From positions 224,001 through 288,000 of the forward strand of contig OZ250172.1 of NCBI GenBank assembly GCA_965237905.1: DNA of 64,000 nucleotides, written 5' to 3'. The stretch is from Nitrospinaceae bacterium. Its GTDB lineage: Bacteria > Nitrospinota > Nitrospinia > Nitrospinales > Nitrospinaceae. The notes below the pieces were generated by a model. It was given only the letters and a program-made list of their open reading frames with translations, was not told the DNA's origin and ran no database searches. Both the position numbers and the translations under genes were made by a program. Positions 1 to 64,000 of the stretch are shown piece after piece (the first letter of the stretch is position 1; each line of letters starts with the position of its first letter).

Positions 1-137
1 TTTTCCAGCACTCCCAAATCCGCCAGATGACAACATAAAGCCGCGACAGTGGCATCTTCCACATCGGGAATCAGGATACCGTTCTTCAATAGCTCACCCC
101 AGGAAGAGAGGGATCGTTGTGGATTTCTATCGTTCAT
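1..137 (-). CDS. 5' part of a CDS running off the window edge (MNDRNPQRSLSSWGELLKNGILIPDVEDATVAALCCHLADLGVLE...), product unknown
   Basis: Manual translation: ATG at 137 with an open frame to position 1, just downstream of the MOSC gene on the same strand. Confidence 0.5.
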   Translation of the reverse strand, partial: MNDRNPQRSLSSWGELLKNGILIPDVEDATVAALCCHLADLGVLE

Positions 138-161
138 GACAAACACACAAGCTTTTCATAG

Positions 162-812
162 TCAGGCTTTACGGTTAGCCAAACGTTTGCCAAATGAATG
201 TTTCCAGCTTTCGGAAAGCGCAGGATGGGCCATGAGCTTTTCGATGGCTTCGTACTTTGTTTTATCACGATACATAAGATAATGGGCGTCCCTCACCGAG
301 ATTTTTTTATTATCCGAATGGATTCGTTCGACTGCCATTCCCACTTGAAGCCAGCCCTGTTTCAAAACCCGAAAATAATATCCGCAATACCCTAACTCCT
401 GTATCCGGGAGGCCAGTTTGGGGAGTCCAAATATTTTGGTTAATTTATGGCACGGTTGCCGGGGTTGCGTGCATTGCACTTCGACTTCACCGATTCTGAA
501 TATATCTCCAATATGAATCTGATCTTCCGTCAGCCCTTCAATCGTCAGATTTTCCCCAAAGGAAGCGGGCGGCATGTTGCGGGAAAGCTCCTTTTCCCAA
601 ATAGGATAATGGTTGGCCGGATAACCACAGACCGCCTTATCCCGACCGCCATGATCTACCGGGTCGGCAACCTGGTCACCGTCAAATCCCATCAGGTCCA
701 AAAAAATTTTCCCCTTAAACGGGTCCCTCAGTAGTGAAGTTTTTAATTTGTGACCTTTTTTATAAGTAACTTCACGTGGGGTTCCGATATTGATTGAGGT
801 GATTGAAAGCAT
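162..812 (-). CDS. MOSC domain protein (YiiM-like)
   Basis: GDQVAD..HGG.DKAV, FGENLT, QPRQPCHKL and G.YFRVL motifs plus a C-terminal 3-alpha region. Confidence 0.9.
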   Translation of the reverse strand: MLSITSINIGTPREVTYKKGHKLKTSLLRDPFKGKIFLDLMGFDGDQVADPVDHGGRDKAVCGYPANHYPIWEKELSRNMPPASFGENLTIEGLTEDQIHIGDIFRIGEVEVQCTQPRQPCHKLTKIFGLPKLASRIQELGYCGYYFRVLKQGWLQVGMAVERIHSDNKKISVRDAHYLMYRDKTKYEAIEKLMAHPALSESWKHSFGKRLANRKA

Positions 813-887
813 GAGGCTCCGTCAAATGATATCAATTAAAAAGAAGATGTATTTTAGCGGGTAATCGGGGTGGGAGAAAGTAAAAAT

Positions 888-2849
888 TTATTCTACAAAA
901 TGATATCCGTCTCTGCCTTTTCGTTTAGCTTTATACAGGGCTGCGTCCGCCTTATCGAGAAGAGTTTCATAATCGTCCCCATCATCCGGGTACAGCGATA
1001 TACCAATACTGAATGACGACTTAATTTCATTCCCATCGAGATTTAAAGGCTCTCTACCCAGAGTGATCAGTTTTTCGGCCAGCGTCACAGCATTTTCCCG
1101 GCCCATCAATTCGGGCAGTACGAGAATAAATTCGTCGCCACCCAGGCGAGCCAGGGTATCCTCTTCTCGAACGGCGGATTTAAGTTTTTGCCCCATTTCC
1201 TTGAGAAAGAGATCGCCAATGCCATGACCGTAGTTATCGTTGACCAGCTTAAAATCATCAAAATCCAGGAACATGACCGCCAAACGCTTTTTAGCCCGAT
1301 GGGCATGAGCCAGAGCCAGAGTCAGCCGATCAATCAACAGAACCCGGTTGGGTAACCCGGTTAGAGAGTCGTAGTAGGCCATATTCTTGATGGTTTCCTC
1401 TGCCCTTTGACGCTCCAGCTCGGCTCCGGCTCGAGAGGCAAACACTCTCAAAATAGATATCGTTCTCTCTTTATCCAGCATAGGCCTGCGATCGAAGACC
1501 ACAAGATGCCCCATCACATTCAAGGAGGAATCAAAAAAGGGCACACCCGCGTAACTTTTAGCGCCTATTTCCTTTAAAAAGATCTCATCGGGAAACGCCT
1601 CTTGGATTCCATCGGCATAGAAACTGACGCTACCCCCCAGGAGATCTTCATAAGGGGTGTGAATCACTTCATACTGGTGACCGCTGACAAACTGCTCCCC
1701 ATTCCATCCCGCTATGATTTGACATTTCGAGTCGTGACCTTCTAAAATCTCACTGACCATGGTGCAACGAGCCGGTAGAGCGGAAGCCAAATGACGCACC
1801 AACGATTGGAAAAACTCATTTCCGGTTTGCGCCGAGGTTCCTTCGACGATCGATCGAAAAGCCTGATCATCGCGGTTTCTTTTTATTTCACCACCTATGC
1901 TGGCCGAAAAGGTCTTTAGTATCGATTCCTCATCAGGGGACCAGACTCGACAGGAATGACGATTGGCAAATAACGCAAACCCCCAATACGTATAATCAAT
2001 TGTAAAAGGCGCCAACACACAGGACTGGATTCCCTGCTTTTGAAAAAACGGCGGGTCCGAGCCGGCGGAGTTCACTACGTGGTTGATGGATTTCCCCATC
2101 CTCAGTTCTTTGACCCATTCGTCCCATCCCAAGCTGGTATAAGTCAAATCGCATAAGCCTCCGTCTAAATTCTTTTCACCCTCATTACACCAAAAGTATT
2201 TCAGGCTGAAAGCCCCTTCCCCGCTTTCCGGATGAGGATGATCCTGAAAGATATAAACACGGTCCATTCCCCCTGCTTTCCCAACAGTTCCCAATGCTTC
2301 CCTGATGGCGGATTCATGGTCAAAAACAGTCAGGAGTCGTATGGCGGCCTCGGACACTCCCTGCAAAAGAAGCCCTTGAGCTTTCAGGGATTCTTCCGCC
2401 TGAATTCTTTGTTGTTCTTCATTAAACAAGCTAATGGCGTGCCGAATGGCTTTGGAAAGAATTTCTGGTGAAAGACTCGCTTTAACCAGATAATCGGTGG
2501 CACCCGCCTTCATGGCCTGAACAGCAATCTCCTGATCTCCCTGGCCGGTCAACATGATTACGGGAAGCGTGTATCCTTTTTCCCGGACATCTTTTAGGAT
2601 ATCCACCCCATTCCATTCGCCTAAACGGTAATCCAGGAAAAACAGATCATAATGGGATTCTTCCAGTTTTGGGGCAATATCCTCCCGGGTGGGAGCGGAA
2701 TCCACCGTCACTTTGACATCATGAGTCCCCTCGATGATTAGCTCCTTAAAAATGAGCAAATCGTCCTCATCGTCTTCTGCGATTAAAATGCGAATGTCGT
2801 GCTCAATCAATCCCATAGGGGCCCATAAATTTTTAGTCAATTTAGGCAA
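888..2849 (-). CDS. Response-regulator diguanylate cyclase (REC-GAF-GAF-GGDEF)
   Basis: N-terminal REC (EDDEDD, LDY, TG, K), two GAF-like segments, DSLTGLPNR and intact RLGGDEF; alternative start ATG 2816. Confidence 0.9.
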   Translation of the reverse strand: MPKLTKNLWAPMGLIEHDIRILIAEDDEDDLLIFKELIIEGTHDVKVTVDSAPTREDIAPKLEESHYDLFFLDYRLGEWNGVDILKDVREKGYTLPVIMLTGQGDQEIAVQAMKAGATDYLVKASLSPEILSKAIRHAISLFNEEQQRIQAEESLKAQGLLLQGVSEAAIRLLTVFDHESAIREALGTVGKAGGMDRVYIFQDHPHPESGEGAFSLKYFWCNEGEKNLDGGLCDLTYTSLGWDEWVKELRMGKSINHVVNSAGSDPPFFQKQGIQSCVLAPFTIDYTYWGFALFANRHSCRVWSPDEESILKTFSASIGGEIKRNRDDQAFRSIVEGTSAQTGNEFFQSLVRHLASALPARCTMVSEILEGHDSKCQIIAGWNGEQFVSGHQYEVIHTPYEDLLGGSVSFYADGIQEAFPDEIFLKEIGAKSYAGVPFFDSSLNVMGHLVVFDRRPMLDKERTISILRVFASRAGAELERQRAEETIKNMAYYDSLTGLPNRVLLIDRLTLALAHAHRAKKRLAVMFLDFDDFKLVNDNYGHGIGDLFLKEMGQKLKSAVREEDTLARLGGDEFILVLPELMGRENAVTLAEKLITLGREPLNLDGNEIKSSFSIGISLYPDDGDDYETLLDKADAALYKAKRKGRDGYHFVE

Positions 2850-2875
2850 ATATAGAGAGAGTTCTCCTATATTTT

Positions 2876-2904
2876 ATGGTAAGGAAATTCGCGCCCCCCG
2901 TCAA
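2876..2904 (-). promoter_or_regulatory. Candidate sigma70 promoter for the diguanylate cyclase
   Basis: Minus strand TTGACG-17nt-TACCAT. Confidence 0.5.
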
Positions 2905-2968
2905 CCACGTAATTATCTATAGGCTTATTTCTAAAGGACTTATGAGACTTGATAATGCGGGCGGAAAA

Positions 2969-3973
2969 TCAGGGCATCCACAGATACATAAAATTTGGCC
3001 CGGGGGTCTCTGGAATGAAATTCAGGTTCACAAAATTGAAATTGATGGAGGGGGGTACCGGTGTCGAGGAATAGATATTACTTTTGTATTGTCCGGACCG
3101 ATGATAAACAACAAGGCGCATTTCATCCAGCCCCAAATCCTTTTTGATAAATTCTTCCGCTTCATCCATATAGGCGATTTGGTCAATCAATTTGGCATCC
3201 AGAGCCTGTTGAGATGTATAAATTCGTCCATCAGCCAGTTTTTTGATTTCATCCCTATTCAATTGCTTTCGGTTATCTTCAATGGTGGCAACAAACCTTT
3301 GATGGAGACTGTCGATGGTTTGCTGGAAGATCAGACGTTCATCTTTCGTCAAAGCCCGGAATGGGGATAAAAAATCTTTATGGTCACCGGATTTGACCAC
3401 CTCGAAATCCACACCCACTTTTTCCATCAGGCCACTCAGATTCATTTTAAGGGCGATCACTCCAATGCTTCCAGTCAGCGAGGTGGGGTGAACGATAATC
3501 CGGTCTGCCGCCTGGGCCACATAGTACCCTCCGGAAGCCGCAAGATCCATGACGACGGCATACACTTTTATTTTTTTTCTTTCTTTGAACGTTTTAATTT
3601 CATGATAAATAATATCACTGGACGTCACGGTACCGCCGGGAGTATTGATTCTAAGAATCAGGGCTTTGACATCATTATCCTTCTCTGCTTTTTTTAAAGT
3701 TTCCCTGACGCGGTCGACCAACCCCGAATTCATCTCCACTCCCAATGCGGAAACCCGTTTTTTATTCGAAATCACTCCCTTGATATCAACCAGCAAGACT
3801 TTGTCGTCGCCTTCACCGGAAACCGTTTTTTCTTTTAAGGGACCCAGGCTGGGAGTCACATTGATTTTAAACAAAGTGCATCCGTTCAAAATTACAAATA
3901 GAAGTATCATCAACAGAAGGCGGACCTTGTGAACATGCTTTCGTGATCCACGGCACAAACTGATCCATTTCAT
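2969..3973 (-). CDS. sppA: Signal peptide peptidase SppA (S49), probable lipoprotein
   Basis: LRINTPGG, AASGGYY, GSIGV, KSGDHKD, DGRIYT; lipobox-like LNGC; start uncertain. Confidence 0.9.
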   Translation of the reverse strand: MKWISLCRGSRKHVHKVRLLLMILLFVILNGCTLFKINVTPSLGPLKEKTVSGEGDDKVLLVDIKGVISNKKRVSALGVEMNSGLVDRVRETLKKAEKDNDVKALILRINTPGGTVTSSDIIYHEIKTFKERKKIKVYAVVMDLAASGGYYVAQAADRIIVHPTSLTGSIGVIALKMNLSGLMEKVGVDFEVVKSGDHKDFLSPFRALTKDERLIFQQTIDSLHQRFVATIEDNRKQLNRDEIKKLADGRIYTSQQALDAKLIDQIAYMDEAEEFIKKDLGLDEMRLVVYHRSGQYKSNIYSSTPVPPSINFNFVNLNFIPETPGPNFMYLWMP

Positions 3974-3974
3974 A

Positions 3975-4892
3975 TCAATTTTCCTCACCGCACATAAATT
4001 CATAAAGAGGTTTGAAATTCGGGATCACCGAGGCCCAGCGCCCTTCTTGCCCTTCCAAAATTTCAAAGATATTGCTCCATGATTTTCTGACGACTTCCGA
4101 GTTCCTTCTGTCCTCCGGAAGAACCAGCTGCTCCAAAAAGGGCTGGGTGTTTATAACAATTTCGCGAACGGTCATGGTATCCCGAGCCACCTCCATTTTT
4201 AATTTCTTGCGGGCCTCCATGGTAGCGACATCACTGATTCGATTCTTTTGATAATCTTGAAAAAGATGCCGGAAACCCTCCTGAATATTTTCCAGGATAT
4301 CCGTGAGACGCGAATCGCTATTGACTTTAGCCAACTGCTTATTGATGCTTTGTAACGGGGAAATAATGTTGATCTCGTGAAGGGTGGACTCTTTGACATT
4401 GTAAACTTTCATCAGATCCTGAACGTCCATTTTATGCCCCTGCCCGGTTTCTGCGTTGACCGAATCCAGACATTTTTGGATCTGTTGCTCCAAATTTTCA
4501 TTGAGCTTTTCACGGGTTTGTTCCACTTGCTGGTCAAAAAGATCACCCTGACCCAGTTTTTCAAATTCAGGACGACATTCATCCGCTCGCTTTTGGATCA
4601 ACACCTCCGCTTCCGAGTTAATCATGGATTTAAGCCGGGTGATCCGCTTATCGGTTAAAGGACTTACAAATTTAATACGCACTTCCCGTTCCACCCGCAA
4701 CATCTCCCGCGGCATGGCCCGGAATACTTTTTCATAGCTGTCGTACAAAGTCTGCCAGTGCTCCAGAGTATGCTTCTTGTTGGTTTTGGTATATTTGATT
4801 GTGGTCCTTTTGATACGTACCACATTTTGCTGAATCAGGGAAATCAGCTTGTCCCTGATCATGGTGTCCATTTTTTCTTCCAGATTATCCAT
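3975..4892 (-). CDS. Hypothetical helical protein
   Basis: 305-aa ORF in an operon-like run; no motif recognised. Confidence 0.7.
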   Translation of the reverse strand: MDNLEEKMDTMIRDKLISLIQQNVVRIKRTTIKYTKTNKKHTLEHWQTLYDSYEKVFRAMPREMLRVEREVRIKFVSPLTDKRITRLKSMINSEAEVLIQKRADECRPEFEKLGQGDLFDQQVEQTREKLNENLEQQIQKCLDSVNAETGQGHKMDVQDLMKVYNVKESTLHEINIISPLQSINKQLAKVNSDSRLTDILENIQEGFRHLFQDYQKNRISDVATMEARKKLKMEVARDTMTVREIVINTQPFLEQLVLPEDRRNSEVVRKSWSNIFEILEGQEGRWASVIPNFKPLYEFMCGEEN

Positions 4893-4918
4893 AGCTGACT
4901 ATAAAAAGGTGAGTTTCA

Positions 4919-5776
4919 TTATTTGAGGTTATGGGACTTGGCGCACCGGCACCCGATTCCGTAAAATTCCTGTCCGTCATTCTGACCGTAGCGGTGCGAA
5001 ACCCGCATATAATCGGGAAGGCTGTTCCAGGCTCCTCCCCGAATCACATGATACTTGCCCTTTGAAGGCCCTTTGGGATTCTTGCGCGGACTCTTTTGAT
5101 AATAGTGAGCATCATACCAATCGAAAACCCATTCGGCAATGTTTCCCGACATCTCGTACACCCCTTCGGGGGTTTTGCCAAGCTCCAGCGAACCCACTGC
5201 TCGGAGAATATCACCTTTATCGATAAAACAACAACGGTTGAAGTGGGCTCGGGTTTCATCGGGAAGCTCTCCTCCCCAGGGATAAGTCCGATGAGTCTTG
5301 CCACCTGCGGCGCGCTCCCACTCCGCCTCCGTGGGGAGGCGTTTGCCGCGCCATGAACAGTAATTCCGGCACCGCTTCCAGGTAAGGCCAATCACCGGTT
5401 TGCGTTCCATCCCCGGTCGTGCCTTACGGTCATGCCACCCGGTAATAGTAGGATGTTGTTTGGGATTCTGTGCCAGATATGCTTCAAAATCGCCGCCCGT
5501 AACCTCATAACGGTCAATCCAGTAAGCGTTCAAATAGACTGTGTGCTGGGGGTATTCATCTTTCCGTCCGGTCCCCTCAAGACTTCCCATCAAAAACTCC
5601 CCGGCGGGAATCAACACCATATTCGCCGGATCTTCAGTTTTAGATGAATCCGCAAGCGCAGTCGCGGCCCCTGGCAGGACAACGACAACCAATACGAATA
5701 ACCATCCCAATCCACCCGATTTCACAGGAATCCCCCTACATAAAAAGGGGACATAATAAGTTATTGAGCCAGCCAA
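4919..5776 (-). CDS. FGE-sulfatase (SUMF1) fold exported protein
   Basis: MVLIPAGEFLMGS, RLPTEAEWE, MSGNIAEW, RGGAW, GCRC; lacks the catalytic Cys pair of true FGE. Confidence 0.88.
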   Translation of the reverse strand: MAGSITYYVPFLCRGIPVKSGGLGWLFVLVVVVLPGAATALADSSKTEDPANMVLIPAGEFLMGSLEGTGRKDEYPQHTVYLNAYWIDRYEVTGGDFEAYLAQNPKQHPTITGWHDRKARPGMERKPVIGLTWKRCRNYCSWRGKRLPTEAEWERAAGGKTHRTYPWGGELPDETRAHFNRCCFIDKGDILRAVGSLELGKTPEGVYEMSGNIAEWVFDWYDAHYYQKSPRKNPKGPSKGKYHVIRGGAWNSLPDYMRVSHRYGQNDGQEFYGIGCRCAKSHNLK

Positions 5777-5864
5777 TTAAAGTCTTTATTATATCCAATC
5801 AGTCCCTGCGAAGCCGGGTGGACCGGTTCCGCACACGCTGAAACCTCTCACCTTTTTTCCGACC

Positions 5865-6353
5865 ATGCGCGCAATCAAACAATTGGATGAATGGCTGGCC
5901 CGGGCCGAATCGGGATTTCTTGTCTTCCTCCTCTTTCTCATGGTCTTTCTCGCCTTTGGCCAGGTTCTTTTGAGAAATTTTCTGGATAGCGGTCTTCTGT
6001 GGACGGACCTTTTTTTACGCCAGTTGGTGCTTTGGGTAGGTTTTCTGGGAGCCTCTCTGGCGGTCCGGGAGCGCCGCCATATTTCCATCGACGTACTACC
6101 TCAATTCCTACCTGCTGCCTATCGGCCATTTATTGAAGTGTTGGTGAATTTTTGCACGGGGTTGATCAGCGTGTTTCTTACGGTGGCCTCCTGGAAGTTT
6201 GTTCAAATGGAGATGGAGTTTCCCATCATCCTCTTTCTTGATTTGCCGGCCTGGATTTTTCAAACCATTCTACCGTTCAGCTTTGCCCTGATTTCCCTGC
6301 GCTACTTTCTGCATGTGTTTGATGACTCGATCACACTCTGGAAAAAGAAATGA
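5865..6353 (+). CDS. TRAP transporter small permease (DctQ)
   Basis: Four TM segments, FLGASLA..ERRHISID motif; overlaps the DctM start. Confidence 0.9.
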   Translation: MRAIKQLDEWLARAESGFLVFLLFLMVFLAFGQVLLRNFLDSGLLWTDLFLRQLVLWVGFLGASLAVRERRHISIDVLPQFLPAAYRPFIEVLVNFCTGLISVFLTVASWKFVQMEMEFPIILFLDLPAWIFQTILPFSFALISLRYFLHVFDDSITLWKKK

Positions 6354-7624
6354 CTCTATTCATCGTCGTCGGCATCATTATCCTGGCTTTATTGGGGGTC
6401 CCGCTATATGCCATTATCGGTTTGGCGGGTTTGGTGGCCTATCACTATGCCGACCTCGATTCCGCGGGGATTTTTATTGAATTGTACCGCGTCGCCAGCT
6501 CTCCCACTCTGATCGCCATCCCGCTCTTTACCCTGGCGGGTTTCATCATGGCAGAGAGTAAAACCCCGCAACGATTGTCCCGGCTGTCTCAGTGTTATCT
6601 GGGAGGAATTCCCGGCGGTGTTCCTGTGGCTGTCATGGTAGCCTGCGCTTTTTTTACGGCGTTTACCGGAGCGTCAGGAGTCACCATTATTGCCCTGGGT
6701 GGCCTGTTTTATCCGTTATTGCTCAAGGAAAAATATTCCAAGGATTTCTCCCTCGGCTTGATGACCTCCTCGGGAAGTCTCGGACTGCTGTTTCCCCCTT
6801 CGCTCCCATTGATCCTTTATGGTGTGATCGCTCAGGTGAGTATCAACGAGTTGTTTCTCGCCGGGATCGTTCCGGGCCTGCTGATGATCGGTATACTCGG
6901 CCTGTACAGCATGTGGACGAATGTGAGGTTAAAAATCACAAAAGTTCCTTTCGATATTAAGAAAGCGCGTTCCGCCTTGCGGGAGGCCGCCTGGGAGGTG
7001 CCCCTGCCCTTCATCATTGTATTGGGGATTTACTTCGGCGTGTTTACGGTGACCGAGGCGGCGGCGGTAACGGTGGTTTATGTCCTCATCATCGAGTCCT
7101 GGATTTACAAAGATATTCACCCCGTACGGGACCTGCCCAAATTGATGATCAACAGTATGGTCCTGGTCGGCACCATCTTGATTATTCTGGGCACGGCGAT
7201 GGGGTTTACCAGCTATCTGGTGGATGTGCAGGTTCCCATGCAGGTTCTGGATTTCATGAGGCAGTATATCGACAACAAGTGGACTTTCCTGATCGTACTC
7301 ACCGTTTTACTGCTCATCGTCGGTTGTATGATGGAAATTTTTTCGGCCCTCATTGTAGTCGTCCCCTTGATCATTCCCATCGCCAAGAGTTTTGACGTCA
7401 ACATGGTGCATCTGGGGATTATTTTTCTGACCAACCTGGAAATCGGCTATTCCACGCCGCCAGTGGGCATCAATCTGTTTATCGCCAGTTCCCGTTTTTC
7501 GGAACCGGTGCTTCGTCTGTATCGGGCGACTCTGCCTTTTCTGGGGTTGCGCATCGTGGGTCTTTTGATCATCACCTATTTCCCCGCCTTGAGTCTGTTT
7601 CTGGTCAACCTCTTTCAACGATAG
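6350..7624 (+). CDS. TRAP transporter large permease (DctM)
   Basis: LIAIPLF, GLLFPPS, TPPVGINLF; polytopic membrane protein. Confidence 0.92.
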   Translation: MTLFIVVGIIILALLGVPLYAIIGLAGLVAYHYADLDSAGIFIELYRVASSPTLIAIPLFTLAGFIMAESKTPQRLSRLSQCYLGGIPGGVPVAVMVACAFFTAFTGASGVTIIALGGLFYPLLLKEKYSKDFSLGLMTSSGSLGLLFPPSLPLILYGVIAQVSINELFLAGIVPGLLMIGILGLYSMWTNVRLKITKVPFDIKKARSALREAAWEVPLPFIIVLGIYFGVFTVTEAAAVTVVYVLIIESWIYKDIHPVRDLPKLMINSMVLVGTILIILGTAMGFTSYLVDVQVPMQVLDFMRQYIDNKWTFLIVLTVLLLIVGCMMEIFSALIVVVPLIIPIAKSFDVNMVHLGIIFLTNLEIGYSTPPVGINLFIASSRFSEPVLRLYRATLPFLGLRIVGLLIITYFPALSLFLVNLFQR

Positions 7625-7700
7625 GCAGGGGATTATGTTAATATTGCTTTTTTAGTCCAGTCGATTGGCTGGAGTACCTCATAAACTTGGAGGTTTCAAA

Positions 7701-8246
7701 ATGCTGACTGCACCCAAGCAACCTTACGACATCGGTCCGCTTCATTATACGGTGGCACCCGGTCCCTGGGGTCTGATGGGTCTCGCGGCTTCGAACAAAG
7801 GACTGATTCATATTCAATCCGTGATACCCAGCGAAAAAGCTTACGTCAATTTCCTGAAACGATCCTTCGTCAACGCTCCCCAAAAAGATTCGAAACGATT
7901 GAAGCTGGCCACCGATCAGCTGCGTCTCTACCTGAAAGGCAAACTCCGGGATTTTGATATCCCGCTGGACTTCTTCACAGGAACAACTTTTCAGAAACAA
8001 GTGTGGAAAAAGCTGGCCTCCATCCCCTATGGCGAAACCCGGAGCTATGCCTGGCTGGCGCGTTCGGTTAAACGTCCCAATGCCCACCGGGCGGTCGGCA
8101 ACGCCAATGGGAAAAATCCTCTTTCAATCCTGCTACCCTGTCACCGGGTGGTTCAGAGTAATGGGGACCTGGGAGGGTATTCGGGAGGCCTTCATATTAA
8201 AAGATATTTACTTGAACTTGAGAAGACCGGCCGTGCCTCTTTATAA
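7701..8246 (+). CDS. ogt: Methylated-DNA-protein-cysteine methyltransferase
   Basis: IPYGETRSY, RAVGNANGKNP and PCHRV active site; GGAGG before ATG 7701. Confidence 0.92.
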   Translation: MLTAPKQPYDIGPLHYTVAPGPWGLMGLAASNKGLIHIQSVIPSEKAYVNFLKRSFVNAPQKDSKRLKLATDQLRLYLKGKLRDFDIPLDFFTGTTFQKQVWKKLASIPYGETRSYAWLARSVKRPNAHRAVGNANGKNPLSILLPCHRVVQSNGDLGGYSGGLHIKRYLLELEKTGRASL

Positions 8247-8997
8247 AACCCAGGCGGTCGTCTTGAAGTCCATGAAACTGTCGGAAAAGGACAAACTGGT
8301 GACTTTTCTGACCGAAACCCACGGCAAAGTTAAATGCGTGGCCAAAGCGGCACGAAGGTTGAAAAGCCGGTTTGGTGCTTCTCTGGAACCCATGTCGCAT
8401 GTTTCGCTGATTTATTTCGGCAAGGAACACCAGGAGCTCTACCGGCTCAATCAATGTGATATCATCCAGTCTTTTCAGGAAATCAAAGAGAATCCCGATT
8501 CCTTTTACACGGCGGTCTATTTTCTGGAATTAGCGGGTCATATGATCGTCGAAGCGCATCCCGAACCGGAGATTTTTCATCTCTTGGTGCGATCGCTCCA
8601 GGAGGCAGGCAAAGTCGACAGTTTGGGAACTTTGTGCCGGTTGTTTGAGCTCCGGATCATGGCTCATGCCGGGTATAATCCCCGGCTCCAGAAATGTATC
8701 GCCTGCCGCAAGGAACCGCAGTCTCTGTGGGTGGGGTTCAGTTACAACCAGCACGGTATTGTCTGCGAATCCTGTTTCGAAAAAGAACCGGTAGAAACGC
8801 GGATCAAGTCAGGGACCCTCAACTACCTGAAAAAATTTCTGTCTCTTGATTTAAATCACGTCCACCGATTGAAAGTGCCGAAAGAGGTGGAAGCAGAAAT
8901 TGAATCCATCACCCATCGGCTGGTGCTGGCCCGGCTGGGAAGGGAGTTAAAATCTTATCCCTTCATCCGGCAGATGGCGGAAATGACTAGAACTTAA
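8233..8997 (+). CDS. recO: DNA repair protein RecO
   Basis: AVVLKS..LSEKDKLVTFLT..HGKV N-terminus, CxxC...CxxC zinc finger; GTG start 8233. Confidence 0.92.
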   Translation: MPLYKTQAVVLKSMKLSEKDKLVTFLTETHGKVKCVAKAARRLKSRFGASLEPMSHVSLIYFGKEHQELYRLNQCDIIQSFQEIKENPDSFYTAVYFLELAGHMIVEAHPEPEIFHLLVRSLQEAGKVDSLGTLCRLFELRIMAHAGYNPRLQKCIACRKEPQSLWVGFSYNQHGIVCESCFEKEPVETRIKSGTLNYLKKFLSLDLNHVHRLKVPKEVEAEIESITHRLVLARLGRELKSYPFIRQMAEMTRT

Positions 8998-9013
8998 TGG
9001 GGAATAGAGAACC

Positions 9014-9400
9014 ATGACCAAAAAAGGCATTCATACTGAAAACGCCCCGGCAGCCATTGGCCCCTATCAGCAGGGCATCCGGCTGGGCGACTGGGTGTTC
9101 ACCTCGGGGCAGATCGCCCTTGATCCAGCGACGGGCAACTTTATCGCGGGAGAAATCGAGCAGGAAACGGAATTGACTCTGAAAAATATAGCAGCCATTC
9201 TCCAGGCCGAAGGCCTTTCGATGGATCATGTGGTGAAGGCTACGGTTTACCTCTCAGACATGAATCATTTCGCACGGATGAACCAGGTCTACGAGAAATG
9301 TTTCGCGACCAGTAAACCCGCCCGGGCATGCGTCCAGGTCGCGGCCCTCCCCAAGGGCGCCAAGGTGGAAATCGATGTGATCGCGGCGGCCAACGGCTGA
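9014..9400 (+). CDS. ridA: RidA/YjgF family deaminase
   Basis: APAAIGPY.QG, SGQI, PARACVQVAALPKGAKVEI. Confidence 0.92.
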   Translation: MTKKGIHTENAPAAIGPYQQGIRLGDWVFTSGQIALDPATGNFIAGEIEQETELTLKNIAAILQAEGLSMDHVVKATVYLSDMNHFARMNQVYEKCFATSKPARACVQVAALPKGAKVEIDVIAAANG

Positions 9401-9417
9401 CAGTAAGGCGCAATTTA

Positions 9418-9675
9418 ATGGCAAGAAAGAAAAAGAAAAGCCGCGCGGGCGAAATTAATTTTTACAAAGCCATGACCGTGCTGGGACTCATTTTAGCGGG
9501 AGTTCTGATTTATATGTTCTTCGGATCGGCACCGGAGCTGAGCAAGCATGACTTTCATGTCGCCACCGATCCCGCCGGAAAATGCCTGACCTGCCATATG
9601 GCTCAGGATAGAAATACGCCCATCATGCCGCACCGTCCTATGGAAGACTGTACCTTCTGCCATAAACCGCAATAA
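9418..9675 (+). CDS. Small membrane-anchored diheme c-type cytochrome
   Basis: Basic N-terminus, one TM helix, two CxxCH motifs (CLTCH, CTFCH); ATG 9418. Confidence 0.75.
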   Translation: MARKKKKSRAGEINFYKAMTVLGLILAGVLIYMFFGSAPELSKHDFHVATDPAGKCLTCHMAQDRNTPIMPHRPMEDCTFCHKPQ

Positions 9676-9693
9676 GAATGTCAGGAAAAGTTT

Positions 9694-11100
9694 TTAGGAG
9701 GGGTTGTCAAACTGAGTTCGATCCGGCTTGCCAATAGCATACACGTTGAATCCCAGATCAAATAAGGCTTGGTGGTCGAGATGGTTGCGTCCATCAAACA
9801 GAAAGGCGGGTTTTTCCATGCCATTAAAAATCCGTTTGTAATCCAGGGATTTGTACTGGTCCCACTCGGTCATCAAGGCAATAGCGTGGGCACCTTCTGC
9901 CGCTTTGTAAGGATCGGGTTCATACACGATCTCGCCTTCCACGCCTTCCACGCCTTCCAGATCCTTCTGCGCATTTTTAAGGGCGTGAGGATCGGTAATA
10001 CACAGGCGGGCGCGTTCTTTCAAAAGCATTTTGGAGATATGAATGGCGGGAGAATCACGCGTATCCCCGGTATCAGGTTTAAAAGCAAAACCGAACAGGG
10101 CGATTTTTTTATCGACCACGGAATTGAACATGCCGGTCAGCATACGTTGCACAAACCTCTGCATCTGATAATCGTTGATGGTAATCACCTGTTGCCAGAA
10201 ATCCGCCACCGGTTGCAAACCGAAATGCTCGCAGAGGTAAACCAGATTCAAAATATCCTTGCGGAAACACGACCCGCCAAACCCTAACCCGGCGCGCAGA
10301 AATTTGGGACCGATGCGGGAATCTTTCCCCACGGCCCGCGCCACTTCATCCACATCCGCTTCGGTCGCTTCGCACAATCCCGAAATACTGTTGATCGAGG
10401 AAATTCTCTGCGCCAGAAAGGCGTTTGAAACCAACTTGGAAAGTTCACTGCTCCACAGGTTGGTGGTGATCAATTTATCGCGCGGCACCCAGCGCTCATA
10501 GATTTTAATCAATTCGTCACGGGCCGCCTGCCCTGAAGGCGTGTCCATGGACCCGATCAACACCCGGTCCGGATTTTCCATATCGTGGATACCCGTTCCT
10601 TCGGCCATAAATTCGGGATTGGACAAAATTTCAAAATGAACAGAGCTGTCACCGGAATGCAGAATTTTGCCCAGCGTTTCGGCGGCACGAACGGGGATGG
10701 TGCTTTTTTCGACGACGATTTTATCCGATTTGGCGTTTTCTTTAATCCTGCGGGCGGTTTGTTCAATGTACTGCAGATCCACGGCCTTGCCTGCCCCTTC
10801 TCCAAAGGTTTTGGTCGGGGTGTTGACCGCCACAAAAATAATATCCGCCTCTTCGATGGCCCGATCAATATCCACTGAGAAAAACAGATTCTGGCCGCGG
10901 GCTTTCTGAACGCGTTCCTTCAAGCCCGGCTCGTATATGGGAAGGTTATCGGAATTCCACCGATCGACCCTCTCCTGGGAGATGTCCAGAACGGTCACCT
11001 GGTAGTCCGGACAGAAGTTAGCGATCACGGTCATGGTGGGGCCACCAACATACCCGGCACCGATACAGGCAATTTTCTTGACGAATTTGTTGTCACTCAC
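9694..11100 (-). CDS. ugd: UDP-glucose 6-dehydrogenase
   Basis: GAGYVGG, VEKST, NPEF, GFGGSCF.KD, FKPDTGD.R. Confidence 0.95.
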   Translation of the reverse strand: MSDNKFVKKIACIGAGYVGGPTMTVIANFCPDYQVTVLDISQERVDRWNSDNLPIYEPGLKERVQKARGQNLFFSVDIDRAIEEADIIFVAVNTPTKTFGEGAGKAVDLQYIEQTARRIKENAKSDKIVVEKSTIPVRAAETLGKILHSGDSSVHFEILSNPEFMAEGTGIHDMENPDRVLIGSMDTPSGQAARDELIKIYERWVPRDKLITTNLWSSELSKLVSNAFLAQRISSINSISGLCEATEADVDEVARAVGKDSRIGPKFLRAGLGFGGSCFRKDILNLVYLCEHFGLQPVADFWQQVITINDYQMQRFVQRMLTGMFNSVVDKKIALFGFAFKPDTGDTRDSPAIHISKMLLKERARLCITDPHALKNAQKDLEGVEGVEGEIVYEPDPYKAAEGAHAIALMTEWDQYKSLDYKRIFNGMEKPAFLFDGRNHLDHQALFDLGFNVYAIGKPDRTQFDNPS

Positions 11101-11115
11101 TGATAATTCCCGAAG

Positions 11116-11159
11116 AAAAAAGAAAAAGGGAGAACGATCCGTTGGGACCGTCCTCCCTT
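11116..11159 (-). terminator. Rho-independent terminator after the c554-like gene
   Basis: AAGGGAG...CTCCCTT stem followed on the minus strand by a T-rich tract. Confidence 0.65.
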
Positions 11160-11187
11160 AATATGTTAAAGCTTATTCGCAAAAAGT

Positions 11188-12018
11188 CTATTTCTTATAA
11201 TAAAATTTCTTCTTCTTAGAGCTGTAAGGCCTGGTTCCCTTGGCAAACTTGAGCTTGCCTGATTTTTTAAATTCCCAATCTTCAATCCGCAAACCTTTTG
11301 TGTCGGACTTGGCTTTGGTCTTGGCTCGATCTTTGACTTTGCCGTCTTTGACAATATCCTGGTCGGCATTGTCTTCGTTAAAATACTTGGCAATGGGGTG
11401 CATGGTTGCTTTAGCTTTGGCAAAGTCCAGCTTGCCTTTACCATGCGGATTCTTGGGATGATTGTGACAGCGGCTACAGACGTTTTCATAATCCCAGCGC
11501 TGGCCGTATTTTTCCGTCTCTTCCTTTTTAAAATCACCTTTGGTGTTTTTCATGACCACCCGGAATTGGGCTCCGCCAGCCACGGAGTGGCACATTTCAC
11601 AACCGACCTGCTCCTTGTTGGGTTCTTCCGGATCAATCTTGGTGCTGATATCTTTGCCCGACTTCTTACTTTTACTGCCTGCGGGCTTGAATCCGCCGAG
11701 TTGCCTGTAACCGGTGGTGTGACACCGAAGGCATTGGGGGTCGGCCGTGTAATCTTTTTTAGGGTCCAGCTTGGCTTTCTTTTTGGCGTCGGCCCGCTCA
11801 CCCGCTTTTAAAAGGTTAAAGGTCTTGCCGTGAGGAGAGTTCACCCAGGCTTGATAATAGGGATCATGGCAACTGCCGTTACATTTGACGGCGCCCACAT
11901 ATTTGGGTTTTTTGGGAATTTTCTTCTTCTTCTTTTTGGCGTCGGCATCATCTGCCACGCCGACTAGAAAAAAGGCTGAAATAAGAATCAAGCTGATTAA
12001 CTTTATTGTTTTGCCCAT
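11188..12018 (-). CDS. Tetraheme cytochrome c554-family protein
   Basis: Signal peptide; heme motifs CNGSCH, CLRCH, CEMCH, CSRCH; AKLDP.KDYT segment recalled from Nitrosomonas c554. Confidence 0.85.
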   Translation of the reverse strand: MGKTIKLISLILISAFFLVGVADDADAKKKKKKIPKKPKYVGAVKCNGSCHDPYYQAWVNSPHGKTFNLLKAGERADAKKKAKLDPKKDYTADPQCLRCHTTGYRQLGGFKPAGSKSKKSGKDISTKIDPEEPNKEQVGCEMCHSVAGGAQFRVVMKNTKGDFKKEETEKYGQRWDYENVCSRCHNHPKNPHGKGKLDFAKAKATMHPIAKYFNEDNADQDIVKDGKVKDRAKTKAKSDTKGLRIEDWEFKKSGKLKFAKGTRPYSSKKKKFYYKK

Positions 12019-12078
12019 TGTTTTTCCCTGATGATTATGAAATATGTAAAAGTGAATTCCCCTTTAAAAAACTGGGGC

Positions 12079-12107
12079 AGAATATAATAAATACCCTGTT
12101 AGGTCAA
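12079..12107 (-). promoter_or_regulatory. Candidate sigma70 promoter for the c554-like gene
   Basis: Minus strand TTGACC-17nt-TATTCT. Confidence 0.55.
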
Positions 12108-12175
12108 CCCCCCATTTCGGGTTAAATAGTTGTAAATTAATCAATAACCTCCGGTTTGGAGTCCAGCTACCGCCC

Positions 12176-13219
<1,044 letters not shown>

Positions 13220-13250
13220 TCTCGAAAAAGCACTAACCAAACCTGAGGGA

Positions 13251-13535
13251 TTATCCGTCTGAGTCGTTCACCGCTTGCTTGAAATGCTTCCCGGATTTAA
13301 AACGAACCACTTTACGTTCTGAAATTTCGGCTTCCTCACCGGTCTTGGGATTTCGGCCCATTCGTTTCGATTTCTGTTTGACCTGGAAGGTACCGAACCG
13401 GCGCAAAATGACGGGTTCGCCTTGCCCTAAGGATTCCTTGATAAGCTTGATTACCGTTTCCACGGCTTCTTCGGCCTTGGATCGGGACAGGCTCGCTTCC
13501 TGAGAAACATGGTTGATAATATCCTGCTTGGTCAT
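13251..13535 (-). CDS. HU/IHF family DNA-binding protein
   Basis: MTK.DII, FGTF.V, GRNPKTGE, V.FK.GK. Confidence 0.95.
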   Translation of the reverse strand: MTKQDIINHVSQEASLSRSKAEEAVETVIKLIKESLGQGEPVILRRFGTFQVKQKSKRMGRNPKTGEEAEISERKVVRFKSGKHFKQAVNDSDG

Positions 13536-14075
13536 GCTCCCTCCTTAAAGGTAATTATTGCTTAAGTCCTTTAAAATCAAAGAACTTCATACATTCAGCC
13601 AAGACCTGAACAGCTAAAGCTTCCGGTAAAACCTTGATTTTAAGTCATTTGAAATTACTTATCGGTTGGCCCCCTCGTGAAGATAAGTAAATAATCAAAA
13701 TAAAATCAAAGCTTTTCGGCCCAACGGATGGACCCACATGACTGAACGGGATAGAAAATCCGGTTCCACAATGCTTACAGGATGCGTGTTGCATCCTGTA
13801 CTTTTTTGCCTTCTTAATGTCTCCAAGTATTTATCTAAGTTACCATTTATTTCAAAAATTTCAATAGGTTATTGCATTCTCGACAATGTTTTTTAGAAGC
13901 GGGTGCCCTCTTTTCGGTACCCCAATCTCTCAATTACATTGACATATAATTCATAACCTACTGATTTTAAAGTAAGTAGAAACCCAAAAGGGGTCCTTTC
14001 CATAGAAAGACACCTCGGTAAAAAACAGGGATGCGCCCTTTTTTTAGAGTACTTTAAGTGGAATTTTCGGCAGGA

Positions 14076-15739
<1,664 letters not shown>

Positions 15740-17029
15740 TTACCCCATCGCCTTTTTCAAAGCACGGAATTGAGCCGCAATGGTTTGATCGATATCGTCA
15801 TTGGTATGCACGGCGGACATGAATCCCGCCTCGAACTGGGAAGGCGCAATGTAGATTCCCTCTTCCAGCATGGCATTAAAATAGCGCTTGAACAACTCCG
15901 TATCCGAAGTCTTCACCGAATCAAAGCTGACTATTTCCTGATCGGTAAAAAACATCGAAAACATGGAACCGACGCGCGTGAACGTAGCGGTCACTCCCAA
16001 CTTCTTGACGTTCTCTTTAAATCCACTACACAGCCGTTCACTCTTCTTTTCCAGATCCTCATAAACTCCAGATTGGGACAACAGGTTCAGCATTTCGATA
16101 CCAGCCGTCACCGCCAGCGGATTTCCCGACAACGTACCGGCCTGATAAACCGCACCCACCGGCGCGATATGATCCATGATTTCCTTTTTGCCACCGTAGG
16201 CGCCCACCGGCAGTCCGCCGCCGATGATCTTTCCGAGGCAGGTTAAATCGGGTGACACTCCATACAATTTCTGCGCGCCGCCGTAGGCAACGCGGAACCC
16301 GGTAATCACTTCATCGAAGATCAACAGGGCGCCGGACTCGGTAGTGACCTTGCGCAATAGTTCGAGAAATCCCGGTTGCGGCGGTACCACTCCCATGTTG
16401 CCCCCTATCGGCTCCACGATCAGACAGGCGATTTCCTTCCCCATTTTGGCGAACAACTCCTTGACTGCCTGCGCGTCATTATAAGGGATGTTCAAGGTCT
16501 TTTTGGCCAGATCGGAAACGATCCCCGGACAATCCGGCAGGCCCAGCGACAACACCCCCGATCCGGCTTTCACCAACAGGCTGTCGCCATGACCGTGATA
16601 ACAGCCTTCAAACTTGACGATCTTGTCCCGCCCGGTAAACCCGCGGGCCAGCCGGAGTGCGCTGAGCGTCGCTTCGGTACCCGAGCTGACCAGTCGCATG
16701 GTTTCGATGGAGGGCACGGCCGCCACCACTTTTTTCGCCAGCTCGGTTTCCAACTCGGTTGGCGCGCCGAAGCTGGTCCCCAATTGCGCCTGCTTACTGA
16801 CCGCATCCACGATGCGCGGGTGCGCGTGACCAAAGATCATGGGTCCCCAGGAGGAGACGTAATCGATAAATTCGTTGCCGTCGGCATCGGTGATTCGGGG
16901 TCCTTTGGCTTTAGCGATGAACAGGGGATTACCGCCCACCGCCTTGAACGCCCGCACCGGGCTGTTGACGCCGCCGGGGATGACTTTTTGAGCTTCCTGA
17001 AACAGGGACTCCGATTGGGTTCGCTTCAT
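15740..17029 (-). CDS. hemL: Glutamate-1-semialdehyde 2,1-aminomutase
   Basis: [43 protein letters not shown]. Confidence 0.98.
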
Positions 17030-17883
17030 AACTTTCCGAATAAAATTTCCAGATCTTTTTTCAACGCATCCGGTATCAGTTTACGGTCGGTGACAATGGC
17101 GTTTTTGGCCGCCTCGCCGCAGGCACAGGATCGTTTCAGTACCGGTTGCTTTACGATTTCCTTGAGAATGGACTGCGCCAGTTCCACATTCTTGTGCATG
17201 ATTTCCATGACCCCTTCCAGTGTCACCGCCTCCTCTTCCTCGTGCCAGCAATCGTAGTCGGTGGCGAGGGCAATGGTAACATAACAAATCCCCGCTTCAC
17301 GCGCGAGCTTGGCTTCGGTGACGTTGGTCATGCCGATCACTTCGACTCCCCAGCTTCGATACAAAAACGATTCAGCCCGCGTGGAAAACTGAGGGCCTTC
17401 GATGCAGAGATAGGTCCCCCTGGGATGCACGGTTGCCCCGGCCTTTTGACCGGATTCCAGCACCACTTCGTGTAATTCGTCGCAGATGGGATCGGCCAGG
17501 CTGACGTGGCCGACTATCCCGTTACCAAAAAAAGTCGTCTTACGGGCAAAGGTGCGGTCGATAAATTGATCGGGCACCACGATGTGACCGGGAGCGATCT
17601 CTTCCTTCATGCTACCGACGGCGCTGACGGAGATGATCCGCTCCACTCCCAGTTTCTTCATGGCAAAGATGTTGGCGCGGTAGTTGATTTCCGAAGGAGT
17701 GATGCGGTGCCCGACGCCGTGACGCGGCAGAAACGCCATGCGAGTGCCGTCGAGATCGCCCACAATGATTTTGTCCGAGGGATCGCCAAAAGGGGTCTTC
17801 ACGGAAACCGTGTCGACGACTTTGAGGTCCTTCATCGCGTACAAACCGCTTCCGCCGATAACACCCAGAATTTGTTCGGTCAT
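17026..17883 (-). CDS. mtnP: S-methyl-5'-thioadenosine phosphorylase
   Basis: [34 protein letters not shown]. Confidence 0.95.
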
Positions 17884-17898
17884 TTAAAAATTCCCCCC

Positions 17899-17985
17899 GG
17901 AATTGCTGCTAAGGAAAGTGTGTTGGGTAAAAGGTGGGGCCGCTGATTGCTCGACTCACGACTCTACATCTTTGTATTTTATACC
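17899..17985 (-). repeat. mtnP upstream leader/promoter segment, copy 1 of 3
   Basis: Aligns with 21810-21896 and 23484-23571 (aattgc...taaggaaagt..gttgggtaa.aggtggg...acga.tctac.tcttt.ta.tttatacc). Confidence 0.85.
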
Positions 17986-18072
17986 ATTATCTGCTTTTTT
18001 CAAAGCAAAGCTTTGACCGGGGAGCGTCTCAGCTTGAAGCCGACTGTCTCCGAACGGCCAATAGCGGACATT
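17986..18072. repeat. Inverted-repeat spacer element, right-half copy A
   Basis: ctttgaccgg...gactgtctccgaacggccaatagcggacatt matches the right halves of 22503-22619 and 24132-24247. Confidence 0.85.
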
Positions 18073-18103
18073 CGGCTGAGGAGAGTTTAACAGAAAATGC
18101 CTC

Positions 18104-18307
18104 TTAACTTTTTACCTCAAATGGTTCACATTCCGCTGACGGGAAACACATGTGCTTCAGCTCCAGTGTTGAATAATGCGTGGTCATGCTCACTCCAGAT
18201 TTGTGACCGATCAAAAATTTCCGGTCTTCTTCTGGAACCCGCGCCACTCTCAACCTGGCACCCAATGTGTGCTTTAAATCGTGAACGCGAACAATTTCAA
18301 CCCACAA
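18104..18307 (-). pseudogene. C-terminal fragment of a tyrosine recombinase/phage integrase
   Basis: RVHDLKHT, LIGHKSG and TTHYS motifs (box II and catalytic Tyr); only 67 aa, N-terminal part missing. Confidence 0.8.
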
Positions 18308-18851
18308 ACCTCAGCGAGGCGAAACTCAACTTGCAACATATCTTACTTGTGTACAAATACAATTCGCAGCTATTGACTATTTTCCCCACCCGCGGTTACA
18401 TAAAAATCACTTGGACCTCTCACCTTCCGAATCCGGCCTGTCCTTGTACCGTCAATTTATCCGTGATATAAAAATCGAAAGCTCCACAAATCCAAGCTCA
18501 TGGTATTACTGGAAGGACTCTGTAATGTATCCCTTGATCTTATTGGTAGTTTTAATTTCTTTCCTTATATGGCTCCCCTACGTTTGTGCAAATTTTTTGC
18601 GCCAACAAAAATCAAATCTGCAAACCAAAATCATTAAAAATATAACAAAAGACGCTGAAGAGGTGGGTGTTGGCATAACCCAGACGACCAACATTTTAAT
18701 TTTTATAAGAAGTGTTTTCACTATGTTAAGACCACTTCCTCATAAAGAATTTTAGGACTGTCGGCTGATGACTAACCTTAAACTCCTAGAAAAAATTACA
18801 GGTGAACCTAATTTAACCAGACTTAAACATGAATCAATGAAAGGACTCGCT

Positions 18852-19997
18852 ATGATTTCTTTAAGTTTTAACGATACGATCAAATACTTGGTTATTTTTT
18901 CAATGTTCTACCTTGGTGGCTGTGCTGGTTACTCAGCCGCCCTTGATACCAGCACCTGTACACAACGAGGTGGAACTGTTCAGGATGTATGTGTGCATAG
19001 GGATCCTTACAACCTCGCAAACTGTCTACGCGTCGAAAGTCAATGTATGGGGTCAATGACCCACGACGAATATAATAAACAAGCGAAGGAAACCCGGAAA
19101 CAAAAGTATAGGGAGGAAGTGTACTCTTCGCCCAATGAAGCGCTAACAAACGCGGCTTACGATGGTGACGCCACAAAGGTGAAAGCCTTATTGGCAAAGG
19201 GCGCCAATATTAACAATAAAGACAAGTATGGTGGGACGGCCTTAATGAATGCGTCTTTGAAAGGACATGAGGCCGTAGTGAAGGTGCTACTGGCAAGAGG
19301 AGCTAAACTCGACCTTCAATCAAGTGATGGCTGGACGGCATTGACGATGGCTTCTAAGAGAGGACATGAGGCTATTGTGAAAATGCTGCTGGCCAAGGGG
19401 GCTGCTGTAAACATTAAATTTCACAGTGGTGGGACGGCAATCGATGTGGCAAAAACTGAAAAAATTCGGCAACTACTCAAGGCGGGTGGGGTTTCAACTC
19501 CTTCTTCGGCGCAAGCATCCTCTTCGGACAATGAAGCACTATTGGCCGCGGCTTGGAATGGTGACGCCGCAAAGGTGAAAGTCTTGTTGAGAAAGGGCGT
19601 CAACATTAACCATACAGATACGCATGAAATAACGGCATTGATGATGGCGTCTCAGAAAGGGCATGAAGCTGTGGTGAAGATACTGCTGGCAAAAGGAGCT
19701 AAACTCGAGCTTCTATCAACTCTTGGCTGGACTGCTTTGAGGATGGCGTCTGCGACAGGACAAGAGGCCATAGTGAAGATGCTGCTGGCCAAGGGCGCCA
19801 AGATTGACACTCAAGATGGGATGGGTGGTGAGACGGCCTTAATGTTTGCGTCTCGGTTAGGGCATGAGGCCGTAGTGAAGATCCTGCTGGACAAAGGAGC
19901 AGACATAAGCCTTAAAGATAACTTTGGAAAGACGGCCCTCAATAAGGCAAATACTGAAAAAGTTTGGAAACTGCTCAAGGCGGCTGGGGCAAAGTAA
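18852..19997 (+). CDS. Ankyrin-repeat lipoprotein 1
   Basis: AAGGA RBS, lipobox LGGC, Cys-rich segment, two blocks of G.TAL..AS..GHEA.VK.LL.KGA repeats. Confidence 0.88.
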   Translation: MISLSFNDTIKYLVIFSMFYLGGCAGYSAALDTSTCTQRGGTVQDVCVHRDPYNLANCLRVESQCMGSMTHDEYNKQAKETRKQKYREEVYSSPNEALTNAAYDGDATKVKALLAKGANINNKDKYGGTALMNASLKGHEAVVKVLLARGAKLDLQSSDGWTALTMASKRGHEAIVKMLLAKGAAVNIKFHSGGTAIDVAKTEKIRQLLKAGGVSTPSSAQASSSDNEALLAAAWNGDAAKVKVLLRKGVNINHTDTHEITALMMASQKGHEAVVKILLAKGAKLELLSTLGWTALRMASATGQEAIVKMLLAKGAKIDTQDGMGGETALMFASRLGHEAVVKILLDKGADISLKDNFGKTALNKANTEKVWKLLKAAGAK

Positions 19998-20198
19998 TTC
20001 TTCACTCGTCACACAAACCAAAGGCTTTCGTCGGTGACGCCTGATAGGTGCAAGCCTTGTTAGAAAAATGACGCCAACATTGACCATCAAGAATTTTAGG
20101 ATAGTCGGATGATGACTAACCTTAAACTGCTTCTGAATATATTTACAGGTGAACCTAATTTAACCAGACTTAAACATGAATCAATGAAAGGACTCGCT

Positions 20199-20795
20199 AT
20201 GATTTCTTTAAGTTTTAACGATACGATCAAATACTTGGTTATTTGTTCAATATTTTACCTTGGTGGCTGCGCTGGTATGTCATCCTCCATGGATACCTTT
20301 CCTTCTTCGGGGCAAGCGTCCTCTTCGGACAATGAAGCACTAGTTGTCGCGGCTAAAAATGGTGACGCCGCAAGGGTGAAAGCCTTGTTGGAAAAGGGCG
20401 CCAACGTTAACTATCTAAAGAAGAATGATGTGTCGGTCTTAATGTATGCGTCTCAAGATGGGCATGCTGCCGTAGTAAATATCCTGCTGGCAAAGGGCGC
20501 CAACGTTAACCATAAAGATAATATTAGCTGGACAGCATTGATGATAGCGTCTGCATCCGGGCATGAGGCCATAGTGAAGGTGCTTCTGGCAAAGGGCGCC
20601 AACGTTAACAATAGAGATAAAAATGGCGGGACAGCTTTATATTATGCGTCTTTTAAAGGGCAGGAAACAGTGGTGAAGATGTTGTTAGCCAAGGGGGCAG
20701 ACGTAAGCACTAAAACTTCTAAAGGTAAGACAGCCCTCAGTCAGGCAAAAACTGAAAAAATTCGGCAAATGCTCAAGGCGGCTGGAGCAAAGTAA
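20199..20795 (+). CDS. Ankyrin-repeat lipoprotein 2 (paralogue)
   Basis: Near-identical leader and signal peptide to gene 1; single ankyrin block. Confidence 0.88.
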   Translation: MISLSFNDTIKYLVICSIFYLGGCAGMSSSMDTFPSSGQASSSDNEALVVAAKNGDAARVKALLEKGANVNYLKKNDVSVLMYASQDGHAAVVNILLAKGANVNHKDNISWTALMIASASGHEAIVKVLLAKGANVNNRDKNGGTALYYASFKGQETVVKMLLAKGADVSTKTSKGKTALSQAKTEKIRQMLKAAGAK

Positions 20796-20938
20796 TTCTT
20801 CACTCTAAAGCCTCTAACTATCAAAACCAGTTATTTTTAAAACCGTGTATGTCTTCAAATGAATCTGGACAGGAGTTGGAAAATTTCTAGAGGTACATTT
20901 GGCTTATAGTCCTTCGATAATTTTTTTAAGTTTAAGTT

Positions 20939-20996
20939 AAGAAACCCTGGTATTGAGACTTTGTTGTCTACTCAGTTCCAGGGTTTTTCTTTTATT
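20939..20996 (+). terminator. Hairpin plus T-tract downstream of the ankyrin genes (terminator or element end)
   Basis: AAACCCTGG (20942-20950) / CCAGGGTTT (20978-20986) followed by a T-rich run. Confidence 0.5.
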
Positions 20997-21039
20997 TGGT
21001 TTCAGCAAAGTTTATTTATGCTTTACAAAGGATCTGGCA

Positions 21040-21121
21040 AACGTCTGCTTTGGGTCGATTCCAGCCATTTAAATTCCTAACTGAGACACACCCTTTGAGG
21101 GAGCAGGCGTAAATCAGCCTT
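21040..21121. repeat. Inverted-repeat spacer element, left-half copy B
   Basis: aacgtctgctttgggtcgattccagccatttaaattcctaactgagacacaccctttga is nearly identical to the left halves of D and E; divergent right end abuts the stop at 21120. Confidence 0.88.
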
Positions 21122-21326
21122 ATATTCTCACAAAATAGGGTAGAGCCACTAAAACCGTGCCTGCAATTACAAGCACGTATACGTTCGATATAAAATACGG
21201 AATGACAAATAGAGCGATGCCGGTCATTAGTGGAACTACCGCCTTTTGTTTTTTCCCATATGTAAAGAATCCGAGGCCAAGTGCTCCGAACAGCATTCCC
21301 CACATAAGCAGCGATGTACCTTCCAT
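21120..21326 (-). CDS. Small membrane protein (68 aa), cassette gene
   Basis: Hydrophobic ORF with GLGFFTYGKKQ; stop overlaps the end of element B. Confidence 0.75.
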   Translation of the reverse strand: MEGTSLLMWGMLFGALGLGFFTYGKKQKAVVPLMTGIALFVIPYFISNVYVLVIAGTVLVALPYFVRI

Positions 21327-21345
21327 AATGACTTACCCATTGTTC

Positions 21346-21768
21346 TTAGCGGATCCAGCCCTTGCTCTCGGCTCGCTTCGAATACCAGATCAAAAACGCC
21401 GTCACCACCAACTGCATCAGAACACCCATCCAAATTTCGAAGGAACTAAATCCGGCCACGCCAAATATATGCATCATTGACACAATCACGCCAAGGAGCG
21501 ACGCGATTAATACATAGAACGCGGCCGACTTCCTGAGCAGAAGCAGGAGACAGCCCAACGTTCCGCCGAAAACGGCTATCGCAAAAGCTGCGGTGGCCCA
21601 TGCGGGTCGGCCTTCGATTATCGGGCGATACGACTCAGGAAACGAGGCGAGCGAGTCTGCATTCATCTGTGCGAAGTAATTGATGACGCCCATAACATTA
21701 AAAATAAGTGTGACAACGCAAATTATCCAAAAACTCCAATGAACACCACCAACGTTTTCATCGTTCAT
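21346..21768 (-). CDS. 4-TM membrane protein, cassette gene copy 1
   Basis: AAGGAGG RBS before ATG 21768; P.WATAAFAIAVFGG.LG.LLLLLRK; near-identical to 23027-23449. Confidence 0.85.
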   Translation of the reverse strand: MNDENVGGVHWSFWIICVVTLIFNVMGVINYFAQMNADSLASFPESYRPIIEGRPAWATAAFAIAVFGGTLGCLLLLLRKSAAFYVLIASLLGVIVSMMHIFGVAGFSSFEIWMGVLMQLVVTAFLIWYSKRAESKGWIR

Positions 21769-21809
21769 TACATCCTCCTTCTGCCTGTAACTCCACAAGC
21801 AGTTCATCT

Positions 21810-21896
21810 GGAATTGCAAATAAGGAAAGTGAGTTGGGTAACAGGTGGGGTCGTTGATCAACCCGCTGACGATTCTACTTCTTTATATTTTATACC
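21810..21896 (-). repeat. mtnP upstream segment, copy 2 of 3
   Basis: Direct alignment with 17899-17985. Confidence 0.85.
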
Positions 21897-21992
21897 CTTG
21901 CCCAAGCACAAGAAACCCCGCTCTAGTCGGGGCCTCATCCTGGTCCTCGGTTCTTCTTGTTATGCGCTGAGTCGAGGGGAAGGGCGGACCTT
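21896..21992. repeat. Divergent spacer element H
   Basis: Right end gggcggacctt overlaps the stop at 21991; left stub ccttgccc as in copy F; interior differs but contains hairpins. Confidence 0.5.
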
Positions 21993-22479
21993 ATCTGGAC
22001 CTGTGCGCTTCCAGCTCGATCTCGATCATGAACCCGGGCAGGGCGAGCCCTTTGACCTCGAGCCAGGTTCCGGTCGGAAACTGTTTTGTGTAGATCGAGT
22101 TACGATACGAAGCGACCTCGAGAAACTTCGCCATGTTGGTCGTATAGACGTTCTCAACCATCACGTCGTCGAAGGTATAGCCGTAGTGCTTCAGAACCTT
22201 ATCCAGATCGGAGTAAGCGTTTTTCATCTGCTGCTCCAAATCGCCGACAGCTGTCGGGTTGCCCTCATCATCCATGCTCACGGCGCCCGAGATCTTGATG
22301 TCATCACCGATCTTCACGGCATGCGTGTAGCCGTAGGCCTTTTCGACCTCCGGTCGCAAAAGGAAATACTCCGGCATTTCTTTCGCCAGCACGATCGTCT
22401 CGTCGGATTCCGGGCCGGGGCAGCCGGACAGGAAAGCCAGGAAGAGTGTTGCAAGGACGAGCAGTGATTTTTTGTTCAT
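21991..22479 (-). CDS. Rid (YjgF-like) family protein with lipoprotein signal, cassette gene
   Basis: Lipobox LSGC; GYTHAVKIGD, ISGAVS, LALPG.MIEIE; GAGGAG RBS. Confidence 0.85.
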   Translation of the reverse strand: MNKKSLLVLATLFLAFLSGCPGPESDETIVLAKEMPEYFLLRPEVEKAYGYTHAVKIGDDIKISGAVSMDDEGNPTAVGDLEQQMKNAYSDLDKVLKHYGYTFDDVMVENVYTTNMAKFLEVASYRNSIYTKQFPTGTWLEVKGLALPGFMIEIELEAHRSR

Positions 22480-22502
22480 TGTTTTTCTCCTCAGATTTGT
22501 CG

Positions 22503-22619
22503 AATGTCCGCTTTGGGTCGATTCCAGCCACTTAAATTCTTAACTGAGACACACCCTTTAACTGGATAGTGTGCCCCAGTTTAAAACCGGGTGTCTCCAA
22601 ACGATCTAAAGCAGTCACT
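22503..22619. repeat. Full-length inverted-repeat spacer element D (117 nt)
   Basis: Outer arms 20/29 complementary; inner arms 22542-22554 and 22569-22581 11/13 complementary. Confidence 0.9.
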
Positions 22620-22992
22620 CAATATTATCAACCACTTGGCTTGGATAGGACATTTCCAGCACGACACATCCATCCTCTGATTTGAATGGTCCATGTATTT
22701 CACCGGGTGGTCGGCTTGCGTAGTCTCCAGCTTCAAGCCATTGATCAAAAGCAGTATCATAAATTCTGCCTTCCAGTATCATTATTTCTTCCGGGTAATC
22801 ATGACTTTTCTCACCAAATGCGGATGTATCTGCACCGGGTTTGAATCGGGTCAGCCTTGTATAGTCACCGGTTTCATGATCAATGGCTAGAGTCAACTCC
22901 TCCGCATACTCTTCCATACCGTCAATTGGACTCCAAAGAGATTTATTTTCAATCTGCAATGGGTTCCAGTATGTTTTAGTTGTCTTAGCCAT
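22615..22992 (-). CDS. ChrR-like cupin protein, cassette gene
   Basis: TRLTRF.PG, H.YPEE..ILEG, GDYASRPPG..HGPF. Confidence 0.85.
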   Translation of the reverse strand: MAKTTKTYWNPLQIENKSLWSPIDGMEEYAEELTLAIDHETGDYTRLTRFKPGADTSAFGEKSHDYPEEIMILEGRIYDTAFDQWLEAGDYASRPPGEIHGPFKSEDGCVVLEMSYPSQVVDNIE

Positions 22993-23026
22993 TATATATT
23001 CTCCATTAATGACTTACCCATTGTTC

Positions 23027-23449
23027 TTAGCGGATCCAGCCCTTGCTCTCGGCTCGCTTCGAATACCAGATCAAAAACGCCGTCACCACCAACTGCATCA
23101 GAACACCCATCCAAATTTCGAAGGAACTAAATCCGGCCACGCCAAATATATGCATCATTGACACAATCACGCCAAGGAGCGACGCGATTAATACATAGAA
23201 CGCGGCCGACTTCCTGAGCAGAAGCAGGAGACAGCCCAACGTTCCGCCGAAAACGGCTATCGCAAAAGCTGCGGTGGCCCATGCGGGTCGGCCTTCGATT
23301 ATCGGGCGATACGACTCAGGAAACGAGGCGAGCGAGTCTGCATTCATCTGTGCGAAGTAATTGATGGCGCCCATAACATTAAAAATAAGTGTGACAACGC
23401 AAATTATCCAAAAACTCCAATGAACACCACCAACGGTCTCATCGTTCAT
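23027..23449 (-). CDS. 4-TM membrane protein, cassette gene copy 2
   Basis: Differs from copy 1 at two residues in the translation. Confidence 0.85.
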   Translation of the reverse strand: MNDETVGGVHWSFWIICVVTLIFNVMGAINYFAQMNADSLASFPESYRPIIEGRPAWATAAFAIAVFGGTLGCLLLLLRKSAAFYVLIASLLGVIVSMMHIFGVAGFSSFEIWMGVLMQLVVTAFLIWYSKRAESKGWIR

Positions 23450-23483
23450 TACGTCCTCCTTCTGCCTGTAACTCAGTTCATCT

Positions 23484-23571
23484 GAAATTGCAAATAAGGA
23501 AAGTTTTGTTGGGTAAAAGGTGGGCTCGTTGATCAACCCGCTGACGACTCTACTTCTTTATACTTTATACC
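23484..23571 (-). repeat. mtnP upstream segment, copy 3 of 3
   Basis: Direct alignment with 17899-17985, continuing into element F just as copy 1 continues into element A. Confidence 0.85.
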
Positions 23572-23653
23572 CTTGCCCGCTTTTAGCAAAGCTTTGACCG
23601 GGGTGTGTCTCAATTTGAAGGCGACTGTCTCCAAACGACCAAAAGCGGACCTT
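23572..23653. repeat. Inverted-repeat spacer element, right-half copy F
   Basis: cttgcccgctttt...aaaagcggacctt; closely matches copy A; overlaps the stop at 23652. Confidence 0.88.
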
Positions 23654-24089
23654 AACTAGTTACGCTGGCCCACAGATAAACAACAAACGACAACCCGCTG
23701 ACTATGCTCCGTACCCAATGCCGGGGCGCCCATTGATTTAGCAAGTCTTCAGTTTCCGAATCCGAGCGTTGCGCATTTGGATCCAACAACTGATCGTTGA
23801 TCGGCTTGAGCACGACTACCGTGAACGGAATGATGAAAACCAGAAGCGCGGCTCCGATGGCCCAAAGAGGATCGCGTAATAGATACCACTGAATGAGTCC
23901 CGCCAGTGTACCGCCGACCGCTGAGAATATTTGCATAGGCGCGGCGAGATTGTACATCGGAGGAAAAAACTTGGCCGCAAACGGAACGCCTGCTTTCATT
24001 GAGGCCGGATGTTGTGCAACAGAGATGTAAACTGCTGCCCCAAAGAATGTTCCGCACAGAAAAAGCGCGATGATCTCAACGAAAATCAT
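23652..24089 (-). CDS. DUF1772 / anthrone oxygenase-like membrane protein, cassette gene
   Basis: F.GAA.YIS...HP, PFT....PIN.QLL, LL..W...HWVR motifs. Confidence 0.8.
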   Translation of the reverse strand: MIFVEIIALFLCGTFFGAAVYISVAQHPASMKAGVPFAAKFFPPMYNLAAPMQIFSAVGGTLAGLIQWYLLRDPLWAIGAALLVFIIPFTVVVLKPINDQLLDPNAQRSDSETEDLLNQWAPRHWVRSIVSGLSFVVYLWASVTS

Positions 24090-24131
24090 TTGTATTTACC
24101 CGGTTAGTGATTTTACGAAATTGAAACTCAT

Positions 24132-24247
24132 AATGTCTGATTTGGGTCGATTCCAGCCATTTAAATTCCTAACTGACTCACACCCTTTGACCGGATAGTG
24201 CCTCAGTTTGAAGCCGACTGTCTCCAAACAGTCTAGAACGGACGCTT
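24132..24247. repeat. Full-length inverted-repeat spacer element E (116 nt)
   Basis: Colinear with D over its whole length. Confidence 0.9.
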
Positions 24248-24280
24248 CACTACTTAGGGAGATTTTGGAAACCATGAAGT

Positions 24281-24895
24281 TTATCTCTTACGCTCCCATC
24301 GCTTAACATAGTCGTTTATATACCAGTCAAAGAGCTTCTTTAGACTTTCTTCGGAGAAAAGTGATTCATCATATTTTGTCCCGCCTTGTTTTTCTGCGCA
24401 ATCCAGTCTCATGTCTTGAGTATCGGGTCCTTCAGAACCTATGTAACCAAAAACGGGGTTTAATTTTTCGGCAACACCTTTACAACATTCAGCAAATTTT
24501 TGTAGCTTCTTGAAATCAGCTTGGCTGGAATCTTCCGTGAACCCCCAGAGAACATCTTCGCAAATACTGACGGAAACACCAGCATTATCAAAATCAACCA
24601 CAAGAGACAAGTATGTGTATGCATCGACCAACCAGCCGATAAAATTGACTATACAATGGCTTACTTTGTGACCCTCTGTATAAGCCAAAAACTCTTCCAT
24701 CTCTCCCGCAGAAGCGACTTTATCTGGAACGATCGGATCATCACCATAGGCCAACAAAGGTTCTGCTTCTAACAGGGCAAATCCGCGGCTGTTAATTATT
24801 TTTATTAGCGTCAGTAAGCTTCCAACTGGAAGTTCTTTGCATGACAACAAACATTCTAAGTCTGCACCTCCGATAGATGGCTTACGGTGTTCCAT
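24281..24895 (-). CDS. Hypothetical acidic protein, cassette gene
   Basis: 204-aa ORF between element E and stub G. Confidence 0.7.
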   Translation of the reverse strand: MEHRKPSIGGADLECLLSCKELPVGSLLTLIKIINSRGFALLEAEPLLAYGDDPIVPDKVASAGEMEEFLAYTEGHKVSHCIVNFIGWLVDAYTYLSLVVDFDNAGVSVSICEDVLWGFTEDSSQADFKKLQKFAECCKGVAEKLNPVFGYIGSEGPDTQDMRLDCAEKQGGTKYDESLFSEESLKKLFDWYINDYVKRWERKR

Positions 24896-24925
24896 GGTTA
24901 TGGCCTTACAATTTCCATAGGATTG

Positions 24926-24938
24926 AATGTCCGCCTTT
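24926..24938. repeat. Stub G of the spacer element
   Basis: aatgtccgcctt at the gene junction, abutting the stop at 24937. Confidence 0.6.
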
Positions 24939-25620
24939 AAGGCAACTCATTAATTGTTAAGAATCTTTCTGTATCCTCATCACCTAAAAGTAATACAGGT
25001 TCAGGGCCACCATCGAAATTTTTTATTGCGGCAATTAAAAAGTGCTTAGTTTGAGAACGAAGAAATGAATGAGCTTTAATAGTGACTATATGTTTACCAT
25101 CACCTGCCCATGATTTATCTTTATTTTCCCCCCAGTATGGAGAACCTACTGGTATTTCATTTGAAACACGCCTTGGGAAAGTAGCGATTCTGTATTTTTT
25201 ACATAGATTATCTTCAACTAAATCAAATTTATCTTGGGTCAAGATAAATTTACTAACAGCATGATCAATTGAAGCATATTGAGTTACTTGAATTGAAAGA
25301 CGGACATTTTTAATTCTTGTTACAAATTGCAAGCCACAAATTGCCTGATAATAATATTCATTATCTTGAAACTTAGATCCTAATACAAAATGATCTACAA
25401 TAAATATCTTTTGTTTACTTTTGAGCCATTCCCTAAAATTTGATTGCTCATTAAATAGGTCTGAATATATAACACCTATTAAAAAAAATAATGAAACAAC
25501 AAATAGCCATATCCAAGGAAGATTTGCATATTTTGAGTTAAAGTGTTGCGTTAGCCATTGCTGCGATAGCCACACAGTAAGCGTAATAAAGGTAGAAATA
25601 CCTGGCAATGCATACTTCAA
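24937..25620 (-). CDS. Hypothetical AT-rich protein with two N-terminal TM helices
   Basis: 227-aa ORF, GAGGAG before a TTG start 25 nt after the asd stop. Confidence 0.7.
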   Translation of the reverse strand: MKYALPGISTFITLTVWLSQQWLTQHFNSKYANLPWIWLFVVSLFFLIGVIYSDLFNEQSNFREWLKSKQKIFIVDHFVLGSKFQDNEYYYQAICGLQFVTRIKNVRLSIQVTQYASIDHAVSKFILTQDKFDLVEDNLCKKYRIATFPRRVSNEIPVGSPYWGENKDKSWAGDGKHIVTIKAHSFLRSQTKHFLIAAIKNFDGGPEPVLLLGDEDTERFLTINELP

Positions 25621-25645
25621 TATTGGCTCCTCATAATAAGGAAGA

Positions 25646-26659
25646 TTATCTACGGATCAAAACCTCGGCAATCTGGATGGCGTTCAGGGCGGCGCCTTTG
25701 CGTAGATTATCCGCCACAATCCACAGGTTGACGGCACGCGGATTATCGAGGTCGGCGCGGATGCGTCCGACCATCACCTCATCCCTGCCGGCGGCGTCCA
25801 CCGCCAGGGGATATTCGCCTTTCCCCGGAGCGTCCACCAGGCGCACCCCCGGCGCTGAACTCAAAATGTTTTTGAGTTCCTTCACATCTATTACTTGTTC
25901 CGTTTCCACATTGACGGCCTCGGAATGCGCATAAAACACGGGCACGCGAACCGTGGTCGGCGACACTTGAATAGAATCGTCTTCCAGGATTTTCCGGGTC
26001 TCGTTCACCATCTTCATCTCTTCCTTGGTATAACCCGTATCCAGAAACGTATCGATGTGCGGCAGGCAATTGAAAGCGATCTGATGGGGATAGACATCTG
26101 TCTCAGCCGGCTGTTCGTTCAGGACCTGACTGCTTTGCGCTTTCAACTCTTCGATGGCGCTTTGACCCGTGCCCGACACGGACTGGTAAGTCGACACCAC
26201 CACCCGTTTGATCGTGTAGCGGTCATGAATCGGCTTCAACGCCACCACCATCTGGATGGTGGAGCAATTGGGGTTGGCGATGATTCCCGGGTTGTTGCCA
26301 ATGGCGTGCGGGTTGATCTCCGGCACCACCAGCGGAATGCCCTTTTCCATGCGGAAGGCACTGCTGTTATCGATCACCCGGCACCCCGCTTTTGCGGCGA
26401 TGGGGCAAAATTCCAAGCTGACCGATCCCCCGGCGGAGAACAGGGCGATATCCAGTCCTGCAAAGGAATCTGCTTTCAATTCCTGCACGGTAATTTTCTT
26501 GCCATTGAATTCCACCTGCTTGCCGGCCGAACGCGAAGAAGCCAGCGGCACCAGTTTGCCGACGGGAAACTTCCGCTCTTCCAGAATGGACAGCAGAGTC
26601 CGGCCCACCGCTCCGGTGGCTCCGACGACTGCGACATCATATTTAGTCTTCTTTTTCAC
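25646..26659 (-). CDS. asd: Aspartate-semialdehyde dehydrogenase
   Basis: GATGAVG, DNSSAFR, ANPNCST, DNLRKGAALN. Confidence 0.98.
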   Translation of the reverse strand: MKKKTKYDVAVVGATGAVGRTLLSILEERKFPVGKLVPLASSRSAGKQVEFNGKKITVQELKADSFAGLDIALFSAGGSVSLEFCPIAAKAGCRVIDNSSAFRMEKGIPLVVPEINPHAIGNNPGIIANPNCSTIQMVVALKPIHDRYTIKRVVVSTYQSVSGTGQSAIEELKAQSSQVLNEQPAETDVYPHQIAFNCLPHIDTFLDTGYTKEEMKMVNETRKILEDDSIQVSPTTVRVPVFYAHSEAVNVETEQVIDVKELKNILSSAPGVRLVDAPGKGEYPLAVDAAGRDEVMVGRIRADLDNPRAVNLWIVADNLRKGAALNAIQIAEVLIRR

Positions 26660-27750
26660 TACAACTGTTTCTCCAATTCTTCAGCCACCCGGTCTCCCAT
26701 AGCCGCGCAACCGATTTCTTTTCCGCTATTGGACAGGATGTCTCTGGTCCGGTAACCCTGCCCCAATACCTCATCAACTACCTTTTCTAATATAGTATTT
26801 ACATCCTCTAAGCTAAAGGAATACTTGAACATCATACCCACCGACAGAATCGTCGCCAGCGGGTTGGCGATGTCCTTTCCGGCGATATCCGGCGCGCTTC
26901 CATGAATAGGTTCGTACATGGCGGTTTTGCCCCCAAGGCTGGCCGAGGGCAACATGCCGATGGAGCCGGTCAGCATCGACGCCTGGTCGCTCAGGATATC
27001 CCCGAACATGTTGGTGGTCACGATGACGTCGAACTGCTTGGGATTGCGCACCAACTGCATGGCGCAATTGTCCACATACATGTGGGACAGCGTGATGTCC
27101 TTGTAATCTTCATGAACTTTGGTGACGATCTCGCGCCACAGGCCGGTGCATTCCAAAACATTGGCCTTGTCGATGGAGTAAACGTTTTTATCCCGCTTGC
27201 CCGCCACGTCGAAGGCCACCCTGGCGATGCGCTCTATCTCCGGCTCCGTGTAGACCAGCGTGTTGACGCCCTTGCGGGTGCCATCTGCCAGGGTTTCCAC
27301 GCCGCGCGGCTCGCCGAAATAGATGCCGCCGGTCAATTCCCGGACCACCATGATATCCAGTCCCTCCACTACTTCCGGCTTGAGGGTCGATGCCTCCGTC
27401 AGCGGAGCGAAGATTTTGGCGGGGCGCAGATTGGCGAACAATCCCAGGCTGGAACGCAGTCCCAGCAAAGCCCGCTCCGGCCGCAGGGAAAAATCGATCG
27501 TCTCCCACTTCGGCCCTCCGACCGCGCCCAGCAATACCGCATCGGCAGACAGCGCGGCTTTGAGCGTATCTTTCGGCAGAGGATGACCGTCGGCCTCGTA
27601 CCCGGCACCGCCCACGGGAGCTTCTATCAATTTCAGCTTGAGATTCTTTTTGCTCTCGACGATTTTCAGGATTTTTACGGCCTCGCGAATCACTTCGGGA
27701 CCGATGCCGTCTCCGGGTAACACGGTAATATTGAATTTCTGACTCATCAA
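26659..27750 (-). CDS. leuB: 3-isopropylmalate dehydrogenase
   Basis: [39 protein letters not shown]. Confidence 0.98.
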
Positions 27751-27908
27751 AAAAACCCTTCTAAACGCGTTGAATGGATTTGAAAAAGAAGAGCATTATA
27801 CCCGAAAACCCCGTCGCCCTCTACCGAGGGAGGAAACTTGCTATCGGTTAACGGCGAACGACGATCATAGAGCGCAATTCAGAATTTTAAAATTATCCAC
27901 GGCGATTC

Positions 27909-28021
27909 GTAGCCCGATAAATCGGGCAACTACAAAAGCAAAAGGAAGAATCCCCCCAGCCCCCTTTACAAGGGGGAGCTTTAGACCACCCCTCACCCTG
28001 CCCTCTCCCAGGGAGAGAGGA
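27909..28021. repeat. Cluster of REP-like short palindromes
   Basis: gtagcccgataaatcgggcaactac; cccccttt.caagggggag; cccctcaccctgccctctccc.gggagagagg. Confidence 0.65.
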
Positions 28022-28050
28022 GATGTGTGTGATCCTGTTATCCTGTCTGC

Positions 28051-28851
28051 TTAAGGTTTTCTCTGCGTCCTCCGGCCTTTACGTTCTTTTAGCTTTTTTC
28101 CGGTAGGTCTTCTGCCATAGACCACCTTGACCAGGTAGAGTCCGCGGGAGGGAGCGGTGGGGCCGGCCATCAGCCGGTCTTTCGATTTCAGAATTACCTT
28201 CATTTGCTCCGGCGGCCGTTTGCCCCAGCCGATTTCGATCAACGTGCCGACAATGATGCGAACCATGTACTTCAGGAATCCACTGCCATCGACCGTGATC
28301 CGGATAAAATCATCCTCTTTCGCAATGGACAGCCGGTAAATTTCGCGCAGGGTGGTTTTAGAGGTACAGCCGGCGCTCTGGAAGGCTTTGAAATCTTTTC
28401 GTCCCACCAGACACCGGGCGGCCTTTCGCATGGCGGTCACATTCAGCGTCGGAGTCGCGATGTAATGCGCCACCCGGCAGTGCAGGGCCGAGGGGTAATC
28501 CCGGTTCAAAATCGTGTGCCGGTAGGTTTTGCGGGTGGCGGATATCTGCGCATGGAAATCGGGCTTTGCCTCCTCGACCTTTTTCACCACGATATCGGAA
28601 GGAAGCAGGCTGTTCAGAGCTTTCAGAAACTCCCCCGGTGTCATGGCAGAGGATGTTTGAAAATGAGCCACCTGCCCTTCGGCATGCACCCCGGAATCGG
28701 TTCGGCCCGATCCGATCACCCGGATCTTTTCCTGGGTAATTTTATGCAGTTTGGCCTCCAAAACCTCCTGGATGCTCACCTCATTGGGCTGGAGTTGCCA
28801 GCCGTGGTAGCGGGTGCCCTCATATTCCAACAGGAGCTTGATTTTTCTCAT
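28051..28851 (-). CDS. truA: tRNA pseudouridine(38-40) synthase
   Basis: YEGT.YHGWQ, GRTDSGVHA.GQ, GFLKYMVR, TAPSRGLYL. Confidence 0.96.
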   Translation of the reverse strand: MRKIKLLLEYEGTRYHGWQLQPNEVSIQEVLEAKLHKITQEKIRVIGSGRTDSGVHAEGQVAHFQTSSAMTPGEFLKALNSLLPSDIVVKKVEEAKPDFHAQISATRKTYRHTILNRDYPSALHCRVAHYIATPTLNVTAMRKAARCLVGRKDFKAFQSAGCTSKTTLREIYRLSIAKEDDFIRITVDGSGFLKYMVRIIVGTLIEIGWGKRPPEQMKVILKSKDRLMAGPTAPSRGLYLVKVVYGRRPTGKKLKERKGRRTQRKP

Positions 28852-28869
28852 TTTAGGAGACCTCAGCCG

Positions 28870-28911
28870 AAAAATATAAAAAGCGCGCCGGCATTGCACC
28901 GGCGCGCTTTT
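28870..28911 (-). terminator. Strong hairpin terminator just upstream of truA
   Basis: AAAAGCGCGCCGG-7nt-CCGGCGCGCTTTT with T-tracts on both strands. Confidence 0.7.
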
Positions 28912-29195
28912 CTTTTTATTCGACTCCCTTTAAAAACTCAAGGGATTTATCCGATTTTATAATCGGATTTCATGGTGGTCTTTCGTAAATGAATTGTCAG
29001 GTGGTTTCAAGCTCCTTGTATTCTCCTTACAAGTTAGTCAAACCTTCAAGTGGCAATATAATCCCATTTCCTGATTTCGCAACATTTTTCAATTCTGCGG
29101 AACCTTTTCATCCTTTGGACCGCTCTTGTGATACAATACCGCCAATCCAAATAGCCAAGAATCTTGTATCTCTTGTAAAAATAAGGAGTTTATCT

Positions 29196-30089
29196 ATGAA
29201 AACCTATGATGACCTGGCGGGCGACGGCGGGTCCAACGTCATAGAACAAGTTGTTTCCCAAAGAGAAAAACTGCGGAAACGGCTCGATCCCATCAAACAC
29301 AAAATTTCCGTGATGAGCGGTAAGGGCGGCGTCGGAAAAAGTTCCATCACCGCCAATATGGCAGTCTGCCTGGCCTCGCTGGGACATAAAGTGGGTATCC
29401 TGGACGCCGATTTGAACGGTCCCAGCATCGGGAAACTGCTCAATGTGCCCCACTCCGATAAACTGAAAATCGGTCCCGAAGGGGTTCAACCCGCGATCGG
29501 CGCCCTGGGCATCAAAATCATGTCCATGGATATGCTTCTGCCCAGCCCCGATTCGCCGGTCATGTGGAACGAAGGCAAAGACGCCACTGCGGTCTGGATC
29601 AGCATGATGGAATCCCAGGCCCTGCGCGAATTGCTGACCGATACCATCTGGGGCGAGTTGGATTATCTTATCATCGACATGCCGCCCGGAAGCGACCGCA
29701 TCGACAATGTGCGCGACCTGATCCCGGAATTGGCCGGCGTGGTGGAGATCACCATCCCTTCCCCCATTTCCCAGCATATTGTTTCCAAATCGATCACCAA
29801 AAGCAATCAACTCGGGGTTTCCATTATCGGGCTGATCGAAAACATGGCGACTTACGTTTGCCCGCATTGCAATGAAGAGGGCAAGCTGTTTGAAGGCGAA
29901 GACGTGGAAAAACTGTCCAAAGAGAAAAAGATTCCCCTGCTGGGCCGCATCCCGTTCGACACGCGGGTGTCCCGTCAAACCGGATCGGGCAAACTGTTCT
30001 TTGAAGAACACGCCGACTCGGTCACCGGGCAGGCCATTTCTCAGGTGGTCGACAACATATTAAAATTCATCAAAAATAAATCCAATTAA
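29196..30089 (+). CDS. Mrp/NBP35 (ApbC-like) ATPase without DUF59 domain
   Basis: SGKGGVGKS, DADLNGPSI, DMPPG, ENMA.YVCPHC; AAGGAG before ATG 29196. Confidence 0.9.
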   Translation: MKTYDDLAGDGGSNVIEQVVSQREKLRKRLDPIKHKISVMSGKGGVGKSSITANMAVCLASLGHKVGILDADLNGPSIGKLLNVPHSDKLKIGPEGVQPAIGALGIKIMSMDMLLPSPDSPVMWNEGKDATAVWISMMESQALRELLTDTIWGELDYLIIDMPPGSDRIDNVRDLIPELAGVVEITIPSPISQHIVSKSITKSNQLGVSIIGLIENMATYVCPHCNEEGKLFEGEDVEKLSKEKKIPLLGRIPFDTRVSRQTGSGKLFFEEHADSVTGQAISQVVDNILKFIKNKSN

Positions 30090-30098
30090 GGAGCGACA

Positions 30099-30536
30099 AT
30101 GAAATTCCTTTGCATACCCTGCGACGAGCAAATGGCAACGCAGGCCGACGGCATCATGCCGAAGGAAAAAAACAGCATTACCCTGAAATTTAAATGCAAA
30201 AAATGCGGGCATATGATCGCCATGCTGACCAATAAATTTGAAACCGAATTCGTTAGCAAACTGGGTGTGGAAGCAGGCGGTCCGTCCGAGCATGCCGATA
30301 CGCCGTTCGGCATGATGGGTGCCACATTGGCCAAGGGTAAGGAAGAACTAAAAAATGCCGCCCCTGCAGAAGAGGATTTCGAGTGGACGCAGGAAGCGAA
30401 GGATCGCATTCAGAAAGTACCCTTCTTCGTAAGGGGCATGGCCAAGAGGACTGTGCTGAGCTTCGCCAAAGATAGAGGCATCAAGGTCATCGACGGCGCA
30501 TTGATGGACGAAGTCCGCGACAAGGTGGGGATGTAA
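30099..30536 (+). CDS. Zn-ribbon plus PCP_red (BchB C-terminal-like) domain protein
   Basis: CIPC...CKKC, then WT.EA..RI.KVPFFVR..A. Confidence 0.8.
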   Translation: MKFLCIPCDEQMATQADGIMPKEKNSITLKFKCKKCGHMIAMLTNKFETEFVSKLGVEAGGPSEHADTPFGMMGATLAKGKEELKNAAPAEEDFEWTQEAKDRIQKVPFFVRGMAKRTVLSFAKDRGIKVIDGALMDEVRDKVGM

Positions 30537-30572
30537 CCGGATTAGATCCAACCAAAACTCTTTACGGAATAC

Positions 30573-30603
30573 AAAAAACCCGGCCCTAAAACCGGGTTTT
30601 TTT
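30573..30603. terminator. Bidirectional terminator
   Basis: aaaaaacccgg...ccgggtttttt between convergent genes. Confidence 0.8.
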
Positions 30604-30618
30604 ATTGGGTTAACAATC

Positions 30619-30969
30619 TTATGCGGCGGATTTGGCTTTGCATTCCTCGCACTGGCACAGTTCCCTGAGTAGAGTGTAGGGGTACAATCCCGTGCTGTGG
30701 CCGTCGTTCCAATCGAACTGGATGGCGTAAAGGCCCACGGTTTTGAGGTTGAGGGGACGGATGGTGTCGGGGATCATGCCCGGCTTGATTTTCTTTTCGC
30801 CGGACCATTCGTCGATGCAGTTGGCGCAGGGACACTTCTCCCTCAGCAGTTTCACATGAAAGACCGATTCATGCCCGTCGGTCCACGTGATTCCCAGGGT
30901 GCCTTCATCGATCTGTTTGATATCGCTCGGCGAGGGGCCGTTCGACTCTTCTTGGGTTTCTTCTGCCAT
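30619..30969 (-). CDS. DUF971 (GBBH N-terminal-like) protein
   Basis: W.DGHES, LR..CPCA.C, VG.YAIQ..W.DGH.TG.Y. Confidence 0.9.
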   Translation of the reverse strand: MAEETQEESNGPSPSDIKQIDEGTLGITWTDGHESVFHVKLLREKCPCANCIDEWSGEKKIKPGMIPDTIRPLNLKTVGLYAIQFDWNDGHSTGLYPYTLLRELCQCEECKAKSAA

Positions 30970-31003
30970 TTTTTTTCCTGGAATTAAGGATTAAAGTTTC
31001 GCT

Positions 31004-32101
31004 TCAGCCTTTCCAGGCCAGTTCAAATCCGGCGCCCACCTTCTTGGCTGCCTGTGATTGATTGATACTGATCTGCGCCGCCACCTGTCCTGCCAAATGC
31101 CGATAGGCCTCGCTGGCCGGAGAATCCGGATGACTGAGGGTGATCGGCATCCCCGAATCGCCGCTGGCGACCACATCAGGGATGAGAGGGATTTCTCCCA
31201 GAACCGGGACATTGAACTGCTTGGCCAACTGTTGGCCCGCCCCGGACTGAAAGATGAAATGTTTCTTGTCACACCCGTCACAAACGAAGTAGCTCATGTT
31301 CTCGACCACGCCGAGTACCGGCACTTTCACCTGCTGGAACATTTTCACTCCCTTTTCGGCGTCGATCAGGCTGATCTGCTGAGGCGTCGTCACAATCACC
31401 CCGCCCGATAAGGGAGCGCGCTGGGTGAGGGTCAACTGCACGTCGCCGGTTCCGGGAGGCAGGTCGATCACCAGGTAATCGAGCTCGCCCCATTCCACGT
31501 TCTGAAGGAATTGCTGGATGATGCCTCCCAGCATGGGGCCGCGCAGCATCAGCGGTTGGCCCTCTTCAGTCAAAAACGCGGCAGAAACCACCTTGAGGCC
31601 ATGTTTTTCATGGGGATGGAATTTGTTATCCGCGGCACCTTTGGGCGGTGTGATAGGAATCCCCAGCATTTTGGGAATACTGGGACCGTAAACGTCTCCG
31701 TCCATCAATCCCACCGTCGCGCCGGTCAGGCTTAAGGCGATCGCGAGGTTGGTGCTGACCGTCGATTTACCGACTCCGCCCTTGCCGCTGGCGACCGCTA
31801 TGATGTTCTTCACGCCAGTTAGAATGGGTTGCGAATGTTCGGAAGCACGCACTGTCGCCGTCATATTGACGTCCACCGCCGCCACGCCGTCGATCGCCCC
31901 TACTTTGTCGCTGCATTCGTTTTTCAATTGTTCTTTTACCGGGCAGGCGGGAGTGGTCAACTCCACATCAAACTTCACCTTTCCGCTATCTATATTCAGG
32001 TTTTTGACAAAACCCAAATCGACGATATTTTTATGAAGGTCCGGGTCCATGACGGTTTTCAACGCGGCCATGACCTTTACTTGCAAGTCTTGATCAGACA
32101 T
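31004..32101 (-). CDS. apbC: Fe-S cluster carrier ApbC/Mrp with N-terminal DUF59
   Basis: V.DPDL...IV.LG, LTTPACP, SGKGGVGKST, DLPPGTGD, ENMS.F.CDGC. Confidence 0.93.
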   Translation of the reverse strand: MSDQDLQVKVMAALKTVMDPDLHKNIVDLGFVKNLNIDSGKVKFDVELTTPACPVKEQLKNECSDKVGAIDGVAAVDVNMTATVRASEHSQPILTGVKNIIAVASGKGGVGKSTVSTNLAIALSLTGATVGLMDGDVYGPSIPKMLGIPITPPKGAADNKFHPHEKHGLKVVSAAFLTEEGQPLMLRGPMLGGIIQQFLQNVEWGELDYLVIDLPPGTGDVQLTLTQRAPLSGGVIVTTPQQISLIDAEKGVKMFQQVKVPVLGVVENMSYFVCDGCDKKHFIFQSGAGQQLAKQFNVPVLGEIPLIPDVVASGDSGMPITLSHPDSPASEAYRHLAGQVAAQISINQSQAAKKVGAGFELAWKG

Positions 32102-32613
32102 TTGTTTCTCCTAAGAGGTATCCCAAACAATCGCGGTAACTAGTTACCTGGAAAACGATTGGATGTCCACTCCGAGTGGCGATAGGGGATGGTTGCAATT
32201 TGGATGAAATTTTAAATCGGATTGACGGGAAATTAAAAGCGTATTTTCCCTTTTACTGACTTTAGGATGGCCCTGCCCTAAAAAAGATTTTAATAATCCT
32301 AAAAGGTTATAGGAATTTCACCTTCGGGAATTGCAAAACCTTTTATCCTGTAGCCATTTAAACCGCTTTTTTGATTACCAGGAAAGCACCCGCATACAGT
32401 GTAAATATAGTATCAGAAACCCCCATGTTCTGTATTTTATTCTTTACAAATTTGACATCAGCGATTAAATTCTTATTATTGAAGCAGTTAGTTGGTAGCC
32501 ACCGAGCGCTTCTTTAAAGTTAAATTACCTCAAACCCGCTTCAGACACCTCATTTCTGTTGCCGACACAGGAAGTAGTCCACCGGACACCGCATTCAACC
32601 ACCCAATTAAACC

Positions 32614-34878
32614 ATGGCCAAAGAAAAAGCTTCGGACATTATCCACGAGTTGGAAAACCGTTTTCTGACCTATGCGCTTTCCACCATCGTTTCGCGCTCC
32701 CTTCCGGACGTGCGCGATGGGCTGAAGCCGATTCACCGCCGCATCCTCTTCGCCATTAACAGCATGGGGGTAACCTCTGACTCCAAGCCGGTGAAGTCGG
32801 CGAAAATCATCGGTGAGGTTCTGGGTAAGTATCATCCGCATGGCGACGCATCTACTTACGAGTCCATGGTGCGTATGGCACAGGATTTTTCCATGCGTTA
32901 CCCCCTGGTGGACGGCAAAGGCAATTTCGGCTCGCTGGACGGCGACCCTCCGGCGGCCTATCGTTACACCGAGGGTCGACTGACACCGATCACTTCGTAC
33001 ATTCTGAACGACATTAAAAAAGACACCGTCGATTTCCGGCAGAACTACGACAACACGCTCAAAGAACCGGAAATCCTGCCCTCACGCATTCCCAACCTGC
33101 TGATCAACGGCTCATCGGGGATTGCCGTCGGCATGGCATGCTCATTTCCCAGTCACAACCTGACCGAAGTGATTGACGCACTGCTCTCCCTCATTGACGA
33201 GCCAAAGCAAACCACCACCCAAATCATGAAGTCCATCAAGGGACCGGATTTTCCGACCGGCGGTATCATTCTGAACTCCAAAACGGAAATCCGCAAAGCG
33301 TATGATCAGGGATTGGGTGCAGTCAAGATTCGCGGCGAGTGGCAACAGGAAGACCTGCCTCGAGGCAAAATACAGATTATCCTGACGGCCATTCCCTACG
33401 GTGTGAACAAGTCCCGGTTGATTGAAAAAATCGCCGAGATCATCATTGGCAAAAAACTTCCAGCATTGATTGATATTCGTGATGAAAGCGACGAGAACGT
33501 GCGGGTGGTTTTGGAAATCAAAAACGGTTCCGATCCGGAAAAAACCATGACCTACCTGTTCAAGCACACGGAACTGGAAACAAATTTTCAATTGAATTTC
33601 AATTGCCTGAAGCCGACCGGCGAACCGGCCCGCCTCTCTCTCAAAGAGATCTGTTCGCATTTCCTTGATTTCCGGAAAGACGTGATTGCCCGCCGGTTGA
33701 AATTCGATCTTGCTGTTATCGAAAAACGCCTGCACATTCTTACGGCTTTTGTCATCGTCTTCAAAAAACTCGACAAGGCCCTCAAGCTGATCCGTTCTTC
33801 CAAGGCGCGACAGGAAGCGGCGACCAAACTGAAGAAAGAGTTCAAGCTGGATGACGAACAGGTTTCCGCCATTCTGGAAATTCCACTGTACCGCCTGGTA
33901 TCAATGGAAATCGACAAAATCCAACTAGAGCAAAAGGAAAAACTCAAAGAACAGAAAGAAATAAAAAGCATCCTGGCCTCCCAAAAGAAGATATGGGACG
34001 TAGTTAAAACCGAGCTGAAGGAAATCGGGGAAAAATTCGGCGACAAACGGCGCACCAAAATCAAAACGATTGAAACGGTGGAATACAACGCGGAAGATTT
34101 CATCGAAGATGAGAATGTGGTTCTGGTGCTGAGCCGCAACGGCTGGCTGAGGAAAACCAAAAACCTGAGTGATCCTGCTACCCTCAAATTCAAGGAAAAA
34201 GACGGATTGTTGGGAATCGTTCGGACGAACTCCCGCGACTTGGCGGCCATCTTTACTTCCGCCGGGATGGTGTACATCCATAAAGTGTTCAATCTGCCCT
34301 ACACACGAGGTGGTTTCGGTGAGCCGGTTCAGAGTCTTTTCAAATTCGGCGACGGCGAGCGGGTCATCAAAATACTATCACTGCCTGGAGGGGAAAACGG
34401 CAAAACCGAAGAATCGGGAGAGCAACAGGCTTTCGAGTTTGAGGATAGTATTAAAGATTCCGAGGAACTGCTGTTCGTCAATAACGTGGGCAATGGGTTT
34501 ACGTTCCCGGTCGCTAACCTGACGGAAACCAGCCGCGCCGGAAAACGGGTGATGTCTGTCAAAGAAGACGCGCGCATGGTGGCGGTCAGCCCGGTCACCG
34601 AAGACTATGTTTTACTGGTATCAGAGGTCGGCAAAGGTCTTTTGATCGAACTGGAGCAAGTGACCCAGTTGACCGGAGCGGGCGTGGGTGTCAAATTGAT
34701 GAATCCGGCTAAAAGCAAAGTGTCTGCCGCCAAATGTGTGGATCGCAAGCAATCGGTCCAAATGATTTTTGAAGACGGCAAAAGCAAGGAACTCAATCTC
34801 TCGAAAATTACCGTTCACAACCGCGGGGGCCAGGGAGCTTTCGTGTCCAAGAATAAAAAAGTAATCAACCTGACCTGA
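32614..34878 (+). CDS. Type IIA topoisomerase subunit A (ParC-like)
   Basis: DGLKPIHRR, YHPHGD, AAYRYTE catalytic Tyr, GPDFPTGG; no canonical GyrA-box at the CTD start. Confidence 0.92.
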   Translation: MAKEKASDIIHELENRFLTYALSTIVSRSLPDVRDGLKPIHRRILFAINSMGVTSDSKPVKSAKIIGEVLGKYHPHGDASTYESMVRMAQDFSMRYPLVDGKGNFGSLDGDPPAAYRYTEGRLTPITSYILNDIKKDTVDFRQNYDNTLKEPEILPSRIPNLLINGSSGIAVGMACSFPSHNLTEVIDALLSLIDEPKQTTTQIMKSIKGPDFPTGGIILNSKTEIRKAYDQGLGAVKIRGEWQQEDLPRGKIQIILTAIPYGVNKSRLIEKIAEIIIGKKLPALIDIRDESDENVRVVLEIKNGSDPEKTMTYLFKHTELETNFQLNFNCLKPTGEPARLSLKEICSHFLDFRKDVIARRLKFDLAVIEKRLHILTAFVIVFKKLDKALKLIRSSKARQEAATKLKKEFKLDDEQVSAILEIPLYRLVSMEIDKIQLEQKEKLKEQKEIKSILASQKKIWDVVKTELKEIGEKFGDKRRTKIKTIETVEYNAEDFIEDENVVLVLSRNGWLRKTKNLSDPATLKFKEKDGLLGIVRTNSRDLAAIFTSAGMVYIHKVFNLPYTRGGFGEPVQSLFKFGDGERVIKILSLPGGENGKTEESGEQQAFEFEDSIKDSEELLFVNNVGNGFTFPVANLTETSRAGKRVMSVKEDARMVAVSPVTEDYVLLVSEVGKGLLIELEQVTQLTGAGVGVKLMNPAKSKVSAAKCVDRKQSVQMIFEDGKSKELNLSKITVHNRGGQGAFVSKNKKVINLT

Positions 34879-34883
34879 ACCTT

Positions 34884-36773
34884 ATGAGCAGTTACAAAGC
34901 CAAAGACATTCAAGTTCTGGAGGGCCTGGAACCGGTCCGCAAACGGCCGGGGATGTATATCGGTGCGACCTCCCTGCAGGGCCTGCATCATCTGGTCTGG
35001 GAAATTCTGGACAACTCCGTCGACGAGGCGCTGAACGGGCACTGCAATCAAATCGAGATCCACATCAAAAAGGGAAATGAAATCACCGTTAAAGACAACG
35101 GCCGCGGCATTCCCATCGATCAATTCCAGAAAACCAAAAAAAGCGCCATGGAAGTGTTATTCACCACTCTGCATTCCGGTGGTAAGTTCCAGGAGGGCAG
35201 TTACAAGGTATCGGGCGGATTGCACGGCGTGGGCATGGCCGTGGTGTGTGCCCTTTCGAAATCGTTGATTGCCACATCCCGCCGCGAGGGGTTTGAGTGG
35301 ACCCAGGAATTTTCCCAAGGCAAAGCCAAAGGCAAACTGAAAAAAGGCAAGGCCTGCCGTACCAAAGGGACCGAAATCAGCTTCAAACCGGATCCTGAAA
35401 TCTTTCCCAAAATCGAGTTCAACGTAAAATGGATTCTGGAACGGGCCGAATCCAAGGCCTTCCTCAACAAGGGCCTGAAAATCATTGTCAAGGAAGACAA
35501 GAAAACTCACACCTTCCAATACCCCGAAGGCATCAAGGATTTCATCCGCAAAATCATTGACAGTAAGTCAGTATTGGTCGAGGAACCTTTTTACACGGAG
35601 AAAGAAGATAAAAAACTCCGCATGGAAGCGGTCTTTGTATGGACCTCCAACACGGATACCGTGATTCATTCCTACGCCAACGCGATCAAGACCATCGACG
35701 GGGGCACCCATGAAAATGGTTTCCGCAACGGGATCACTAAAGCTTTGAAGGCGTATATTGAGCGCCGCAAACTTCTTCCCAAGGGAATCACGGGCATTAC
35801 CAGTGACGATGCCAAAGAAGGCTTAGTGGCCATTATAAACGTATACCTTCAAGGCGACGTGGAGTTCCAGGGCCAGACCAAAGGCCGTCTCAATTCCGAC
35901 ATCACGTCCCAAGTGGAATCGGTGATCAAGCATTCACTGGAGCATTATCTCCACGACCACCAATCGGTGGGTGATCTGGTCGCCAACCGGGTGATTCTGG
36001 CCGCACAGGCCCGCATCGCCTCCCGTCAGGCAAAAGATTCTGTTAATCGCAAAACTCATATCTCGCATCGATTGAACCTTCCCGGAAAACTTTCCGATTG
36101 CGCCTCGACAGATCGCGAGGAATCGGAGTTGTTTATTTGCGAAGGAGATTCGGCAGGGGGTTCCAGCAAACAAGCCCGTGATCGGAAGACCCAGGCCATT
36201 TTGCCGATTCGCGGTAAAATATTAAACGTGGAAACCGCCGCGCAGGATAAGATTCATGCCAATGCGGAAATCAAAAATATCGTTTCCGCTTTGGGAACCG
36301 GGATTGAGCCCAAATTTGACTATGACAAATTGCGATACGGCAAAATCATTCTCATGACCGATGCCGATGTCGACGGCGCCCATATCTGCTCCCTGTTGCT
36401 GACTTTTTTCTACCGATTCATGCCTCAGCTCATTAAAGAAGGACATCTGTTTATCGCTCAACCACCCCTGTACCGGATCGATTCCGGCAAAAAACTTTTT
36501 TATGCGGTGGATGACAAGGAGAAAAATAAGATTGTCGAGGAATTGAATGGAGCCAAATATGAGGTAGGACGCTTCAAAGGACTCGGCGAAATGCCTTCCC
36601 AGGATCTTAAATCCACCACCATGGATAAAAACAAGAGAACCCTTATACGGGTGACGATTGAAAACAACAAGCGTACCGATAAAACGTTTGACCGCCTTAT
36701 GGGTAAGGAAGCCCACCACCGTTTCAAATTTATTCAGGAGAAAGCTCCATTTTTCAAAGAGTTGGATGTTTGA
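34884..36773 (+). CDS. Type IIA topoisomerase subunit B (ParE-like)
   Basis: VRKRPGMYIG, EILDNSVDE, GGLHGVG, EGDSAGG, PIRGK, DADVDG, FKGLGEM. Confidence 0.93.
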   Translation: MSSYKAKDIQVLEGLEPVRKRPGMYIGATSLQGLHHLVWEILDNSVDEALNGHCNQIEIHIKKGNEITVKDNGRGIPIDQFQKTKKSAMEVLFTTLHSGGKFQEGSYKVSGGLHGVGMAVVCALSKSLIATSRREGFEWTQEFSQGKAKGKLKKGKACRTKGTEISFKPDPEIFPKIEFNVKWILERAESKAFLNKGLKIIVKEDKKTHTFQYPEGIKDFIRKIIDSKSVLVEEPFYTEKEDKKLRMEAVFVWTSNTDTVIHSYANAIKTIDGGTHENGFRNGITKALKAYIERRKLLPKGITGITSDDAKEGLVAIINVYLQGDVEFQGQTKGRLNSDITSQVESVIKHSLEHYLHDHQSVGDLVANRVILAAQARIASRQAKDSVNRKTHISHRLNLPGKLSDCASTDREESELFICEGDSAGGSSKQARDRKTQAILPIRGKILNVETAAQDKIHANAEIKNIVSALGTGIEPKFDYDKLRYGKIILMTDADVDGAHICSLLLTFFYRFMPQLIKEGHLFIAQPPLYRIDSGKKLFYAVDDKEKNKIVEELNGAKYEVGRFKGLGEMPSQDLKSTTMDKNKRTLIRVTIENNKRTDKTFDRLMGKEAHHRFKFIQEKAPFFKELDV

Positions 36774-36973
36774 CCCTCCTAATCCTCCTATTTTCACTCC
36801 AAGCGATCTAAATTAAGGTAAATCAATTGCCTAAAGGATTAAGCAAAAATACCGCTAACAATTATGATTACCCTTGAAATATTAAGCGTTTAATAGTAGA
36901 ATTACATTAAAAGTCCATATAAATAATTCCACCTTAAATGTTCAATATTTAACTCGTGTGGGAACTTTTGTCT

Positions 36974-39907
36974 ATGAGTCCTGTTCAAGCAAAGCCTGCT
37001 AAATCAACGAAGTCACTTAAACCGACTCAGCCGGGCAAGCCCGCAGGCAAGCCTGCGAAACCGGTTGCCAAGTCCTCCTCTGCCGCCCCAAAAAAGGCAC
37101 AAGGACGCCGTGCTTCGGACAAATTAAAACCCGTTGTTAATCGAATATTGTCTTCGGAAAGCATTACCAAAACCCTTTTTGAACTTACCGAAGAATTACA
37201 ACAACTCTTTGAAGCAGACAAAGTTACGGTCTATGCCATTGACCGTCCCAAACGACAACTGTTCTCACGCAATTTTGCATCCTCTGAAAGTCAGGAAATA
37301 CGGGTCGATATTTCCCCAAAAAGTTTGGCGGGTTTTGTCGCTGCTTCAGGGCGCACTCTCAATATTCACGATGCCTATGACAAAGGGGAACTTGGCAAAA
37401 TTCATCCCGAATTGAATCTGGATACCAAATGGGACAAAAAACTGGGTTATAGAACTACATCTTGCCTAATCGTTGCCTTGCCTCATAACAAAAAATTGAT
37501 GGGTGTCCTTCAAATCATCAATAAAAAATCGGCACCTCATTTTACCGATGAGGATGTACGACTGGCGAAAGAACTGGCCGGTACCCTGGGACACTGCATC
37601 GTCAAAATGCAGTCGGAAATTATCGAGGAGAAAATTCAGGCAACCTCGCACGCCATTCATACCGCGTCCACCTTGCAGGAGATCCTGATCGAATTGCGAA
37701 TGCCCATCCTTCAATTATTCGAATGCAAAATGGTCACTATCTATGCGGTGGATAAGGCAAAAAATGAGATCTACTCTCAGGTTCGTCCGGGAGACACATT
37801 GGAGGAAATACGCCTCCCTATTTCTCCAAAGAGCATTGCCGGCTGTGTGGCTGTGGAGAAAAGGCCGGTTAACATCAAAAACGTCAATGACCAGGTGGAA
37901 CTGGTTAAATATCATCCGGAATTGGCGTTTGATAAATCCTGGGATTCTCTATCGGGAGAACAAGCCAAAAGCATGCTGGTTTGTCCTTTGATCCATGAAG
38001 GGGAATTGATGGGTATCCTCCAACTGGTCAACAAACAGAATGAGGAACCCTTCAACGTCAACGATGAAAAATGTATTTTGGCGATAGGCCAATCCCTGTC
38101 ACTGGCACTTTATAATCAGCAAAGACAAGCTAAAACCAAACCGACCAAGTTCAGTCACCTGATCAACAATGGGCTATTAAGCCAGGAAGAATTGACCAAA
38201 GCGATTACCCAGGCCCGCACCAATGGGATCGATATCGAAGCGATTCTTTTAAATGAATTTAAGATTAAGCGAGCTGATTACGGTAAATCCCTGGAGGAAT
38301 TTTACAAGGTTCCCTATGTGGGTTACTCAGTTGAGGTGGTCCTGCCGCAGTCCCTTTTTACCGGCCTCAACACCAACTTCCTGGCCAAAAATAATTGGCT
38401 GCCGATTGAAAAGAGCGCTAACAAAGTCACCATTCTGATCGATAATCCTGCCAATCAGGACAAGATTCAGAACATCAAGCTGATCTTCTCCAAAAAGGCT
38501 CTCGAATTTAAAGTGGGCCTTAAAGCGGACATTCATGATTTCCTCAAAGTCACCCCGGATGGGTCCGGCATAGATGATGACGACGAAGATCCCGTAGAGA
38601 CCGAAGAGGTTTCGAGCCTGCTGGATGCTCTGCAAAGTGAAGCGGATGATGCGGCGGTCATTGATACCGCTCAAGATGATGATTCCAATGCTATCAGCGA
38701 AACGGACAGTACCATCGTCAAACTGGTCAACAAAATCCTGATCGATGCTTATGATATGGGGGTTTCAGATATTCATATTGAACCGGGCGTAGGAAAGAAG
38801 CTCATGAGAGTCCGCTACAGAAAGGACGGGGCCTGCCGGATTTATCAGGAAATTCCACCGATGTACAAGCAAGCTTTCATTTCCCGCATCAAGATTATGT
38901 CCAGATTGGATATTGCAGAACGGCGCATGCCCCAGGATGGCAAAATCAAAATGAAATACGGTAAAAAAGAAATTGAATACCGTGTCGCGACCTGCCCGAC
39001 CGTAGGCGGCAATGAGGACGCCGTTTTGCGTATTCTGGCCGCAAGCAAACCGATTCCCCTAGAGAATATGAACTTATCTACAAGAAATCTGGAGTTGATC
39101 CATACTTATGCAGAAAAGCCATATGGTTTGATCTTGTGCGTGGGCCCTACCGGGTCCGGTAAAACCACGACCCTTCACTCCACTCTGGGTTATATCAATA
39201 AGCCTGACAGAAAAATATGGACTGCCGAGGACCCCGTTGAAATAACTCAGGAGGGCCTGCGTCAGGTTCAGATGCTACCCAAGATCGGCTTGGATTTTGC
39301 TCGGGCCATGCGTTCGTTTCTGCGTGGCGACCCGGACGTCATCATGGTGGGTGAAATGCGCGACGTAGAAACCTGCTCCATCGGTTTGGAAGCGTCCTTA
39401 ACAGGTCATCTGGTGTTCAGTACCCTGCATACAAACTCCGCGCCGGAAACCATTACCCGCCTTCTGGATATGGGGATGAATCCTCTGAACTTTGCCGACG
39501 CCCTGCTCCTCATCATAGCTCAAAGATTGGTGAGAACCCTGTGTAAAGATTGTAAAGAAGACCATCATCCAACTCGCGAAGAATATGAGCAATTGGTTCA
39601 TGAATATGGTAGTGAGGAACTCTTCAATAAAAACATTGCTATCGCTTATTCCGATGGACTCCTCCTTAAGAAGCCCGTTGGATGCTCCAAATGCAACGAC
39701 ACCGGCTACGCCGGGCGAACCGGTATCCATGAGGTTCTGGAAGGAACCGATGAAATCAAGCGCATGGTCATGAAGCAAGCTCTGATGGAAGAGCTAAGAG
39801 ATCAGGCTGCCAGCCAGGGAATGACGACCTTGAAACAGGATGGTATCTGGAAAGTTTTCAAAGGGGATTGTGATTTAAAGCAAGTCATGTCGGTCTGTAT
39901 TGTTTAA
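36974..39907 (+). CDS. GAF-GAF-PilB/GspE family secretion ATPase 1
   Basis: Two GAF domains, SDIHIEP, GPTGSGKTTT, EDPVE, MVGEMRD, STLHTN, tetracysteine motif. Confidence 0.92.
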   Translation: MSPVQAKPAKSTKSLKPTQPGKPAGKPAKPVAKSSSAAPKKAQGRRASDKLKPVVNRILSSESITKTLFELTEELQQLFEADKVTVYAIDRPKRQLFSRNFASSESQEIRVDISPKSLAGFVAASGRTLNIHDAYDKGELGKIHPELNLDTKWDKKLGYRTTSCLIVALPHNKKLMGVLQIINKKSAPHFTDEDVRLAKELAGTLGHCIVKMQSEIIEEKIQATSHAIHTASTLQEILIELRMPILQLFECKMVTIYAVDKAKNEIYSQVRPGDTLEEIRLPISPKSIAGCVAVEKRPVNIKNVNDQVELVKYHPELAFDKSWDSLSGEQAKSMLVCPLIHEGELMGILQLVNKQNEEPFNVNDEKCILAIGQSLSLALYNQQRQAKTKPTKFSHLINNGLLSQEELTKAITQARTNGIDIEAILLNEFKIKRADYGKSLEEFYKVPYVGYSVEVVLPQSLFTGLNTNFLAKNNWLPIEKSANKVTILIDNPANQDKIQNIKLIFSKKALEFKVGLKADIHDFLKVTPDGSGIDDDDEDPVETEEVSSLLDALQSEADDAAVIDTAQDDDSNAISETDSTIVKLVNKILIDAYDMGVSDIHIEPGVGKKLMRVRYRKDGACRIYQEIPPMYKQAFISRIKIMSRLDIAERRMPQDGKIKMKYGKKEIEYRVATCPTVGGNEDAVLRILAASKPIPLENMNLSTRNLELIHTYAEKPYGLILCVGPTGSGKTTTLHSTLGYINKPDRKIWTAEDPVEITQEGLRQVQMLPKIGLDFARAMRSFLRGDPDVIMVGEMRDVETCSIGLEASLTGHLVFSTLHTNSAPETITRLLDMGMNPLNFADALLLIIAQRLVRTLCKDCKEDHHPTREEYEQLVHEYGSEELFNKNIAIAYSDGLLLKKPVGCSKCNDTGYAGRTGIHEVLEGTDEIKRMVMKQALMEELRDQAASQGMTTLKQDGIWKVFKGDCDLKQVMSVCIV

Positions 39908-40024
39908 GCCTTAAGATATTTCAGGTGAGACATACGACATTACCATGCAGTACTTGATTTGTTTTTTGTAGCCACTTCACTCTAAATCATCTCCTCATTA
40001 TTATTAAATGCACAGGAAATTTTT

Positions 40025-42850
40025 ATGCCTATCATATCGTCTTCAGGCAATGAGACCGTCCAATTAATTAACTCCCGGATTGTTTCCGCATCCAATGCCA
40101 CGTCCCTGCTACCCGGCATTGTTAACGATTTAAAAAATATTCTTTCCTGTGAAGCCATTGTCCTGTTCCTGGTGGACCGGAACCAGAAACAACTCGTTTC
40201 CCTGAATCATATTTCCAGCAAGGTATCTCAAATCCGGGTGGACATGTCGCCTAAAACTCCCGTGGGGTATGTCACGTCTTATGGGAAAGCGCTCAATATC
40301 AGCGATAAAATTTCCAAAGCAGAGCTGGCGATGTACAATCCCAACATGACAGTTTCTTCCAGCCTGGATAAACCCCTTAAGCTGAAAACCAAATCCATGA
40401 TGGTGATCCCCCTGCCCTTTCAGCAAAAACTGGTGGGTGCTGTGGAAATCATCAATAAGCAAGGCGACCAAAAGTTCACAGCCTCCGATTTCAAGATTTC
40501 CAAGGAATTGGCACATCCATTAGGATTACTTGTTTCCAAAATAAAAAATGAGAGCGGCGCAACCCCTACGCTTTCGCCTGTGGATCCACAACAAAAATTA
40601 TTTCAAATAATCAATGCCATTCACTCAGCAAAAAATGTAGACGAAATATTGATCGAATTGAAACTCTCCATTCTGGAACTGTTCAATGCTTCCCTGATCA
40701 CCATCTATGCTATCGATGCGAGTAAGAACGAGGTCTATTCGAAGCTGAAATCGGGTGACACCGTCAATGAAATCCGAGTCCCCATTTCATCCACCAGCGT
40801 TGCAGGATATGTAGCCATGTCCCAACAAACGGTCATGGTCGAAAATGTACACGACCCCAAACAATTAAAGCAATATCATCCAGATCTATCTTTTGACAGT
40901 TCATGGGACAAAAAATCCGGCTTTAAAACCAAAGGCATGCTGGCTTGCCCCCTGATCCATAAAGGCCGATTGATGGGTATTATTCAGCTCGTCAACAAAA
41001 AAGGGAGTGGAAAATTCAATGTGTCTGATCAAAAAAATGCTCAGATGATTTCCGAGACATTAGCGCTTGCCTTTTTCAATCAAACCAAATTTGTCCATCA
41101 AAAACCCACAAAATTTTCCTACCTCACGAACAATGGAATTATTACTGAACGGGAACTGACGGAAGCCATCGGCAAGGCTCGCAGGAACCAGATGGATATC
41201 GAGACTATCCTTTTACATGAATTAAAAGTAACGCGAAAAGATTTGGGGAAATCACTGGAACAGTTCTACAAGGTTCCTTATCTTGGCTATAACAGTTCCA
41301 TGGTGTTGCCCCATTCGGTATTCGAAGGATTGAATCTGAGTTTTCTCTCAAAGAACTTCTGGGTTCCCATTGAAAAAATTGGCAACAAGGTAGTTGTTCT
41401 GATAGACAATCCCTTCAACAAAGACAAAATTCAAAATATCAAACTTATTTTCCCAAAGAAGACTGTCGAATTAAAAGTAGGGCTAAAAAACGATATCCGG
41501 GATTTTTTAAACTCCACTGTTACTGATAACGATGATGGTTCAGCATCCGTTGATGAAATGTCCGACCTTTTGCATGCCCTGAGAACAGAAAAAAGAGAAT
41601 CTGACACCGAAATAGAACCGGAAGATAGGGATCTCAACGCAATCAGCGAAGAGGACGGCACCATCGTCAAACTGGTCAACAAAATCCTGATCAATGGTTA
41701 TGACGAAGGGGTTTCCGATATCCACATTGAACCCGGAGTCGGAAAAGACAATATGGAGGTGCGGTACCGAGTCGATGGGACTTGCCGGGTCTTCCAGGAA
41801 ATCCCGCCGATGTACAAACAAGCGGTATTATCCCGGTTGAAGATCATGGCCCGATTGGATATTGCCGAACGACGCATGCCGCAGGATGGTAAAATCAAAA
41901 TGAAATATGGCAAAAAAGAGATTGAATTTCGTCTGGCCACTTGTCCGACCGTAGGGGGCAACGAAGACGCGGTGTTGCGTATTCTCGCCGCCAGTAAACC
42001 CATTCCTCTGGATAATATGAACTTTACCCGGCGGAACCTTCAATTAATTAAAAAAATGGCCACCAAACCTTATGGACTGATCCTCGCGGTCGGCCCCACA
42101 GGTTCCGGTAAAACGACGACCCTTCACTCCGCTCTGGGTCATATCAACACCCGGGACAAAAAAATCTGGACCGCAGAAGATCCTGTGGAAATCACTCAAA
42201 AGGGTCTACGCCAAGTCCAGATGCTACCCAAGATCGGTTTGGATTTCGCACGAGCCATGCGTTCGTTTCTCCGTGGCGACCCGGACGTGATCATGGTCGG
42301 TGAAATGCGCGACGTGGAAACCTGTTCCATCGGTTTGGAAGCCTCACTGACAGGTCACCTCGTATTCAGCACCCTGCACACCAACTCCGCCCCGGAAACA
42401 ATCACCCGTCTTATCGATATGGGCATGAATCCGCTCAACTTTGCAGATGCTTTATTGTTGATTATTGCCCAGAGACTGGTCCGTACCCTGTGCAAGGATT
42501 GCAAAGAAGATTATCATCCTTCTCAAAAGGAATTCGAAATTCTCGTTAGGGAATACGGGGTTGAAGACTTTCGAAAACTGGGTATCCAGTACACCAACGA
42601 CCTGCGTTTGAAAAAACCCGTCGGATGCTCCAAATGCAACGACACGGGTTATTTAGGCCGAACCGGATTGCACGAGGTTCTGGAGGGCACGGATGAAATC
42701 AAGCGGATGATCATGGAGAAATCTCTGGTGGAAGAAACAAGAGCTCAGGCCATTAAGGATGGAATGACCACTTTGAAACAGGATGGGATACTCAAAATAT
42801 TCAAGGGCGATTGTGACCTTAAGCAGGTTTTAGCCGTCTGTATCGTTTAA
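40025..42850 (+). CDS. GAF-GAF-PilB/GspE family secretion ATPase 2
   Basis: Same architecture and motifs as the upstream paralogue. Confidence 0.92.
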   Translation: MPIISSSGNETVQLINSRIVSASNATSLLPGIVNDLKNILSCEAIVLFLVDRNQKQLVSLNHISSKVSQIRVDMSPKTPVGYVTSYGKALNISDKISKAELAMYNPNMTVSSSLDKPLKLKTKSMMVIPLPFQQKLVGAVEIINKQGDQKFTASDFKISKELAHPLGLLVSKIKNESGATPTLSPVDPQQKLFQIINAIHSAKNVDEILIELKLSILELFNASLITIYAIDASKNEVYSKLKSGDTVNEIRVPISSTSVAGYVAMSQQTVMVENVHDPKQLKQYHPDLSFDSSWDKKSGFKTKGMLACPLIHKGRLMGIIQLVNKKGSGKFNVSDQKNAQMISETLALAFFNQTKFVHQKPTKFSYLTNNGIITERELTEAIGKARRNQMDIETILLHELKVTRKDLGKSLEQFYKVPYLGYNSSMVLPHSVFEGLNLSFLSKNFWVPIEKIGNKVVVLIDNPFNKDKIQNIKLIFPKKTVELKVGLKNDIRDFLNSTVTDNDDGSASVDEMSDLLHALRTEKRESDTEIEPEDRDLNAISEEDGTIVKLVNKILINGYDEGVSDIHIEPGVGKDNMEVRYRVDGTCRVFQEIPPMYKQAVLSRLKIMARLDIAERRMPQDGKIKMKYGKKEIEFRLATCPTVGGNEDAVLRILAASKPIPLDNMNFTRRNLQLIKKMATKPYGLILAVGPTGSGKTTTLHSALGHINTRDKKIWTAEDPVEITQKGLRQVQMLPKIGLDFARAMRSFLRGDPDVIMVGEMRDVETCSIGLEASLTGHLVFSTLHTNSAPETITRLIDMGMNPLNFADALLLIIAQRLVRTLCKDCKEDYHPSQKEFEILVREYGVEDFRKLGIQYTNDLRLKKPVGCSKCNDTGYLGRTGLHEVLEGTDEIKRMIMEKSLVEETRAQAIKDGMTTLKQDGILKIFKGDCDLKQVLAVCIV

Positions 42851-44165
42851 TTCCCTCCAAACTCACCAACCATCTCTCCTGCATTTTCAAAGCTCTGTCG
42901 ATGATATGCTGATTTCTTGTCTTCTTATCCCGGATACGCATCTCTGGACCTAAAAACAACCCGAAATTGATATTCATCGGTTGATAATTTCCTTCTTTGC
43001 CTGTCACATATTGCAATAAGGTTCCGATTGCGGTTTCTGCAGGCGGCGGTGAAAACGCGGTTCCTTTTAACCGGCACATGGCGCTCAAACTGGCGACCAA
43101 GCCCATGGCAGAAGACTCGACATAGCCCTCCACACCGACAATTTGCCCGGCAAAAAAGATATTCGGATGGCTACTTAGGCTTAGGTCCCCGGATAATAAT
43201 TGCGGCGCATTAATAAAAGTATTCCGGTGAATGGCACCCAATCGGAAAAACTCCGCGTTCTCCAATCCGGGAATCATTTTGAAAATTCTTCTCTGCTCCG
43301 GATAAGTGAGTTTGGTTTGAAACCCAACCAGGTTGTAAGCCGTTCCCTCCTTGTTTTCTTTCCTTAATTGAACCACCGCATGAAACCGTTCGTTGGTTTC
43401 GGGATGATTCAATCCGACCGGTTTGAGCGGCCCGAATGCCAAAGTCTGAGGCCCTCTGTCCGCCAGCACTTCAATGGGCATGCACCCTTCAAAGTAAATG
43501 GGTTTCTCAAACTCCTTGAGTGCCACTTTCTCAGCCTTCAACAACTCATCGATGAATCGTTCATACTGTTCCCGGCTCATACCACAATTCAGATAATCTC
43601 CATCGCCTTTATCATAACGGGACGCGAAAAACGTTTTATCCGTATCGATCGATTGAGCATCGATGATGGGTGACAACGCATCGTAAAAATACAAATAATC
43701 CTGCCCCAGCAATTGCGATAATTTTTCGGAAAAAACCGGTGACGTTAACGGGCCGGTCGCGATAATCACCGGTCCCTCCATGGGAATCTCTGCGACTTCT
43801 TCGTGTTTCAGGGTAATGTTGGGATGCTGTTCCAGTGTCCGGGTGATCTCTTCAGAGAACAGGTCACGATCCACCGCCAGAGCTTTGCCGGCAGGCACGC
43901 TGTTTTTATCCGCTGAACGGATCACCAGCGAGTCCAGATTTCTCAGTTCCTGTTTCAGCAAAAAGGGAGCGGAGGAATCCTGATTGGAACCCATGGAATT
44001 ACTACACACCAATTCGGCACAATTCCCGGTTTTATGAACAGGGGTCGGACGCTGTGGCCGCATTTCGTAAAGAACCACGGACACGCCCGCTTCTGCGGCT
44101 TGCCAGGCGGCTTCCGAACCTGCCAGGCCCGCACCGATAATGGTCAGGTGTGCATTCATACTCAT
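42819..44165 (-). CDS. trmFO: tRNA (uracil-54) methyltransferase TrmFO
   Basis: GAGLAGSEAAWQ, AELVCSNS, FEGCMPIE, HRNTFIN, GVEGYVES. Confidence 0.97.
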   Translation of the reverse strand: MSMNAHLTIIGAGLAGSEAAWQAAEAGVSVVLYEMRPQRPTPVHKTGNCAELVCSNSMGSNQDSSAPFLLKQELRNLDSLVIRSADKNSVPAGKALAVDRDLFSEEITRTLEQHPNITLKHEEVAEIPMEGPVIIATGPLTSPVFSEKLSQLLGQDYLYFYDALSPIIDAQSIDTDKTFFASRYDKGDGDYLNCGMSREQYERFIDELLKAEKVALKEFEKPIYFEGCMPIEVLADRGPQTLAFGPLKPVGLNHPETNERFHAVVQLRKENKEGTAYNLVGFQTKLTYPEQRRIFKMIPGLENAEFFRLGAIHRNTFINAPQLLSGDLSLSSHPNIFFAGQIVGVEGYVESSAMGLVASLSAMCRLKGTAFSPPPAETAIGTLLQYVTGKEGNYQPMNINFGLFLGPEMRIRDKKTRNQHIIDRALKMQERWLVSLEGIKRYRRLKPA

Positions 44166-44178
44166 CTGCTGTTAGGGA

Positions 44179-46422
44179 CTATGCGGCTTCAGTGGCTTTT
44201 TTGAAATTGCATTTAGGACAAAGGAGACTTTCCCCTTCGTTCTTTTTCCACTTTTGAACCATGTAGGGATTGTTACATTCCGGGCAGGATTCTGCAACTG
44301 GTTTGTCCCAGGAAGTGAAGGTGCAGTTGGGGTATTCACTGCATCCGTAAAAGGTACGTCCCTTTTTGGAACGCCTTGCAGAAACGTATCCTTTTTCGCA
44401 GTCCGGTTCCGGGCAGGAAACACCGAGACTGATGGGTTTGGTGAATTTGCATTCGGGGTAAGCGGAACAGGCCATGAATTTGCCGAAGCGACCGACTTTG
44501 ATGATCAGAGGTGAGTTGCATTTATCACAATTGCCCTCCGCTTTCACCGCATCGGGACCTTCATCTTTGCCGCCGACTTCTTTGGTATTTTTGCATTCCG
44601 GATAGTTGGAACAAGCCATGAACTTGCCAAAGCGGCCCCACTTGATGATCATCGGCTGGTTGCATTTCTCGCACACCTCGTCAGTTTTTTCCTCCTGGCT
44701 CTTGATATCCCTCATCTTCTTCTCGGCTTCCACCAAGTCCTTTTCGAATGGCTTGTAGAAAGTTTTGAGGGTTTCCACCCATTCAATTTTGCCCTCTTCA
44801 ATCTGGTCGAGTTGATCTTCCATATGCGCGGTGAATGCTTCGGTCATGATATCCGGAAAGTTTTCCATCAGCAGATCGGAAACCAGATTCCCCAATTCCG
44901 TGGGAGCCAGACGCTTCTCTTCTGCCTTAACATAATCCCGGTCCTTGATCACGCTGATAATCGACGCATAGGTACTGGGACGTCCGATGCCCTTTTCCTC
45001 CAACGCTTTCACCAGGAGAGCCTCGGTGTACCTTGGGGGTGGTTGGGTAAAATGTTGTTCGGGAAGAATCTTCAACAACTTCAGCTTTTCACCCTTGGGC
45101 AAATCAGGAAGGATTTTATCAGAAGGAGCACCCGTCCCGCTGTCCTCATCGGTGGCCTCCACGTAGACTTTCAAACATCCCATGAACTTGATCACCGAAC
45201 CGTTGGCGCGGAAGGTGTAGTTCCCGGAACGAATATCAAAATGCGTCGTATCGAGAACCGCCGGAACCATCTGGGAAGATACCGCCCGAAACCAGATCAG
45301 CTCATAAAGCCGATACAAATCTTTTTCGATGAGGCCCTTGAGCGGTTTCGGTTCGATCAGGAAATCGGTCGGACGGATCGCTTCGTGAGCTTCCTGCGCG
45401 GATTTCTTAACTTTGTACGTATTGGGTTTGGCGGGAACGTATTCCTTGCCGTATTTGTCCTGAATGAACTGCCGGAGATTGCCGATTGCCTCATCCGCCA
45501 TGCGGGTGGAATCGGTACGCATATAGGTGATCAAACCCACTGTTCCCCTGCCTTCCAGCGCAATGCCCTCATACAGACGCTGGGCCAGCATCATGGTTTT
45601 TTTGGGGGAAAAATTAAGTTTGCGGGAGGCTTCCTGTTGCAGGGTGCTGGTGATAAACGGAGCTACTGGATTGCGTTTGCGTTCCTTTTTACTCACCTCA
45701 TCCAGAACCCATTCGCCCTTATCAACCGCTTTGACGATTTCCTGGGCCTGATCCTCCTTGCCTACTTCCGCCTTGTCCTTGCCAATTTTAAACAACTTGG
45801 CCTGGAATTCCGGATCCTTGCTCCCTCTCAAATCGGCGGTGATCGACCAATATTCTTCCTTCTTAAATTCCTGGATCTCTTTTTCGCGGTCGCAGACCAT
45901 TTTCAAGGCAACCGATTGCACCCGTCCGGCGCTGAGTCCGCGATGCACTTTCTTCCACAAGATGGGGCTGATTTTATAGCCCACCAACCGGTCCAGTATG
46001 CGGCGGGCCTGCTGAGCATTGACCCTGTTGATATTCAATTCGGTGGGATTGTTGATGGCGTCGGTCACGGCTTTTTTGGTCAACTCGTTGAACATCACCC
46101 GGTAGACCTTGCCTTTGGTCAGCTTGGTCAGTTCGTTGGCAATATGAAACGCGATGGCTTCTCCCTCCCGGTCGGGATCGGGCGCGAGATAAATATCGTC
46201 GGCTTTTTTCGCGGCGGCTTTGAGAGCCGCCAGAATCTTGCCCTTGCCGCGGATGGTGATGTAGTCCGGTTTGAAATCGTTTTCAACATCCACGCCCAGT
46301 TTCTTCTTGGGCAGGTCCTTGAGATGACCCACGGAGGCTTTGATCGTAAACCCCTTGCCAATGATTTTCTTCAGCGTATCAATTTTTGTGGGAGACTCCA
46401 CAATCACCAGTGACTTACCCAT
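44179..46422 (-). CDS. topA: DNA topoisomerase I
   Basis: IVESP, DPDREGEAI, SAGRVQS, ITYMRTDS, C-terminal zinc ribbons. Confidence 0.98.
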   Translation of the reverse strand: MGKSLVIVESPTKIDTLKKIIGKGFTIKASVGHLKDLPKKKLGVDVENDFKPDYITIRGKGKILAALKAAAKKADDIYLAPDPDREGEAIAFHIANELTKLTKGKVYRVMFNELTKKAVTDAINNPTELNINRVNAQQARRILDRLVGYKISPILWKKVHRGLSAGRVQSVALKMVCDREKEIQEFKKEEYWSITADLRGSKDPEFQAKLFKIGKDKAEVGKEDQAQEIVKAVDKGEWVLDEVSKKERKRNPVAPFITSTLQQEASRKLNFSPKKTMMLAQRLYEGIALEGRGTVGLITYMRTDSTRMADEAIGNLRQFIQDKYGKEYVPAKPNTYKVKKSAQEAHEAIRPTDFLIEPKPLKGLIEKDLYRLYELIWFRAVSSQMVPAVLDTTHFDIRSGNYTFRANGSVIKFMGCLKVYVEATDEDSGTGAPSDKILPDLPKGEKLKLLKILPEQHFTQPPPRYTEALLVKALEEKGIGRPSTYASIISVIKDRDYVKAEEKRLAPTELGNLVSDLLMENFPDIMTEAFTAHMEDQLDQIEEGKIEWVETLKTFYKPFEKDLVEAEKKMRDIKSQEEKTDEVCEKCNQPMIIKWGRFGKFMACSNYPECKNTKEVGGKDEGPDAVKAEGNCDKCNSPLIIKVGRFGKFMACSAYPECKFTKPISLGVSCPEPDCEKGYVSARRSKKGRTFYGCSEYPNCTFTSWDKPVAESCPECNNPYMVQKWKKNEGESLLCPKCNFKKATEAA

Positions 46423-46428
46423 AGTTCC

Positions 46429-47553
46429 TCAATAAATATCGGACGGGTTCATGAAAAACATTTTCCCGTCGGTTTGACGAATCACTCCCTTGAGTTCGAG
46501 CGTGACCAGTGTAGCTGAAACTTCAGCGGGTGACAAATAACTGTTTTCAATAACTCTGTCAATATGTTGCTCCTGTACCGACATCAGGGACATCAAATGT
46601 TCCTCTTTCGGGTTGAGCGGAATCGACTCAAGTGCCTTGTTTTTCCGTTCCTTCAACAATTCCAAAACCGAGTCGGAAAGTTCTTCCACCACCGCTTCGG
46701 GACTGTCCGTCAATTTTGCTCCCACTTTAATCAGGGCGTGGGTTCCCCGGCTTTCGGAGGAGTAGATATTTCCCGGCACGGCAAACACCTCCCGACCCTG
46801 CTCGAGAGCGAATTGAGCGGTGATCAGTGCGCCACTTTTCTCTCCCGCCTCCACCACCAGGGTTCCGTGGGACAGTCCACTGATCACCCGGTTGCGCGCT
46901 GGAAAATTATTTCGATCCGGTTTGGTCGACATGGGAAACTCGGAGATAACCGCTCCATGCTCCTCAATTTGCCGCCGCAGGGAACCGCTTTCCGGAGGAT
47001 AGGTGTATTCCAATCCGCATCCGAATACCGCCACGGTAGGATTCCCCAGTTTCAGGGCCGACTTGTGGGCGATGGTATCGATTCCCCGCGCCATGCCGCT
47101 GACAATACAAACTCCCATTTCCGAAAGCGCGGTACAGAGTTTCTCAGCTACCATCTTGCCATAGCCGGAAGCTTTACGAGTGCCTACCACTGCAAGCGGT
47201 ACGGACCGTTCATCCAAAAAAGTTCCCTGGTAGTAGATCACGGGTGGCGGATCATAAATCGATTTCAACAGGAATGGATATTGCGGATCCTCAATCGTCA
47301 GAATCCGGACATTGCGCCGCTCGGCCAGTTGATATTCCCGTTTGAGACTTTGTTCCAGATCAAAATCAAGAATTTGCCGGGCGACTTTGTCTCCGACCCG
47401 TTCGACCTCCATCAATTCTTTGCGCGAGGCATGAAACACATTTTTGGGAGAGTTAAAGACCTTGACCAGGCGGTGGCACAGGGTTTTCCCCACTCCCAAA
47501 ACCATGTTGAGACCTACCCAGTATTTTTTAGACTCCCAATCGTCGCGATCCAT
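46429..47553 (-). CDS. dprA: DNA protecting protein DprA
   Basis: VGTR, SGMARGID, FPARNRVISGLS, SGALITA. Confidence 0.96.
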   Translation of the reverse strand: MDRDDWESKKYWVGLNMVLGVGKTLCHRLVKVFNSPKNVFHASRKELMEVERVGDKVARQILDFDLEQSLKREYQLAERRNVRILTIEDPQYPFLLKSIYDPPPVIYYQGTFLDERSVPLAVVGTRKASGYGKMVAEKLCTALSEMGVCIVSGMARGIDTIAHKSALKLGNPTVAVFGCGLEYTYPPESGSLRRQIEEHGAVISEFPMSTKPDRNNFPARNRVISGLSHGTLVVEAGEKSGALITAQFALEQGREVFAVPGNIYSSESRGTHALIKVGAKLTDSPEAVVEELSDSVLELLKERKNKALESIPLNPKEEHLMSLMSVQEQHIDRVIENSYLSPAEVSATLVTLELKGVIRQTDGKMFFMNPSDIY

Positions 47554-47591
47554 CCCGAAATTTTATTGAAGCAGGAAAATCATTGTTTCCC

Positions 47592-48056
47592 CTAAGAAAC
47601 CGTCGTTTGGCTTTCCACCTGATCCTTTAGAAACCGGTTACGGCTTTTTAACAACTGCGTCATGTACGGTTTCAGTATCCACCGGTCCACCCACCGACCG
47701 ATCGGCTTAAACGGCGATTCAAATAGAAAAAGATCCCTCATGTGAGTTATCCCTTTCGTTTCGACAAAATGATGCTCGTGGCGCATGCTTTTAAACGGAC
47801 CTTTCACCATTTCATCACAAAAGTAAACCGGAAATTCAAATTTGGTTATCTGCGCGGTCAAATGCCACCAAAATCCCCAATGCCGGGCCCGCCAAGTGAC
47901 TTCCTCTCCGAGTTCGAGCAAGCCCTCCGTTTTTCCTGCTACCGCCTGCTCGCCGGTGTGACCCATGGAAACTTGATGCAATCCCACATCCCGTGACACA
48001 TTAAAACAGGCTTCCGCCCGCGCATTAATGGTTGTGGTCAATTCGATGCGTATCAT
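47592..48056 (-). CDS. SRPBCC family protein
   Basis: VTWRARH.G, F.DEMVKGPFK..RHEH.F. Confidence 0.85.
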   Translation of the reverse strand: MIRIELTTTINARAEACFNVSRDVGLHQVSMGHTGEQAVAGKTEGLLELGEEVTWRARHWGFWWHLTAQITKFEFPVYFCDEMVKGPFKSMRHEHHFVETKGITHMRDLFLFESPFKPIGRWVDRWILKPYMTQLLKSRNRFLKDQVESQTTVS

Positions 48057-48091
48057 CGATGTTCAGAACCTTTTTGTATGCCGGTTCCGTT

Positions 48092-48895
48092 TCATTTTGC
48101 ATGATATAGGCTGTGAAAACGATGCACCGAAATATTAAATGTGTGGATCGCTTCATAATAACCTACCAAAACACGGGTATAAATGATCAACGTTTCAAAC
48201 AGATCGGCTTCGTTGCCGATCCCAAAATCATAATTCGCGGCTTCGGTCACCAGCAAAGCACGAGTCATTTTCCGGTTCTTGCCCGCCAGTGTGAGTTGTT
48301 CCCTGGCTTTGTTGACCGCAATGATGGCTTCCCTCAAATCAAATAAACCGGACTCGGTTTTGGAACCCGAATTGCTTTTCAGGAATTCGTCGACTGTTTT
48401 ATGCGGAAAGCTCACCGGTTGGAACTTGGGACCGGAAATATCCACTTCTTGGGTCCATCGCACTCCCAGATATTTCTCCAGGCGGAGCTGGGCCAGCGCG
48501 ATATCACTGTTAAACTGAGAAATATCATTTAATGCCCCGGCCAGGCCCAGTTTGAGCTTGGTGATCGCGGACTGCGAGATATTATCATCTCCCTCTTCAA
48601 ATTTTTTCTCCGCCTGGGTCACGGCCTTTTCAAAATGGCCTTTGACCTCTTTTGATATCTCAAGTTGCTCCCTCCGAGCCAGAATAAGATCATGGTTTCG
48701 CCTTACCTCAAGTGCAACATCCTTGGAGTATCGGGTTGCCGACATCTCCAGGGCTTGCTCCAGGGAGGGCAGCTTATCAAGGATCCGCACTGTCTCGACT
48801 CTGGATTCCTGGCAGCCATACAAAAAGATCACCAAAAGTATAAATAAAGGAAGAACTCGTGCCGGCAGATGAAGGGTGCGATGGGTGGGACTCAT
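48092..48895 (-). CDS. Lipoprotein with short TolC-like helical segments
   Basis: Lipobox LYGC; C-terminal ANYDFGIG...DLFE pattern resembling outer membrane efflux proteins. Confidence 0.55.
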   Translation of the reverse strand: MSPTHRTLHLPARVLPLFILLVIFLYGCQESRVETVRILDKLPSLEQALEMSATRYSKDVALEVRRNHDLILARREQLEISKEVKGHFEKAVTQAEKKFEEGDDNISQSAITKLKLGLAGALNDISQFNSDIALAQLRLEKYLGVRWTQEVDISGPKFQPVSFPHKTVDEFLKSNSGSKTESGLFDLREAIIAVNKAREQLTLAGKNRKMTRALLVTEAANYDFGIGNEADLFETLIIYTRVLVGYYEAIHTFNISVHRFHSLYHAK

Positions 48896-49379
48896 GGGTT
48901 CAGGCTCCTTTTAAACCCCGTGGAAGGCTCAACAGCGGCTGGCAATACGTCTCTTTGGGTGGGGGACAAAAAAAGAGGGATACTGAACAACCGAAAAGAG
49001 ACCTTGATGGCAACCAAGAAGATAACCGAAATTATCTTGTCTAACTCCTTAAGGCTTTTTTGCCTAAAATTTAGGCATATTGTCCAGTATCCCGAACCTT
49101 TATAAGAGAAAGTTATCATAGAGAACGGTTTGAGTCAATACAATTTTGAGTCCAGAATCGTCCTGAAATCAACAGTAGAAGTAGAATTAAGTCAATAGAT
49201 TCAATATCTTATAGAAATAATATTGGGACCGCGCTGAGCCTATACCTTGGGGAGGTGATTTATAACTATTTGGTTTTAAAAGGGTTATAAAAACAACCTT
49301 TTTAAGAAAATGAGTCTCTCTCCTGACGGCAGAAATAAGATAACTCAAAATTTTACAAATAGTTATAAGGTTTTATTGG

Positions 49380-50288
49380 TTAAACCACACCGAAAGGCAC
49401 CGGCACAAAGGTGAGGATTAATATCAGTAAAGATGCATATCCTATGATGCGATGTTTCGGTTCCAATGGTATTGATTCATCCAAAACCGGCGGGTGCCTC
49501 AAACCCAAAATAAAAACCAGACCCGCCCACACCCACCATCCCACCCAATAAAATCCGAGAGCAATCAAAGCAACAAAAAATAACCGCGCCGCCAGTAGTG
49601 CATGTTTGCGGTTGAATAGTGAATAGACCACATGCCCGCCGTCCAACTGACCCAACGGCAACAGGTTCAACGCCGTAAAAAACATCCCCAGCCAACCGGC
49701 AAAAGCCAGGGGATGCAACATGACGGTCTGCTCTATGGCAAAGGGATTGATCCCCAAAACCATCTTGACCATCCCCAAAAATATCAGTGAATCTCCCAAT
49801 TGGATGGAATTCATCGGGTTCACATTCTGCATAGGCGTTATATCTGAGTTCAACAAACCGATCAGCAGGACGGGAACAGCCACGACAAATCCCGCGATGG
49901 GACCGGAAGCACCGATCTCCATCAACGCTTTGCGGTTGGGGATGGGCTCTTTGATCATAATGAACGCCCCCATCGTTCCAATATTCAGAAAAAATGGTAT
50001 CGGGGGAACGGGAATAAAATTTGGCAGGGTGGAGTTCACATTATTCATCCGGCAGGCCCAGTAATGGCCGAATTCATGGGTCCCCAGAATAAGCATCAGG
50101 CCGAACGAAAACCAAGCTCCCTGCACCAGCCAGGTGGTAAAAACAGTGGCCAAGAAAAGACCCAGAAAAATGGAAACGGTTTTGAAGTTGATCGGAAAGC
50201 GCGGACCGGAAAAGGCAGGATAGGCTGGGTAATTAGGCCTGACGGGTTCCTGTTCGGGTTCCGGCCGGTTTTGTGATTCCATATCCAT
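49380..50288 (-). CDS. Site-2 protease (M50)
   Basis: HEFGH, GPIAG, NLLPLGQLDGGH. Confidence 0.93.
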   Translation of the reverse strand: MDMESQNRPEPEQEPVRPNYPAYPAFSGPRFPINFKTVSIFLGLFLATVFTTWLVQGAWFSFGLMLILGTHEFGHYWACRMNNVNSTLPNFIPVPPIPFFLNIGTMGAFIMIKEPIPNRKALMEIGASGPIAGFVVAVPVLLIGLLNSDITPMQNVNPMNSIQLGDSLIFLGMVKMVLGINPFAIEQTVMLHPLAFAGWLGMFFTALNLLPLGQLDGGHVVYSLFNRKHALLAARLFFVALIALGFYWVGWWVWAGLVFILGLRHPPVLDESIPLEPKHRIIGYASLLILILTFVPVPFGVV

Positions 50289-50348
50289 AAATCAGACCAA
50301 CCCCGACAGCCGCATCATCTTCTTGGACTTCATTGCTGAATCCGCGAC

Positions 50349-51662
50349 TCAACTCTTGTTTAGCGGCTTGTGTGTGAAGGATTTCCCATTTTTCCCCGAA
50401 TAATCCGCCACAATCTGGCCGTTGCCTACCAGCTTGTATTTGTAAATGACGAGCCCTTCCAACCCCACCGGTCCACGGGCATGGGTTTTATTGGTACTGA
50501 TGCCGATTTCCGCCCCCAGGCCGAACCGGAAGCCGTCCGCAAACCGGGTGGAGGCGTTCACCATCACGCTGGCCGAATCCACTTCGTTCAAAAACCGTTC
50601 GGCCCGCTCCTTATTTTCGGTAACGATGGTATCCGTGTGGCCAGAGCCGTGCGCATTGATATGGTCGATGGCTTCCGATAGATCATCGACAACTTTGATG
50701 GACAGTTTGAGATCATTGTATTCCGTATCCCAGTCGCTCTCTTCCACCCGTTTCAGGTCGGGAATCAGACTGCACGACTTCAGGCAGCCCACCAGCTCCA
50801 CCTCCTGCTCGCGGAATTGTTTCACAAGAGCGGGTAATACCTGCGGGGCGATGGCCTGATGCACCAGGAGCGTTTCCATCGCGTTACAGGCGGCGGCGTA
50901 CTGGAGCTTGGCGTCGAAGGCCACCCGAATGGCCTTTTCAACATCCGCCTCCTCATCAATATAGACGTGGCACAATCCTTCCGAATGTCCCAATACTGGA
51001 ATTTTGGTGTTGTCCTGAACATAGCGGACAAACTGATTGCTTCCGCGCGGGACAATAAGATTAATATACTGGTCCTGCTTCAGCATCTCGGCGACTTCCG
51101 CCCGGGTTTTGATCAATTGCACCGCCGCGACCGGCACGCCCTCCTCTTCGGACAAAGCTTTTTGAATGAGGTTCACAATCACCCGGTTGGAATTTTGCGC
51201 TTCGGCCCCTCCCTTCAGAATGACTGCGTTGCCCGATTTAAAGCATAGGGCGGAAATCTGGGGAACGGCATCGGGCCGGGATTCAAATATGGCGCCGATC
51301 ACTCCAATAGGACAGGAAACGCGGGTCAATTCCAATCCCTCGTCCAACTCCATCGCCTCCTGTTGTTGTCCCACGGGATCGGACAGTTCGGAGACACTGC
51401 GGATGCCCTGGGCCATTCCCAGGACTTTGGTTTCATCCACCGCCAGCCGGGCTACGAGCGGATCGGGGATCTTTTCTTTTTTGGCAAACTCCAAGTCCTG
51501 ACGGTTGGCCTCGAGAATCTCGTCGCAATGGTTTTCGATCTGTGTCGCCATTCCCTGCAACACCCGGTTTTTGGTTTCCGTATCCAACCGGGAAAGAACC
51601 AGGGCCGCAGTCTTGGCGTCTGAGGCTATTTCGGATAGGTTTTTTTCGGTCAGGTTAGTCAC
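50349..51662 (-). CDS. proA: Gamma-glutamyl phosphate reductase
   Basis: IFESRP, CNAMETLL, NASTRFADG..FGLGAEIGIST.K.HARGPVGL. Confidence 0.97.
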   Translation of the reverse strand: MTNLTEKNLSEIASDAKTAALVLSRLDTETKNRVLQGMATQIENHCDEILEANRQDLEFAKKEKIPDPLVARLAVDETKVLGMAQGIRSVSELSDPVGQQQEAMELDEGLELTRVSCPIGVIGAIFESRPDAVPQISALCFKSGNAVILKGGAEAQNSNRVIVNLIQKALSEEEGVPVAAVQLIKTRAEVAEMLKQDQYINLIVPRGSNQFVRYVQDNTKIPVLGHSEGLCHVYIDEEADVEKAIRVAFDAKLQYAAACNAMETLLVHQAIAPQVLPALVKQFREQEVELVGCLKSCSLIPDLKRVEESDWDTEYNDLKLSIKVVDDLSEAIDHINAHGSGHTDTIVTENKERAERFLNEVDSASVMVNASTRFADGFRFGLGAEIGISTNKTHARGPVGLEGLVIYKYKLVGNGQIVADYSGKNGKSFTHKPLNKS

Positions 51663-52623
51663 TGGCGGCTGAGGGATAAAGTGGATTTTTGATTTGTTTC
51701 AATTTCTTTTTGAGGGATGCCACCCCTTTTTCCCCGATCTCGTTTCCCCACATTCTAAGAAACTGAAGGCTGGCCAACACTTTGGAGCCGGCTAAATACA
51801 TGGCCCCCTGGGTGGTAATGCCGTTCCACTGCAAATCAAGCTCAACCAGGTTTTTAAAAACCGGAGACTCGGTCATGGAAAGCATCCCTTGGTCCCCCAA
51901 TTTGTTATTTTTGAGCAATAGGGTCTTGAGATTTGTCAGCGTCTTGGATTCGGCGATGCTCTGGATGCCATCCGGACCAATTTTGTTTTCCCCCAAATCT
52001 AAAATTTCAATATGCGTTAAATATTTGGATTGGCATAATATCTTAAGCCCCCTGTCGCTGATTCCGTTTTTCGCCAGTCTTAACTCTTTGACGCTGCCGA
52101 TAACTTCCGACTGAGCCAAAGCCTTGAGGCCCTCGTCCCCGATCTGGTTTCCAGTGAGATCCAACGAAACCAGTTTCATTACCGTTTTGGACTCGGCGAT
52201 GGCTTCGGCCCCCTTGGGTCCAATTTTGTTCCCGAACAAACTGATCGTGGATAATTTGGGATATGCCTTGGACCCGAACAGAGCTTTCACGCCATCGTCC
52301 TCAATCTGATTATTGAATAGATTGAGGACCTTCAGATTCTTTAAATATTTAGACTGGGCAAGCGCTTCGGCACCATCGTCACCGATATTGTGGGTATTCA
52401 GGTCAAGGGTTTCTACCTTTTCAAGAAGTTTCGATTCGGCCAATTGCTTGATACCTGCGTCATACAGCATTCCGCTGTGATTCAGCTTCAGATATTTGCC
52501 ATCCTTCTTCAGATCCTTAAGGACGAGCACATTGATATCCAGGGCAAAAGCAGTCCCAGCCAGAAGCAAAATCATCGCTCCCAGCCAGTTCATCCCTATT
52601 ATTTTTATCCGATTTTTTTTCAT
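51655..52623 (-). CDS. Exported leucine-rich-repeat protein (RNI-like)
   Basis: Signal peptide; repeats L..LDL..N.IG..G..ALA.S. Confidence 0.88.
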   Translation of the reverse strand: MKKNRIKIIGMNWLGAMILLLAGTAFALDINVLVLKDLKKDGKYLKLNHSGMLYDAGIKQLAESKLLEKVETLDLNTHNIGDDGAEALAQSKYLKNLKVLNLFNNQIEDDGVKALFGSKAYPKLSTISLFGNKIGPKGAEAIAESKTVMKLVSLDLTGNQIGDEGLKALAQSEVIGSVKELRLAKNGISDRGLKILCQSKYLTHIEILDLGENKIGPDGIQSIAESKTLTNLKTLLLKNNKLGDQGMLSMTESPVFKNLVELDLQWNGITTQGAMYLAGSKVLASLQFLRMWGNEIGEKGVASLKKKLKQIKNPLYPSAASD

Positions 52624-54770
52624 GGGAAATTATGCACCGTTATACGAACTTCCAAACCATCCTGCAACCAGCCGATATTGCTGTTTCCGGCAACCGTCGA
52701 AATGATCCCCTGAGGATCGATTTTCCGGATTCGGTTGTTATCCCGGTCTGAAAAGTAAAGATTCCCCTCTTTATCGAAAGCCATGCGGTAGGGGCTTTTC
52801 AATTGCGCCTGGATTGCAAGGCCGCCATCACCACCATAACCGGCAAAGCCTGTCCCCGCCACATGGATGATATTTCCTTCCTTATTTATTTTGCGGATGC
52901 GGTGACTGGTTTCTTCCGCGATATACAATTCTTCATCAGGGCTGAAGGTGAGTCCTCCCGGAGATCGAATTCCCGCCTGAATCGCCGGTCCGCCATCGCC
53001 GGAATCCCTGAATTCCCCCGTCCCGGCAAAAGTCGTCACATTCTCGTCCTGGTCAATTTTTCTGATTTTACTACTTCCCGAGTCGGAAATAAATATTTCT
53101 CCACTTTTATTAATGGCAATTCCATTGGGATGAATTTCTTCATCCACAATTTTCACCCAAGTGTCCGACGCCAGAGTGGACACAACCCCCTGAGTGTCCA
53201 CCTTACGGACTTTCCGGTTGGTCAGGTCCGCCAGGTAGACATTACCCTGACGATCCACCGCTATGTCCTGAATCACTCCAAACGATGCCTGGACCGCCGG
53301 ACCGCCGTCTCCTTTATCTCCCAACACCCCATTTCCGGCAAACCGGGTTATTCTGCCTTGAGGATCAATCTTTCGGACAAATTTGCTGCTTCCCTGCGGA
53401 GAAACGAAGTAAATATTGTCTTTTGGGCCCACGGCCATGGATCCCGGCAGGTAAAGAGAAGCCTCAGAAACCGGCCCGCCGTCCCCCTCATTGCCCTGAT
53501 GACCGGACCCTGCAAGGGTGTAAATAAAACCTTTGCGGTCGATGAAACGCAGACGGTTATTCATTTTATCGGAAAAAAGGACATTGCCTTTGCTGTCCAC
53601 CCCGATTCCAGAGGGAAATTCCAGGGTAGCGCCCGCCCCCGGTCCCCCGTCGCCCCGAAACCAGGAGTTTCCGTTACCCGCAAGGGTTGTAATGGAGTGG
53701 GATTTCAAATCCATACTTCTGACCCGGAAATGATTGCGGTCCACGATAATCAATTTCCCATCGGGACTCAACGCCAGCGCGAAGGGCAAATGAAGGGTCG
53801 TTTCAGAAGCAATTTCATTATCCCCGTTATATTCATACTTGCCGATTCCCATAACGGTAGTCATGATACCCAACGAATCCACCTTACGAATGCGGTTATT
53901 ATTCCGGTCCGCAATGTAGAGGTTGCCTCGGTCATCGACGACCACATCGGTGGGATAGGCCAGACTGGCCCGCGTGGCCGGACCGTAATCACCGGCGAAA
54001 AAATGGGTGCCGTCACCGGCAACAGTCGTGATGATCCCCTGGGTATCCACCTTGCGAATACGATTATTGCCCCGGTCGGCAATGTACAGATTACCCTTAT
54101 TATCCAGATCAATCCCAAACGGATATTTCAGAAAGGCATCCGTGGCCGGGCCAAAATCCCCGCCAAACTCGGGGAGTCCTAATCCAACTACCGTGGATAT
54201 CATCCCCTTGGAATTCACTTTTCGAATACGATTATTGGACCGGTCGGAAATATACAGATTGCCCTTGCCATCACACACCAAGTCGGATGGGTAATTCAAA
54301 TGGGCTTCCACGGCCGGGCCGCCATCGCCTCCCATATCGGGAGCACCCTTCCCGACCACGGTGGTCACGATCCCCGATGTGTCTATCCGGCGAATGCGAT
54401 GGTTATTACGGTCTGCCACATATAAATTCCCGGTTCGATCCAGACACAACCCTGCAGGAAAATTAAAAGAAGCTTTCAAAGCCGGGCCGTTATCTCCGCT
54501 GAACCCCGCCGTTCCATTACCCGCAATGGTGGTGATGATGCCGTCCTTACCCACCTTGCGTATCCGGTTCTTGGATCGATGCGATATAAATAAATTGCCC
54601 TCCGAGTCGACAGCTATCCCATCGACCAAGGTCAAAATCACCTCCATCGCTTTTTTACCGTCGCCGATGTCCTTGTAAGGATAAGGACCCGGATCCGCGC
54701 TTACGCCCGCCCCAGACAACAGTACGGCAAAGAACCAGGCGATTGGAACTATCTTTTTTATTATTTCCAT
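52620..54770 (-). CDS. Exported NHL-repeat beta-propeller protein
   Basis: Signal peptide; about 12 repeats of GNLYIADR.NNRIRKVD..GIITTVAG.G. Confidence 0.92.
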   Translation of the reverse strand: MEIIKKIVPIAWFFAVLLSGAGVSADPGPYPYKDIGDGKKAMEVILTLVDGIAVDSEGNLFISHRSKNRIRKVGKDGIITTIAGNGTAGFSGDNGPALKASFNFPAGLCLDRTGNLYVADRNNHRIRRIDTSGIVTTVVGKGAPDMGGDGGPAVEAHLNYPSDLVCDGKGNLYISDRSNNRIRKVNSKGMISTVVGLGLPEFGGDFGPATDAFLKYPFGIDLDNKGNLYIADRGNNRIRKVDTQGIITTVAGDGTHFFAGDYGPATRASLAYPTDVVVDDRGNLYIADRNNNRIRKVDSLGIMTTVMGIGKYEYNGDNEIASETTLHLPFALALSPDGKLIIVDRNHFRVRSMDLKSHSITTLAGNGNSWFRGDGGPGAGATLEFPSGIGVDSKGNVLFSDKMNNRLRFIDRKGFIYTLAGSGHQGNEGDGGPVSEASLYLPGSMAVGPKDNIYFVSPQGSSKFVRKIDPQGRITRFAGNGVLGDKGDGGPAVQASFGVIQDIAVDRQGNVYLADLTNRKVRKVDTQGVVSTLASDTWVKIVDEEIHPNGIAINKSGEIFISDSGSSKIRKIDQDENVTTFAGTGEFRDSGDGGPAIQAGIRSPGGLTFSPDEELYIAEETSHRIRKINKEGNIIHVAGTGFAGYGGDGGLAIQAQLKSPYRMAFDKEGNLYFSDRDNNRIRKIDPQGIISTVAGNSNIGWLQDGLEVRITVHNFP

Positions 54771-54822
54771 TAATCTATTACTTTTAAATATTTATATATA
54801 TTTTATTAAAGTAATACTTCAT

Positions 54823-55611
54823 CTATCGAATAACAATCTGAACCCGCTGATCCTTGTTATATTTGAACATGGCTTTCAGGGTTTTCTCGCCCAAAGTGTT
54901 CTGGATCATGTCCAGCAAAGCCAGTTTTGGAAAGTTCTTCGATTGGACCAACGCCACCGCGCCCTCATCGGTAATGGTATTTTGCCCGACATACAGCTGA
55001 GTGAGGTTGGGGAAGTTGGGCGATCCGGCCAGGCTCCTTGCCCCTTCATCCCCCATTTCGTTTCTGAACAGACTCAGGGTTTCCAATGCGGGAAATGCCT
55101 TGGATTGCGCCAGGTAACCGGCCGCCTCCGGAGTGATGAGGTTATCGTTCAGCAACAGGGTTCTCAGATGAACAAAATGATCCGATTCGGCCATCAGGGC
55201 GATACCGTCTTCGCCGATCTCATTCTTCCAGAGTTTTAACGTTTCCAGGTTTTTCAGGTAGGGCGATTCCACCAGAGCCTGCATACCCAGGTCTCCCAGG
55301 AAGTTTCCCCATAAGTCCAGATGCTTCAATTGGGCAAGATGAGGCGATTGAGCCAAAGCCTCCATCCCTTCCTTTTTGATCCGGTTGCCTTCCAGAAGCA
55401 GGGTGGTTACTCCCTTCAGGGCTTCCATCCCGGCTAATTGCTTGGCACCCGCAGTCCTGATTTTCATCCGGGTTAAATCAAGGATTTTCCCGTCTTTGCT
55501 CAACCGGCTTTGCACCAGGCTTTCCATATCCAGTGCCAAAGCGGGTGCGCTCGGTAGCCCAATGAAAACCCAACTCGATAGTACCAGTGATTTTATGAGG
55601 AATCGCAGCAT
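54823..55611 (-). CDS. Exported leucine-rich-repeat protein (paralogue)
   Basis: Signal peptide; same LRR consensus; start ATG 55611 preferred. Confidence 0.88.
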   Translation of the reverse strand: MLRFLIKSLVLSSWVFIGLPSAPALALDMESLVQSRLSKDGKILDLTRMKIRTAGAKQLAGMEALKGVTTLLLEGNRIKKEGMEALAQSPHLAQLKHLDLWGNFLGDLGMQALVESPYLKNLETLKLWKNEIGEDGIALMAESDHFVHLRTLLLNDNLITPEAAGYLAQSKAFPALETLSLFRNEMGDEGARSLAGSPNFPNLTQLYVGQNTITDEGAVALVQSKNFPKLALLDMIQNTLGEKTLKAMFKYNKDQRVQIVIR

Positions 55612-55671
55612 CCTGATTTCCTGTTCCTGCGAGGGGCCGACCGGAGACACGACCGGCGGATAAGAGTCGGG

Positions 55672-56355
55672 TTAGATTAACAAATATTTGAAGATCGTGT
55701 AGATAATTTTTGTGCCCGCTTTCAGGGTGCCGGAAACGGTTCCAGTGATCTTGGAAACACCGATCCGCATGCGGTAACGCACCGGAACCTCCCGGATGCG
55801 TAATCCCTTCTGCACCGCTTTGATCTGCATTTCCACCGTCCAGCCGAAATTCTTGTCCCGCATCCCGATGGCCTGCAACGATTCATAGCGAATCGCCCGA
55901 AACGGTCCGAGATCGGTGAATCGATGGCCAAAAAACAGCCGGATCAAAAATACCGCTAATTGATTACCGTAACGGGCCTGCGGCAGCAGGGCTTTTCGGC
56001 TCTCTTCGAGGATCATCCGGCTTCCCACAATGAAATCTGCTTCGCCTTTAAGAATCGGCTCCAATAGCAGATCAATTTCTTCGGGAAAGTCGCTGTAATC
56101 ACCGTCCAGAAATACGACGATATCGGGATGATCCAACGCATCCATCCCGGAAAGACAAGCCTGGCCATAACCCTGGCCCTTTTCATAGACCACTGTCGCC
56201 CCGTTTTCACGGGCCACCTCGGAGGTTCGGTCGGTGGAACGGTTGTCAACGACAATGACTTGGTGCAATCGGTCCCGGGGGAGATCGTTCAATACATGGG
56301 GAAGGGATTCTTCTTCGTTATAGGCGGGAATGATAACTGAAATTTTTGGGGACAT
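55672..56355 (-). CDS. Family 2 glycosyltransferase
   Basis: IIPAYNEE, VDN.STD.T, FLDGDYSD, TDLGPFRAI. Confidence 0.92.
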   Translation of the reverse strand: MSPKISVIIPAYNEEESLPHVLNDLPRDRLHQVIVVDNRSTDRTSEVARENGATVVYEKGQGYGQACLSGMDALDHPDIVVFLDGDYSDFPEEIDLLLEPILKGEADFIVGSRMILEESRKALLPQARYGNQLAVFLIRLFFGHRFTDLGPFRAIRYESLQAIGMRDKNFGWTVEMQIKAVQKGLRIREVPVRYRMRIGVSKITGTVSGTLKAGTKIIYTIFKYLLI

Positions 56356-56364
56356 GGACCGCCC

Positions 56365-57168
56365 CTATTTGCTGTCCTGGAGCGACTGCTTCACGCTGCG
56401 GACAAATACCTTGAGCTTTTCCTTCCGCTCGGCGGGGTCCGGACATTCCTCGATCATGCGGACAATAGCGCTTCCGACAATCACCCCATCGGAACATTCC
56501 GACACGGCTTTGGCCTGCTCCGGCCCGGAAATCCCAAACCCGATCAAAACCGGCAACGCAGTCGCCTGCTTGATCCGGGTCACTTTTTCCTCCACCCCTT
56601 TAGCCAGAGAGTCCCGCGTTCCAGTGACCCCGGTCAGGGAAACGTAATAAATGAACCCGCGGCTCTTCGCGCCCACCATTTTGATCCGATCCGGCGTGCT
56701 GGTGGGAGCCAACAGATAAATCACGTCCAAGGCTTGCGCCTGGGCCAATGCGTCAAACTCCCCTGCCTCTTCCGGCGGCAGGTCGGGGATGATCACCCCG
56801 TCGACCCCTGCCTCGACCGCATCCTTCACAAACGCTTCCTGTCCGTACACAAACACCGGATTGAAACTGGTCATCAGAACAATAGGCAATTGGGAAGACT
56901 TACGAATATCACGCACCAGCTGGATAATTTTCTTCAAGTTGGTGCCACCTTTGAGAGATCGCTGGGAAGCCGCCTGGATCACCGGTCCGTCCGCCAGCGG
57001 ATCAGAAAACGGTACGCCCAGTTCAATAATGTCGGCGCCACCTTCCTCGATCACCGAGAACAGTTCTTGAGTCGTGGCGAGATCGGGATCGCCGGCGGTG
57101 ACAAATGCCACCAGGGCTTTCTCGTTTTTGGATTGCAACCAGTCGAATCGTTTCTGGATGCGGCTCAC
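56365..57168 (-). CDS. trpA: Tryptophan synthase alpha
   Basis: [34 protein letters not shown]. Confidence 0.98.
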
Positions 57169-58364
57169 AACTCTTCTCCCAGAAAATCCGCCACCTGATT
57201 GACATCCTTGTCGCCCCGTCCGGACAGGCAGATGACGATGATCTCGCTCTTTTTCATTTTCGGTGCCACCTTCGCTACCTGAGCAATCGCGTGGGACGAT
57301 TCCAGCGCGGGAATGATGCCCTCGGTCCGCGACAATAATTTGAAACCTTCCAACGCTTCTTTATCGGTGATAGACGCATATTCCGCTCGCTTGCTGTCCT
57401 TGAAATGACTGTGCTCGGCTCCAACGCCGGGGTAATCCAGCCCGGCGGAGATGGAATGGGCTTCCGTAATCTGCCCGTCCGCATCGAACAGCAGATAACT
57501 TTTCATCCCGTGCAGGATGCCCACCGCCCCGTGCCCAAGCGACGCACCATGTTTGCCGGTCTCGATGCCATGTCCTGCCGCCTCAACCCCGATCATTTTG
57601 ACTTCTTTATCCTCCACGAAGGGGTAAAACAGACCCATGGAATTACTACCGCCGCCGACACAGGCCATCAGGGCGTCTGGCAGGCGTCCTTCCGCCTGCT
57701 GTATCTGTTCTTTCGTTTCGTCGCCGATGATTCTCTGGAAATCCCGCACGATCATGGGAAACGGATGCGGTCCCACGACCGAGCCGATGATGTAATGCGT
57801 ATCTTCCACCGTGGTGATCCAGTTACGGATGGCTTCGCTGGTGGCGTCCTTCAAGGTACGAGTACCGGAAGAAACCGGGATGACCCGTGCGCCGAGCAGT
57901 TTCATACGGAACACGTTGAGTGACTGACGGCGGATGTCTTCCTCACCCATAAAGACATCGCACTCCAGATCGAACAACGCCGCGGCTGTCGCCGTGGCGA
58001 CACCATGCTGACCGGCTCCGGTTTCGGCGATGACCCGCTTCTTGCCCATGCGTTGCGTCAGCAAGGCACTGCCGATGGTGTTGTTGATTTTATGCGCACC
58101 GGTGTGGTTCAAGTCCTCGCGCTTGAGATAGATTTTTGCGCCGCCCAACTTCCGCGTCAGGTTCTCGGCAAAATATAATGGAGATGGACGCCCGACATAA
58201 TGCTCCAGATAAAACTTGAGCTGTTTCTGGAATTCGGGATCGTTCCGCGCTTCGTTGTACAGCTTCTCCAATTCCTGAAGCGCGGGCATCAATGTTTCGA
58301 TGACGAACTTCCCGCCAAACTCTCCGAAATGGCCGTTTCGATCCGGCAATGTGGGTGTACTCAT
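57165..58364 (-). CDS. trpB: Tryptophan synthase beta
   Basis: [33 protein letters not shown]. Confidence 0.99.
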
Positions 58365-58377
58365 AACATTCCCCTTC

Positions 58378-59007
58378 TTAACCTCTGCGCACTGCTTTTA
58401 AAAATGCTTTCACTTTTTTGGGATCCTTTTTGCCGGGGGACTGCTCGACCCCCGAGCTGACATCCACGCCGTACGGTTGCACTTTTCGTATGGCCGCTTT
58501 CACGTTACGCGGATTCAACCCTCCGGCAATGATCACCGAACCGTATTTTTTAGCGCGGGCGGCCAGTTCCCAATCGAACACCTTCCCCGTGCCGCCCCAT
58601 TGATCCTCTTTATAGGTATCGAGCAAAAACCCGTCTACTGCATACCGGGACATTTCTTTCAACGATGCGGCATCCTTCACTCGCACCGCTTTGATCACGC
58701 GACACTTGATCTTTTTACAAAACGCAGGCGACTCGTCGCCATGCAGTTGCACCGCATCCAATCCGCAACGATCCACAATACGATTGATCTTATCGGCCGT
58801 CTCATTTACAAACACGCCCACCCGGTGGACAAAGGGTGGAAGTTTAGAACAAATTTCCTTCGCGGTTTTGGCCGTCACATAACGCGGGCTTTTCTTATAG
58901 AAAATGAACCCGATCGCATCGGCACCATATTCCACAGCCAGAAGCGCGTCTTTCAGGCGGGTGGTGCCGCAGACCTTGACCTTAACCGGCGGGTTGGATT
59001 TTGCCAT
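58378..59007 (-). CDS. trpF: Phosphoribosylanthranilate isomerase
   Basis: KVCG, QLHGDE, GGTG..FDW, DVSSGVE. Confidence 0.97.
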
Positions 59008-59794
59008 GTCCCGTAAACTCCTGAAGCTTATCGGAAATATTAGGCGCTTTCATCAGGCTTTCGCCGATGAGAAACGCGTGCATCCCCAGCCCTTCAAATT
59101 CCTCGATCTGCGCCCGCCTGTCAATCCCGCTTTCGCAGACGAGGAGCAGGTTATTCATACCTTTCGTTTCCTTGAGCAAGCGCCTTGAAATTTCCAGGTC
59201 GGTTTTGCCGCTGGTCAAATCCCGGTTATTGATCCCCAACAACTCGGCACCGGCATGAAACGCTTTCTCCATATCCTTCTCATCGTGCGCTTCCACGAGC
59301 GCCGTCAGGCCGATCTCTTTGCCCAACTCCAGAAGATCTTTCAACTGGTTCTTGTCCAGCGAAGTGGCGATCAGCAGAAAAAAATCGGCTCCGCAGGCCC
59401 GCGACTCATACACCTGGTATTCGTCAAAAATAAAATCCTTGCGCAACAGCGGAACCGATAAGGCCTTACTGGCCTGCTCGACGGTTTCCAGTTGGCCGCC
59501 AAAAAAACGGCTCTCGGTCAGAATGGAAATCGCCACAGCACCGCTATCCGCATAGGTCCGGGCGATTGACAGGGGATCGAACTGCTCCACCAGATCGCCC
59601 TTGAACGGCGTGCGCCGCTTGATCTCCGCGATAATTTTAGATCCTTCTCCGGAAACTTTCAACGCGTCCATAATGGGAATCACATCCCGCTGGTCGCCCA
59701 TTTTGGTTTTGACCTCGGCTAACGGAACCTCGCGCTGGGTGGTTCCCAGCTCCACCTTTTTGGCGGCGAATATTTTATCCAGAATATTAGCCAT
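58982..59794 (-). CDS. trpC: Indole-3-glycerol phosphate synthase
   Basis: IAEIKR, LRKDFI, GINNRDL, ESGI, LIGESLM. Confidence 0.97.
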   Translation of the reverse strand: MANILDKIFAAKKVELGTTQREVPLAEVKTKMGDQRDVIPIMDALKVSGEGSKIIAEIKRRTPFKGDLVEQFDPLSIARTYADSGAVAISILTESRFFGGQLETVEQASKALSVPLLRKDFIFDEYQVYESRACGADFFLLIATSLDKNQLKDLLELGKEIGLTALVEAHDEKDMEKAFHAGAELLGINNRDLTSGKTDLEISRRLLKETKGMNNLLLVCESGIDRRAQIEEFEGLGMHAFLIGESLMKAPNISDKLQEFTGHGKIQPAG

Positions 59795-59805
59795 ACTCCC
59801 CTGCC

Positions 59806-60819
59806 CTATGAATGACTGAGGCGGCACAGGTCTTTCAACTTCTGCCGCGCTTCGCCGGAGCTTATGGATTTTTGAGCCACTGCCATCCCTTCTTTGAAAT
59901 CGGAGGCTTTGCCTGCCGCGACAATCGCCGCCGACGCGTTCAACAAAACGATATCGCGTTGGGGTCCGCCTTTTCCGTCCAGTAGTTCACGCAGGATGGT
60001 CGCATTGTCTTCCGCCGAGCCGCCCTTCAAATCCTGTTCCGAACAATACTCGAGTCCCAACTCCGTTGGATCTAGATAATAGTCTTTTATTTTTCCATCA
60101 TTTAACTCAGATATCTTAGTATTACACGTTAAGGTAATTTCATCGAGGCCGTCCTCGCCGTGCACTACAAATGCGTGAACGACACCGAGATTCTTAAGGA
60201 CGCTGGCCAGGGGCGACGTCCATTTGGAATCGAACACTCCCACCACCTGCGCCTGAACTCTGGCGGGATTGGTCAGCGGTCCCAGCAGATTAAAAACGGT
60301 TCTGAAGCCCAATTCCCGGCGGACATCTGCCGCGTGTTTCATGGCTTTATGCAGAGTCGGTGCGAACAGAAATCCGATGCCCGCCATTTCGACGCATCGT
60401 TCCACTACCGTTTTGTCCGCTTCGATATTGACCCCGAGGGACTTCAGTACATCGGCGCTTCCCGACCGGCTGGAGACCGCCCGGTTGCCATGCTTGGCCA
60501 CGGGAATCCCCGCCCCCGCCACCACAAACGCGGCGGTGGTGGAAATATTAAACGTATCGGCGCCATCGCCGCCGGTGCCGCAGGTATCGACGACTCCCTT
60601 GACGGGAATGTTCAACGGTTCCGCTTTTTCGCGCATGACCTGGGCCGCGCCGGAGATTTCCGCCACCGTCTCGCCTTTCATGCGGAGCGCGGTGAGAAAC
60701 GCACCCAGTAACGAACGGTCCACCTTGCCCTCCATGATCTGGGTCATGATGGACACCATTTCCTCTTCCGACAGGTCGTTGCCGTCGACCACCTTATGCA
60801 GGATGTCCTGAGCCTTCAT
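59806..60819 (-). CDS. trpD: Anthranilate phosphoribosyltransferase
   Basis: [30 protein letters not shown]. Confidence 0.98.
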
Positions 60820-61402
60820 GTTCTTTTACCTTTTCAGCCGGAAGATCAATAAAGTTTTTGAGGAGATCCTTGCCATGAATCGTCAAAATCGATTCGGGAT
60901 GAAACTGCACGCCTTCGACTGCCAGCTCTTTATGGCGGACACCCATGATTTCCTTGTCATCCGATTCGGCGGTGATTTCAAAACAGTCCGGAAGATTGGC
61001 ACGGTTGACCACCAGAGAATGGTACCGGGTCGCTTCAAACGGATTGGGCAGACCCTTGAAAATGGTTTTGCCGTCATGTTGAATCATCGAAGTTTTGCCG
61101 TGCATGAGTTTCCCGGCTTTTATGATTTCGCCGCCAAAGGCCTCTACCACCGACTGATGCCCCAGGCACACACCCAGGAGAGGAATCCTGCCGGCAAAGT
61201 GTTTGATCACTTCCTTGGAGATGCCTGCTTTGGAAGGGGTGCAGGGACCGGGAGAAATCACGATTTTTTGGGGAGCCCGTTTTTCAATTTCATCAATGGA
61301 AATCTGATCGTTGCGGTACACCTCCAGTTCCGCCCCCAACTCGCCCATGTATTGAACGAGGTTGTAGGTGAAGGAATCGTAATTATCGATCATCAGGATC
61401 AT
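60794..61402 (-). CDS. trpG: Anthranilate synthase component II
   Basis: [26 protein letters not shown]. Confidence 0.97.
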
Positions 61403-62895
61403 GGCAGAAGCCCCCTTCCCGCCAAGCCGATGGCCTTGAGCATGGCCTTGCCCTTGTTCATAGTCTCTTCGAATTCATTTTCCGGCACCGAGTCAGCGAC
61501 AATTCCCGCCCCGACCCCAAGGTAGCCCACCTGATCTTTGACCATCAAAGTACGAATGGCGATGGCGGTGTCCATATTGCCTGAAAAGCTGATGTAGCCG
61601 ACGGCTCCGGCATAAATCCCGCGACGTGTCGGTTCCAACTCGTCGATGATCTCCATGGCGCGAATCTTGGGAGCACCGGAAACCGTACCTGCCGGGAACG
61701 CCGCTTTCAGTACATCAAAGCAGTCCAGCCCTTCCTTCAACTTGCCGCGCACATTGGAAACGATGTGCATGACGTGGGAATAGCGTTCGATGCTGAACTT
61801 CTCGTTGACCTCAACGGAATGGACCTGCGCCACCCGGCCGAGGTCGTTACGCCCCAGATCCACCAGCATGATGTGCTCGGCCAACTCCTTTTCATCCTGA
61901 AGCAGATCCTTTTCCAAAAATTGGTCTTCCTCTTCGTCCTTGCCGCGCTTGCGCGTTCCCGCGATGGGGCGCACTTCCACATCGTCGCCCTCCAACCGTA
62001 CCAGAACCTCCGGTGACGAACCGACCACCTGGATATCTCCAAAATTCAGATAGTACATGTAGGGAGAGGGGTTGATCGTCCGCAAAGCCCGGTAAATGGT
62101 GAACGGGTCCTGCTGAAGATCGAACTTGAGACGTTGCGCCAACACCACTTGAATGGCGTCGCCTTCATGAATATAACGTTTGGCCTTGAGCACCGCTTCC
62201 TTAAAGTGCTCCTTGGCAAAATTGGATTCGATGCGCGGGTCTTCATCCACCGATGCGCCGGGAGTTCCCGTAGAAATTTGGGGTGCGGGTTGGCGCAGTT
62301 TCGTTTCAAGAGCGTCGATTTTGGCGAGGGTTTCTTTATAGACCTCCTCCAGATCACGTCCCTGCGTATGCGCGTTGGACACCACCTTGATGGTCTGATT
62401 GACGTTATCGAAAATCAAAAGAGTATCGGTGATGATAAAAATCGAATCGGGAATATCCAGATCGTCTTCCGTCTCGTCCGGCAGATTTTCGAAATACCGC
62501 ACCATGTCGTAACTGATGAACCCCACTGCACCACCGGAAAACCGGGGCAGGCCCGGCATGTCCACCGGTTGGTACTGGGACAGAATCTCTTTTAAAACGG
62601 ACAGAGGGATAGCCCCCTCGACATTTTTCTTTTGCTCGACGCCGTTGTTACGGACGGTGACGGTAGAGCCTTTGGTCTCGATAATGATCGAAGGTCCGCA
62701 TCCCAGGAAGCAATAACGCGCCCACTTGTCGCCGCCCTCCACACTTTCGAGCAGAAACGAGTACGGCTCACCGCCGATCTTCATGTAAGCGGAGACGGGG
62801 GTGTCGAGATCGGCCAGGATTTCCTTATACACGGGAACCAGGTTGCCCCGGCTGGCACACTCTTTAAACTCTTCGAATGTCGGTTTGTACCCCAT
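61399..62895 (-). CDS. trpE: Anthranilate synthase component I
   Basis: [34 protein letters not shown]. Confidence 0.97.
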
Positions 62896-62903
62896 AATCG
62901 CTC

Positions 62904-62930
62904 AATAAAAAAAGCACAGCGAAACTGTGC
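62904..62930 (-). terminator. Terminator-like hairpin in the trpE leader
   Basis: Minus strand GCACAG-TTTCG-CTGTGC followed by T7. Confidence 0.6.
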
Positions 62931-62985
62931 CTGAATGATCTACGACCGCAAAAAGCCGTCACAATTTCAATAGGTTAGTTTACAG

Positions 62986-63014
62986 ACTTTATCATTTCGG
63001 ATGAGACGGGTCAA
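62986..63014 (-). promoter_or_regulatory. Candidate sigma70 promoter of the trp operon
   Basis: Minus strand TTGACC-17nt-TAAAGT. Confidence 0.6.
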
Positions 63015-63084
63015 GGAGTTTGAAAGTGGAGAGAACGGTCCGTGGACCGTAACTTAAACCTTAAAAAATTCAATCAGTAACAAA

Positions 63085-63909
63085 CTACTCGACGGCGGTC
63101 CAGTCTTCACCGTTCCAGTGCAGGATGAGGCCGTTGTCGCCGACCGCGTACATATTTTCCTCGGAAGTCCCCCAGATAGCGGTCAGGTATTCTTCGGTAT
63201 TGGATTCAATCCGAGTCCACTGGTCACCGTCGAGAAACATGATCATTCCCATGTCGCCGACCGCGAAGACAAACTCCGCGCTGGGCCCCCAGATATCGAG
63301 AAAAAATTCCATGGTTTGGGAGGGCATTTCTTTGAACTCGGCACCGTTGAAATGGATGATGGTGCCGTCGGAACCGCAGAAGTACATGTTGTCCGATGCG
63401 AATCCGCAAATACTGTACAACTCGGCGTTGGAGTTGAAGGTCAGGCGTTCCCAATGATCGCCTACCAGACGCAGGACTAGTCCGTCGAAGCCGACGGCGT
63501 ACATGCACTCGTCATTGCCCCACAAAGAGGCGACATCGGTGTTCGTACCCGAACTCATGAACTTCCATTGGGAGCCGTTCCAGCGGCCGATTTTCCCCAA
63601 CCGGCAACCGACAAAAATATCATCCGGTCCCCGGCCCCAGATGGCAGACATGGGCGGAAAGCTTTCTGTATCCTCAGGCATCCATACTTTGCCATCGTAA
63701 TGCAAAATCTTGCCGTCGGTGCATACCCCGTACAGATTGTCTGGCGCGCTTCCCCACATCCGCTTCATGGTCCAGCGTCCGCCGGAATCCATTTTGGTCC
63801 ATTGCTTGCCGTCGAAATGCAGGATGGTTCCCTCGGCACCGCCGATGAATACATTGTCTTCGCCAAACCCGTAGATGGACAGCAAGTGACTGGTAGTCAG
63901 ACTGCTCAT
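63085..63909 (-). CDS. Beta-propeller repeat protein
   Basis: About seven ~38-aa repeats L..IWG....N.YAVG..G.ILH.DG..W; no signal peptide seen. Confidence 0.8.
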   Translation of the reverse strand: MSSLTTSHLLSIYGFGEDNVFIGGAEGTILHFDGKQWTKMDSGGRWTMKRMWGSAPDNLYGVCTDGKILHYDGKVWMPEDTESFPPMSAIWGRGPDDIFVGCRLGKIGRWNGSQWKFMSSGTNTDVASLWGNDECMYAVGFDGLVLRLVGDHWERLTFNSNAELYSICGFASDNMYFCGSDGTIIHFNGAEFKEMPSQTMEFFLDIWGPSAEFVFAVGDMGMIMFLDGDQWTRIESNTEEYLTAIWGTSEENMYAVGDNGLILHWNGEDWTAVE

Positions 63910-63957
63910 TCTCAACTCCCTTGAATAAAGTAAGCCCTATTCTATATTATTCGTGTC

Positions 63958-63982
63958 GCCCTTCGACAGGCTCAGGGTGACA
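63958..63982. repeat. REP-like palindromic unit
   Basis: cccttcgacaggctcagggtgaca, a short intergenic palindrome type recalled from other genomes; single copy here. Confidence 0.45.
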
Positions 63983-64000
63983 CCCTCTCTATTTTTCGAT

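Follow-up and report, generated by a model that had tools for sequence, protein, structure and literature searches.

A probable dif-module-like gene cassette array within IS1-type frames between asd and mtnP of a Nitrospinaceae bacterium

The window, a 64,000-nt stretch of a Nitrospinaceae contig (the source genome is labeled G000 in the genome comparisons), carries an array of short genes and repeated sequence ends between asd and mtnP. The ORF list confirms the eight minus-strand ORFs at 21120–25620 reported in a first-pass annotation of this DNA. Pfam matches bear out the cargo families named there (Rid, cupin, and anthrone oxygenase/DUF1772), and the distances from element end to gene start are indeed 23, 42, and 30 nt. 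That gene list overlooked the plus-strand ankyrin genes (18768–20795) and an integrase remnant (18104–18307), which lie inside the first frame. GC content of whole genes spans 32%–54%, and the Rid gene has 54% and not 63%. The features are given below; P denotes a 90-bp stretch of host sequence upstream of mtnP, and L and R are two kinds of dyad distinguished by their spacers.

17899–17988, minus strand: host region upstream of mtnP (P), from internal repeat comparison and the same region in relatives
18012–18019, plus strand: 8-bp target site TTTGACCG, left copy of the target duplication
18020–18038, plus strand: IS1-type terminal inverted repeat, decayed
18043–18072, minus strand: R dyad A, spacer TGGCCG
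18073–18145, minus strand: recurring inner end of ~70 bp adjoining R sites, with several different outer flanks
18104–18307, minus strand: C-terminal remnant of a prophage/IME-type tyrosine integrase, cargo
18768–19997, plus strand: ankyrin-repeat gene 1, first-frame cargo
20109–20795, plus strand: ankyrin-repeat gene 2, first-frame cargo
21040–21101, plus strand: end B, with L dyad 21040–21069 (GGGTCG), IS1-type repeat 21075–21093, and target copy 21094–21101
21120–21326, minus strand: 68-aa membrane-like ORF, no match in Pfam or NCBIfam
21346–21768, minus strand: 140-aa membrane gene, copy 2, with a homologue in the proS frame of G009
21810–21899, minus strand: P duplicate joined to the Rid 3′ flank, R end lost
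21897–22502, minus strand: Rid module body, gene at 21991–22479
22503–22619, no strand assigned: junction D, with L dyad 22503–22532, IS repeat 22538–22556, and 8-bp copy 22557–22564, then an IS repeat and decayed R dyad up to 22619
22615–22992, minus strand: ChrR-type cupin gene, stop codon overlapping the R arm
23027–23449, minus strand: 140-aa membrane gene, copy 1
23485–23653, minus strand: end E, with P duplicate 23485–23574, target copy 23593–23600, IS repeat 23601–23619, and R dyad 23624–23653
23652–24089, minus strand: anthrone oxygenase/DUF1772 gene, stop codon overlapping the R arm
24132–24246, no strand assigned: junction F, first half with L dyad 24132–24161, IS repeat, and TTTGACCG at 24186–24193, second half with IS repeat 24194–24212 and decayed R dyad 24217–24246
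24281–24895, minus strand: 204-aa ORF, no family
24926–24937, plus strand: stub G, inner arm only
24937–25620, minus strand: 227-aa AT-rich ORF (32% GC), no family

The two copies of the 140-aa membrane gene are identical at 446 of 450 nt. On the asd side, comparison with G006 shows that the last frame end is missing in the window. Each 54-bp end consists of an outer 19-bp IS1-type inverted repeat, with its 8-bp target duplication, and an inner 30-bp dyad, AATGTCCGCTTT-6 bp-AAAGCGGACATT, with GGGTCG (L) or TGGCCG (R) as its spacer. The idea of a single inverted-repeat element with an attC-like function is not supported; the repeat combines an IS1-type end with a lox/dif-like 12-6-12 dyad. The repeat copies at 21040, 22503, 24132, 18020–18072, and 23601–23653 stand; those placed at 17986, 21896, and 23572 are the end of P or of its duplicates. 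No element is present at 21896, where the P duplicate runs directly into the 3′ flank of Rid and only a stub (21978–21993) is left. D and F, listed earlier as full copies, are each a junction of two frame ends with an 8-bp target-site copy between them.

Across 124 distinct metagenome sites, an unbiased consensus of the outer flank gave AAAGCGGACATT and then no information. The dyad gap is 6 bp in 153 cases versus 5 or 7 bp in 14, counts that come from searches seeded on this same motif. Neighboring sites follow a strict rule of orientation: L-L pairs have the same orientation in 28 of 32 cases, L-R pairs are opposite in 43 of 44, and R-R pairs are the same in 4 of 5. The orientation of genes is a bias, L facing a start in 25/40 and R facing a stop in 22/29. 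No sites were found in 726,791 bases of reversed control sequence. The sites also occur beyond this locus: G000 contains 20 strong ones in 7 clusters, and 19 of these 20 lie outside ORFs of at least 150 aa, whereas 122 of 150 positions drawn at random fall within ORFs (the cut at a score of at least 22 was picked after the list was seen). At a score of at least 14, there are 41 sites, but reversing the genome still yields 30 calls (uncollapsed), and weak calls are therefore noise. The L motif occurs in 16 of 20 other genomes of the source family. Dyads are also present without IS ends in other bacteria and in metagenomes, in arrays where L sites are co-oriented and R sites inverted. The whole 54-bp end was rejected as one widespread element: strict patterns had no matches in viral contigs and GTDB, and plasmid matches to the end pattern covered the core only. 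Longer core patterns were too strict (1/46 and 4/121 genomes), and an 18-mer matched two viral contigs, both within a coding gene.

An alternative is that the locus is a CALIN, an array of integron type whose attC sites are unusual; it resembles one in its short, unrelated, co-oriented accessory genes, its typical cargo, and the stop codons that touch or overlap the site. As in integrons, arrays outlast the enzyme, and a recombinase gene can lie beside the array (L282 and L400). Unlike in integrons, and as the earlier annotation had held, attC core pairs are absent (no RYYYAAC..GTTRRRY pair at the 7 elements on either strand, strict motif only). A strong single-strand hairpin appears to be lacking; folding is weak (z of −2.4 to +0.9 in 12 folds), and structures vary between copies. 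The logic is that of a double-stranded dyad, with half-sites at both module ends and genes in either orientation, and an integron-type origin is scarcely credible. A reading as structured RNA was dropped, the Rfam search giving no family near the gathering score.

The outer parts of the ends belong to an IS group, presumably the one named ISMhu11. Among paired ends of this group, 26 of 35 have an 8-bp duplication (at least 7/8), and 26 loci have one transposase cluster in common. In a separate comparison, the group showed 27 different target duplications. The transposase matches Pfam DDE_Tnp_IS1 above the cut-off in 2 of 3 cases; NCBIfam IS1 is the best match in 3 of 3, below the cut-off. In G006 and G007, a frame holding a single gene has TTTGACCG on either side. 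The frames group according to locus (L, p = 0.002; R, p = 0.04), and L frames cluster by genome too (p = 0.03). The diversity of target duplications together with clustering by locus makes repeated insertion at one 8-mer unlikely. It is quite improbable that the locus consists of non-autonomous IS1-type cassettes moved whole by a transposase that repeatedly hit one target, with passive dyads. The ends and duplications are real, and passenger genes and miniature forms are known among relatives of this IS; against this, the 27 target sequences indicate no target preference, the terminal G is gone in 5/5 proS left ends, and of 144 IS ends elsewhere, only 1 has a dyad within 120 nt. Moreover, IS ends are absent from some occurrences of the dyads and of the Rid module, and G000 has no such transposase by tblastn and HMM search. 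A second copy of the Rid module in G000 (2670413–2671018), at 2.67 Mb, has unrelated outer flanks, which largely refutes this explanation. The 19-bp terminal inverted repeat and 8-bp duplication are like those of IS1-family passenger or miniature elements, but here they form only a frame: the transposase is absent, the ends are decayed, and cargo turnover takes place within, at the dyads.

Relatives differ in the genes they carry between asd and mtnP, as the earlier annotation had anticipated, and they retain the same frames at several loci with different genes inside. The seven genomes examined have all or part of the proS frame, and its cargo differs except for SelO, common to G004 and G009. 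The tgt frame is filled in five genomes, each with different cargo, and is empty in G006 with a single TGCGAATC. In 55 orthologous end pairs, identity was 0.71 in the IS repeat, 0.82 in the outer arm, 0.97 in the spacer, 0.83 in the inner arm, and 0.26–0.33 in the inner flanks, so that it falls to the random level at the inner arm; inner flanks were common to 2 of the 55 pairs. In 8/8 hand-picked cross-context comparisons, identity stops at the outer edge of the spacer, with only 18 bp in common at the breakpoints. At R dyad A, metagenome contigs diverge at 18055, the spacer edge. On sequence comparison, the Rid module is a recent transfer: it is 99.5% identical in G000 and G007, two species, and mtnP is 83.7% identical. 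The module holds an arm and spacer at both ends; as a point against, junction D and the Rid end of G007 do not match at two positions of the inner arm. These frame and breakpoint comparisons support the proposal of a separate site family bounding exchangeable genes.

It is improbable that protein-binding sites or dispersed repeats of the REP/MITE kind account for the dyads, with cargo turned over by ordinary homologous recombination in the repeats and flanking core genes. Seven clusters per genome and occurrence in many taxa would fit such repeats, and allele replacement via flanking core genes can spread filled loci among strains. Homology of 18 bp at the cross-context breakpoints, an asymmetric spacer kept better than the arms (0.97 versus 0.83), and the strict L/R orientation rule argue against it, as do 12 asd-mtnP loci of other genera and families, in which no sites were found.

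The earlier annotation had postulated a recombinase acting in trans, and comparison of loci now offers a concrete candidate: a tyrosine recombinase of ~205 aa with an N-terminal PWNKGK motif that comprises the catalytic domain only. R59, K87, H156, R159, H182, and Y191 are conserved in 58 sequences. The predicted model matches the catalytic domains of XerH and Cre; upstream of this domain there are only ~25 residues, of low confidence, and one helix, and the core-binding domain of Xer, Cre, and IntI is lacking. With Xer models, the candidate scores far below the cut-off. It first surfaced as two blast matches in an all-against-all comparison of site neighbors (547 ORFs, 154 loci), which gave no recurring family. 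A site lies within 200 nt downstream at 10 of 25 recombinase loci and upstream at 9 of 26, compared with 0/13 for other integrases, 4/325 for other ORFs, and 5/1500 for random windows, and a minus-strand site follows the stop codon within 75 nt at 11 of 33 loci. A holdout of eight loci was weaker (downstream 2/8, one in the other orientation; upstream 1/8), and 13 of 28 loci have no site of score at least 12 on either side. The L site was present in 5 of 10 recombinase-positive versus 8 of 56 negative genomes (p = 0.02, overstated, as are the other p-values, since loci are related). The latter count leaves out four site-bearing negative genomes (G160, G180, G245, and G207); 9/57 is fairer because G160 came from the IS-end set. 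Arrays adjoin the recombinase in L282, L400, L402, and L403, and one array comes after a GInt-like gene trio. Linkage of this kind suggests that the PWNKGK recombinase is likely the enzyme of the L and R sites.

A module system served by another enzyme, the host Xer or a different tyrosine recombinase, with the PWNKGK gene as a frequent passenger module, is rather unlikely. The candidate is absent from G000 and from all 20 other family genomes (several of them 70%–89% complete), yet modules moved recently; sites are missing at about half of the recombinase loci, and Xer sites typically have a spacer of 6 bp. The place and orientation of the site behind the recombinase are nevertheless fixed across several taxa, with strong arms outward, unlike at cargo genes. 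Both arms form one palindrome, which those of XerC and XerD do not. The closest relative of the enzyme in G000 (E = 6e-10) has no site in 7 kb. Candidates rejected as the cognate enzyme were the integrase remnant at 18104–18307 (0/15 related loci with a site within 1.5 kb) and a 202-aa recombinase of G000 near 2.658 Mb (7 kb searched, without a site). PF00589 has five matches in G000, none in the window, the nearest about 40 kb away.

We therefore favor, with a probability of about 0.6, the reading that the locus is a partly decayed module array with 12-6-12 sites of two kinds in an IS1-type frame, whose modules are likely swapped by a small trans-acting tyrosine recombinase. The system is probably an undescribed, dif-module-like one for cassette exchange, of which the window array is a partly decayed, enzyme-less example. 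A non-autonomous IS1-type element with an L and an R site would have inserted once at TTTGACCG, in an ancestor common to some members of the genus, and at other loci. L would pair with L only and R with R only; an L × L crossover would give a cointegrate and R × R would resolve it, replacing the cargo and keeping the frame, a route already suggested for single dif modules. Duplication may have produced the tandem frames at junctions D and F and the P duplicates, or a frame circle may have integrated at a matching site; assembled contigs, where rare circles would not show, contained no joint of an excised circle. The PWNKGK recombinase, itself bounded by sites, would arrive from time to time with plasmids or islands.

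Half-sites at both module ends, two spacers, and the lack of a single downstream hairpin make the dif module, not the integron, the closest analogue. Dif sites have distinct XerC and XerD arms, unlike the palindromic 12-mer AATGTCCGCTTT found here in both (the host dif site was not identified). Two spacer classes dominate the sampled loci, the sites are chromosomal and in several bacterial groups, and the enzyme is likely a dedicated mobile recombinase, not the host XerCD. The inverse orientation of boundary sites and replacement of single modules with matching left and right spacers are shared. In the dif modules of Acinetobacter plasmids, boundary sites are inversely oriented and recombine at matching spacers, and single modules are replaced via a cointegrate that retains the left and right spacers (PMC13141974). 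GInts, RIT, and BIM elements also combine tyrosine recombinases with variable cargo; passages of their descriptions tell of movement as whole elements with terminal repeats, and neither of sites between cargo genes nor of a single 205-aa enzyme (PMC3414803, PMC5385486). Neither site nor enzyme is described in the available passages of PMC8138268, PMC3414803, PMC13141974, PMC7986276, and PMC5385486 or elsewhere in the literature searched, though supplements or subscription journals could contain a description. The symmetric arms, asymmetric spacer, and two spacer types flanking cargo are also those of Cre/lox. Recombinase-mediated cassette exchange with Cre/lox is a laboratory method that uses heterospecific spacers, symmetric arms, and an asymmetric spacer; the present system is natural, its sites are 12-6-12 versus 13-8-13, and its candidate enzyme has no core-binding domain (208 aa versus chains of ~320 aa).

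It is about an even proposition that this is a third widespread bacterial cassette system beside integrons and dif modules, in which a minimal recombinase family with thousands of members exchanges cassettes between two incompatible 6-bp-spacer sites and L/R-bearing elements (IS ends, islands, and satellites) act as reloadable landing pads. If so, it would explain how single accessory genes turn up or are replaced at fixed spots in integron-less genomes, give a very large family of recombinases, as yet unnamed, its target site and its role, and provide a recombinase of ~200 aa with two naturally orthogonal sites. Viral contigs gave no confirmed relative of the candidate. All 8000 of the 8000 scored family candidates pass E ≤ 1e-30, and the candidate recombinase is carried by 383 plasmids.

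The asd-mtnP interval of the window (224001-288000 of the host genome, G000) holds eight short minus-strand ORFs, as the first-pass annotation described, and the repeats that it reported between them are real. Junctions D and F, which it took for full copies of one element, each proved to be two ends in back-to-back arrangement, eight bases apart. The coordinates 17986, 21896 and 23572, read there as element positions, instead mark where a 90-bp stretch of host sequence upstream of mtnP ends; the window has three copies of this region. The claim that the sites lack attC ends held, with zero attC core pairs at seven elements; single strands of the repeats fold weakly. Closer to mtnP than the eight ORFs are two ankyrin genes on the plus strand and a fragment of an integrase.

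21897-22502, minus strand, Rid module
22503-22619, junction D
24132-24246, junction F

The outer layer is an IS1-type frame, a pair of ends enclosing cargo. The window contains seven copies of the 53–54-bp end, and five further places in G000 carry it (other G numbers are other genomes), these copies being the training set itself. The terminal 19 bp of the end, GGTAGTGTCTCAGTTWGAA, match at at least 135 GTDB loci. A partner was found for 35 of 78 distinct IS-type ends (L059-L147; L with a number denotes an individual locus), 26 of the 35 with an 8-bp target duplication. A ~300-aa transposase is common to 26 IS-type loci, with IS1 as nearest family (above the Pfam cut-off in 2/3, below the NCBIfam cut-off in 3/3); it was not found in G000. 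In the host's genus, cargo at asd-mtnP lies between the ends, with a TTTGACCG-like copy to either side (G006, G007), and at tgt G006 is empty with a single TGCGAATC, where filled genomes carry two. This divergent IS1-like group is widespread across many taxa (L068-L147, e.g., L084, L112, L136), with a strongly conserved 19-bp terminal repeat, 8-bp duplications and an NCBIfam IS1 score below cut-off; many members carry passenger genes and many are 90–360-bp miniature elements. At G000 559208-559212 (L365:2709-2713), the 585-aa host gene upstream takes its stop codon from the IS-type repeat, and the frame may have become fixed in the lineage as a result.

Inside each end lies a dyad. Since the inner 18-mer was near only 1 of 144 IS ends elsewhere, the dyad is an entity separate from the IS end. 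The 18-mer is present in 26 of 41 relatives (control: 2 matches), and dyads also occur in Alphaproteobacteria-class genomes and at least 124 metagenome stretches; those without IS ends cluster between accessory genes. When the 18-mer alone was searched, the following 12 bases were AAAGCGGACATT, with no information beyond; the site accordingly has a 12-6-12 structure, AATGTCCGCTTT followed by a 6-bp spacer and then the arm inverted. The dominant spacers in the loci examined are GGGTCG (class L, its count inflated by the search seeds) and TGGCCG (class R). Adjacent sites had the same orientation in 28/32 L-L and 4/5 R-R pairs and opposite orientation in 43/44 L-R pairs; L faced gene starts in 25/40 and R gene stops in 22/29. 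Dense metagenome arrays (L282:1-12018, L237) have a dyad at most gene junctions. Annotations could be polluted by false ORF starts, for example MSAFDPKR, that arise when the dyad is translated in frame. Two recurring inner end segments, ~70 bp by R and ~120 bp by L, accompany differing cargo (window 18073-18145, 20853-20900; L001, L243, L308, L328, L373, L374); both terminate in a ..GTGGACCA motif similar to a variant arm; they may contain a second, nested family of sites. In relatives, an IS30-like transposase or its ends sit directly at dyads (L035:8471-9760, family assigned by eye; L033:7224), and an annotated IS30 adjoins the recombinase described below on a plasmid (L348); the dyads may be targets of such elements.

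Comparison of frames points to site-specific exchange of modules at these dyads, to which we assign a probability of roughly 80%. At proS, seven genomes retain all or part of one frame (the G001 contig, too short for a frame to be visible, is outside the seven). Their cargoes are PrsW, a methyltransferase pair, a formate/nitrite transporter pair, five membrane genes, SelO, a KefB-like gene, and SelO with the window's membrane gene, labels lacking a Pfam call being a reading of the sequence. At tgt, the cargo differs in each of five filled frames. Over 55 orthologous pairs, identity was 0.26–0.33 inside, 0.83 in the inner arm, 0.97 in the spacer, 0.82 in the outer arm and 0.71 in the IS repeat. 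In eight hand-picked cross-context comparisons identity ended at the spacer's outer edge, and metagenome contigs depart from the window at 18055 and 22520, both spacer edges. The Rid module recurs in G000 at 2.67 Mb with unrelated outer flanks and in G007, with 99.5% identity between the two genomes (mtnP, 83.7%). Filling of orthologous frames by repeated IS insertion is unlikely, because the IS group uses 27 different targets, the terminal G is missing in 5/5 proS left ends, and frames cluster by locus (L, p = 0.002; R, p = 0.04), L clustering by genome too (p = 0.03).

Under site-specific exchange, we infer that recombination takes place between like spacers and not between unlike ones, so that a module between inverted L and R sites would be unable to excise or flip alone. 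Its replacement would take two crossovers via a cointegrate, a route proposed for single dif modules (PMC13141974). Arrays could also build up by excision and reinsertion of segments that two direct L sites enclose. The system works like dif modules and the array looks like an integron, but the site fails the defining test of each. No description of the system was found in the literature searched, which covered openly accessible articles without their supplements.

A candidate enzyme, a ~205-aa tyrosine recombinase, lies within about 100 nt of a site in two metagenome loci, one of them (L282) a 12-kb array in which most gene junctions carry L sites of one orientation. Among 28 further loci selected by protein alone, a site scoring ≥12 lay downstream in 10/25 and upstream in 9/26 (other integrases, 0/13; ORFs, 4/325; random windows, 5/1500). 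The downstream sites are R-type, 14–37 nt past the stop, with the strong arm pointing away. Linkage was weaker in a holdout of 8 plasmid loci (downstream 2/8, upstream 1/8), and 11/33 pooled loci had a minus-strand site within 75 nt. L sites occurred in 5/10 recombinase-positive versus 8/56 negative genomes, a comparison leaving out four site-bearing negative genomes, one of which fairly belongs in the count. G306 and G324 have arrays next to the recombinase gene. The enzyme's catalytic residues are conserved, and its structural model (pLDDT 82) corresponds to the catalytic domains of XerH, XerA and Cre, without a core-binding domain. The recombinase family is large but patchily distributed (3/120 genomes of the host's phylum, 3/101 in a sample of another, 7/67 selected genomes). 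None was found in G000 or in 20 members of its taxonomic family. The full model with this enzyme, which we consider moderately probable, is weakened most by this absence beside a recent movement of the Rid module.

A GC-rich hairpin immediately follows most of the recombinase genes, in the first 40 nt after the stop (L337-L398); its 3′ arm overlaps the R site, even at low-scoring sites. In G306 (L400:1065-9160), a GInt-like trio (PF00589, PF13009, small ORF) precedes the short recombinase and a small-gene array with L sites between. Plasmids of Escherichia, Klebsiella and Shigella also carry the recombinase together with variant-spacer dyads, in one case ~1.2 kb from IS26 (L344, NZ_CP021681.1). 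The second Rid copy of G000 lies with four dyads at the end of a low-GC island (2654000-2671100; L399, L369) that carries serine-recombinase-like genes, a 202-aa tyrosine recombinase and a patatin, nucleotidyltransferase and E2-like cluster, CBASS in appearance by eye.

Within the window, D and F have mutated internal R spacers, one R end has been deleted, as has the last L end, and a block of the 90-bp host region and membrane gene is duplicated. The array reads as old, many times reloaded, partly decayed and reliant on a visiting enzyme. In other genera, one ~760-aa gene fills the interval (all five loci listed), and no site was found at asd-mtnP in 12 loci of other genera and families. This ~690–760-aa coiled-coil-like gene is retained in other genera and some congeners and deleted in G000, G001, G005, G006 and G008 (window 17884-17990; L005-L007, L009-L018). 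Elsewhere in the window (37293-42850 and 52108-55389), a ~2.95-kb coding block is duplicated in tandem, together with several 81- and 168-nt coding repeat families of repeat proteins.
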